Source: Balanoglossus misakiensis
Taxonomy: Eukaryota; Animalia; Hemichordata
Assembly (NCBI GenBank): GCA_040954595.2
Contig: CM082577.2
Span: forward strand, 13,771,903 to 13,835,902
Length of the DNA: 64,000 nucleotides
Direction: 5' to 3'
Positions 1 to 64,000 of the stretch are shown here, one piece after another (position 1 is the first letter of the stretch; the number at the start of each line of letters is the position of its first letter). Both the position numbers and the translations under genes were made by a program. The notes beneath the pieces are model-generated. The model searched no databases and was not told the DNA's origin. It saw nothing but the letters and a program-made list of their open reading frames with translations.

Positions 1-55
1 GAGATGCTGACGAGAAACTGAGAACGTGTTCAGGTCCGAAACTCAAATCATTCAA

Positions 56-1290
56 GATGGCGACCTCACCAAAGCGCTACAGCTGTCACCCAAAGAACGC
101 AACGAGGTGATTTTGAAGTAACTGTTTCAGATAAAGGAAGAGATGTCATAGATTGAACCAGTAAAAAATAAGTAGCGGAATTACGAAAATAATTTATTAG
201 ATGTGGAGAAGTCTTTGACTCATGCTTATGAACGCATCGAGGCGACGGAAAATTCCCAACAACTTTCGATTCAGACGGAGACAGCTGTCCAGAGACTCAA
301 AGAAAAAAAGAAAATAAATCTGTGAAACTGGCAAGAGGGTGGGACAATTTGAAGAAAGAGGTGAAGATTTGGAAAACAGAAACCAGCGAACAAATCTATA
401 TTTTAGCAATGTTCCAGAGAAGGTAGAAGGGGAAAACTGTGCCAAATTTATTCGGAATTTCATCTATGACCACATGAAGGTAAAAGGACTTCCCGACCAC
501 CTGTTGTTTCATCGTGCATTTAGAATTCCGGCCAATCCAACTGCAGACGGGAAACCTAGAACTATTATGGTGGTCTTCGGTAACTCCAACAAATTTTGTT
601 TGTGGCCCCTGGATGCCTGAAAGGAAACAAGTTGAAAGGAAACCACATCAGAACGTGGATGTTTCAGAGACATACTGTAGGTTATGCTCTGGTGAACAAA
701 TAGAAGACGAGTATCATACACTTTGTACTTGTTTGCCCCTTATATGACTGACTAAGAAAACAATATTTTGGTGACACTAAGAACACTCACTTTCAAATGT
801 TTGTAAATATCATGAGTGCATCAGAATTCTCCAAGATTCTTTTGTTATGTAATTATGTTTACAATGCCTTTAACATTAAAGAAACTGTGTTAAAAAAACA
901 TGAATCCTTACAATAATCTGCTAAGTTCCTCGCTTTGTATCCTGATGAGTATGTACTTCCACACATCTGCTGTTTGATGTTGTCACTTGTACTATTTGAG
1001 TACATATGTATTATTTATTTCATTTTCGTACAATTTTCTGATTACCTTTATACCCCCTTGCTTATGGGCTGGAGGCCTTGAAAAGCAATAAACGTGCACT
1101 GTAGTGCACCTGAACTTGAAAAGAAACCAAATATATGTGTCTGACGATGTAAGCAAGAAAGTATACGCGGAACGCAAGAGGCTACTACCAGTATGCAAGC
1201 AAGATAAAAAGAGAAGCGTCTACGAAAAGCTGCTACATAGCTTGGAAAGTGCCGGCAACACTCGTGATCAAGTACGCTAACGGCGACAAA
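56..1290 (+). pseudogene. Degenerate non-LTR retrotransposon ORF1 (L1/Tx1-type), split by a later insertion
   Basis: 339-590 reads EDLENRNQRTNLYFSNVPE...FHRAFRI...KPRTIMVVF, an L1-type ORF1 RRM-like motif set. After removing 646-1115 it continues KLKGNQIYVSDDVSKKVYAERKRLLPVCK. Frameshifts and stops present. Confidence 0.75.
646..1115 (+). mobile_element. 5'-truncated LINE 3' end with ~14-bp target-site duplication
   Basis: Encodes a YCRLC...IEDEYH..C C-terminal ORF2 zinc-knuckle motif; AATAAA near 1087; flanked by ttgaaaggaaacca (632-645) and ttgaaaagaaacca (1116-1129). Confidence 0.7.
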
Positions 1291-1837
1291 AAAAACTCAC
1301 GGTAAATGACATTCCAGAGATATGAAATTTGTAAATGAAAACTGGATAGTAGAGTATGTCTTTGAATTACCGTAACACTGTATACATAGAATAACGGTTA
1401 CGTTGTCGGCTATTGATTTCAAATAATGGCTAAACCCCAAATGTTGGCATAATTGTGCACTTTGGTTTTTTTTAAAAAGTGCCAATAATGGGGGTGAGAG
1501 TGTGAATGTCAGTATATGGCCACTAGAGGGCGCTGTCTTTTGGAATCCATATTGAAAAATATCGCCATGGGTCAATGAATAATTGTACCAAATTTCATGC
1601 TTTTAACCCAAAGTTCACGATTTTAAAGTATGAATGTCTGTTTCTGGCCGCTAGAGGGCGCTGTCATTTTGGATCCATATTGGAAAATGTCCGCCGGGTA
1701 AAAGCATAACTGTACCAAGTTTTAACCCAAAGTGCACGATTTTTAGGTTAACTGCCCCACTATTAGGAAAACAGACGATCAAACTGTCATCCCCGAAATC
1801 GGTATCTTAGTATGACATTAATCCCACTTTGGTTTAA

Positions 1838-2022
1838 AGGTATACAGTCACCTCCAATTTACATACACCCATATATGGCTGAAATGGCGTATTTGAGCGT
1901 TCCAAAGAACATATGGTGGCGCTCTTTTGTTCGCGTGTGCCACCCAATGAAAATCTGTGATTGGCTAGATCTCAAATTGCCATGGTAACTATAGCTAATT
2001 TTCCTTAGGTGACCGTATACCT
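1838..2022. mobile_element. Kolobok-type MITE family A (TTAA TSD)
   Basis: TIRs AGGTATACAGTCACCT...AGGTGACCGTATACCT with TTAA at 1834-1837 and 2023-2026; other copies at 6049-6233 and 21895-22202. Confidence 0.8.
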
Positions 2023-3008
2023 TTAATGCACATGAAACGCCCTGATCTTCTTTGTTGGCACTACTATATACACGGAAACTCTATTTTCCGATGCGAAGCG
2101 TCATGCATGTAATAATGATCAGTGTTCGAACGTGTTCAGGAAACATGTGCGCGGGCTGTGTGTGTCCTCCCTAAGAAAAAAACATGAACGGCGGTGACTG
2201 TCAAGTCGCATCATATTCATCAGTGAATTTACTTCCAACTTCAGCCGTTTCAAAATGATATGTAAAGGTAGAAAGAAGCGACAATAAAATGGCGCCAGTG
2301 ACTGTGAAGTTTGCACAGTGCTATCTGAGGAAAAATGGAAACAAAATCGAAACTTAACGACTGACCATATTGTTTTGAATTATTTATACATGTAAGTTGA
2401 CCATATTGAACGGCCAATCCACTTTAGCTACACAACACTTGTAAGATGGAAAATAATATTCTACAGAAGGGCATCAGAGAGTCCAAGATTTCACATAAAA
2501 ACGAATACTTACTACTGAGCGTAAAGAACTACCGATGTAACAACTTTTCACTGTGAAACTTATTCATGCCATCTTTCTGGTAAACACATGTATGTGATTG
2601 AAAAACGCAAAACTCCTAAGACCAGATGCCACTTTTTTATTTCATGAGTATTTCGTAGATGAAGCTACCGTTAAATATTCACCGCCATGCACTCCGCCTG
2701 CTGGCGAATGGATCTTGCCAAATGAAGCTGTTTACATTACAACTGCCAAGTTAAAATACATCCTTCACATGTATGTACAATATCTGCAGTGTTCCAATTA
2801 CTTAAATTGTTGTTACCATTCTCAAAGCAAGCAACTATTGCGGAATATCTTACAGTATGTTACATCGATGCAAGTTAGGGGGATTCGGTGTCTGTTTATC
2901 AGGCCTAGTATGCTATTCTACCAACATTCGCGAGAAAAGCAGTCAATCTTTATTTGTTAAATGTAACTAGCTGTTTTCGGGCACGCATCCATCTTCGTGT
3001 CTGGTCCA

Positions 3009-6000
3009 TTAATCTTGGCAGCTGTCGAACATAGAATAAATAAAATAATTAATAAGAAACATGACGTTGAAGTCTTAGAATATTATTTATTCTGTGTCCG
3101 TTTGTTTCAGAATCTTAACGATGCATGCATTCAATGTGTTTGTTTTGGTAACTATTATCTGTCATAGACACGGAGATCTTGATAACCCAAGAGCAAAAAG
3201 CGATATGAAAAATAACAGGCAGTCGCTAAAGATGGTTAAAGAAAATTTTGGTGGTTCATATATAAATCCGAAATTACTACAGTTTCCACAGATAGCGCAT
3301 AAATTGACTTTGGAAGATTGTAAACAATGACAAATAAAATGTTTATTTCTGAGTTTCCCCACAATACATTATAGATCTGACGTGACGTCAGACTACGTCG
3401 GTGGTGACACCTATTGACGATTCCGTGCGGTATGGTTCTATTGTCTATGCAGCAACAAATTCATGGTTCGGTGGCTCAATTCCCGCTACCTGAAATTGGC
3501 TTTTGCTACCTTGGTGAGTGATGAAAATCTCATATGGTCGACACAATTTCAAGATGACCGATTTTGCCATGTTTAAGAAAGTTCATAAGCTAAATAGGTA
3601 ACTTTGTAACATGAAAAATAACTAATGTGAAAACGTTGACTGAGTTTAAAATGTTGACTACAAAGACAGACATTTTTGACCACAGAATGTCATGAAATTA
3701 CACAGTAAAAATATCATTTCGATAAGGTGTTACTACAACGATTTGTCGACCTTTTACCCAGAATGCAATTATTATAATGTGATTTGGCCACCTAGCATGA
3801 AGTAAAAACCTATTAGAGGTAGCGGGAATTGCCATTGCTTGGACTTCACTGAAGAGACTGTGTGAGGAATTGAACCCGGAGCTGTCCGTTTTACAGACTG
3901 GCGTGTCACTCACCTATCGGCCACCATCCAACTGGCAGCAAACTCGTCGGTGTTCTTCGCCTGTTCGCCGTTCGGCATCTCCAGGTCGTTGTCGGGGTCA
4001 CCGTCGTTGTTACCGAGCAGTCCACAGACTTTGCTCTCCAGCGCCGGTGTGACTTTCAGACTGGCGTGGTGAACGCCGTCAAACGCCACAGTGAAGTGTT
4101 TCTCGTAGTGGAACTCCATCATTCCATCCTCTTCGGTGAGAGATAAATCGTTCCTTCCAAGATCTACCTTGGTCAACGGACGTTTCACGGCTTTTCCATT
4201 CACCTAGAACAATTCAAGATCACGATTTCCAAAGGACGTAAACTTTATCGTTTTGAAATGGATAAAATACGAGAACATGCTCATTATTGTTTCGATGAAT
4301 ATCAAGAAAGAGTGAGATAATATTCCTTATTTCCTTTTGCTGAGTGAGATGACGATACTTTGAAAATATCTCCTGATATGTTGTGCACATCACGCACGGC
4401 ATCTCGGGACGGCGCCTACACACACAGTTGTAGGTTTACAGCAGTAATAACATCACCTCATAATCAATAATTTTTAAAGTCAAAATAATGAAAAATGCGG
4501 GGAAATTCCATTAATTCGAAAGTATATATTTTTGAGTTAAGTTTAATTTGGACTCGGAATTTGTCGCCCGAGACGTTTTTCATCGTTAAAAGATATATGC
4601 AAACAAGTTGTGTCGTTACAATATACATGTAAAAGTTTTAAGATTTCAGAGAATAGGATTTTAATGAAGATGTCTTTGTCTTACCTTGACTAAAGCGTTG
4701 GGTCCGAGAGTCACTGAGTGGCTGCCGACTCGCACTGTGACGGAGCCGACACGTGTAACAGGATGACCCTTGTATGTGCCTTCAACATTTTTAATTGTGA
4801 CACTCCAGCGCGGATGCTCTTGGTGCACGCAGTCTTGCATTAGTGTGTATGAACACTTGCCTTGGTTGGTGAACCTCCTGCCGTCAAGACTATAAATGTG
4901 TGGGTCCCCGATGACGTCACCATCTGATCAAGAATCAAAGGCACCCATACTTCAACATCATACCATTCTGTGCACGTCGGTATACATTTTAAAGTTCAAC
5001 TGGGTAGCCGTAACTTCGCGGGCTATTTATTTCAGCGATTTTGTTGTTATTGTTGTTCTCGTCGTCGTCGTCGTTGTTGTTTTCTTGTTGTTGCGTAAAC
5101 AACAACTTGCATAAATAGTCTGTACCTTTGTAATGAAAGCTGTCGTTTATATTACTGGGATGTCAAAACAAGTCCGGACTTGAATTCAATTGTCAACACA
5201 CACAAGGCATTGTCCTGTGGTGAGACACTAATTACTGGGCGTTTCTTCATTCTTTAGGAAGTAATGAACTGGAACTGCACCTAGACTGAAATACAGGCTG
5301 GCCGATGTAACTGCTAATGAAGTGTTTAAATCTACAATTTACTTGCGATGCATTGAATGAAATTCGTTAATCACTTGTAGACTTTTTTCCCACCGAAAAG
5401 CATTACAACTTACCATCTTCGCAGCAAACTTGGCCACCATCACACATTCCATCCTCGGCATATTCCGACTCTCCGTCCTCACACGCAGCTCTGCATACAC
5501 CAATTTCGTATAGAGTACAGCCTGCAAAGAATCGTGACACGCAGAACAACATCAGTTGATGCAACCGGTCAGCTTGAGTGGAGCTCTTAAAACTTCTACC
5601 ATGAAAATAAAAATGAATACACACGCGCCCCCTGATTCCGATGTCGTGCGAGCCTTACTCGCCAGTCAAGTCTTGCTCCAAGACTGTGTGATACTGAAAT
5701 GCGCGCGCGTTACGTATTAGAACGTCCTGTGGATGGACGCGACGCTAATCACACAGTCGCTTTGCCTGGCGTCGTCCCAAAGTTCCATTCCTTATCGACA
5801 GGCACAGCGACTGCCATAGAGTCTATCGCCAAGCAATAGGTATGTAGTCAGCATTTAGTGCCCTGAGCAGTTAAACCATGGCCATGCGCAAGGTTCATTG
5901 ACACTTTTGTGCAGCGGTTGTGTAGTTCTTTTCCGACGATAAGTGGCACGGCTAACATCATGACTCAGACGAATCGGTCTCCTTGGAACCCACAGTACAC

Positions 6001-6471
6001 TCTCCAAAAATTTACTATGATAATGTGTATACATTGTGCGCACATTAAAGGTATACGGTCACCTATGGAAAATTAGCTATAGTTACCATGGCAAATTGAG
6101 ATCTAGCCAATCACAAATTTTCAGTGGGTGGCACATGCGAAAAGAAGAGTGCCGCCATATGTTCTTTAGAACGCCCAAATACGCCATTTCAGCCATATAT
6201 GGGCGTATGTAAATTGGAGGTGACTGTATACATTTAATGAACAGATGGACGAGGGAAACACAATAAGATTGAGGAAATACTCAGAGGAGCGTGTTGATTG
6301 GTCAAGCAAGTAATTTTCTCATAATTCTTTTTATTTGGGTAGTTTCTTATTAAATGCGACAGAAAGATTTTAAAAAATGAACCAGATAAGTCGACCACCT
6401 TCATCATTTACATATAACTGCATTCTCACCTGGTAATCGTGGAATTTGAGGCGCTGATCTCTTTCTGTTAC
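3009..6471 (-). CDS. Probably secreted protein: dibasic site + 6-Cys beta-defensin-like module + single von Willebrand D (VWD) domain; 5' exon uncertain
   Basis: Phase-compatible GT-AG exons 6430-6471 (GNRKRSAPQIPRLP), 5414-5521 (CTLYEIGVCRAAC...MCDGGQVCC), 4685-4923 (GDPHIYSLDGRRF..QGKCSYTLMQDC), 3914-4203 (VNG...KVCGLLGNNDGDPDNDL...FAASWMV), 3009-3021 (SCQD*). AATAAA on the minus strand at 2949-2954. Candidate phase-1 first exon at 9351-9417 is weak. Confidence 0.82.
6049..6233. mobile_element. Kolobok-type MITE family A, inverted copy, intronic
   Basis: Reverse-complement match to 1838-2022; TTAA at 6045-6048 and 6234-6237. Confidence 0.8.
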
Positions 6472-7273
6472 CTGAAAGGTGAAGAGAAATGTCAATTTGT
6501 GACGTCACAACCTCACAGTCACTTGTCTCTGGTTTGGGAGAATTTGAGATCTGTCTCTCGGCAATCTCGTAAGGGTTGGAGGTGATTAGTTTATTGATTT
6601 GCATTGCAACAGGCGCGTAAAACTGCATAATCCATGAGGGAACTTGGGGACATAAAACAAGACAGAGTACAGAGTACAGAACCACCCAGGCAGAGATACG
6701 GTGTAATTGATGGCTAACGAAGGGATTAAAACACTCGGTTGAATAGCAGATGGCTTTCCGTGTGCATACACTGGTAGTACAAGGCTTTCAGCCAGCAGAA
6801 ATGACATTATCTGGAACATATTGCACGCATGCGTTAAAGTGCCCAGTGTTCACAACAAGCGACGTAGGCCTATTTATTCAGAAGATACGCCGAATTCCGC
6901 TGTCGTCAACAGACAGGCAAAGTCGTGCCCACGACGTTTTCTTAATTAAAGCCTTGTCACTTCTCCTGCTCTACAGCAAGAGACCGAACGAAATGCAAGG
7001 ACGAGGTTGAAATGGTGCAGAATGTTAAATGCCACCTTTTTGTCTCAGCGGTTTCGTACAACATTCTTCTCGTCCATTACAAATTCACTCTGTCCGATTT
7101 GTTGGTAGAAGCAATTCTAAGATAGGCCTAGAGCTCTTTGCTTTCGTTTGCCAAGCCGCAGTCGATTCGTTTCTGTGGGAGTATTTCGACGACTAAGTGT
7201 GCTTTCCGGTGACGTTTTTGATCGATTCAGATATTGTCAACGCAGCAAAGCTAGACTGAAATTTGTCTATTAA

Positions 7274-7566
7274 AGGCCAAATAAAAAATACATGTGCAGT
7301 TCCGATTACCCGACCTGCCCTAATTTTAACCCGCCGACCCTAAACTTTTTAGGGCTTCGTAAACCGGAAATAAAAATAACGATGTCAAATATACAACGTT
7401 TATGAAAATTACGAGAATCACGCAAGAACTATGACGTCATTCTTCTACTACACTACGGCGGCCGAAGATTTAATAAAAAACTGTAAAAAAAAAAAAATCC
7501 CTACCTACCTACATACCCTCTTTTGAAAACCATGTAATCGGAACAGCCCATATTATTTTTTGGCCT
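7274..7566. mobile_element. MITE with AGGCCAAA termini (possibly Harbinger-type)
   Basis: Ends aggccaaa...gttccgattac and gtaatcggaac...tttggcct are imperfect inverted repeats; TSD ambiguous. Confidence 0.55.
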
Positions 7567-10500
7567 TATGTGGAATAAATTCCGTCGAATTATATGGCAA
7601 GTGCATCAGGTCCTATTCACTTATGTCATTGGATCACCCGATAGCTTGAATTTAAATCTCATTTAAAGGCAATGATGATTCGTTGATAAAGTTTTCATTA
7701 TAAGTTTACCTGCATTAATTTTGTATTGCAGTCACAAGTATATGATGACATTTCGGAAAGAATCTTGGTACCGTATATGTTTTTTTCTTATATGCGTATA
7801 ACTTTTCTTATAGGCGAGTTTCTTTGAAAAGAATTCACCCAAAAGAAAATGCAAGATTTGGAGCACTTCATTGCGAAACTAAGGTTTCCACAGGTTTCGA
7901 ACACATGGATTAAAATTATGCAAAAAATGTACACATGAGTAATTATAGATAAAATGTTTGTTGGGATAAGCCCTGTTTTATTAATTGTTTCTTGGGCCGG
8001 GTTATTCGCGTGCCTTGTATAATTAAGATAATTGAACCTGGTTTGATGTCATATTGTCAAGGTGGTAGTTGGCCTCTCGAGTGTACACTCTCATGGGGGA
8101 AAGTTTTACAGAAATGACCCCCGAAGTGAGCATTCAAAGCACTTGTTGAATCTTGATTAATTTTCCCTGCCTCCAACCTCTGTAAATGTCACGTAATCCC
8201 TGGCGGCTTAAGGTTACGACCTATAGGGCCATATTGCACGGTCTTGCCTCATAGTAGCGCCCTTGAGGAGCATGACCCATCCTATATCCACGACCTCCAC
8301 GACCTCCACAGGGAAAATAAATACTTGCAAAAGACAACCAGTGAAAATAAAAACCACAAACCGTTTGGCGCTGCAACTGCCATGGCAACCAAAAACATCG
8401 CTGCCAAGAATAAGGTCTTCATGATGATGATGATAAATGACAAGCTGAAATAAAAAAAAACACTCTCGTGGTCATCAATTCAAAATGCTAACAGATTCGA
8501 CTGACAGGGAACAGTTTGTAGAAAAGATTTCACTTAGCTGCGAATTTGTGTTGTTGAGGGATTGTTTTATGGGGGATTTAAATTAATCTTGGGTCGTGGA
8601 TAATATATGGGACTATCACAGCAAACGACGATGCACGAGTGCCACCATATGACACCAAAACAAACAAACTTTGCTCGTTGAGGAGACGATGACGTGTAAT
8701 GGGCTTAATATCTTGTAGTTTCGCGTCCTGTAGGTAGCTACCTGCACCACTTGATAACGCGTACACTGCAGACCATCAGATACGTTTCGTCCAGCTATTT
8801 TCTCCGCGCGTGTTGCTTCGTCCGATATGAATGTATTATGATCGGCTGCTCGAGTGTTACTGTCAGCGAACTCGGTGATGTAATTTGGTTGTTCTCTCAT
8901 TCTAATCAGTTGAAATACATGTGCGCATATCGTTTCAATGATAGCTCCTCTTGCGATGCATCGTTTGAAGAAAAATTTTTGAGAACGTTGGGCGTGTTTA
9001 ATACGAAAAACCGCCTGCTTATAGCGGAATATCTTTGCACACGTACAGCAATGATCTGTGACCAATGTTTGAACGCCAAGCAAAATATGTTGCAATTTGT
9101 AGTCACATTCCAAATAGTTTAGACGGTTTGACGCATCTTACAAAACGACTAACTTTGACGAGGGAAACTTGATCAAATCTATACTATAATCATTTTCATA
9201 TGCGCTATGGGAAAAGGGGAACGATGTAGTAAGCTGGGATATTTCAGATCAGAGTTATTACCACCACAACTAATAAATATCCGATTAGTACTTTTTGGTT
9301 GGAAATGAGCAATTATCAACAGTATCAGTGAAAAATTTTCGGTCGCTTACCTTTATCGATGCACAAATAGTTTACTACCAACTTCAGCTCCACGGCGCCA
9401 AGTAAATGACTCAACATCGAGCTGGCGTTATCTATGTATACGTCTTAAGTAAACACGGTCAAAAGTAAACACAGCCATACGCATTTTAACCGTCAGAGAA
9501 TAGTCTCCCCGTCGTAACCAATCAGAGATCACCATACCCGCGCATGGACCAATGAGGGGATATGATGGTCAAGTTTCAACCAATCAAAGTCGATGCATAT
9601 GCGTACATTCAAAGAGGACGTTGTGCGCACGTGATGTCGTGTAACTACAATATGCGTCTAAAGAAGCCACTAGTGGCTGTTAATCTGCGGGATATACTTG
9701 CATCCGGGGATATTGCACAACTTGGGAGCAGCCTGTGCGGTGCGGATCTCACCCAATCAATTACAATGCATCTGTGATTTTTCGAAGGAAGAAGTTATGT
9801 CTACACGCCGCTGGTGTTTGTAATTGAGAAGGACGCAATAAGCTGGTTTGACCTCCACCAAAAAGGGCGATGCGGTCGTCAGGAAAAAAAAAAGAAATTG
9901 GCGTCATGGTTAAGCTTATCTGCAAGAATTTCCGTACGCACGATTATAATCAATTGTAGAGCATTTTGAATCTATAATTCTAAGTCAAGGATTTTTTGTT
10001 TGCATGGGATACCGTAGTCAGCAAATTCATTCACTGATGATTGATTTAGTAGTGTGTCTATCTGTAACACAACCAATCGGGGCCGTCGCCACTAGAGTTC
10101 TGTAACGGCGAATCGGTGAAATATGTCATGGTTGAAGCTAAAGGGGTTAACGAACATTAAACTATGTGTCATTTATTTGTACGGAGTAATTAATTATCCA
10201 TATGAGGGTACCGTGTAATGTGCAGGAGCCCGTCGTTAACCATTCGAATTCCTGCATCGCATCGAGAACCTGGTAACAGTTTGCAAGGCTGCGCGCGAAA
10301 TAAGCTCGGTATGTTTAGACAACGAATATAATACAACAAATTAAAGCGGCCAATAGGTTAATTGACGATTTATAGAATGATTATTGATGTTTGATGCCGT
10401 TAGAAATTGAAACATTTCTTTAATAATTTGGTGCATTTGTCAGAGGTTATCAAACGCCTGGTCATTAATTGTCGCCATATTGTTCCGACAGATAAAACGG

Positions 10501-13462
10501 GACAAATCGGCCTAGATGACGTCATGTTCATTTGTGGTAAGGCAGCGTGTATAATGGCAGTTCGCGGGTAACTGTTGTACGTAGTACGGTCGAGACAAAA
10601 TCTGCACGAGCCTCCTCAAATTCAGGTATCAGTACAGTGCGAATGAGGCCCGAATCTATATTCCCCAAAAGACAGTAACTTTCTGTCCCCAAAATTTCCG
10701 TCTGATTGACGAATGCGAACAACGTTCACGATGAGCAATTAACTCCAAAAAAGATGATATCTGAAATGCATTCTAGTGTACCAATGCCAGTATACTACTA
10801 CGGACCGTAAATTGCCATGTTTAATTTATTTTTGCTTAATCGTTTAACCTCACCAGAGCATTTTGCATTCGTGTTACATGATTTGAACATTTTTTCACTG
10901 AGTCGACACGGGATAGGAGCATAATTCAGCTTTTAAATGTCGTTAGATATGGGTAGATTGGTTGTCTTGGTAATCCAACATCTGGGCGCGGTGACGTCAA
11001 TTCGTTCCCCGGGTGGCTGAAAATTATATTCGACGAAGACACTACACCATGGGACATTTGGTTGAGTTTTGTTCAGCGATTTGAAGTCGGGTGACCACTG
11101 TGTGTACCACTTGTGCCTATGTCGATAAACAGGACATTTAAGTCCGATATTTCTGCGAATACATGCGTATGTTGAAATGGTTGATACACGGTATTAGAAT
11201 TTGTTTTGTGCATCGCTGAAGGTCGATTCAACGCGATGAAACAACTAAAGAACGCCACAAGAGTTTTCAATGACCAAACACACAGAAATACGTGTATTTC
11301 TGAACACTTCAACTATCCAAATCTAATAATTGTGTTGGAAAATGCATCTTTTCACTAACATTGATATACTCATCGATGATATGCAAATGAGGTGTTGACT
11401 CAAACGTTGACTTTACTGTCACCTGTGCAAAATAACAAAATGAAACATTTGTCGATGACAAAGACTTCGTCAATATGTTCAACTCCACGTTTTGATTTCC
11501 ATGTTTGTTTTGTTCCCGGGTTACACAAAAGATTCCTGGTGAACAGGTTGGACGTAATCTCACCCGGAAGTACGCATTTAATCATCAGGTTGTCAGAAAA
11601 AAATTATCAAATCGGAGAAAATATGACAACGTGCCCCGTAAAAGTTACTGAATGGGGGAAACAGGAAATGGTTTGCATAGCAAAAGTAGAAACAAATCGC
11701 ACGTGAAACTCGGTCGTCATATTGTACCAGTCTAATTTGGACTGACTTGTTCCTACATTCATTCCAAGTATGAGGGCCGGTAGAGTGTGTTGGTGGTTAG
11801 TGGGTAGGTATAGGTATAGGTAGTGGCGGTGATTGCTTTCAATTTGGGGGTTGACGAACACGCCACTCGTGTATGCATAATCTAAACAAATTTAATTGTC
11901 TTTTGCACTTTGTGATTTTTTCATCCAGCCTTACCAGGCGAAGCGCCCTCATCTCCGATAGCCTGCATCTAGGAGTGCAGGTGCCTGATACTTTAGTATT
12001 AATGCAATCTCCGGACAGCCATGACGAATCGTGAGTTGGTCATATAATCCCTTTTCACAAAACTCAAACCACTGGATAAAATAGTAAAACAACTTGTGAC
12101 GTCACTCTATACATTGGAGCGTACAGTTCTAACTTCTTTTGGCCTACGATAGTTTCTTTAATTGCGTACTCGTTATGATTCGTTCATTGCTGTAATTCGA
12201 GATGAGTATCGGCCCTCCGGGTACCGACGGCTGTTCTGGTACTGACTGTCCGAGCCACCAATGTGAACAAGGTAGCGAGCGCACCCTGCTTGTAGATCAA
12301 CCACGGCAGGGAAGTCCACTCGCCGTCATCAGAGAAATTACTTTCTTCCCCGTTGCACGTAGCCAGAATTCATACTAAAGAGATTATTGTTGCAGTAGCG
12401 AGTGTCCATATCGAATTGTAGACAGACGAGGATTGAGCCGTCGCGCGAGCTCGCGAACTGCCCGACGATTAACGCTGACGTGCACGAAAACTGTCGTTCA
12501 GTATCACATTTCAAAAAAAATAAGCGATTTCAAAACGATATAAAATAGCTGTACTGTTTTATTAAAAAACTGATTCATAAAAACACTGTAGATTTAGCGT
12601 CACTTGTCGAGTTCTTCTTTTTTCGTAGAGAAACCGCGACGTGCTAAAAAGTGTTCTGAAAGGGCGTTGACGTACATGTACCAACGTGATTTCAGCGGAT
12701 GCTGATTCCTATCGTTCGCTAAAGCAGGATGTATAGTAATATCGGATAATCGATGAATGGTTTACCTTCCGTGTTGTTATGAAACGAGAATTGCATTGTA
12801 TCTTTGGAACGGGTTGACTGGACAGACGTGGCATCGGGCGGTTCCGTTTTCCTGTCCAAAATGGTGATACCGATATTTTGATCATTTCCCGTCAACCGGA
12901 AACTACCGGGATTTTTAAGCTTTATAGAACGAATATTGTGTGATAACGGCGACCACTTCCACATTCGCAGAGATTGAAAAGTTTATTAGAAGTCAGTTTA
13001 CTGGTGAAAATCATGCTGACCTGTAAATGCCGAAGCGAATACTTATTTTTAGTAGTACTAAATGTTGGCATTTCGCCGGTAGCATTGGAGGTGAAGCACA
13101 AATTGGCAATGATGAGTGGTAGTATTACGCAGCATAATTGATTGATTGGTGTTTATGTACATATAGGCTCTGCTGTGGCTAAGCGGTGTGGGAGTTGTGG
13201 TACGAACACCAGATCTAGCAGAGAGTGGGGGGGGGGGGGGGCTTTCACACCAATTGACGTCATGTGGTGCTTTTTTGTAACACGGAAATTAAGCGAAGTA
13301 TATGTAATTTTATTCAATACAAGTGTTTTAATAGTTAGGAGTGATATCTCAGATACAAATAGCCGCCCATTCCCTTAACCGTGAAGGTATGCGGTTACCC
13401 TTTCTAATGATGAGGATTTTAGATTATATAAATGTATGTAACTATAGCTGGTATGTTTTGGA

Positions 13463-14073
13463 ATTATTTTTGTTAATATGGTTTACTTTGTTTTATTTTG
13501 TTCTGTTGTGTTCTGCTTTGTTTTGATTTGACTTTTATTGTTTTGACTTGTTTTGTTATGTTTAAGTGTGAGCCCGGCATGTTCCCACAAGTACCAGTTT
13601 ACTTATATTTTGCTTTTTTATTTCGTGTCTCCATTACATTTTGTTCTTCTCCCTATTGTATCCCAAAATGGAAAATGTTCTGATGGACAGAGAGTCATTC
13701 TTACAAACTATTGATATTGTTGTCAAATACATTCATGTCTAGACTTGAATTTTAATCAATTATTACAATGAGAGACCATGTTGAGGAGAGTGGGCGTTTA
13801 ATCCTGCGATGAGGAGCTGAAGAAAAAAAACATGAGTTATATACAGAAAGAAGAAGTAAAAAACAACATTTACAGATAGTGGGGCTTACTATTATTGTGT
13901 GCTCCTGGTGGAAGTCACCGTGTTAGAACGAGTGGGCATATTTTTTATCATAAAATGGAGGGGGGAGGGGGGGGGTAAAACATATGTTGCTCCCGCCCAG
14001 CTTAATTCCTGTGCCTCAGATCATCAAGAGCTTGTGTCGGTGGCTTTTTATGACGAGAACTATTTTCCATATG
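13463..14073 (+). repeat. Segmental duplication block A (copy at 30244-30846)
   Basis: Long direct near-identity visible by eye, e.g. ggcatgttcccacaagtaccagtttac and tacagatagtggggcttactattattgtgtgctcctggtg. Confidence 0.85.
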
Positions 14074-14312
14074 TTCGATATCATTGAACAAATTTCAACA
14101 GTTATCGGAGAGGTTATGAGAAGAAATTTTAAACCTTTCATTCCCAGTTCTCTCTATAGAGGTCAAACATAACCATAGAAAACAATGGATTTGGACTAAA
14201 CCATGGTGGTGTGAAAGTGTTAAAGACCAGTTCGGCCCGTTAAGTATAGAAAAATCTTGATGTCATTATATATTCTTTCTTTTTCTTTGAGACTCAAATC
14301 TGTATGCCGACT

Positions 14313-14683
14313 TAGTCTCGGTTACCCAGACCCCCCTGTTTCTTCCGTTGGGCACTCCAGAAAGAGGGTCTGGGGAAACCCCATAGACAAATCTCCGGGC
14401 AAAGATGGCCGACTTCAGACAAAAGCGATGCATGATGGTTGCAGCCTCATACATGAAAAAAACATGCTGAGAAGTGCTAGACCTGCTAAAATTGTCTACA
14501 AATTGAAAAGAGAGAGAGAAGTTTGGTAAATAGTTTTCTAATATCGTCATATCATAATATCGTATGTCATACATGTCGACCATCATGCATCGCTTTTGTC
14601 TGAAGTCGGACATTGGGGTTTCCCCATACCCTCTTTCTGGAGTGCCCAACTGAAAAAGCAGGGGGTCTGGGTAACCGAGACTA
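14313..14683. mobile_element. Non-autonomous TIR element with 10-bp TSD (AcademH-like or MuDR-like)
   Basis: Long TIRs TAGTCTCGGTTACCCAGACCCCC...GGGGGTCTGGGTAACCGAGACTA; perfect TSD tatgccgact at 14303-14312 and 14684-14693. Confidence 0.8.
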
Positions 14684-16397
14684 TATGCCGACTGTGAGGC
14701 ATTGAAAAGTCAAATTTATCGCGTGATTTTCATTTGCATATTTGACGCGTGGTTGTATTTCTAAATGGCAGCTTTAATACACAGAGTGGTTCCATAAATT
14801 TCGACAAAATGATTATACTAAATCGAATAATAGAACTGACAAGACTTCGTGAGGTTGATGGCGATGAATGTGCTTCCTGCTTGCATTAATACCTTTGCTG
14901 TATTTTAAAGATTTTTGGACGACAGAGAAGGTGGGAGGTGTATGCTACTCATTTGCATATTTGAAGCAATGACACTTCATCCAGGCGTGCGTGTATGCAG
15001 CTGGGAACACATTAAGCTTATCGACAGCTCACCTCAGATACTTCGTTTACGAATTTGATTTTCAGATTTAGATGACGCAAATAAGTTCTCTTCAACTGTG
15101 CAATATGTGACCCTACATTCCACACACCAAGCTTTAAGCTGTCTATGTACCGTGGCCGATAACTACAAAGTGTGTCGAGGTTTTTGCAAAAGGCGTGCGT
15201 AGGGAAACCTAGACACACCTTTTCAGTTTTTTGCAAAAAGGTGGGTGTAGGGAAACCTAGACACGCTTTGTAGTTATCGTCCACGGTAGTCTATGAGGTA
15301 TTTGTGTGACGGAGTGTTTTTTTTACACTACATGAATTAGTCCGGTATAGGTTGCCGTTTCGAATGGTTTACTGTCATTCATTATATTCTCACTGATATC
15401 ATTTTTGAATGTTATGTCTGTATGAAAATCTCAATTGCCTATATGATTCGTATAAATCATAAAATATGCGCACATGATCACGATAACGACGTTTGCTTGT
15501 TGCAGAACCTATTGACAGACGATACATGTAGGCCTATAGCGCACACGTATGTCGAGAGTGTCCGACATACTCGCGGGGTAATAGATATCGTTACAAATCA
15601 GATTCCAACTGTCGTCATCGTTGTCAACAAGTTTGAACGTTTAATGCCTTACAAAACATGACATAAATTATATTTCTCGACATAAAAGGGTGGACGGTTT
15701 AATAAACAACAAAAAAATAACACAAAAAATAAACGTCACCAGATTAATATGGCACATATATTCTGCTCCCAAATCTCCCATGTGCGTTGCTTTATATTTT
15801 TGTTTCAGTCCCGTGAAACATTGCACTCATTTTTATTTACAATTTAACTAAACATTCAGTGGGCTTATGCAAATACTATACCGATATTCAAATATTTAAT
15901 ATTTAATTAACGATCTTTAATCATCAATAACAAAGTTGTTTTTTTGTGTTAAACTTTTCCTACACAGTCACACAATGCAGTGTGGAATGAATGTGTCGCT
16001 TTGAAGCCATAGATGCAGGAGTTGACTGATTGTGGAGGAAGCCATTGAACGACAGTTTGGTACGCGCAGAAGTCGTGCGCAGAACACCAAAACAACCCAG
16101 CGGGCAATATCAGCGCACGCGACAGGGCTTTATCAACTCTAGCCATGTTATATCACTTTTTTTCTATATCACGTGAGCGCGTCTCAGCCAATCACGAATA
16201 CGGTATAATACGTGAGGTGTAATAATGAGGTTATAACATGTATAGAGGTTTTTCACCTACGTCACTATCCCCATGACAACACAGGACGCCGCCATGTTGG
16301 AGGCACTCTGGAGGCACTCGTACTCTAGCGCTGGCGCGACATTTGAGTGCATTGTTTACGTCGCGACCTACACTTGCGACCGCCCATTCTTTTTACA

Positions 16398-17218
16398 ATG
16401 GTTGTCAAATGCAGCGTTTTTGGATGTTCCCATCGAAAAGATAGGGAAACCCACTTGCAGTTTTATAGATTGCCTGCCGTGATATCAAATCAAGGACCAG
16501 AATGTGAAAAATTGAGCAGTGAGAGACGGCGCGAATGGTTAGCCAGGATCGGCCAAAACTTTGATCATAAGAACCTAGACAACGTCCGGGTTTGTTCGGG
16601 TCATTTTTTTAGTGGTAAGTTTTACTGGAAACTTTTGAAACCTTGTTATATCACACACCGAATAAATGTTTCACAACTTGGCATCAACAATATTTACGGA
16701 TTTGCATTTGGCCGCGACAAAAACACGCGAATTTGCAGATAACACAACTGAACTTACACTGGCAGCGAGCTGTCGTCGTCGGCCGGCGGCGGTATCGATA
16801 AACCGTACCGGTGATGCTTAGAGTCAGATATACTTGTTGGTCACGGACATGCATTTCTGTCCACTGAAAAAAAAACGTTACTTTATGAATTTTTACGGCT
16901 GTTTGAGGAGTCGCACTCATTTGGTAAAGCACTCTTTCTAAAAAAAAGTCTGTAAGTGTTTTGTTTACATTCGCGGGGTCAAACCAGGTCAGTTTCAATG
17001 CTGGGTTCGACAACGCGTAGGAACAATGCAAATTTACGCTGAAAATGATTACACTAAATTTAGGCCCCTGCCTGGAAGTGTGATACCTCGTTTTGTATTG
17101 TTTTTAAAAAATGTGTTGCCATACCCATTATCCAGAAATATCAGGAAATGGAATCAAATGCGCCCCTAGCATTAGCGGGTCAAAGGTCATGCCATGTGAA
17201 AGGAGAACAAGTGTTCAA

Positions 17219-17263
<45 letters not shown>

Positions 17264-18515
17264 ATATCCATCTCTCTCAACCCCCTGTCCCTTAGGTAAA
17301 AAGGCAGACTTGTATGATAGAAACAACCCAGATTGGGTTCCAACAGTTAATGTAGGGAAGAATACAGATAAGACAGCTGAGGCTTTAGGCAGATACGATA
17401 GATTACAGACAAGAAAGAGGAAATTGGAGCAGAAAGAATATGAGCTAGAGGAAGCACAGAAACCCCCCAAACCCCAAAGTGACCCGAACAAATGTAGCCG
17501 TGAAACGCAAACTGATCTCACTGGGTATATGTTGGACTGTATGACCAGTGAGCTGCAGGATTTGAGATCAGACAATCTTATATTGAAACAGAAACTGTCA
17601 GAACATGAAAGTCGATTTTCGGAGGCATATTTTGAAGGCGACGATGAGAAAGCGAAGTTTTTGACTGGGATATCTTCTTTTACTGTTTTAATTACATTAT
17701 ACAATTATATTGCACACTACTTGCCCCCTCGCACATCTCTCGACAAATTTCGAATGTTCATTATGACACTAATGAGGTTACGCTTTAATTTACCAATTCA
17801 GTTCTTGTCTTATGAGTTTTCCGTTTCGTTATCTTCAGTTTCTAGAATTGTTAATAATGTAATTGATGTCATGTATGTAAGAATGAAACCGTTTGTCTTT
17901 TGGCCAGATCGATTTAGTTTGCAGAAAACAATGCCCATGAAGTTTCGTAAATATTTTGGTAAAAAATGCATTGTGATAATCGATTGTTTTGAAATATTCA
18001 TAGAAAGGTCATCAAATTTAAAAGCTCGGGCAGAAACTTGGTCTTCTTATAAACACCACAACACAATTAAGTTTCTCATTGGAATCACTCCTCAAGGTAC
18101 TGTCTCATTTATATCCAGGGCTTGGGGTGGGCGGGCTAGTGACAAACATATTACTGAAAACAGTGGGATTCTAGATAATTTATTACCAGGGGATTTAATA
18201 CTTGCTGACAGAGGGTTTAATATTGAGGAGAGTGTGGGTTGCTTGTGTGCTCAAATGAAAATTCCTAGTTTTACAAAATGTAAAAGTCAATTGTCTGCTG
18301 TAGATGTAGAAACAACAAGAAGAATTGCCAATGTTAGAATACATGTTGAAAGGGTTATTGGGATGGCAAGACAAAAGTATAATATTTTGGGTGGGACACT
18401 TCCTATTAATTTGTTTCTTTCCAAAGATGATGAGGGCAACACAATGATCGACAAAATTGTTCATGTCTGCTGTTCACTGATAAACCTGTGTGAATCTGTT
18501 GTTGATTTTAATTGA
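16398..18515 (+). CDS. ISL2EU transposase (THAP zinc finger + HTH + DDE_Tnp_4-type), 478 aa, two exons
   Basis: join(16398-16614,17296-18515) with GTAAGT donor and TAG acceptor. THAP motif CSVFGC...W...VCSGHF...PDWVPT; catalytic motifs [38 protein letters not shown]; no stops. Confidence 0.9.
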
Positions 18516-19410
18516 TTGATCACATTCCTGCCTGGTTGTGGTTGCATGTATTTATAGAAAAATGTATACTATGTATGTGCAGAAAAATTAAACTGAGCTG
18601 TAATGAATATTGTAATAATTTAATTAATATATTAATGTATATACACATAAGAGTCATCAGAAACCAATGATAAGGTAATAAATAATTTCTTCAGAAACAA
18701 TAAGCATAGTGACATTTGTAAATCATTGCTGACTAAAACATATTCTAAAAAATAACAAAGTCAGTCTGTAGTTGAATTAAATGAACAGGTGTCCATTTCA
18801 TTCTAATTGCTTGTTTGAAGATAAATTCATTCACAGAATATTCTCTCTGATGTCAATAAATACAGATTTTAGAAATATTGATCAATAAATAAGTTAAGTA
18901 TTATAAATAGTGTAGTAACAATTTTATATATCATTATATGATTAATAAATTATTGACAAATGATTAATTGAAATTGTTAATCTATATTCCCCTTTTTATG
19001 CACACAGTATTTCATACTTTTGATTGGCTAAGACTGAATCATATGGTATAGGGAAAAAAACAAATTACATGGTTGACAGAGTCTACATATTGCTCATTGT
19101 GAGGGAATATATAGACAGTAAACACATACTAATTGCAACAGCTCAATATCAGTTTTCCAAAATTCTATGAGTACGAAGTACTAGTACAGTTCTCATGAGA
19201 CAATGTGATGACCCTGGACAAGACACTACATGGCCATAATATAATAACACATGATGCACGATTTGTAGCCTGCCCCATGCAGAAGTTATTTTCCCTCATG
19301 ATGTGGAGTATTCTGTTGTACTTTCATTTGCTGTGCACATGAAAGTACTGCTACAGAATACACCACATTACTCACATTAGAAAAATGAACAAATCTGCAG
19401 TGACAAGATT

Positions 19411-21723
19411 CTATGTTGGTTTGCGTGTTGATGTCCTTGTGAAAAATTTACCCACAAGTTCTGGCAAGATGGCACTAACAAAGAAGTACTTTGCACGTTC
19501 ACAAATCATTCTCCAACAAACTTCATCAAACTGTATCAATTCAATGTACAACTGCTTCTCAGTCCACACAACAAAGTGTCCCTGTTTCAGTTGGCATGCT
19601 CCCAGTTGTGTCTGTACCTGGTAATAGTAAGCATGTTCCCGTGATAGTTTAGGTACACCATTTTCTTTTATAAGATATTCACATTCTTCAAGGCTTTTAT
19701 TCCTTAAATTAAATGGGCATTTGATTTCCACACTGGATTTACCACAACAGTCACAACTGAAAATGCCATCTGGAGAAGCACCGATGAATGGTTGGTCATG
19801 GCTTATTACCAATCCACTTTTTTGGACATGGACATTTTCATGAAATAGCAATATCGTTTTCATGAATTCCTGCATGGCAACATCCTCATGATCACACCCC
19901 CACCTAGTTGCTTCTGTTGAAAATGCTGACAGAGTTGGATAACAGATTGATTATATGAGGCTCATTGATGGTTTTTCTGGGTTTGTTCTGCATACCATCT
20001 TAGCCTTTGACGCAGTGACTCTACCAGTTCTGTATTCAAACCATTCCTTTGATTTTGACTGTTCTCTGGTTTGAAGCTCAACTGTTTTGATTTGCTCTTT
20101 AGTTACAGTGATTTCCAGTCTGGAACATTCATTAAGTAAATCCGAATACCCAAGACTGGTGCAATTTTCATCAAACAAACTCGACAAAGAATCGGGAAAC
20201 AGTCCAACAGCAGGCTTTGGAACATATTCAGCAGCATAAGGTTGAATTAAAGACAGCAATGCAGGCTTTGCACCACTTTGATGGATGTCCTGATAAAACA
20301 GTTGTAGCTCCTGCTGTGTCGGGGGTGGAATGTTATTCAGTTTTGAAGTGGGGGGGTTTCTGAACCAGTGGAGCTTGTGTATCAAGTGAAAAGTCTAACC
20401 GTTTCTTTTTTGATTTTGCTGAAGTAAAATCGATATCTTTGATTTCTCTATATGCAGCCTTCTTCATAGAAGTTGGAAGAAGCCAATATGCTTTTTCATC
20501 TGTAACAGTTCCAGAATCCCGAATCTTCACAGTAGCTTCAACAGCAAATAGTGTGGCTGCCACATGAGTACATGTTTCTCCCAGTCCAGCCATACAGTCA
20601 CAATGGGCACAGATGATTATCCAGGGTTGTAGGGGCTTGTCACTCAATCTTTGTGAATGCAAAACCTAGAAGAGCAATAAAAACAACTTTTAGTGAATAC
20701 AAAATAATAACAATGAAGGAAATTCACCAATTTCCATAAAATATAGCTCTGAGCACACAGCTATTTTGTTAAAGTTATCATGTCAAATATTGACAACATA
20801 CAAATAATATCAGCCAATAAAGGTTACCACATAAACAACAACAGCAACAAACACCTCAGTCCTGGTTATTGAGTTTGTTATGGAAACTATTATCCTCATG
20901 AAGTCAATTGCATTTGTGCTTTTTTATATTGCCTGGACAAAAGGTTATCATCAAGAAGTTGTTTATGTCATAAACCTGGTTTTGGCTATATACCCAGGTA
21001 TATCCAAACACAACAGTGGGTCAGTCACATGTTGTGATTTTGACTTTTTTTGTAGAGTATCTGAACAAAATAAATTATAAAATTCTTTAGTACATTTTGA
21101 AGCATAGTGTGTATTGGCAGCCATATAATAGCACACAGCGATTTTCAAGACCCCCCCCCCCCATGGGGAGTTTCTCCTGAAAACAACTGTTCTCGGTGTT
21201 TGAGCCTAAAGCTGTCTTTTGTGACTGATCGGAACGATGTACAACAGCGGATACATAAAACTTGAAACTCCCGTAGTTTTTTGGGATGACCTAAGCAAGT
21301 CTACATGTGTACTGGAGTTGTGGGGCGAAATACATCAAGGTGTACGAACAAATATTCAGAGAAGTTCCAGTAGTAAGTACACAATGTACTACGATATCTT
21401 ACCTTTGCTGTCACAACACAGTGTCCATTGCGGAAGTTTGTTGACAACCCTCTAACCCATCCACAAACAAACTGATTGTACGCTTCTAGGCTTTTATAGC
21501 ATTTTAAGTCTTCCAGAGTGTATGGACTAAGGTTGAATACCAAATAGTTTACAATGTCCGGATACGTTACCGATGGTAACAAGGCAACGTCTGACGACCA
21601 ATCTTTGGCGTCCAAAGTGTAAGGGTCCAAGTGTCCAATCGACGATATTTTTTCATCATATCGTAATTTTTCTGCGCCGGATAGAGATTGACGATGAGTA
21701 CAGCATGATTTCTTCCTGTACAT
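19411..21723 (-). pseudogene. ISL2EU second gene: SWIM zinc finger + YqaJ/lambda-exonuclease-like nuclease, disrupted
   Basis: Exon 1 21403-21723 (KSLEAYNQFVCGWV), exon 2 from 20665 (VLHSQ...AHCDCMAGLGETCTHVAA). Frameshift in the G7 run at 20350-20356; in-frame TAA at 19951-19953 within SLI*SICYP. YqaJ motifs RVTAS, WGCDHE, GASPDG, EIKCP, YYYQVQ. Confidence 0.85.
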
Positions 21724-21894
21724 TATAGTCCTGTAACTAAAAATGACTTTCTAAAGGGGAGGAACAATACATCTCCATGTCACTCGCTCGGGCGGCGTTG
21801 CAGCGCAGACGACACACAAGAAAAGAGTGCCTCCAACATGGCCGACTTCCGGTTTGATGACGTCACGCGAAAAACCTCTATAAACGGTGCGCTC

Positions 21895-22202
21895 GAGTGC
21901 GTTCTAAAGAACATATGGTGGCGCTCTCTTTTTCGCGTGTGCCACCCACATAAAATCAGCGATTGGCTAGATCCTAATTTACCATGGTAACTGTGGCTAA
22001 ATTTGCATAGGTGACTGTATACCCTTAAAGGTATACGGTCACCTATACAAATTTAGCCACTGTTACTATGGTAAATTGAGATCTAACCAATCACAGATTT
22101 TCAGTGGGTGGCACACGCGAAAATAAAGCGTTCTTTAGAACACTCAAATACGCCATTTCAACTATATATGGCGATATGTAAATTGGAGGTGACCGTATAC
22201 CT
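21895..22202. mobile_element. Two family A Kolobok-type MITEs in inverted orientation sharing one TTAA
   Basis: Truncated copy ends at 22024, TTAA at 22025-22028, full inverted copy 22029-22202, TTAA at 22203-22206. Confidence 0.75.
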
Positions 22203-22730
22203 TTAAACGAAGAAAGTCTCTCTCTCGCTGCCCATTTCCAATCACGTGCAAACGTTCTATATTTTCTAAAGTCACGCGATTTTATCCCACCGCCAATTCT
22301 TTACTATCAATCACGTGATCTGGCCATGCGACCAACGGCGTTGTCATTTTCAGATGACGGGCAAGCAATATTTCGGCATCTAGTAAAAGTTTTTCCGAGT
22401 ATGTTTTTACTTTAGAACCGCCAAACACGTAACATGTATCAGGTATGGTGCCTCATCAGCCTCGTTGCATTTCATCTGCACAGTCTTTGTCTGCACCACG
22501 TAAGTCCACGTTGCTGAATTTGCCCGTCATCTGGAAATTTGAATGCGCACGTAACTGTCGCCTGAGCGCGTATGACGTCATTTGATATCGAAGAATAGAA
22601 TTTATAAAGTGTGTTCTATTCAGGTGCGTTCTCTTCTACGTGTTCTATTTCAGTTACTTTTTTAAACTATTCACTGTTCAGGGTCCAGAATTTAAACCCC
22701 GGCTCCAGCCGAGCAAGAATCACACCAAGC

Positions 22731-22938
22731 ATATTATAATTAGAGGTTATTAACGGCTAGCGAGGGTATTTGGTTGCGGAAATAAGACCTCTCAGGTGAA
22801 AATTAGCATATTTGGCGGGAAATAATCACCGAGCGAGGCGAGATGATTATTTCCCCCAAATATGCTAATTTTCACCTCCTGAGGTCTAATATCAGCACCA
22901 AATACTCGAGCGCACCGTTTATAACCTCATTATAATAT
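22731..22938. repeat. ~210-bp hairpin (palindromic) element
   Basis: Arms aggtgaaaattagcatatttgg / ccaaatatgctaattttcacct around a central cgagcgaggcgag. Confidence 0.8.
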
Positions 22939-23349
22939 GATTTTGCTTGGATTTGAAAAATTTAATTTTTTTTATCATTAAATGATAAACAATTTTTATT
23001 TTTTCAAATCCGTTGTTTGGTTGGGAATAAATCATGCTAGTTCAAGGGCCTCGTTGCGCACTGTTCCAGAACACACAAGCTGACGTGTTCTAGAAATTTC
23101 TAAAGTCACGCGATTGTATGCCACCGCCAATAGCATTCATAAAATGAGTTCTATTCAGGCGCGTTCTCTTCTACGTGTTCTATTTCAGTTACCTTTATTA
23201 AACTATTCATTGTTCAGGGTCCAGGTACTAGGTCTTCTTTTCGAGAATGTAAATCCCGGCTCCAGCCAATCAGCGAGCTGGATTCACACCAAGCATATTG
23301 TAATTGAGTTTAATACCATACACCGCTTATGTTAATGTACATGTGTGTC

Positions 23350-25478
23350 TGTCTGGCCGAATTATGTCCACCTTGCTTACAACAAAGCGGTCAAAATACG
23401 GCTAGACACTAGAATAGACGTAACCAGCCAGGTCGACAAAACTATGCTAAATTCTAAAACATGGACCACTTTTCCATATTTAAAAAATACACCACTGTAA
23501 AATCATTGAACTGTTTGCTTACATAGTACATGTATTCAGTTTGGGAGTGAGGCGAACTTGGCAATATTTTGGCACAGTCCCTCTGTGATCTAGCTTGGTG
23601 TGTTTTTTTCGTAGCAAAATCTTAAAGCCAATAGGCGAGGATTGATTCAGTGCTCCTAAAGTTTTCGCGTCACAAAACTCGATCTAGGGGGTTTCTTGGT
23701 TTATAAATCCCAGACACACTTTGTATGATAGTTACGACACCTTGCATTCGGCGCAAATTTGAGCCAGATATCTCAAAGCGTCAACGCAAAAACATCGACA
23801 AAAATGTTTTTGTTGCGTTTGAAAGAGTTATGCGATGTTATGCAGTTGGGCCGAATTTTCATGAAAACAGAAAACCGGCAATGATATTGGTTTTACAGGC
23901 ATGAGGTGGGCGTGAGAAACGTATACTGGTGGTCAAGGACATTCACTTGTGGGGACCACAGGCATTAGGCGGTGCGGGGTATGCGCGTAGATGATGCTAC
24001 CCTACAACGGATTGTTACAGTTCTCAACCCGGAAACAAATAGCATCGTCCAAATATCCAATAAAAACGGGAAACTCAGCAGAGACTTGTAGCATTTCGGC
24101 AGAAACTTTGACAATAATCGAGGTATGTATCTATCTTCTGTATACAATCCACTTCACTTACTTTACTTATATTCATTCTCTTGAATGTCCATGCATGCAT
24201 GATTGCTACACATGTATATGTACATGTATGTATTGAATAGTGTGAGATTGCTGGATTGCCAGAATAGATATTTAGCAGCTGCTGAGCTAGATACTTCATA
24301 TCTCTATTACGCGTGATATTTAGCAGCTATTCAGCTATCTAAACTTTTTGAGAAGATTGAATAGAGGCACGCACGGAGGTAATAGTAAGGATTAGTAAAG
24401 AGAACAGCAAATTGGAATAGGTATGAGTTACCATCATTCAGATGTTACAGAACTTGTTGTAAATACTTCCAATTGACAGGGTCAATCACCTTTTCGTAGT
24501 CGACAAAATGCGCACCAACCCCCGGTTGTTGCCGACGGTCATGTCTCTCGGTACGGGGTTTGGTGGGTTGTCGATATAAACCTCTCTGTTTCCATTCTCG
24601 AATACTGAAAACTCATCGCTGTCCTTTGACTTCACAATTGACTGTTAAAGTTCGGCATGGCATGCCAATACCTAAAACACTTCAAATCATTGGCAGATAT
24701 AAAGAAGACAAACAATTCAATAGAAACAGTGTTCTCCCCAGAGCAGTTACAAAGCTGTCATGACATCATTTTGGTGCTTTGTACGGGCTGCAAATTATCA
24801 TATTTTCTTTATTTTCCATCGGAGTTTGGTTTTAGCGAAATAGGGACATGCTATGTCATGACTTGACTCATTAACATAATAAACATTAATAGTATTGTTA
24901 TGTGAATAATGTTTTGTGATTTAATTATAAATTAAACAATCGATTACTTTTCTTTCTACACGTGCACAGCTAACAACATTGTCGACTTGGGACTTTTAAT
25001 TTGCCTGACAAGATGAACAAGACATTGACTTTACTTCTCTGCGTGGGTTTAGTGGTGTCTCTTCTCACTTCCGACGTAGAGGGCGTGAGAAGACGTCACG
25101 CCGGCAGTAACCGCGGTGACATACCCGGTAAACCGGACTTTGAGATTGAAGTCGCGAAGGAAATCCTGTAAGACCTTTTGTCTGATGTGGTGTGGTGTGG
25201 TGTGGCGTGGTATGGTATGGTGTGATGTGGTGTGGTGTGTTCTACAGTGTTGCGTTGTTTTGCGCTGGTTTTAATGAGTAGTTTGTTTTGTACTGGAAGG
25301 TAAGTGTTCTTTAATTTCGACTTTGTTTTTTAACAGGGAAGAATTAGAAGAAGAAATTCAGGAGAGGGAAGTGGAGAATGAAATAAGGGAGAAAATAATG
25401 ACGCTGGAAAAAATCTTGGATGAGGAATAACAAAGGCCAAGTGTCGGATGAAACCACGCACCATCTCCTCCCATTGCG
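23350..25478 (+). repeat. Segmental duplication block C, containing the peptide gene (copy at ~31470-33618)
   Basis: About 2.1 kb of collinear near-identity; paired ORF-track translations (e.g. 23965/32037, 24657/32733) are almost identical. Confidence 0.92.
25013..25430 (+). CDS. Small secreted peptide precursor, copy 1 (82 aa; antimicrobial-peptide-like architecture)
   Basis: join(25013-25167,25337-25430), GT-AG, phase 2: MNKTLTLLLCVGLVVSLLTSDVEG|VRRRHAGSNRGDIPGKPDFEIEVAKEILEELEEEIQEREVENEIREKIMTLEKILDEE*. Signal peptide ends V-E-G; frame conserved in the paralog. Confidence 0.8.
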
Positions 25479-27959
25479 TGTCTCGCACACAGTAGTCTGT
25501 TACAGATAAAAATATTACCAATTATTTTTTGGCATATTCTGTAATTCGTGTATATGCGGCCCGGTCAGAGTTTCAGGTACTCGGCTTTTGTATTGTAGTT
25601 TTGAGGGCGTTTTTAGGCCCACCTTTGTAGGAGATTCTATATTTACCTATTTTACAGTGTTTATTGTAATGTTAATTTTACTCGCCAGTTGACCTTTGAC
25701 CTGTACCTCCGTTGTTGAGGCAACTGGCGAGGAATTTTTCATCATTTTTATACATTGGTAACTTTGCAATAAAGTGTCAAGGTCACTTGGCCAACTTTTC
25801 TCCACTTCCGGTTATGTCGTGTTTTTGTATCTCCCACAGACAGAGTAAAATGACCAGTACAGGTCTAGTTTGATGCCGGGATATAAAATATAATTGATTC
25901 TTCAGTAAACATCCATAAACGTTACATTTCATTCGTTCTTTCGAAAAGTGACCGCGAAACAGAGGCGTTCAGAGTGTCATGTTATTGACTATTTTATTTC
26001 GGAGACCGTGGGATGGATCGATGACCAGGACTGACTATTATTGCAGATTAACACAACTATTTATTCAGAGTATATACACGACTGTGCCTGCAGTCCGCTA
26101 TGAAAACAGCAAGAGAGCGAGAGTAACTATAGGGTTTCATACACTGGAAATCAAAGCGAGGGCGCTATAGCAAAGATAGCTAACACAGGGTGATAACACA
26201 ACACAGAGTAGCGATGAAGGATGCAGCGAGGCAGGTGCAGACTTTGTGTCGGTCTATCAGGAAATACTATTCAGGCGATGTGGCATCTATGAACACCCAA
26301 TCAGTATCCGACCTGTACAAGTACGTCGACACACAGATGTCCTGTCTCCCTTCTGCAGATAGTTGAACGCGTCCGTGGGTCTGGCGGGGTAGAACACGTT
26401 CTCGGGTGATGTCTAGGTGGTGATGGTTGTTCCCAGAGCCCCATATTCAACGTCAAATTGATGTCATGACACAAATTTCGAGACCGTGGCAGAATTATGT
26501 TAGCTCTGTCTCTGGCCCGGATGCTTGTTCTGTGTGTGTGGCAGTGTGTTTGTGCGTGCTCACATTCAAGAGTGCAAACAAGCAGAGTTGTAATAGTTCA
26601 CTGTTTGACCATCCTCTCTTTTTGTAAGGAGAAGAAATAGCATTGAAGCATTCTCTGTTTTTCTTCCCCTTCTGTTTACAGTGAAATATTCTGTAGTTAA
26701 ATACCGCCCCCTGTGGCCAGCTCATCCGATATCTGAATCGAACCAAGCTTCACATTGCGAAAGTTGGCTGTGGTTTAACAACTGAAGTCTATACTTTTGT
26801 CAGCTGTTCTCATCTGAAGGGCCCCACTTGCGTGGAGAATGCAATGTGCTTATAATAATGTAAATCAATCTGTGGTTTAATGATCCCGGGCTGAACTAAG
26901 GTCGCCAATACTTTTGACACAAGCAGCTAATTTGAATGGATACATAAACCAGAAATTATAATAACATGCGCATTTTGGTAGCAGTGTTTCGGGCGATTAA
27001 AATTTTCTGCGTTACAAAGCTCAGAATGGGAACTTGCTGGTCGGTTTCTGTTCTCTGGATCCGTTAGTCTAAAGCCGTTCCATGCAATCACGGAGACATG
27101 TCGTAGCCGATCGTTTTACAAGGACGGAGTAGCATACATTTCACTTCCACGCGCACGATAAACATTCTCTACATAGATTACATATACAACAATGGGCGTA
27201 TTGTATGGCACCTTTTGTTTTTTTTTGTTTGATATGAGAAAGTGTCTATATATCTTTGACTTCTTGAAACGTGCTTGCATGAGCAAAGATATCGTCAGCG
27301 TATATGGCTCGAAATCCTCGGGATAGAGGGCGCCCTTGAATGTAACATACCGGACAAAACCAAAGGAACACCTCGATCGAATGCCTCTCAAAAACATGTT
27401 TATTATTACATGTTTTATATTTTTGTTTCAGTGCCGTGAAACATTGCGCTCATTTTATTTACAATTTAACTAAACCGAATCGTAACTTTTTTGTGGACAA
27501 ATTCTATACACATTTTAATAAACTATGGGGTCACCAGCTTTTTTATAACGCCACAACGTTGTACACTAACCCCTTAGAATTCTGAAATGGAAAAAAATCA
27601 AGAAACATTCGCTCTTCCAATCATTCTGTGGGCTTATGCAAATAGTACACCGATATTCCAATTGTTAATGGTTGAACATTGTATTGATGATATTCGTCAA
27701 TGGATGATTGAAAATCGTTTGATTTTAAATGATGTCAAGACAGAAGTGATCCATTTTCGTTCGAAATTTAAGAAATCTGTTGACCTGCCATTTCTCAGAG
27801 TAGGGAATACTGATGTTACCACGTCTAGATCCGTCCGCGATCTTGGTGTTTATTTAAACCGCTATGCAGATATGAGTTCTCACATTATCAAATTATGTCA
27901 GTCTGCGTCATTTGCTCTCCATAGAATTGGCCGTATTAGAAATGTTTTATATCGCTTAA

Positions 27960-28466
27960 AGGCACGTAAGCTGCAACTGGATAAAAAATTAAAGTTTTAA
28001 ATAATCTCATATATGCTTTTAATTATGTCTATTAAATGATATTTCATGATAATATATCAAGCTCAACACTTATTTATAAATGACAAAATTGCCAAAAATT
28101 AAAGAAAAACGAAAATTCCTTCAATTTTAAAAAAGTGCAATATTGCGATGAAAAATGAAAATCTGATGTCTCAGTGGTGAACATTTACTTCCATGAGCTC
28201 AAGTGGATGAGATCATGTTTTGTTTATGAAGTTTCACAACAGGAAATGCAACATTTTCATTGTTTCTTGCATTTTCCCACGGTGGCGGCCATATTCGCTT
28301 GTGGCAAAGCTTTATTATTTATCTGGTTAAAACTTGCATATGCACTCATATTTAGGGTTTATAATGCTTGTGTATAGTTCACTGCCTTCATCTGCATGGA
28401 CTAATGGTAGTTCCGTTTGAAACAAAAATTATGAAAATTATCCCAAAAGTTACAGCTTACGTGCCT
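27960..28466. mobile_element. Kolobok-type MITE nested in the LINE
   Basis: TIRs AGGCACGTAAGCTG...CAGCTTACGTGCCT with TTAA on both sides. Confidence 0.85.
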
Positions 28467-28509
28467 TTAAACACTGAAAGACTTGTGCACGCTTTCGTTA
28501 CATCACGAA

Positions 28510-29731
28510 CAATCTGATTAAAATCAGATGCAGGGAACGGCGACGTGGTTTTTTTATGCTGTCGCCTCACACTACATCTGACCAACTCTCAATGGAGATC
28601 TCGCTGAACTCTACGAGAATTACTGGGAATCTAATCCAATCCGAAGGCGCCTTATAGCAAACGATAGGCAACCCACAATCACATGACCTGGCCCATTGCG
28701 GTTGTTACCATGGAGCTACCACAGACATATATCCTGGGCGCGAGAGTCGAATCAGCGTGGGGAATGGTTTCGAGCCAGTTCAGGGTGCAGCGTGACGACT
28801 GAACCTCTATATTCCACTGGTCAACGAAATGTATAAGACGTGGCAACAAGTCGCAGTAAAATTGTTAGAGAATCGATTACATTTGTGTAAGGCCGTCCCA
28901 GGGAGAGATTCTGTCGCCACGATCGTTTGTATACACGAGAGTGCACTGACTTGACTAGCTCTGCGTGCAGGTCTGTGTGTTCCCGGCGTTACACGGACGT
29001 TAGAAGAAGTTAATCGCATCATATTTGGGGTCGGTTGAAGTAGACAGGGAAAGGATTTTGCTTCGATAAAATCGAATTTCGACAGAAAAAGCTGCGGTCG
29101 GGCGTCCGGGTCCGGACCGCAGACGCACTAGTTTTGTCTATGGGGCCTTATGCAGGGCTGTGGTGCGTCGGGAACACACAGACCTGAACGCGGAGCTATG
29201 ACTTGACATTCCTTAGCCGAAGTTAGCGTTCTTTTTAAAAATCTGTCACATAAATTGTTTTGGGATACATGGCAGTGAAATTTGGTTTATTTTTTATAAA
29301 CTTTTACATGAAGTACGTCATTTTCCCGACTGGCAGCATGACTACGAGGGCGAACATGACTTGTTAGGAGAGTTTATAAATGATCAACGACAGTTCATCA
29401 TTTGTATATGGCTACAGCTCGACGTTTCCACTGCTCTGCGAAAACCACTCGCATACGATGACGCCAAACAAAGAATGATACCATGGGACTACATGTAATT
29501 GTTCACAAGAGAAAGCCAATCTTTCGTATTCTGTGCGATACTCGAAGTCAACAACAACATTTCTCCCATCTCCCAGTGCAATTCTTTAGTCGGCATAACA
29601 CGCAATCTGATTGGCCGGGTCGGAACGCGAGAGTTCAGCGGGATCTCCATTGAGAGTTGGTCAGATGTAGTGTGAGGCGACAGCATAAAAAACCACGTCG
29701 CCGTTCCCTACATCTGATTTTAATCAGATTG
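28510..29731. mobile_element. Non-autonomous long-TIR element with 9-bp TSD (AcademH-like or MuDR-like)
   Basis: About 90-bp TIRs CAATCTGATTAAAATCAGATG...CATCTGATTTTAATCAGATTG; TSD catcacgaa / catcacgca. Confidence 0.85.
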
Positions 29732-32700
29732 CATCACGCATAGATTACTGCAGCAATTTGCTGTTTGGTATTGAAGATAAGCACCTTTATAAAGTCCAGT
29801 TACTTCAAAATTCTGCTGCACGTCTCGTCAAACGCACAAAAATGCATGAGCATATCACATCGGTGAAACGGGAGCTACACTAACTGCCTATCCATGCTAG
29901 AATCAATTTCAAAATTCTCCTTTTTGTCTATAAAATTTTGCACAACCAAGCTCCTGCCTATCTGTCTGATCTGATCACAGTTCATGAACCTAAACGGTTG
30001 ACACGCTCAGCGTTCACACCAACTTTGGAGCCAGTGAACTGGGAGCAGAAACACTTTGGTTACCGTTCATTTTCTAATGCAGCGCCAACTCTTTGGAATG
30101 TCTTACCAAAAGAAATTAGATTGTCACCAACCGTTGCTTCGTTTAAGACGTCTCTCAAAACTTACCTTTTTAAGAAGTACATGACTTAGTCACAGTTTTG
30201 TTATTTTTAATAACATTTTTTATAAAGTATTAATGCCGAGTAGTTATTTTTGTTAATATGGTTACCTGTTTTATTTTGTTCTGTTCTGCTTTGTTTTGAT
30301 TTGATTTTTATTGTTTTGATTTGATTTGTTTTGTTTAAGTGTGTGTGAGCCAGGCATGTTCCCACAAGTACCAGTTTACTTCTTTTGCTTTTTTGTTTCG
30401 TGTCTCCATTACTTTTTGTTCTTCTCCCTATTGTATCCCAAAATGAAAAATGTTCTGGTGGACAGCGAGTCATTCTTACAAACCATTGATATTGTTGTCA
30501 AATACATTCATGTCTAGACTTGAATTTTAATCAATTACAATGAGAGACCATGTTGAGGAGGGTGTGCGTTTAATCCTGCGATGAGGAGCTAAACAAGAAA
30601 CCATGCGTTATATACAGAAAGAAGAAGGAAAAAACAACATTTACAGATAGTGGGGCTTACTATTATTGTGTGCTCCTGGTGAACGTCACCGTGTTAGAAC
30701 GAGTGCATGGGCATATTTTTTATCATGAAATGACGGGGGAGGGGTGGGGGGGGGTAAAACATATGCTACTCCTCCAGCTTCCTGTGCCTCAGATCATCAA
30801 GAACTTGTGTCAGTGGCTTTTCATGACGAGAACTATTTTCCATATGAAACATTGCATTCATTTTATTTACAACTTAGCTATTAAACTGGATCATAACGTT
30901 TTGGTTGGACAAATTCTATACAAATTTGATTTATCACTCATGTCTTCTTATTTGAATCTACAGAGAGTTAACACTGTTGCAAACTGAAATGTATACTTTA
31001 CATTACTTTTATCAATACCTTGTCGATTTGTTTAGAATTTTACTCAAGAAAATTTATAATTTAAAAATTTAATTTCGATAAAATATGGGGTCACCATCTT
31101 ATTTATGACGCCACAATGATGTACACTAACCCCTTTAAAATTCAGAAATGAAAAAAAAATCAAGAAACATGCGCTCTTCCAATCACACAGTGGGCTTATG
31201 CAAATAGTATACCGATATTCAAATATTTAATATTTAATTAACGATCGTTTAATCATCAATAACAACGTTCTTTTTTGTGTAAAACTTTTCCTACACGGTC
31301 ACACAATGCAGTGTGGAATGAATGTGGTTCACTTCACCTTAATGATAATTTCGGTCAAATTTTCGGTATCTTTTTTTTTTAGCAAAACCGATCCCGTACA
31401 GCGACGAAACTGGGATCAGCGAACAAGCAATATATATGTCTTAACCGCCGTCAATCATAGCAATAGTCTAGTATCTGGCCGTATTTTGGCAGCTTTGTTT
31501 CAAAATGCGGCTAGGTACTAGAGTAGACGAAACGGTACTCTCCAGCCAGGTCGACAAACATTTGCAAAATTCTAAAAACATGGAGCACTTTTCCAAATGT
31601 AAACAATACACCAATGTAAAATCATTTTGGGAGTCAGGCGAACTTGGCAATATTTTGGCACAATCCCTCTGTAATCTTGCTTGGTATTTTTCATAGCAAA
31701 ATCTTAATGCCGATAGGCTAGGATTAATTCACTGCTCCGAAAGTTTACGTGTCATAAAACTCGATCTATAGGGGTTAAAATCCAACACACGCTATGTATG
31801 ATAGTTACGACACCTTGCATTCACACAAATTTGAGCCGGATATCTCAAAGTGTTAACGCATAAACATCGACAAAAATGTTTTTGTTGCGTTTGAAAGAGT
31901 TATGCAATGTTATGCAGTTTGGCCGATTTTGCATGAAAACAGAAAACCGGCAATGACATTGGTTTTACAGGCATGAGGTGGGCGTGAGAAACGTATACTG
32001 GTGGTCAAGGACATTCACTTGTGGGGACCACAGGCATTAGGCGGTGCGGGGGGGGGGGGGTATGCACGTAGATGATGCTACCCTACAACGGCTTGTTACA
32101 GTTCTCAACCCGGGAACAAATAGCATCGTCCAAATATCCAATAAAAACGGGAAACTCAGCAGAGACTTGTAGCATTTCGGCAGAAACTTTGACAAGAATC
32201 GAGGTATGTATCTATCTTCTGTATACATTACTTACTTTACTTATATTCATTCTCTTGAATGTCCATGCATGCATGATTGCTACACATGTATATGTACATG
32301 TATGTATTGAATAGTGTGAGATTGCTGGATTGCCAGAATAGATATTTAGCAGCTGCTGAGCTAGATACTTCATATCTCTATTACGCGTGATATTTAGCAG
32401 CTATTCAGCTATCTAAACTATTTGAGGAGAGTGAATAAAGGCACGCATGGAGGTAATAGTAAGGATTAGTGAGAGAAACAGCAAATTGGAATAGGTAAGA
32501 GTTTCCAACATGAAGGTGTTACTGAACTTGTTGTAAATACTTCCAGTTGACAGGGTCAATCACCTTTTCGTAGTCGACAAAATGCGCACCAACCCCTGGT
32601 TGTTGCCGACGGCCATGTCTCTCGGTACGGGGTTTGGTGGGTTGTCGATATAAACCTCTCTGTTTCCATTCTCGAATACTGAAAACTGTCATCGCTGTCC

Positions 32701-33087
32701 TTTGACTTCACAATTGACTGTTAAAGTTCGGCATGGCATGCCAATACCTAAAACACTTCAAATCATTTGCAGATATAAGAAAGATAAACATTCCAATAGA
32801 ATCAGTGTTCTCCCCAGAGCAGTTACAGAGCTGTCATGACATCATTTTGGTGCTTTGTACGGGCTGCAAATTATCATATTTTCTTTATTTTTCATTGACG
32901 TTTGGTTTTAGCGAAATAGGGACATGCTATGTCATGACTTGATTCATTAACATAATAAACATTAATAGTATTGTTATGTGAATAATGTTTTGTGATTTAA
33001 TTATAAATTAAACAATCGATTACTTTTCTTTCTACACGTGCACAGCTTGAACATTGTCGACTTGGGACTTTTAATTTGCCAGACAAG

Positions 33088-33567
33088 ATGAACAAGACAT
33101 TGACTTTACTTCTCTGCGTGGGTTTAGTGGTGTCTCTTCTCACTTCCGACGTAGAGGGCTGGAGAAGGCGAATAGGCGCTAACCGCGGTGACATACCCGG
33201 TAAACCGGACTTTGAGACTGAAGTCGCGAAGGAAATCCTGTAAGACTCTTTGTCTGATGTGGCGTGGTGTAGCGTGGTGTGGTGTGGTGTGGTGTGGTGT
33301 GGCGTGGTTTGATGTGGTGTGGTGCTGTGTGGTGTGGTGTGGTGTGGTGTGGTGTGGTACAATGTGTTGTTCTGTATTCTACAGTATTGCGTTGTTTTGC
33401 GCTGGTTTTTAATGAGTAGTTTGTTTTGTACTGGAAGGTAAGTGTTCTTTAATTTCGACCTTGTTTTTAACAGGGAAGAATTAGAAGAAGAAATTCAGGA
33501 GAGGGAAGTGGAGAATGAACTAAGGGAGAAAATAATGACGCTGGAAGAAATCTTGGACGAGGAATAA
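33088..33567 (+). CDS. Small secreted peptide precursor, copy 2 (81 aa)
   Basis: join(33088-33239,33474-33567): MNKTLTLLLCVGLVVSLLTSDVEG|WRRRIGANRGDIPGKPDFETEVAKEILEELEEEIQEREVENELREKIMTLEEILDEE*. Confidence 0.8.
33257..33360. repeat. (GTGTG)n pentanucleotide repeat in the peptide-gene intron (shorter copy at ~25187-25240)
   Basis: Direct inspection. Confidence 0.9.
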
Positions 33568-33906
33568 CAAAGGCCAAGTGTCGGATGAAACCACGCATCA
33601 TCTCTTCCCATTGCGTATCAAAGTTTTCCCTGTCTTTACACAGGCTTTATTACGAAAATAAAACATAATCATTTCATACCACATTTTACCTTGTTTTAAT
33701 ACTTTTAATGAAGCAAAACAAAAGACATTAGACGAAGGAATCACAGTACGAGAATAGAAGATAAAGACCAAAACAAAAAACACAACGCTACGGAGTTGAA
33801 ATCCGTTTAACAGGTCCATTTTTAACGCAATACAATATTCAAGTTTTCTTATCGTACTAACCATTTTCGTGTAGTTGCGTAATATAAGTCTCTAAGGGTT
33901 TGTTAA

Positions 33907-35478
33907 GATGGGTCCCCCGGATCTTTTTGCCCGTTGCTATGGGCCTTTGTAGGACATTACACCCCGATTTGGACTAAGCCGTTTTCAGAGTCTAACAAGG
34001 GGCTGGTAATTAGTTGAAAATCTGCACGATTGTGAGCGCGCGCCCCCTGACGCCATTGATATGCAAATTAGCTAGGTCAAATTTCAAAAGCCTAAGGCTT
34101 TTTATTCCGTGACCTCAAAAACGAACTTGATACGTATTCATTAGTTGCTTGAACCAGGGAAGATCGTGACGGATTTTGTTTTCGAATATTATTGTTGTAT
34201 CCTACGATTTCAGCATACCCGTACCACACCTGAAAAAGTCATCGATTTTGGGTGTTTTTGGACGCCCTCTTCCACCGGTATCGCTTCTTAGCACGACGAA
34301 AACCGAAAAAACGATCCGTCACACTGTGCGGAAGTGCGTTCTCAACAAGCAGGTCAAATTTGGCTGGCCTACGTCGCCTGTGAAAAAAGCCTTAGGGATT
34401 TTCGTGAACGGTACAAAATCTCTGTGTATAAGGCTGCATTCACAAACACCTCTGGAGGGGGGGGACGGGAGAATTGAGGGGGGGGGATTTGAAAAAATTG
34501 AGGGTATGTAAGGGGGGGATTTGAAATAATTTAGGGACTGAAAGGGGGGACTTGAAAACTTTGACGACTAAATATTTATTTTGAGTCCACAAAAATGCAG
34601 TTTCGCGCCCTTTATTTTACAAAATTTTCTAATGTGGGAGGGGGACACCCCCTCCCACACCCACCCCTTCCATTCATCAACACCTTTCAATCATTGACTG
34701 GTTTATCTAGTGTCCCAGGTCAGGGGACTTGCCCCCACCCCATGATAACTTTAGAGCGGCAACGGTTAAATTTGTCCTCCCCAACATTATTACCGGTAGT
34801 TGAGTTAATTTGCTTTTGCCGGGCTCTGTATTTTATAAAATTTTCTTACGTGAGAGGGGGACACCCCCTCCCAAACTAACCCCCTTCAATTCTCGGTTTA
34901 CAGTGTCTCCCAACACAGAATACAAATACTTAAAAAATAAAAACAATGTTCAGTTTTAATACCCACTGATGAGGGGAAACATCAGTTTCAAATTCTTTTC
35001 ATGGGAGGGCTGTTTTTCTTTTTTACAAGATATGATGTGTTTTGCTCTGTGAAAGAAAATGGGGGGGGGGGGGGTTCAAAATTTTGGCAGTTCCGAAGGG
35101 GGGGATTTGAAAATATTTCGGGTTGTATAGGGGGGCATGTGAAAATTAGCAGTAAAAAAATTGAATTCTCCCGCCCCCCCTCCAGAGGTGTTTGTGAATG
35201 CAGCCTAAAACATTGGATTTTTAGCGTTCCATCCAGTTACTGTGGTTACAGAACGCGCACGCTATCGCTGACCGCTGCTTTGCCGTATTAGCGTGGCGGC
35301 CTATGGCCGGGCGGTAGCTGCCGTAACCATACTCGGACAGGGGGTGTGAACACAATCATGCGTATTTTTAACTACTTACAAGCCCCTTGTCGGACGTTCA
35401 TAACGGTTGCGATCAAAATTGAGTGTAGTGTCCTATAAAGGCCTATAGCAACGGGCAAAAAGATCCGGGGGACCCATC
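33907..35478. mobile_element. Kolobok-type non-autonomous element (TTAA TSD) with a nested MITE
   Basis: TIRs GATGGGTCCCCCGGATCTTTTTGCCCGTTGCTAT...ATAGCAACGGGCAAAAAGATCCGGGGGACCCATC; TTAA at 33903-33906 and 35479-35482. Confidence 0.85.
34432..35205. mobile_element. PIF/Harbinger-type MITE (TAA TSD)
   Basis: TIRs GGCTGCATTCACAAACACCTCTGGAGGGG...CCCCTCCAGAGGTGTTTGTGAATGCAGCC flanked by TAA; partial copies end near 54508 and 58022. Confidence 0.82.
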
Positions 35479-35624
35479 TTAAATGAGTAACATATATATT
35501 TTGACAAGAATAAGTAGATGTTCCGAAAGTGCGTGCCCAAATATAATTGACATAGCATTAAGTTGTACATCAATGTTTAAGTCATCAAATAAATACATAG
35601 TAACTTTGCTCCAAAAGACTTGAA

Positions 35625-35984
35625 AGGGACAAAGTCTCTCTCTCGCTGCCCATTTTAAATTAATTATGTTTAATACATTACACCGTTTATGTTAATGTAC
35701 ATGTGTACATGTATATGTAGTGAATCAACGTTCAAACGCACACGTTCCATCCCGCTTGTAGACACACGAGTGAAAAAATACTCGCCAAAATGAATAAACG
35801 GTCTCTACCATTTATTCAGTTTGGGCGAGTTTTTACTCTCATACATGTATCATACAAGCGGCATGAACGTTGTGTGAGGTTGAACGTTCATTCACTACAT
35901 ATACACATGTACATTAACACAAACGGTTTCTTGTATCAGACATAATTAATGGGAAAAGGGCTGCGAGAGAGAGACTTTGTCCCT
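35625..35984. mobile_element. Kolobok-type MITE family B (copy at 46220-46469)
   Basis: TIRs AGGGACAAAGTCTCTCTCTCGC...GCGAGAGAGAGACTTTGTCCCT; TTAA on the right, and on both sides in the 46220 copy. Confidence 0.75.
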
Positions 35985-36864
35985 TTAACGACTGAGCTTC
36001 TTTAAAACCGTGTTCGTATAGATATTTCTGTGAAGAAGATTAAATTGATATAATTAATATTTTGACATTTACATGTGTGTCTTCGCACATTCCCCTATGT
36101 CCAGTCACACAAATTTATGAAAATGCACGATCAACGGCTTGCTTAAAATTGTCACAACAAACTGGTCAGTTGACATCCATCAATTTAATACTCTCAACAT
36201 AGACACAAATCAACAAAATAACAAAATGGCCGACCGGCCGGCGGTCATACTGATCATATCGTGATACAAATTGACATGTACATATATATATGTACGACAT
36301 AGTACATCGCCCTTATGTCAAATTTCAGTGAAATCAGCTAATCTGTGTAGTTGCTGTGGACACGAAAAAAAGTAAAAAAGTGTCCTGCCGACGGCCATAC
36401 TGGATCATATTTCGACACAAATCGATAGGCATGTGCTCATTGTGAATGAATGAACAATTTTCTCGAACAAGAAACAACTATATGTCTGTGCAATCTGTCC
36501 GTATTCGTCGACGCTCGTGTTATAGGTTCTGTGTATGCAAAGGCCAGACAAACATTGATATTCAGGGAGGACAGATTGCACACATAGTTCGCTCTGTAAT
36601 CTGTGTCATCATTATTCCCTTTGCAGTTTTGTGTTCAAGTATAGACGGAAAGATTTACACACATCAAAATTTAGACAACATTGTTGCGATACTTTACGTC
36701 GGGAAACTTGGAATATTATCATTGTTACTGAAGTTATGACAGTTGAACTTATACAAGAGATCACCGAATTTATTGCAAGCTTAATCGGGCACATTGGTCA
36801 CTTACTGATATTTTCTTTAAACAAATTAAATAATGTAGCTGACCAGTGAACCAATTATATTTAA

Positions 36865-37188
36865 AGCCGACGATCGTCTAATGCGCATGTGCGTAATTTC
36901 GTGTGTATAGACACCAATCCAAATATTCTGCAAATTTTGCGTTCGGCGCATTTAAATAGTGAACTGCCTTCGCTTTCTCCCATATTTCATGTGTGCCGTA
37001 TAAGTAGACTTTAGTTTTGTCTCCTCTTTTCACCCAATTTGTTGTCGTTTCCCGATCTCCGATACAGACTCTGGTCGCCGACATATTGTCTGTTGTTAGG
37101 ACAGAACACTGTCTCATTGCATTGATACAATTTTTTAAACCAGAGTCTCTGGTTTTTTGGCACATGCGCAAAAGACGTTCGTCGCCCC
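36865..37188 (-). mobile_element. TTAA-flanked Kolobok-type deletion derivative
   Basis: Imperfect TIRs agccgacgatcgtc / gacgttcgtcgcccc; TTAA on both sides. Confidence 0.5.
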
Positions 37189-37238
37189 TTAAAGTATTAA
37201 ATCAACGTTCCTTACAATTAAAATTAGAAACAAATTAA

Positions 37239-37583
37239 AGCCTCCAGAGCTGCCACTTTTGCCTTATTTTCATGATTTTATTTTCCAACTTATGGTTCAT
37301 CTAAATAAGCTTACTGATAGGTATACATGAACACCCTACCGATGCCCGATGGTAACTACATGTTGCAATTTGAACACGCTATGTATATTAAAACGGTGCC
37401 GCACCGATCTAATCATGATCAGCCTCCATACAAACAGTACGCAGCTATCGTGGTATGTGTCGCCAAAAGATGACAACTTGGTGCCAATGCAAGTAATATG
37501 GCTTAAATTTTAGAGGATAATGGAATATATTTGAAGTATTTTTCTGTGGAAAAAATATTTGAAAGTTGGCGGCTATAGGGGCT
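37239..37583. mobile_element. Kolobok-type MITE family C in the receptor 3' UTR (copy at 47852-48199)
   Basis: Termini agcctccagagctgcca...ggcggctataggggct, TTAA TSD; second copy lies in receptor intron 2. Confidence 0.78.
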
Positions 37584-37599
37584 TTAATGAAAACCGTGC

Positions 37600-40500
37600 T
37601 TAGAATTCGGAGTCGGTTGCACCTGACTTTCTTTCGGAGTCCGGATTGCCAGATTTGGCGATGTAGCTGTCTTGGGGTCTGTAGCATCCACAGGTTGCAC
37701 CGAAACACCAGATTCCACAACCACGATGTTTGCAGTCGGTCATTGATTGGTTGCACTTTTTCAAGTCACTCTTCGAGCCAATTTTGCACATCCTTCGTAG
37801 TTTGGCGTTTTCAGCTTCAATCTGGGAAAAGTGTAGTCATAGTTTCTCAATATCCAAGAGATATTTCCCCCACATGTAAACTAACATATTGTTAAACATA
37901 TAATCCAATTGACTCCGATTTGGAATGTCTAAATTCGAACGCTGACCGACTGGGGATTATGAAAAAAAACACGTAACATCATAGCACATAACATAACATA
38001 TCATAACATATCATAACATAACATAACATCACATAACATCACACCACATCACATCACATCACACAGCACCGCACCACACCACACAATACAACATAACACC
38101 ACACCACACCACACCACGCCACACCACACCACACCACACCACACCACGCCACACCACACCACGCCACACCACACCACGCCACACCACACCACACCACATC
38201 ACATCACACAGCACCGCACCACACCACACAATACAACATAACACCACACCACACCACACCACGCCACACCACACCACACCACACCACACCACACCACACC
38301 ACGCCACACCACACCACGCCACACCACACCACACCACAACACACCACATCACATCACACAGCACCGCACCACACCACACAATACAACATAACACCACACC
38401 ACACCACACCACACCACACCAAAAATAACCAAACCACATCACACCACACCATACCATCACCTTACATTACTATGTTGTGATGATACATTTCTCCGCACTA
38501 ACCTCGGCGATCGTTTCTTTCAAGGTTGCAGTATCTTCATTTTTTCCGCTGACTGTAGTTATATCATCCGATCTTTGTGATTTGCCGACAGTCGTCACAG
38601 GCTGCCCTTCCGGATATTTCGCTACTGAAATTATCTGCAGGTAATGATCGATAAACTATTATTCACTACCTAACCGAGTACCCATACAAACATCCATCCC
38701 TCCGTCAACCAATCCGATTGTCTGTGTCTGTCTGTCGCTTTCCCGTTCGCCTATCTGTCTGTCTGTCTGTCTGTCTGTCTGCATGTATGTGTGTATGTAT
38801 GTATGTATGTATGTATGTATGTATGTATGTATGTATGTATGTATGTATGTATGTATGTATGTATGTATGTATGTATGTATGTATGTATGTATGTATGTAT
38901 GTATGTATGTATGTATGTATGTATGTATGTATGTATGTATGTATGTATGTATGTATGTATGTATGTATGTATGTATGTATGTATGTATGTATGTATGTAT
39001 GTATGTATGTATGTATGTATATTTGCCTCTGTATATTTGGACCTGTCTGTGCAGAATACTAGTACATATAACACAGTTTCAGACAAACATCAAAAATCTT
39101 AATGTGATTGTTGCAAACCTCACCTTGGGTATGAACACCATGAGTAGCGTAAAGGTTGTGCAGAAAATGTTGATGGCAGCCAAGCACACGTAAGCCGCAT
39201 TCATATTGTGGCTGATGACTTGACTGACAGCTACCCCGATGATGCACAGGACTATGACATTGTACACGCTCATCCCGATAAATTTACTGTCGTTCAACGC
39301 TGGTATCCTAACCTAGAGTGTAGAGACAGCACGCAGTGAAGGTAATGAAAGTGTATTACTGTAAAATTAGAAGTAACATGGACAAGGTCGTTGTCGTTTG
39401 ATAATTTAGAATGCGTATTTGTCATTTCAGGAAACAATGGTGTGGCTCTGTTTATTGAAGTCATGACACGAAGAATTATCACAACTTTATCAAAGACAAC
39501 ACCTTCTCTCTTAGGCATCCGTTAGCTCTCTTGTTGAAATTTAGACATCGTAGAAGGAATCTCCATACATCGGTGATCACGGCATGGAGGTACAAAAAAC
39601 CAACCTTTCTAGTTTCCCAAGCCAGGAATGTGCCGAAAATGAGCAACAGGCCTTTGTAGCAGTATAGCGCCCCCAACCAGTATGTCAGGTGGTCCGAGTG
39701 ACAAAACTCAACCATTGGAAGAATCTTTCGAGTTTCGTCATATGGGTCGTCCTGAAAACAATCCAAGGGCAATCACGTGAACAATACGTCTGATATGGAC
39801 GCCCTGGTTAAAGCTTCAGTTATATTAATTTAACACGTTCCGGATACACTGCTTTAGCGTACAAAGTTTCCCGTCACGTATATTCTAGAATTCCTGTGCA
39901 CAAAACCAACCACCCACAAACACATACAACTTTGCAATGAATAATGTGCAAGTTTAAGCATCATTAACATGTATTTCCACTTATTTACAATAAACGACCT
40001 GTAGTCCAAGAATAATGCGTTGCGTTTGAAATGTTTTGAGCAAGTGAGAGAAGATGGGAAAAGCCAACACTGCAAAGACAAGGATACAAACAGAATGCGT
40101 TCATGTTATCACCGTTGCTGGAGGGCGAATGCTCTCATCAACTAGTGGCGTTATTCGCGAGAAGACGCACCACGTTTTATCTGGTGAAGGTCAAGGCACT
40201 TCAGTTCACACCGTTTCGACGACTACAGCTCGATACAACTGCAAATGGTTATTTCATATCACTGCATTTAGAACTATGCGTGACTTACGACCAGACTGAG
40301 CTGCGATATCTTCCTCTGAACTGGGTCCAAGATCTGCCATGCCGATAAAATGACGATGTCGATCAACGCAAGCACCATCACCATCACGAAAAGCTGCTTG
40401 TCAGTCACAACCTGAAATATATAGGGGAACGTTGAATTAGTTGATCGGTGAAACTAAATGTACCGTAAGTTGAATTATATGAAGGCAAAGTTGAGGTCGA

Positions 40501-43500
40501 ATGAACGAGTCTTGTTTTTTTATCCCATGATAAGGGATGATATTAACATTTTATTTTATGTGACCGGTGGACCGGTATTCTGTCACCCTCTCGAAGCCTA
40601 GCTAGAAAATGTAGAACATAAATTCACTCTGTGTTCGGGGTGAAAAACAAGGCATACCGTTTCAACGTTTAGTGTTGACATGATTGCTGCGACCGTCAAG
40701 CGCAGATTTTGATCCAATAAAATATGCGTCGAAGTACAGAAGAAAAATGGCGACATCAATGGTTCATCGTACGCCATTCACGTCCAATTGGAGATATCAT
40801 TAGGACCCCGGGGGGGGGGGGTATTCGCTGGATCTTACCCGTCGTTTTGGAGTCTTCATTTTGGCCACTCTGTGAACCCTCCAAGTTTTGCTGAACATGG
40901 CACCGAACGCAATGACGAATCCCAGAGACAAAACCCAAATGCGCGTCTGTAATTGTGATGAAAAACCGGTCAAAAATCGAAGAATTAATTCTCCTCAGTA
41001 CACCTTGCGAACAAATGCAGATTTTGAATATAACCTTGATAATCATTGAGGAGGGTCCATAGCCCTCATCTTGGCATTTTCCGGTGGTCCTGTGTCATTC
41101 GAACTGACTTGTTATGATTTCACGAGTTTTGTTCGCTCTTATTTGCGTGGCACACAGAATCCTGAAACGGCCAGAAAATGTCAATATGTGGGCTGTGCAC
41201 CGATAGTTAGTCTACATCGTAATTTGTACCCCCAACCAACTACCGCCGGTGACCACAGCTCGAACTGTCAATGAAGATGGCTCCTGTCAACATTTGCAAT
41301 AGGTTAACACCGCGTGACCCCTCCTGAGCTTAATCTACACAACATTCGGGAATACGGTGAGAATAGTTCATTTGAACTTACCTGACACATTATTTGAAAA
41401 GTTTCAGGCGAAACAAGATTGTTGTCCAACCCGAAGAAGAACACGGCAGCATAGAGTAACAGAGTGCCCATGATCATGATGTTGTTGAGATTGGGACTGG
41501 ACATTTTGACATACCTGAAATATGACACATAGCCATTTTTCTCAGACGGTGATATATGATTTCGTCTTTCGATTAACTAGTGCAAGTTGGGGGTAGAATT
41601 GTTGGGTGTGTCTGCGTGAGTTCGTGCATGGGCAAGCAAATTCGTGGGGCGACGCACGTTTGTGCAGTCCGTTGCATTGCCCGCTCGACCACGGCCTCCC
41701 TGAAAGACCATGGCGGGCGAAGATGAGTCTGTTGCATTAGTTTTAGTCTGTATACGTAAGAGATACGTATATCGTCACTCTGACGACATGGTACCACCAA
41801 TGGTTTGTCGCAGGCATGCAGTCACATGACTACGGACATGTTTACAAGCGCGCCCTTTTCAGGATGCGAACTTATTAAAATCCGACCACAAATTTATGGT
41901 GAACAGGCTTGTAGCTAAAGCAGGTCAATTCTTAACATATGTTCATCCGATATATTGTCTGCCAACTTGCCTCTGCTGTCGGTACTTGATGTTAAATCCC
42001 AAGAAAAACAGCGCCATCAGTATCCCCAGACAGGAAACTCCGCAGATGCCGAAATAGACCTCAGGCATCACTCCTTGGAACTGCTCCACCACCGTTATAA
42101 CCACTTCCGGTGTGTGGTCCAGAGGTACGAAACCGCCTGAAAAGGCAAGCAGCAACGAAAGTGGGCTTATTCGTAGACGCTTCGTCTCAATTTTTCTTTA
42201 CAGCTGACACTGGAAAATTGCCTCCTCTCCCATCTTCTACACTAACACTATAGAGATACCGGCAATAGGCCCCGTGTACTGAGGTATGCGCATTTGTCAG
42301 ATTTTGAACATTTGATATTGCAGTCCCGCTGAGTATTTACATGTACATGTAACAATTAAGGGGATTGATGTCGTTGTTGAAGATTGCGCAGGTCTCATCC
42401 AAACCCCCATTGTTTCTCTCTTTGATCAGGTGAACATTTTCTTACCTGGCCACTGAAAACTCGACACGTAGTTCATGATATCTCCGTTCTCAATGTAGAG
42501 GGCCACAGTTTTTTCAATATAGTCTGTAAAAGAAAATAGCGGAGTAAAGGTGCTGGTTGCAATCTTCTTACAAAACACATCGGCATTTTGTTTTCATGCA
42601 GAGGGGTCAAAGGTTCAATATCGATGGCTTCTCCGTTCGTGTCATGCAAAACCAGGAGGCATAAAAAAAATCACCTTGTTGTTTTTCGCAAACGAATCTC
42701 CGCTTCGCGTCACAGCTCGTGATTTCCCACAATCCACCGCGACCTGCCAGCCCGCATCTTGCTTCGCCGCCGCCGGGGTTTGTCAGAAGACTTTCCTCGG
42801 GGGAGAAATCGATGGGCGTCCCGTCCACCCACATGAGAATCGCTTCGCCCGTCAAACCGATAAACCTAATGCGGAAATCAATACATAACACTGCAGATAT
42901 TCTGTATGATTAAAAAACTCGTTATTTCTTATAAAACTAACAAAATGACCAGATTATGGGAGATATCGGATTATGGAAATCCACGCCAAGTGTATCATGG
43001 GAAGAAACTTAAACGTCGAGGAAAAGCCGTATTATAAACATGCCTAGTTAGATTAACGAATAAAGAATTTGGAAGAGATGTACGGTATATTATACCATTT
43101 CTAATAACATAACATTTTGCCTCTTCGTTTATTAACGTATCCATGCATTCCAACTTACCAGTCTATGTTGTCTGTCGCGTGATCCCGAATAAATTCATTC
43201 TCCGTTTCTGTTTCTATGACGATCAGGTCAGAACTTTTTTCAAGGCATTTTGCCCGGGCTTCCGACCACGTTTCAGTGGCCGGACTGAAGTAGTAACAAC
43301 TGTCGTTAAACATGACCCAATCACTCGGACAATCCGCTGAAACAAAAAAAAAAGAAAACAAAATAAGGAACGCACGAGACAATAACTTCCGTGGTTTCTG
43401 AAAGGGGGATATAATCATGACACTGTGATAATTCCAAGTACAATTGCAGCGCTGGGCATTCGAGTTTGGAGTTTCACTATTCGGCAGAGACAGATAATTT

Positions 43501-45137
43501 GATTGTAGCGTACAGGTTTTAATATATTTGTAAAACCTTGGGATATTAGAATATCATAGCAAAAGGTTTTATTTCCGACTTAATCTCCTGACCTACAATT
43601 ATGGTTATTGTCGAATTATCATTTATTTTGTAAAGCAGCGCCCAGCTTTACGTTTAGTGGGTGCAAGTTGGAAGTGCTTGGACACAATCAAAACTTGAAA
43701 CTTGGCAGGTCGGTTTGCCACAGGCAATACAATATGTCATCTTGCAGACTCATAAACAAAGACTAAAGAGCAAGATGTCTGGCTGATTAGAAATAAGCAT
43801 AGTATATAATAAATTGATTTCTAGATATCTTTCATGTTCTTGTCGTTGTAACGCCATCGATCGCATATTTCTTGCAACCGGCTACTGTTGGCTAACGTGG
43901 TATCGCCAAACGTTTATTGGAAAGTCAAAGTCTCGGCACAGCCCCCTCCATCACAGTGGTCACAGTTTGGCAGGCGAGACTAGAGTCGTAGCATACCTTG
44001 TAACTGTTCCACTTTAATAAGTCCCTGGCGATCACCGTTCTTGAAAGTTACCGGGCCCTGTGAAAAAAGTACAACAGCGTGATTAATTTGCAACATGATT
44101 TTCCCGTTTTTGTCTTCAAATCATCCACAACATGCCCCCGTTGAATATTTTTTTTTTTTGGGGGGGGGGGGATGTTCTCTTAGAACTGTTTGGATCTGGC
44201 ATATCCGGTCATGATATCCGCTATTCCAGGCGTTTAATTTTGGATTTTATTAGGGATTCACTTATCCAGCTTTGTTCAAATTGACCAAATAGCATTTTGG
44301 ACACTTCCATGGTAAACGCCACCTTTGTAAAACATCTGGTGATTCAACAACTTTGATATTTAATATACAAATTCTTGACGCGCATTTCCCTATATCAGCT
44401 AGCATAGATCGATTGCTGGGGATATCAATTATCATGACTGACCATGGTAAGAATACCACTGTGTTTCTATAAATATTGTATGCACGCAGACAGTAACATA
44501 ATTATGTATATGCTGATATCAATATATTAAGTGTTTTTGTCTGACGTCAGGAATTTATCGTTATAACAGAGGTTTCGTGACGCTATATATATATATATAT
44601 ACTTACAGATGTTCCGATGAAATTGGTCTTGCTCATTTTATCCAGGAACACCATCGCCATCTCTTTGTCGTCGTACGTGAAATCCTCCAGGCGCCTGGTG
44701 GAGTTGTCGGCGAACCGTTTCGTTCTCAGCTCTTGCACCGATTCGTTCAACAACAGGGCGATGGTCCACACGCCGTCGTAGCCGTACGGCGCCAGTTCGT
44801 TGTAGACGTACCTTTGGTTTTCCGGCCACTGCATTCTTTCACTGTACATGTCCATGAATTCCGCAGCCGTCTGTTACAGTTTTGGGGAAAAAACAGTTTC
44901 GAAATGTGACCACGTGAAAAAAACGTGTACACGCGTGACGCGCGAATTACGGAACAATGTCGGGAAATATGTTTGTCAACACTAGATTGATAAGACTTCT
45001 TACTTACAAGGTTCACTTCGATCAGCCGATATAAAGTATGCACTGTACATTATTTGACAACGTGAAATGCTTACAGCAAATTGACTTTTAAAGTACACAA
45101 ACATACAATACATGCATGCATGCATGCATGCATGCGT

Positions 45138-45176
<39 letters not shown>

Positions 45177-47434
45177 TGACAAAAGAACAAAGAAGAGTTC
45201 ATATACAATGCCAGCGACGGTCTCTTCTTCTGATGGACTTAGAGGCAAACTTTCCGTTGATATATAAAACGACCGTTTTACTACTTGGCCCATCTCCTCT
45301 CTGGTGCAATCGATCATTTCATCCTCCACATCCCACCACGATTTGTGATACCAACCGCTGATCATCCACACATAATCTGGTCCAGCCATGCCTTGTTTGT
45401 AGGCCTTAATAGGAAAGATCACATGGGTATCATAACCGTGGTGACCTATGTTATTATTGGATATTTAAAAATCGTCAATCAGCATTGTCAATGACTTAGT
45501 CTCTGTCGTTTATTTGACATCACCAAATTAATTGAAGCCACCATGGTTACAGACAGGTGTGGTTCATTGGAACGAGACCCTATTTGCTAGCGGATAAATG
45601 ATCTGCACCCCCAGTTGAAGCAATGGTAATATGAATACATTAGCCACTTTAAATGAAATGTAAAGTTTGACCTAGAGGAAAAACTATTAGGGGTTCAATG
45701 CAAACCCGACTGCTCTGGTTCAAATCACACACATTTAACTTTTTATATCAACCCAGCGAGAGCATGTAAAAGGTTGAACTCCAAGCCGTCATTTTATAGA
45801 ATGGACTACTTTGGCGAAACGAACTAAAACGCAAGGAATTCTAACCTTACCTCACAGAAGAGTCTCCTGGCCTTATTTGAGTACATGTTGACGATGATAA
45901 TTTTCGCGTCACTGTTCTGTAAAGAAGAGTGACGTGTGGGTTTAGTTTTTTAACCGTTCGGAGTTGTCTCTGTATCCGTCGGTGTCTATCTCCGTCTTCG
46001 ACTTTACTTGTTTACTTAGCACTGAACTACCGATCAATTACCTTCCCCATCTTGCATCTTTATTCTCTCTCTTCGTCAGGTTCAATGAGAAATAAGACAC
46101 TCTTTACTGAACAATGTGACATCTAAAACGTGGCCTTAACGAGAAACGTTTATATGCATGTAAGCGGAGAAGCACCGAAAGCTCATCTTCCAATAAAATA
46201 GCTGTCATGCACGTTTTAAAGGGACAAAGTCTGTCTCTCCGGCATCCCACTTGTAGACACGAGAGTGAAAATCTCACCAAAATGAATAATAGGTGTTTAC
46301 CGTTTATTCATCTTGGCGAGATTTTACTCTCATATCCTACAAACGGGATGGAAGTCGTGTGTGGTCGAACGTTGATTCACTATATATCCACATGTAGAAT
46401 AACATAAACATTGTCTTGTATCAAACATAATTAATGGAAAAGGGGCAGCGAGAGAGAGACTTTGTCCCTTTAAGAGTCGACACTTGTTCACACAATACAA
46501 GAAATCAACAACTAATAATTGCTTTCGTGCCTTCAGATTTTCGATCTGGTTCTTGGGATTTTCAGCGAAGTTCTCCGATTTGATTATCGTAATGTTGTTT
46601 GCTTTCAATAGCGTGAGTAAGTCGTCTATAGCCTACAATGGAGTGAAGGAGAAAGCAATTTGAGATTTCTGAAATACCAAACTGATGAATTTCCTCAGAG
46701 GCTTCAAATGATTGTGGAAAACTAGTCGGAAACAGATAGACCGTGACCCAGTAGTACCCCCCCCCCCCCCCGAGGGGGATTTTTGAGACAATGTTTTTCT
46801 AAAAGCTTATCACATGCTGAGTAAAATTCACTTTGTTTGCCATCTGGGCACCGGGGCGTTTTCGAGTTATTGTCTTCTAAATTATATTGGGTAACGTATG
46901 TAGGAAACCCTAAAAGTGCATATAAATTGACGTAGGGGGGGTGAATTAGTCTTGTAAAATACTGTCTTTCTGAAGGTATACCTAGAACAACTGGGATGTA
47001 TTTGGTATCAAAAGAAAGCTTAATAAACAAGCTTTCCATTAATTTCAAATATAAAGTGATATGGCAAATCATGACATCATGACGTCATAATTCAAACCAC
47101 CCTTACGAAAATGGTGTTCTGGTTGATTAAAGTATCCAATTATTACAAAAAAATTGATATGGTAATCAATTACGACAGTATTTTACCAGACTAATTTGCC
47201 CCCTACGTCAATTATATGCACTGTTAGGGTTTCCTACATAAGATACCCATTTAGAAGCCAATAACTCGATGGCAGACAGAGTGCATTTTACTCAGCATAT
47301 GATAGGCTTTCAGAAAAAAAACATTGTCTCAACCCCCCCCCCCGGGGTAGGGGGAAGTAAACCAATACCTGCTCACGGTCCAAGAAGGAAAATATTAACT
47401 TCATCCGGTTTCTTTTGTATGATACACACATTCA

Positions 47435-47481
<47 letters not shown>

Positions 47482-50400
47482 TGTTGACAAAAGACAGAGA
47501 ATTAAGAGACAAAACTGTTCACATCACGAACAAGATTTCAATTATATTTGAACTAAAAGTAACATACTAGCGAGAAGACAGGGTAGTTTTCATGAATAGT
47601 GGCGACTCGTGTCCATCCAAAGGTTTTCATCAGGTGAACTCTGGCCGGGTTGAACGCAGTGTCTGGTATGTAGATACGCGAGAAGTAGGGATATTTTTCT
47701 CTGTTGGACAGCGCCGGAGAGGCAGCACCATATGATAGCTGTGAGAAATAAGATGTTTTCAGATGATTGGGTTTTTGTCTTGGATATATTGTGCTGTGGA
47801 TTGTATACATACACATACAATCATTAGAGTCGAGCGATGGAAACCCCTTAAAGCCTCTAGAGCTGCCACTTTTTGCATCATTTTCATGATTTAATTTTCC
47901 AACTTAAATTGGTCCATCTTAATCAGCTTACTGATAGGTATACATACACACCTTATCGTTGCCCGATTGTGACTGCATGTTGCAATTTGGACACGCTATG
48001 TTTTAAACCGGTGCCGCACCGATTTAATAAGCCTCCGTACAAACAGAACGCAGCTATCGTGGTGTGCGTCGACAAGAGATGACAAACTGATGCAAATGCA
48101 AGTAATATGGCTTGATGGAGAGGATTTTAGAGGATAAGGTATATATTTGAATTGTTTTACTATGGAAAAAATATGTCAAATGTGGCAGCTGTATGGGCTT
48201 TAAGTATTATGTAGTATTGTTTGTCAAAAATGACTAATAACCTGAAACCGGTTTAATTAATAAGGATGCGAATCTCTGATTCCTTTGGTGACGTGTACTG
48301 TGCCGCCATGCTGAGATTTAGGGACGTGAATATCATTTTGTATAGGAAAATATCACGAGTTGGAGTGGGTTTACAATGGAAACCTTGCCGTGACGGTCAG
48401 AAGCTTGTAAGCGTCACCAGGTCGCACTGTTTCTAACTAAGAAAGGATGGGTTTACTTGTGAACCGCACACTTTCTAACAATGAAAGAAACAAAAGAGCA
48501 TCACGTAGTAATGACCAGACGATCGGTTATGGAAAATAAGAAGCATGGTTGGAACAATTAGCACGAGGCAAAGCGTGGTATATAAAATGAAAAGTTCTCG
48601 TTGGGTTTGGCAACCTTTCGTCTAACAGAACACTAGCTTGCGCTGCGCTGAGAAAAGCTCGAATAATGTATGATTTGCGCGCCATTATTACATGTAATAA
48701 GGAAAACAAATGCCAGCGGCCCTCACACAGCGAGGAATGCCGAACGTCTCCAACCTAAAAGGATACGACTCGAAATAAACCGTCAAATACTGACAACGAG
48801 GATAACAAGGCCCGAGAAATGCACAAAACACTCACCACAAGCAAATTCCAGTGAACTCCAGTTTCGGCCATTACAGCTGAACCAGGCGAGCAGGGCGGTC
48901 CCAATATCATGATCTTCTGCGGAGGGTTTTGCAATTGGTGAAAGAACACGCGGGTCGCCGCTCCAGACTCGCACTGAAAACGGAACAAGTTACAGGCAAT
49001 TACACAAACTGTTGGTTAATTTGTTTGTGGAGTGTGCGCGATGGGGGACGGATTCAATCTGTTGTCATGGAAATGCGACACGGGTATCACAACCATGATT
49101 TCTGTAGTTACTGGATTTTAAAAATCGTCATCAACCTTAACATCGTCCATAAAACAGTCTCTGTCGGCTATTTGACATCAAAATGTCTGGTTCTCTCGAA
49201 AAAATCCCGACTGGCATTTAACAAGAAAAATAACGCCAAGGACACATTTTCTCTTCAGTCTGTAATCATAGCCTTAGACGGTGTTTCCGAAGATCTGATA
49301 TTAATACACATTCCATAACATTCGAATATTATTTTCAAAACTGCTGCAAATTTAGATGGCACCTATATACACTGTACCGTTAACTATTGTATTCCATATC
49401 CACAGTTCAAATTATGACATGAATATTTGAACTCGTGTGCATATTCAGGTGACATAATTATCCTTGGTCGTTATTTTGAACCGATAGGCCAATTTGAGGA
49501 GTGATCTTATTCTGTATATTAGCTCAATCATTCACTTACTATTGTTACAATCGGGATCGCAAGAATAGGTCAAAAATACTAATTAACCCGACAAGAACAT
49601 AAGGGCCGCCTCACTCTTTTTTTAGTCGACACTTCGACAGAGATGGTTATTTGAAGAGTTTATCTTCCCCCAGGGCCCTATAAGTATTGTCCCATTTACA
49701 GTTCTTTTTAATCAAGAGACACACGCACATACACACACCAGCGATCCTTCGATAGAAAAGGTCCGCGGCCATATCTCGAACTCATAATCGTCGGATTACG
49801 AGTCACTACTATGCCACGACGCCTCCGAAAATAACCACGTGATAGAATCACTGTGCATAAATTGTAAATCTTAACATAAACTGGATTATATTTTATTTTG
49901 TTTCACAATGTCCGATGTGTAATAACCAGCAACAAACAGCTGTGAACGCGACACTGCTGTAGCAAAGCTCAATACATGTAGATTGATTTTGCACCTGGCG
50001 TATTTGCAGGTTTTCAGGGGAAAATGAAGGAATGTGCTATACTCTCGCTTTTCTGATTGGTTTCTTGGTCGAGGGGTTTAGTTGGAATATAAACATCTTT
50101 CATTTGTAAGGATATCGTTAACGTTGTGTTGATTAAATAAGTTAACATTGTGATCCATTCCCCTTTTCAACAAGTGGACGAACAAACAAGAAGTAGGATA
50201 GAATATCATTTATTTCTGTTCGCCAAAATTCGGAATAAACGATTTTTTTTACATTACCCTGCTGTCGTTCCACACCATTCTCAGCTCATACTCCGGTAGG
50301 ACGTCGTCCCGTGCGTTCACGTGATCGAGACCCATCTCCACGGCGGGAATCATCCCGCCGCCATCCCAGTTTCCGCCGAGGCTGAAGAACGTTCCCAGGT

Positions 50401-50602
50401 AGAGAGGAATCCTCCCCGCGGCGGAGGCCGGCGTGGAGGCAAAGGAAACGCGGCCGTGTCTGTCGTCGTCGTCGTCGTCATCGGCGGCCGGTGACTGCGT
50501 AGCACTGAAAGGGGGGACCTCTCCCACGGTGGAATTAACTGGAACGGCTGCGGATGAGGCAATCACGCTGCAAAGCACACAGACGGCCGCGATTCTTAAC
50601 AT
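37600..50602 (-). CDS. GABA-B receptor-like class C GPCR with an inserted C-type lectin domain, ~1003 aa, 19 exons
   Basis: Exons: 50258-50602, 48836-48973, 47568-47738, 46531-46632, 45851-45916, 45207-45404, 44607-44870, 43997-44057, 43159-43336, 42675-42865, 42446-42523, 41971-42136, 41382-41514, 40839-40946, 40289-40411, 39605-39751, 39124-39312, 38503-38634, 37600-37821 (3012 nt, all phases compatible, no stops). Motifs: signal peptide, PAVEMGLDHVN, LSYGAASPALSNR, YGYDGVW, KMSSPNLNN, FGAMFSKTWRVH, YKGLLLIFGTFLAWETR, ALNDSKFIGMSVYN, FIPK. Confidence 0.92.
37975..38460. repeat. (CACCA)n/(CATAA)n pentanucleotide array with higher-order repetition
   Basis: Direct inspection; the variant block acacagcaccgcaccacaccacacaatacaacataac recurs three times. 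Confidence 0.92.
38783..39020. repeat. (TATG)n microsatellite
   Basis: Direct inspection. Confidence 0.95.
42675..43336 (-). CDS. C-type lectin-like domain exons (exons 9-10 of the receptor)
   Basis: CPSDW..FNDSCYYF...TWSEARAKC...L..I....ENEFI...WFIGL...WVDG...C......W....C....FVCEK; the module is bounded by phase-1 introns. Confidence 0.88.
46739..47380. mobile_element. Unclassified long-TIR element in receptor intron 3
   Basis: Ends gaccgtga...tcacggtc; inverted arms ttgagacaatgttttt...tgctgagtaaaat / attttactcagca...aaaaacattgtctcaa. Confidence 0.65.
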
Positions 50603-50959
50603 GGTTCCGCGACCGACACGAGAAGAAGGCGCGTGAAGTTAGACAACGATGAAAGACTTGTCACTTTGGGATTTTATCATATAATAATTTATTCACGTCG
50701 AAGCGGAAGCAGATGTTGTTATGGTGAGTATCATTTCATTTGCCCATACTGCAGTGCTCAAGGAAATGGTCAAGACCTTTTAAGACATCACGACTCGAGT
50801 TAATTTCCGTAGTCACAAGATGATGACCTATAGTTGCGAAATTGATGTTGCCATCAATGAAATTAGTATACTTCCTCGGTTTACGTTGAGTGGTTTCTTT
50901 GATTATGTAATTTCTTGGAATAAGCATATCGACAAAATGTGTGTCACACTGGGTCAGAG

Positions 50960-51350
50960 AATATAGGCCGACTGAGACGCTTGCATAAAGTATTCCCTCC
51001 CACCTTTAAGAAGAATTCTGTACTATGGTTAAACTCATTCAATAATTTACTATTATTTTGTGGTTTAGGGAAATGCCAATAAGAACAACATCGACGGAGT
51101 GTACACAATGCAGAAAAGAGCTTTGAGGATTCTACTCAACGCAGATTTTGATACGCCAAGTAATGGTCTTTTCAAAGCCGCTGACCATATTTTCTATTTA
51201 ACTTGTGTAAGTCTTAAAATATTTTGAGAATTCTGTCCCTCCGTACATTGCTGATACGTTTACGCCTTTGGAATTCACTCCCACATAATCTTCGATGTAG
51301 TCTCAATATATTTAAAATACATCTGAACCTGTTCATACTAAAAGATAACA
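50960..51350 (+). pseudogene. Decayed CR1/L2-like LINE ORF2 3' fragment
   Basis: VV*GNANKNNIDGVYTMQKRALRILLNADFDTPS resembles the VWG...LQKRA.RII motif. Confidence 0.5.
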
Positions 51351-51442
51351 TTGACATTTAACATTTATGAGTACGGTCAGTCTGTTTATTTGTGTACTTT
51401 AACATCTCTCTCTCTCTCTTTCTCTCCCTCTCCCCCTCCCCC

Positions 51443-51502
<60 letters not shown>

Positions 51503-52489
51503 AACAATTACACATATTATCCAAACATCGGGCGGTGCCGTTCAAGCACCACACCCAAAACTAATTACTAGTATATTATAATTAATTTATTGATTTAAAA
51601 TTGAACAAAATGCGACCTATCATACAAAGTAATAGCAGCTCAATTCACTGCACGTCTAGTAAAGGCTACATCTTAATTAATTTTACTTAAAACTGAAATG
51701 TTTATGTAAAGCGAAACCCAAATTTGAGAGCATGTTTGAGAGCATGATTTCAGAAAAGTCGATCAACTGTGTTTTGGGTACCCCATGACAACAGTCCAGA
51801 TGATACCCTTTATGAAAACATTTGAGAGTTTTTCGCCCTTATAACTATCTAACATTTAAAAAAAGGACAGGTCAGGTGCATGGCTACTCATTGGACCTGA
51901 CCACAGTGCCACGTTTGAAAAGTGCTGGAGTAGTCAGTGGTTCTCTAGATCTATCGTGACAAAGAATAAGTATGAAGAGGAAGGCGATCAACTCGAGCAA
52001 TACAAATATAAAAAAGAGGGGGTGGGGGGGTGGGAATCATCACCATGCAATAATCAGACCAAAGTGACATTAAATTGTGTGCAACTCCGTGGCCTGACAA
52101 AAATAAAACTATCAGTTTTATGGGGGGCCTAGCGATCATTTATAGCACAGGCTCAGTGGTCATTACTGCAGTAATGAGGCGACATTGCGATATGAAAATA
52201 AGGCTGGATCACACCGTGTCTCCATATGATCACTGATTCTCGTAATATTGCATTAGCCCTTTGAGGATGCCGCAGATCGACTTGTATAGTGATAGTATAC
52301 ACAGCTGTGAGATTGAAATAATGCCGACTCATATACTTTCGCGGAATTTGACCCTGTGTCACCTGTGGGGATATAATCGCGTCAGTGACACAGTCACCAT
52401 CGAATTCTTGTGAACTCGACATTCTACCATATGGAGTGTTGAAGAATTGTGTACACACATCTTAGCACATTTCCTTGCTGATCTTTTCA

Positions 52490-53470
52490 GCAATTCGCTC
52501 ACAGCTGGCATCGTGCCGAGTCAATTTCAAGTCAGCGATAATTCGTCCATTGTTAAAAGAAAGTTGATCTGGATCAGAATATTCTGAAGAACTACAGACC
52601 AGTTTCAAACTTTCCTTTCTTGTCAAAAGTTCGCGAGCGTGTTGTCGTTCAGCAATTAAACGTAACAACCACCTCACTACATTTAGTCTTTTTCACAAAG
52701 TTCCAAAGTGCTTACCGCGATATAAACTGCTCTCCTTCGTGTCCACAGCGACACCATGCTTTCCTTGAATAACAAACATGATGTGATTCTCATCATGTTA
52801 GATTTATCAGCGGCGTTTGACACTATCGATCATGAAATAATGCTACAGAGACTACATCATCGTTTTGGAATAACTGGTAACACTTTATCGTGGTTTCGTT
52901 CGTACCTCGTTAATCGCCAACAGTGCGTCAAGGTTGGATATGCATCATCCCCTTGGAAGATCTCGCGTGAAATATGGTGTTCCACAAGGATCCGTTCTAG
53001 GACCTCTCATGTTTACACTCTACACTGCACCTCTGGAAGACATCTTCGGAAAACACGGGATTGATTGCATGATATACGCGGATGATACGCAAATTTATGC
53101 CATCTGCTACAGTCCTAACGATGTTCGCAATAACATCGAGCTCTGCGTCGATGATACCCGCAGCTGGGTGAAATCTAACATGCTTGTACTGAATGACGAC
53201 AAAACTGAAGTTATTCACTTTTCATCTCGTTTAAAATCTAATGTGACAAAGTCAGACAGCCTGAGAATCGGTCAATGTGACATAATTCCTTCAGTTTCAG
53301 TTAGATTTTAAGACATGATGGTAGCATGTCTGATCATATCAATATGCTACATGCAAAAATGGTTTCTTCTCTCTGCATAGAATAGCCAAGATCCGTAAAC
53401 AACTTGACAGATCTACAACTGAAAAACAAGTTCATGCATTTGTAACGTCTCACTTAGACTACTGTAATAG
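52490..53470 (+). mobile_element. L2/CR1-type LINE reverse transcriptase fragment (frameshifted)
   Basis: LDLSAAFDTIDH, GVPQGSVLGPLMFTLY, YADDTQIY, LNDDKTEVI, VHAFVTSHLDYCNS. Confidence 0.9.
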
Positions 53471-56318
53471 TTCGTCAAAATTGAAAGTATTGTTATTTCT
53501 TTTGTTGATTTTTGGATTATCCGGTGTATAATGTATTATGAAAATCCGTAATAAAATATAGGGGTCATCGCGCTTGTTTTTGAAATACGGAGTCGTGAAT
53601 TTAGTCGGTAATAGAAGAAAACTGCTGACTCAGCATTTTTGCACCAATGGTTTGTTGGGCAAATATTTTAACGAAATTTATCTCACAGTACAGCGCAATG
53701 ACCACACGATTTTATTTGACCAATTGCAATGAACTTATTTTTACTTGAAAAACTTTGATACACTTCCAAAAATTGAGCGCCCCCTTCTTCGTCTCCACAT
53801 TTTGAAAACCCTCTCACAGCGTTACATCTTGAGATTCCTCCGTAACACCCCCCGGCTAAAAATAATGACGGCTCCCTGACGATCATGTTTTTCTCATTAG
53901 CCGACAATGTGATATCATTGTAAAAAATTATTCCCTTGGGAGCTTTCATTTTTTACAGTAGGTATGGGTCGGGATTTTTAAAGAAATGGCAATGCTTCCA
54001 ATTTTACCCATCGTGATGATCGCAACTACAGATTGCTAGAATGTGGTTCCCCCCCCCCCCCGAGCTGTCGGTCGGTCATTATGACGTACGCGCACTACGA
54101 GCGCGTGGAATTTGTCTCTCTCATTTCTTCGATATCAAATGACGTCAGACGCGCCCAGGCGCAGTTATGTTGGCATTCAAATTTCCAGATGACGGGCAAC
54201 TTCAGCAACTTGGTGCAGACGAAACGCCATGCCTGTTACTTGTAATGTGTCTGGCGGTTCTAAAGTAATAACATACTCGGAAAAACTTTTACTAATGAGG
54301 GAAGGCATTAGTTTCAAATTCTTCAAGTTTCATGGGCTCGCTGTTTTTTTTTTTTTTTTTTTTGGGGGGGGGGGGGGTTCAAGATCTTTGTAATTCAGAA
54401 AGGGGCATTTGAAAATATTTCGGCTTGTGTACGGGGGGGGGGGTGGTTGAAAGAAAACGGTAAAAAATTGTAATTCTCCCGCCCCTAGTGGTGTTTGTGA
54501 ATGCAGCCGAGGTAGAGGCCAACTGTTGATGGAATATTTAGTGGGTTCACATCTAGGCCCATGGCCGAGCAAAACTAATCCTGATGATTGTATTGCTGAA
54601 CAGATGGACGAGGGCTGATAAACAACTTATCTGATACGATACACATCTCTGACAATGGATCTAATTGAAGTCCTTCTAAAGACCTTAAAAACATCTTGAC
54701 TGTTTCTACTCATAGACACTAGAGATGTAGTAATATAAGTGGACCTCGTCCATATGGCGATGGAGCTTACTACATTGCCGTACCGTTGACTTCAGGCGCA
54801 CGCGTCCGTCACAGTCTGGCAGAAACCCTGCGATTCGCGTTCATCCGCTTATCACACCTGGGACACGCGCGTGTCCTCCAGAAGCGCGTGGCGAATCTGT
54901 GTCTGGCAGCGCGTCCTCCCAGCCTTCGAATGCAGGCCCAGCGCGCAGACGCGGGGCGCACAACAAGCGAATGTCTTCGCTGAACACTGCGTCTCATTTG
55001 ACTTGGCAAAAAGACGCGTCACGAAGATAGACGCAGATAAAGGCCGACCGCCATTTTGTAATGTGTTAGTTTTTTGACACTCCGGAAGTGGGCTAATGCG
55101 CATGTCTGTTGTAAAACTTACGTACATTTGTGTCAGTAGTTGTATTGATTTTAGCTTCACTTCCATCATAAACTGTTGGTTTTTTAAAAATATGTATATT
55201 CGGGAAGAGTAAAAATGAATGTCAAGAAACGCGACAGATTGAATGTAGCCCGGAAGTTATAGAACGTTCATTTATTAGCCAATCAGATTCCACAATTCTA
55301 AATATGGCGGTTTGTGTTTACCTGCCTCTTTGGTGTTTGTCACCGAGGCAGGGTACCAGCCAAGCGAATGTCTAGGTTCGTCATTCACGGCGGAGGCGCG
55401 GCCCAAGAGCATGAAGAGACGAAACGTCTGCTTCGGACCAAGTTTCGGCGATGTAGAGATGTAGTAATATGAGTGGACCTCGTCCACAAAGGGCCATGTT
55501 TTGTGAATGACCATATATGTAATATTCACTAAACATTTTCTAAGCGTGGTGTAAAGCACCATGGGTAAATGAGATCTCATTGTCACGAACACCCCAGTGA
55601 CACATAACACACAAACATACATCGCTCTAAAAATTCTGTTTTATTTTGCAGAAAATGTTATCAGGACGGCTCCCTTTCGATCATGTTTTTCTCATTAGCC
55701 GACAAAGTTCATTGTGGTTGCTCTTTATAATATCAACCACCCATATGATATCATTGTAAAGAAATGATTCCCCAGGGAGCTTTCATTCTTTACGCGAGGC
55801 TTAGATCAGGAATTTAAAGAAATGACAATACTTTCAATTTCACCTACCGTGATGATCCTAACTACAGATGTGGTCTTTCCCTCATTTAAATAAAACGAGG
55901 GTATGTACTAAGGGAGCATTTGAAATGGTTTGGGGATTGAATGGGGGGATGGGGTGAAATGAAACCTCTTGTCACTGATTGAGAAAAAATAATGTGTGAA
56001 CTGAGAAAGCTACTGTGTGTGGACATCGACATCAGCCCAAGTTCCCTTCTACATTCTACTAGTATTACGCTCTGCATGGTGCCAGCAGTACATGTACTTG
56101 TACTGTTGTAGCGAACGTCCATACTTTTTTATATACACACACACGGCTAACACACACACACGCACACACGCGATGGGCGCAGTGACCTGCGCATGATACA
56201 TGTATTTGCATATAGCAATATTACTGCACCTGTTGTACAACACCTATTAATATGGTTAATTTGAATAAAGCTAGTCACTCAGTATTCAGCCATCCTGGTG
56301 TCACCGTCTCTTTTCATG

Positions 56319-56568
<250 letters not shown>

Positions 56569-58874
56569 GCTAAGGTGGTGCGTGTCACGCGCAAAGCACC
56601 ATGGGAGTTCCAACATGAGTAAGCGTTCATTTGACTTCCGGCTGGCCGCGAGTACACACGTTAGCAGTGTCTGGACGATCACTTTCTTTGAACCTTTTAC
56701 GTAGGATATTTTCGATTTTTGTGACACCGGACATTTAGTTGTGCACAGATTGGTACCAAGTTTGTTCTCTGTGATATTTTCGGCTCGCTTGACGATTTTA
56801 ACCGTCTATTCAGATCGATGTACTGGCCGCGGGGCTATGCGCATACGTCGACGGGGCGAAGCTGCATGATGGCCGCCGAGCGTGAAAAGCTTTATCGTAG
56901 GCCAACATACCGTTGCAGCTTTTCTATTCGTTCTATTACAACTCAGTTTTCTTCTCAAATATGTACAGTAATTTTTTAAACCCAACTCAAAACCGCAAAT
57001 AAACGAAAACCAGAAGACTTCTTTTTATTTTACGCACAATGAGTACAAGAAACCTACATGTACATGCATGTTTGTAAATATGTGGTTAGTTACGCAAGTC
57101 AAACGGCGCGCGTCCTTAACTACCACATAAAAAATCGTATGTAAGTGCTTGAAAGAAAATTTTACTGCCACTGGAATGGTACCGAAGTGAGCGTAATGTC
57201 GTTGGTCTTTTTCATGAACGTGTTGACTGTAATAGGGTTATTCTAAAATTTAGTATTACAGTAAGTTGCGATCACCACGGCCTTCACATACTGATAGGGA
57301 ATGTGTTAAGCGCCTATGAGATAGTACAGTTTCTAAATACGGTGAAATCGATAAAATAAAAGGTGCACTTTGGGGCTCCCATGCAATTTCACACACATTA
57401 CATATTAGTCTTTCAAAATATACACATAACAAAGCTGTGCGCTCGCTGTTTAGTCTGCCTGCTAACTTCAAACTACGTCGCCCGAGTACGATCGTTGGCA
57501 ACAGTACGCCATGATGCCAGCTGACATACGGAGTGAAAAAACACCAAAAAATCGCAACTCGGAACAAAATCGATAGTAATTTCTTCACAGAACGATGCTA
57601 ACATACATGAACTTATAAAAATTCGATTGGTTTTTCGTTCGAACGGAGTTTCCTCTACATAAACCTACGAGAACATAAGTCGATTGCGCACAGAAAGCTA
57701 CACGCGTGACACACATAGGTCGACCATGTTTTGCTGATTAAGAGCTGGTTAAACCGGAAGTGACGTCGTGACCCTCACCACCTTTCATTTGCCATTCTGA
57801 ACATTACAGAAGGCAATTATATCCTTTCCTTATTTGGGCAATTTATTGACTTACCCCCCCCCCCCCGCGCCACCCCAACCCCGAGGAGGGGAGGGTGCTT
57901 TTAAAATTTAACAATTCGGGAGGGGTGCATTTGAACATATTTCGGGTTGTGTACGGAGGCATTTGAAAGAAAACGGCTGATAAAATACCCCCCCCCCTCC
58001 AGAGGTGTTTGTGAATGCAGCCTAGAAGTCAATTGTTGATGGACTTTTAATGAACAGATGGACGAGGGTTGATAATTAGCTTATCTTATAGAATACTGAA
58101 GAAACACATATATGACAAAGGAGATAATTGAAGTCCTACAAATTAAAGTCTTTTTCAAAGGAGATAATTGCAGTCCTCCAAAATGAAAAAAAAAATAAAA
58201 AAACTTGAATTGACTGTTTCTACTCATAGACACTAGACATGCTGTATTGTGAGTGGACGTCGTGAAGTTTGTGATAAACATTTCAAATGTGTATGTGCTC
58301 TGAAATGTCACGACCTTATTCTTGAAAATCCGAGGCCAAATGTTTGTAAAGTAGGAAGCGTTTTACACAACATGTCATATGAGAGTTAACACACGAAAGA
58401 GGGGCCGTGTGTCTGCAATTGTTCAAATTGTTAACGTTTGTATAGAAATGTGTTAATATGAGACAACTTATAGTTCTGGTGTTGCAAGGGCCGTTATTAA
58501 CCTTTTTCGGATCATTACATGTTTTGGAGTTCAGAGTGATGCACAGCTCCAGTAAACGTGCGATTTCTGAAGTTATATGTAACACACTGAAATAGTTTTT
58601 TCTACTTGACAATGAATGTCTAAGGAGTAGATTCCTGTGAATTACTCCACGGAACAAACACAAGGCAAGAACATACAGGGGCATTTTTGTACAAAATTGC
58701 GCTTCCCCCGCTTTGGTGACCTTTAGTTATGCAAATTAGTTCAATGCAACTTCCAGCCGTGGGTTTCAAAATTAATCAATTTAAAGTGGGAAAATTGTGT
58801 TGCACGCCTCAATTTGTATATTGGTTACTTGCCGAGTTTTTTTTTTTTTAATTTCTTTCTTGTAATTGTTATTA

Positions 58875-59036
58875 TATATAATCCCATGATATTTTTCTTA
58901 GTTTGACGTCATCGTATACGAGTGGTTTTCGCGGAGCCGTGCAACTTCGAGCCGTAGGCGAGAAGTTGTACGACTCCGCGAAAACCACGAGTATACGATG
59001 ACGTTAAACAAAGAAAAATATCATGGGATTATATAT
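58875..59036. repeat. ~160-bp hairpin element
   Basis: Arms ataatcccatgatatttttc...gtggttttcgcggag / ctccgcgaaaaccac...gaaaaatatcatgggattat with central cgagccgtaggcgag. Confidence 0.85.
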
Positions 59037-60557
59037 TTATAACATGAACAGTCTTCTTATTTTCGTTAGAAGAGGTAGGATAAAATATTCTAATATCTTG
59101 CTAAAATATTCGAGCGGCCTTGCAGTTTATTTAGCGGGATTACGTTCTTTCCCCTGCGCAACGATCTGTGGCCCCCATGAGATATGCTAATTATGGAATC
59201 CCTTTCATTCATAAAGTGAAATCGACTTTCAAGTTTATACACTTTTGCGTCTTGTCTACCAATCAGATTCGCGGAGTCAGTCACATGGGCCAGAATTTTG
59301 ATACATTCTGCCTGTCAATCATCGTCTCGCGCTGTGTACATGTCAACACAACGTCCTAGCAAGTCATCGCGTCGAGTTAATTCGCCCGCAAAGTTATGCT
59401 GCGAGTCGCAGTTTGACAGAAAAAATGACGCGCTTCATGTAAAACTTTATGAAAAAATAACACAGTTCCATTGCCATATATCCTAAAACCGTTATTGTGA
59501 CAGGATATTAAAAATATTAGTCCAGGAACGATGTTCCAGGTTGCGTTTGCGTCGGCCTGGCTAGTCAGCGCCGTTGTGTTTCCGCAGAAACTACAACCCT
59601 CGTACAGAATCTCATCCTCGAACCCCACACAAATGTTTTCGATTCTCAAACAAATGAACTGCGACGTTTTTCCACGTCATATACATTTCGTTGACCGGTG
59701 GACAGAATACAGAGTGTTAGTCGTCCCGCTCAGGTGGCTCGAAATCATTCTCGTAACTTCCGTAAGCCTAAAATCAAGTGTGCTGGCTCGCTCGGGATCG
59801 ACTAGGCTCGCTAGGGGATAGCTGCAAGCACACATTCACGATCGTAGCGTCGACGTTTCAAATTCTACCTTTCTCGTATTGCTTTTACCAAGCGATATTC
59901 TTTCGCAACCGTCATGGAACCGTCATTTTTATTTCAATCGTGTACAACTACGGGTTTATGCACTTGTTATTCCGTTTTACAAGGATTCGAAGTTATAGCG
60001 ACGGGCGAATCAGCGAAAATAGTTCCGGTTGATGACTTAGAACAGGGGAAAATTCGGATTTTTTGTTCGACCTGTTCTACGTCACACTGGTGGCTATACG
60101 GGCCAGTTCGTGTGATAATAGGCTATATAGAGCGAGACATTCTCATCTGGCTTGTGTAAACATGTTTTGTGTAAAATAATACCCATTCGCATTTAATAAT
60201 CGCGATATTGCGTCATATTGGTTGGAGTAAGGAAACAACAAACCGCCGCACTGCAAACCTCATGGTTTCACGCGATAAGGAACGAGAGTAATAGATTCAC
60301 GAACAACAGGTGGTTGGGTCGGCCCTACTATACCCCCCCCCCCCTCCCACCGTGTAGTTTTACGAGGGCAGTGGGCAGTCGACGTCGACAGCCCTTGGTG
60401 GCGCTATATGAATACAACCTTGTTATCAGTGTATTATAGTATAATGAAGACATTGCAAGCCCTTAATCTAAAGGCATTAATATGGTCATATAATCTGCAT
60501 ATCAAATGTTATTGGCAATTACACTGTTGATGTTGAATCCAACACCACTGTTACATA

Positions 60558-60770
60558 CTGTAAAACGGGTTATTATCGCGACAGGGAATTTTCGCGATAT
60601 CAAAAGAGATAACTGTTACGCGAGGAATAATTTTCGCGTTCTCGTATTTCACTGCATAGTTTAATCTCCGAAAACATTTTACGCGAATTTTCATTTTCAC
60701 GTTTTTTTTTTTTTTGGCTCTCGCGTATTTCGTGAAAATTTATTGCTCGCGAAAATAACCCGTTTTACTG
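60558..60770. mobile_element. Tc1/mariner(pogo)-type MITE, TA TSD
   Basis: TA|CTGTAAAACGGGTTATT...AATAACCCGTTTTACTG|TA. Confidence 0.75.
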
Positions 60771-60929
60771 TAGACTGTTAATTAACTCATCAATGTAAAT
60801 ATTGAACAAACAGGGTGACAGGACGCCACTTTGTCAATTACAATGGGAACTAGAATGAACCCAGCTAGTGTAACGTGGGGGTAAATAACCATCCATACGC
60901 ATTGCAGTTATACAATGTGACAATATTAA

Positions 60930-61186
60930 AGTGAAGGGGTCGTCGCGCCGCGTTTTTGTTTTTGTTTTTGTTTTTTTTGTTTATAACATTACAGTTCATC
61001 CATTAATCCCTCAAATAAGATAATTCTTAGAATGAACGAAGCAGCCAACTGTAGCGTAGACTGGGCGTGATAGCAATCCTAATAGGTCGCGGCGACTGCA
61101 GTGGGGTTTTCACTGGTATAGGAGGACATGCATATTCTCGTCAAAGGCCCCCGGGGACACCCACGCGGCGCGACGACCCCTTCACT
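60930..61186. mobile_element. Kolobok-type MITE (TTAA TSD)
   Basis: TIRs AGTGAAGGGGTCGTCGCGCCGCGT...ACGCGGCGCGACGACCCCTTCACT. Confidence 0.82.
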
Positions 61187-61281
61187 TTAACGTGTGCATA
61201 CTTTGGATGTTCGGATTTGATGTGCCGCGCCTGTACATCTTCGTTGCGATATATAGTTTTTCCCGTGTTGTTATAAAGACA

Positions 61282-61773
61282 GTGCGACTCTGTCAAGTTC
61301 ATACACAGGGGAATGCAGACATGAAAGTTATAAATGGCGAAGTACGTTCCGTTCTGCGTTTTCCCAACCTGTCTTATCATTTGCTAATCCAGAATAAAAG
61401 CTATCCATTTCCCATTAATCACCTGCTAACGACTTAATTTGTGTGCCCCATCCACGGATTAAGTTGATAAAGTAAACATCGGTCAGCGAGTACTGGGTAT
61501 ATTACCGAGTGAGAACTGACCGAGGTTTACTTAATCCACTAAATCCGTGGATGGGGCACACAGATTAAGTCGTTAGCAGGTGCTTAATGGGAAATGTGAT
61601 AGCTTTCATTCTGGATTAGCAACTGATAAGACAGGTGGAGGTAACACAGAAAAATAAACAAGCACAAAGACTGTTCATCAAGTACTGTTTATTGGGGGAA
61701 AATGCAGAAACTACGCCATTTATAACTTTCATGTTTGCAGCCCCCTGTGGTTCATATAGGCCTAAGTCGCACA
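61282..61773. repeat. ~490-bp imperfect foldback element
   Basis: Arms catgaaagttataaatggcg...cacctgctaacgacttaat...gccccatccacggatt are mirrored after ~61500. Confidence 0.8.
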
Positions 61774-62125
61774 GAACATCAACTGCCACTATTGACTTGT
61801 GTCGACCACAATTGAATTGCGGCCAACATAATACTTTTATGAATATATCTAAGGCGAATGAATAAATGTTATATAACGCAACACTTTTGGGATGGAATGC
61901 CTGAGCCGACGATGGGCCGAGCGCGGAACTAGCAAATTTCCTATGGAACAGCGCCCTCTTGAGAAAGAGAGTGGATACTCTCGTGGAACACAATGCGAGG
62001 GCGTGGTTTTAAACAATCGGGAATTGTTCGTTCGTATCGTTGTTACAAATCATATTCGTGCAAAGGCACGAAGAGGGTGTGATGTAATTTTTGGACTAAA
62101 TTTCAATGAGAATAACTCGATACTG

Positions 62126-64000
62126 ATGGAGAAGGACCAAAGCGGTAAGTGAGCAGAAGTGGTGATCTGATAAAAAAATTCAAACAACTTCAAACAACAC
62201 ATTTTCATATCGCGGTGTTTCCGTATTATTCGGTTATGTAATGATTGTGAAGGAGATTGCTATAAAGCAAAAAATTCCGACAGAAATCATTAATTCGTTC
62301 AGTGTACAGTACTAAAACTCTTGTATAATACTTCATGAAAGATCCATGTTCATTTTATCTCAGTAATTATATTCGTTACGTTAGGTATAATACATGTAGA
62401 AGGCAAATCTGAATTTCAACCTTTACCAATACCATATTATTTTCTTTCAAGTGGAGATAACAGTTTTGGGTATGGGGTTTGCCTAAATCAGGTTTGGCTA
62501 CCCGAAAAGTAAAATTGTCCCTATCACCCACCCACCCCGCACTGATCAAAACATGCATTGGTTAACAAAAGCATCATGTGTGTACTGAGGCCTGTGTGCA
62601 TTATGGGTTTACCAGTTCTATTTATTTTTTCGTTCATCTGTGTACATGTGCGAGCATTTTCAACATTTCAAAGTTTGATTTCTTTTTTTATTTATTTCAG
62701 GGTTCGTTATAATCGATGAGCGTGACTCGCTCTTTGAATTGGCCAACTCGATGCAGCATCAGATCCAAGAGTTGAAGAGCGATGTTGAGACTTTGAAAGA
62801 ACATGTCAACAACGTATGCATTCCTGTACTAATAATGATTTCTCCTGCATAACTCAACAATATCTTGAATAGATCACGTCTCCAGCAGCATGGGTATAAA
62901 ATATGAAGGCATAAAAACTTATTTTGACTAAAAAAGAATCCGTACATTCATTATTTTAAAGAAAGTCGAAGTTTAACAATTTTTGTGCGTGTATTTCATC
63001 ACTCTTGTTGTTGTCTCAGTACCAGTCTAACGTTTAATAATAATTTCCGTAGGTCGTTTAAATGCAAGTGAAATAAATGGATTTAGTCTGACAGATACAA
63101 TCATCTTGTTTCAGGCGGAGCAGCGAGAAGTAACACATCAGGTGTTTTGGAAATTGCTGGGGTCATTTGCTCTAGTGGCCATACCATTGGTCGCTACATT
63201 AGCCATACACCGCCTGATCAACACCTGGTCAGTGGACGCACAGATTGACGTAAGTACATATTGTGTCACAGACCCTAGAGTCCGTGATTGTACATAGTGT
63301 AATAACTGACTTGGCAATTTGAATTCGCATTTTTATCAAATTAAAGTCTATGGATTATGACAAATAGGTTCCTTTTGAATTGTAGAATATTAACGGTTTA
63401 GGAAAAATAAGTTTAAACGTCGCATCAAGCGAGTGGGGGGGGGTGCAATTGCTGCGATAATACCGGCGGCAAACATTGAATCTATACACGAAAAAACGCG
63501 ATTTAGAAGAGTTCATCAGAAAAAAAGAATTGTTTGCAAGGATAAACTTTCCCGTCAACTCAAGATTAAGCTTACATGTTTAAATTAAACACATGAACTA
63601 TGATGCGCTATAGTTTCGGTCAGCTGACCAACCCCATTGCTCACAGGTGTAAATTCAAAGTAAAATAAGATTAATATTGCGTAATCATGCAAAGATTCCA
63701 GAGATGACATGGATCACAATGACCCCCACAGCCACACAATCGCTTGCTTGACCAAATATTGCATTAATGTTGGCTGGACAAAAAAAAAATCCGTGTAGCC
63801 CGAAACTTTCCGCAAAGTTGTCCATTGGTACGGGTTGGTTTTTAAACTTACTTTTATGGGATTCCTCTTCCTTATATTGTAGACAATATTCCGAGTTGTG
63901 ATCTCCCTGATGTGCGCCTTCACGATCTGCTTTGGAGTTCCCGGTTACTTGCTCGGCTTCGACGCCAACTTTCTAATCTCGGAAGACGACGACGAGGACG
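62126..64000 (+). CDS. Uncharacterised coiled-coil + two-transmembrane protein (partial, runs off the window)
   Basis: Phase-compatible GT-AG exons 62126-62144 (MEKDQSG; frame open back to 61892), 62701-62813 (FVIIDERDSLFELANSMQHQIQELKSDVETLKEHVNN), 63115-63249 (…FWKLLGSFALVAIPLVATLAIH…), 63883->64000 (TIFRVVISLMCAFTICFGVPGYLLGF…EDDDED). Confidence 0.68.

Follow-up and report, generated by a model that had tools for sequence, protein, structure and literature searches.

Animal class C GPCRs were assigned only three ectodomain layouts in a 2025 survey, as far as its main text goes: an ANF domain alone, which is given for GABA-B receptors, ANF with NCD3G, and Cache with EGF (PMC12716839). The same text suggests that the architecture is constrained, and the word 'lectin' does not occur in it. 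A layout in which a flytrap is combined with a C-type lectin-like domain (hereafter, CTLD) and a seven-transmembrane domain (7TM) is unmentioned in the accessible text of 10.1101/621060, PMC12716839, PMC7217437, PMC9759900, PMC6267866, PMC7308585, and PMC3251606. No description of the layout was found in the open full-text literature; supplements and subscription papers on the GPCR repertoires of Saccoglossus and sea urchin could list it.

In the present study, we analysed a 64-kb stretch of DNA from Balanoglossus misakiensis (64,000 nucleotides; hereafter, the window), in which an original prediction had placed a CTLD within the flytrap of a GABA-B-type receptor and had named no described receptor with this architecture. 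The latter point holds for the open literature, but not for public annotation, as the domain string is already visible in the automatic Pfam annotation of RefSeq proteins. We found an old family in hemichordates and echinoderms, which the prediction had not covered; the family belongs to neither GABA-B1 nor GABA-B2, and its pocket is unlike that of GABA-B1. It is a real and old variant of the class C GPCRs, and apparently one without an earlier description.

Methods

Exon boundaries were set with the closest database protein as a guide. Splice sites were scored with matrices built from the other 16 donors and 16 acceptors of the gene. Relatives were collected by an alignment search (52 matches among 7994 candidates scored) and by comparing a profile with 1.84 billion representatives (26054 matches, of which the best 150 were used); the combined protein set from the searches contained 194 proteins.

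A quick IQ-TREE phylogeny was computed after excision of the CTLD from every sequence. This tree contained 63 of 149 rows; three remote outgroups, four CTLD rows (P0009, P0026, P0027, and P0125), and many others were left out. The structure of the Ptychodera orthologue was predicted with AlphaFold2 from a 70-row alignment (mean pLDDT 86, pTM 0.68). Pocket residues were mapped in GABA-B1 numbering, and the list of GABA contacts was taken from the available part of bioRxiv 10.1101/621060.

Results

The gene occupies 37600..50602 on the minus strand, on which all features described below also lie, and its coding sequence of 3012 nt is divided among 19 exons. Each of the 18 introns ends in AG, whereas the first two letters are GT in 16 of them and GC in two. 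Spliced together, the 19 exons give an open frame of 1003 aa, and the protein is 72% identical over its full length to Ptychodera flava XP_070576464.1 (P0001). A signal peptide is followed by the flytrap (residues 65-448), the CTLD (449-571), the last flytrap strands with the stalk (572-620), the 7TM (621-886), and a tail with a coiled coil and a Cys-rich motif. Pfam, applied to the exons and to four orthologues, found an ANF_receptor flytrap and 7tm_3 and no NCD3G, as in the GABA-B-like branch of class C GPCRs, and GABA-B chains were the top matches in PDB sequence and fold searches. We regard it as almost certain that ANF_receptor, Lectin_C, and 7tm_3 are truly parts of one gene.

Exon 1 (50258..50602) carries the start codon, a hydrophobic signal peptide, a low-complexity linker, and the start of the flytrap with the equivalent of W65. 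The flytrap continues through exons 2-7 (44607..48973: 48973-48836, 47738-47568, 46632-46531 with a GC donor, 45916-45851, 45404-45207, and 44870-44607). Exon 8 (43997..44057, 61 nt) encodes the hinge and the flytrap strand entering the insert, and has a phase-1 donor. Exon 9 (43159..43336, 178 nt) encodes the first half of a long-form CTLD with three Cys and ends in phase 2 within the Trp codon of a WIGL-like motif, which we take to be a common intron position in CTLDs. The second half, again with three Cys, is encoded by exon 10 (42675..42865, 191 nt), which lacks EPN, QPD, and WND and has a phase-1 donor. Exon 11 (42446..42523, 78 nt) supplies the final two flytrap strands, which pair back with the strand of exon 8. 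The stalk and the 7TM, with intracellular loops of the GABA-B2 type, are encoded by exons 12-17 (39124..42136: 42136-41971 with a GC donor, 41514-41382, 40946-40839, 40411-40289, 39751-39605, and 39312-39124). Exons 18-19 (37600..38634) encode the cytoplasmic tail, with a predicted coiled-coil helix, a Cys/Trp-rich motif shared within the family, and no RxR retention motif. The coordinates predicted for exons 8-11 proved to be exact.

Exons 9 and 10, with AG/GT ends, together form a 369-nt module between exons 8 and 11, and the intron phases around them are 1, 2, and 1. Each half matches Pfam Lectin_C alone (E 5e-5 and 3e-4), and the two halves together contain six Cys, as expected from the claim of a complete long-form CTLD on two exons. 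The domain has the features of the C-type lectin-like fold, that is, two helices, the strand pattern, the disulfide Cys, and the WIGL-like core. When exons 9 and 10 are skipped, the frame remains open and gives a form of 880 aa, so that the predicted phase-1 bounded, frame-restoring module is confirmed. Compared with 929 GT sites, the donors of these exons reach the 99.7th and 97.0th percentile, and the acceptors reach the 98.5th and 82.4th percentile among 607 AG sites; these splice sites are as good as the remaining ones of the gene. Neither a signal peptide nor a second start was seen at the CTLD exons, and a profile scan of the window found no CTLD pieces other than exons 9 and 10.

The insert had been placed 'just before TM1'. 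It lies inside the flytrap, as claimed, but not directly before TM1; about 49 residues intervene, which comprise two more flytrap strands and the stalk. The Pfam ANF_receptor model stops just short of the insert, yet the insert sits within the flytrap fold. In human GABA-B1, the distance between the insert-site Gln and the Trp that precedes the stalk is 25 residues (chain positions 405 to 430), and it is also 25 in the skip form; therefore, 123 residues were gained with the insert and no residue was lost. The module is thus of the class 1-1 exon-shuffled type, with phase-1 introns at both ends and no host residues lost, and phase-1 flanks are the pattern that exon shuffling would leave.

In the predicted structure, the flytrap strand 436-445 enters the first Cys of the CTLD directly, and the last CTLD strand (559-566) continues into the flytrap strand 568-578, both without a linker and with pLDDT 93-97. 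Foldseek aligned the model across the insertion with the human GABA-B1 ectodomain (4MQE, 4MR7, and 4MQF) at a TM-score of 0.93, over 551 columns and a 409-residue chain. The flytrap is therefore predicted to be intact, with the CTLD in place of a hairpin turn; in this respect, the open 1003-aa frame and the modelled fold both agree with the claim of an in-frame CTLD in an otherwise intact GABA-B-type flytrap, and the AlphaFold check proposed with that claim gave a CTLD branching from the flytrap. The strands of the stalk and ECL2 were also predicted in the model, as was a long helix (coiled coil) in the tail. In type I periplasmic-binding folds, the strand in question leaves the hinge in the direction opposite to the cleft. 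With this topology, the hairpin tip, and with it the CTLD, would lie at the base of lobe 2 that faces the membrane, remote from the ligand cleft.

When one flytrap exon was used as the query, four proteins were obtained among 30 candidates, from Ptychodera flava, Glandiceps, Saccoglossus, and Patiria, and all four had ANF_receptor, Lectin_C, and 7tm_3. A search with only the insert region (P0001 as the query) gave two proteins among 186 candidates; the alignment search reached further. In total, at least 30 proteins from 12 species (30 of the 194 retrieved, which were the best-ranked matches) have a CTLD at the same flytrap site. The species are three hemichordates (Ptychodera, Glandiceps, and Saccoglossus), four sea stars (Patiria, two Asterias, and Acanthaster), the brittle star Amphiura, the sea urchins Lytechinus and Diadema, and the sea cucumbers Holothuria and Apostichopus. 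Paralogue expansions account for many of the proteins, with 12 of the 30 from sea cucumbers and six from Amphiura. Every hemichordate member of the clade has kept the insert, which also persists in four classes of echinoderms; no example from a crinoid, a chordate, or a protostome was found among the matches listed, which are the top of the ranking. The remaining retrieved proteins were one CTLD fragment at the site, 12 multi-CTLD proteins without GPCR domains, which came from the profile search and include one cluster named MRC1 in Branchiostoma, and CTLD-less receptors or fragments. In RefSeq, members of the family are named 'GABA-B subunit 1/2-like' or 'uncharacterized'.

In the 63-row tree, 20 CTLD-bearing rows and four CTLD-less Amphiura rows shared one branch (SH-aLRT 99), apart from the GABA-B1, B2, and B3 clades (100 each; clade labels from protein names), and the window protein was sister to the Ptychodera protein (99). 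In an earlier FastTree analysis that included the three remote outgroups, the root fell within the CTLD group, probably due to long-branch attraction. The CTLD rows also grouped together in a flytrap-only tree (15 of 15, SH-aLRT 99), and in a 7TM-only tree one long-branch sea cucumber row fell outside the CTLD group. An origin as a B1/B2 recombinant was considered and rejected from these domain-wise trees, as the family forms a separate clade in both; retained ancestral features would be the simpler reading of the mixed B1/B2 traits.

The simplest reading of the distribution would be a single gain of the CTLD by exon shuffling before the split of hemichordates and echinoderms, followed by at least two clean losses among the Amphiura paralogues (P0018/19/21/22/28 and P0020). 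The echinoderm gene models P0026 and P0112 break off or read through at the edges of the insert, a hint that echinoderm introns may lie at the same places. The CTLD-less Amphiura paralogues fall inside the clade, show a clean absence of the domain, and have an intact flytrap and 7TM; because of this, the core receptor appears not to need the CTLD.

Splice isoforms with and without the lectin had also been proposed. The four closest database proteins have one recorded product each, with the CTLD included, and the relatives without a CTLD are encoded by genes of their own and, barring two defective-looking models, reach no more than 61% identity to one that has it. We weighed P0023 and P0025 (85% to P0016) as candidate skip isoforms and discarded them, as the next flytrap exon is missing as well. 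The frame permits such isoforms, which are possible, although unsupported.

The six Cys are present in 28 of 28 complete CTLDs (the window protein and 27 others, four partial ones excluded). None of the 28 has EPN, QPD, or WND at the canonical places, as had been noticed for the window CTLD; one EPN string occurs elsewhere in P0016. Because these Ca2+/sugar motifs are absent, classical Ca2+-dependent sugar binding is unlikely. Mean pairwise identity is 27% for the CTLD and 47% for the flytrap plus 7TM of the same 23 proteins, and the invariant or near-invariant CTLD columns are almost only Cys, Trp, and core residues, which may be read as a kept fold with a surface free to vary. Such a fast-changing CTLD suits a near-neutral passenger and a diversifying sensor equally. 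The distance between the flytrap strand and the first Cys is fixed in nearly all members. The best sequence matches of the insert among solved structures were domains of the mannose-receptor family (PLA2R, MRC1, and LY75) and CLEC4C.

In the pocket of the window protein, W65, C103, C129, S130, G151, and Y250 are kept, and S153 is replaced by Ala, H170 by Tyr, and E349 by Leu; that is, four of the seven GABA contacts (W65, S130, G151, S153, H170, Y250, and E349) are kept. Among 24 CTLD-bearing rows, S130 occurs in 23 (with a gap in the other), S153 in four, E349 in one, and H170 in none, and the Ala/Tyr/Leu triad is found in 10, from acorn worms, sea stars, the brittle star, and an urchin. In the GABA-B1-clade rows, S153 and H170 occur in 11 of 11 and E349 in 10 of 11. 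A pocket that is conserved but altered suggests a conserved ligand other than GABA, and probably still a carboxylate. According to the available part of bioRxiv 10.1101/621060, H170 and E349 are predicted to be dispensable for agonist binding in Nematostella; given this prediction, the ligand might still be GABA.

Over the 7TM, identity is 47-49% with four B2-clade proteins versus 27-41% with six B1-clade proteins. ICL1-3 are of the GABA-B2 type, with equivalents of K574, L686, and D688, which presumably have roles in the G-protein coupling of GABA-B2. The Cys/Trp-rich tail motif occurs in 12 of 30 family rows tested, and a similar pattern in 0 of 120 outside rows. Judging from these residues, a ligand-type flytrap and a coupling-type 7TM are combined in one chain, which would allow signalling without B1 or B2. 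On the best reading, the protein is an orphan, probably self-sufficient receptor with the CTLD as an accessory docking module.

Discussion

The reading that we prefer, and that seems to us about evenly poised between right and wrong, is that the flytrap binds a small acid other than GABA, the receptor couples to Gi/o through its own 7TM, and the CTLD, as a rigid module, docks onto proteins instead of sensing sugars. Closure of the flytrap on the acid would drive Gi/o output in the manner of other class C receptors, and the 7TM would need no GABA-B1/B2 to signal to Gi/o. The CTLD would sit at the base of lobe 2, in about the place that the cysteine-rich domain takes in mGluRs, and would direct the receptor to a partner outside the cell or adjust how lobe 2 closes in the dimer. 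CTLDs without Ca2+-dependent sugar binding can bind proteins or lipids, as stated in the available part of PMC7308585.

The CTLD could instead be the sensing domain, binding a protein, a glycan, or a microbial surface and driving activation through its rigid fusion to lobe 2. The linker-free junctions of the model and the fixed spacing before the first Cys are in its favour, and fast divergence with paralogue expansions in sea cucumbers and the brittle star would suit a recognition family. We think this rather unlikely, however, given the missing Ca2+/sugar motifs and the CTLD-less paralogues with intact flytrap and 7TM, and given that the pocket is 84% identical to that of Ptychodera versus 48% for the CTLD, an indication that the ligand binds in the flytrap. 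The microbial-surface sensing of the original prediction is unsupported; the insert would sit away from the ligand cleft. A combined form, in which an Ambulacraria-wide receptor takes two inputs, a small non-GABA acid at the flytrap and a protein or cell surface at the lobe-2 CTLD that gates G-protein output, seems doubtful to us; if true, it would add a fourth design to the ectodomains of animal class C receptors. Should the CTLD be a passenger, tolerated at a permissive hairpin tip and kept mainly since it must fold, with little effect on function, the low mean identity with conservation mainly in Cys, Trp, and core columns and the two or more separate losses in Amphiura would be expected. 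Against this unlikely case, the domain has been kept in hemichordates and four echinoderm classes though symmetric phase-1 exons ease its clean loss, and it has retained 48% identity to the Ptychodera orthologue.

It is also conceivable that the protein has remained a receptor for GABA or pairs obligatorily with GABA-B1/B2, with the CTLD as a targeting add-on to ordinary GABA-B signalling. GABA-B structures are its top sequence and fold matches, S130, W65, Y250, and the lobe-1 cysteines are kept, the tail has a coiled-coil helix, and the predicted dispensability of H170 and E349 in Nematostella (bioRxiv 10.1101/621060, available part) would fit. We nevertheless consider it quite improbable: the family lies outside the GABA-B1, B2, and B3 clades, S153 is lost too, the tail has no RxR motif, and Ptychodera has separate B2-clade (P0061) and B3-clade (P0099) proteins. 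Lastly, the CTLD exons might lie outside the receptor mRNA, as a nested gene, as exons that are always skipped, or as an artefact of the gene model. The in-frame skip form would allow for this, but strong splice sites, the lack of an own start or stop, the seamless predicted fold, and the independent annotation of the same fusion in 12 species leave it scarcely credible; the last point, with the lack of an own signal peptide, also tells against a separate lectin gene.

Our preferred reading, a non-GABA receptor with a docking module, implies that many proteins named as GABA-B subunits 1/2 in acorn worms and echinoderms are probably not GABA receptors. The family is a stable exception to the three-layout scheme, kept across acorn worms and four echinoderm classes, and it marks a position in the GABA-B flytrap where an entire folded domain can be accommodated. 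The natural paralogues with and without the insert offer a means to test the coupling of lobe 2 to the 7TM.

Compared with known receptors, the window protein shares with GABA-B1 (GABBR1; PDB 4MQE, 6WIV chain A) the flytrap fold, both lobe-1 cysteines, W65, S130, G151, and Y250; its flytrap matches GABA-B1 better than GABA-B2 (292 versus 238 bits), and the spacing of GABA-B1 across the insert site equals that of the window protein with exons 9-10 skipped. It differs from GABA-B1 in the CTLD in lobe 2, the replaced S153, H170, and E349, the absence of sushi domains, the B2-type G-protein loops, and its separate clade. With GABA-B2 (GABBR2; PDB 7C7S/6WIV chain B), it shares the 7TM and the ICL1, TM3, and ICL3 motifs, whereas its flytrap is only 31-37% identical and has B1-like pocket residues and the CTLD. 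By the tree it is an ortholog of neither, being outside both clades (100 each). The insert resembles the domains of the mannose-receptor family and CLEC4C in its six-Cys long form, but is a lone domain embedded in a GPCR and lacks the motifs of Ca2+ site 2. In the mGluR, CaSR, and T1R receptors, too, an additional domain rich in disulfides lies close to the base of lobe 2, where the CTLD is inferred to lie; their NCD3G, however, stands in series after the flytrap and links it to TM1, whereas the CTLD branches off sideways within the flytrap and the stalk of the GABA-B type stays. Those adhesion GPCRs and PKD1/REJ proteins that have CTLDs also carry them on the outside of a multi-pass receptor, of another 7TM class or fold, where the CTLD is a serial N-terminal module and not a flytrap insert. 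The sushi domains of GABA-B1a are comparable to the CTLD in the role proposed for it, and differ from it in place.

Introns and cytoplasmic tail of the receptor gene

Two of the 18 introns of the GABA-B-like receptor gene, intron 4 (window 46531) and intron 12 (window 41971), have GC donors, and the intron 4 donor matches the usual GC-donor consensus weakly. The cytoplasmic tail carries a Cys/Trp-rich motif encoded in exon 19 (window 37650-37720, minus strand). This motif is common to many members of the family bearing a C-type lectin-like domain, or CTLD, and a scan for similar patterns found no match among 120 other GABA-B-like aligned sequences. The motif is possibly a palmitoylated membrane anchor.

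Sea cucumber members of the family

Five retrieved database proteins from sea cucumbers (P0035, P0070, P0098, P0125, and P0146) constitute a rapidly evolving sub-branch of the CTLD-bearing receptors, and P0035 no longer has intracellular loops of the B2 type. As the RefSeq/GenBank contigs carrying the sea cucumber members are all of one size within each species, our observation suggests that these genes lie in tandem clusters.

Other genes and repeats in the window

A tandem duplication of about 2 kb occupies 23536-25479 and 31622-33616, the copies being 93% identical. Each contains one small gene of three exons, starting near 25014 and 33088, respectively, which encodes a signal peptide, a short Arg-rich peptide, and then an acidic tail. 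The two copies differ mostly in the basic peptide. The genes had no match in Pfam; their products look like antimicrobial or neuropeptide precursors. Another small multi-exon gene (3913-5654, minus strand) encodes a von Willebrand factor type D domain and apparently stops directly after it.

Non-LTR retrotransposon fragments were found at 52726-53308, with an RVT_1 match at 52874-53308, and, recognized by appearance only, at 27578-27997, 29884-30186, and 318-617. A two-gene DNA transposon (16347-21750) consists of a plus-strand gene with a THAP domain and a DDE_Tnp_4 transposase (16347-18512), and a minus-strand gene with YqaJ-like exonuclease pieces (21750-19414), a layout that fits ISL2EU/Harbinger-related elements.
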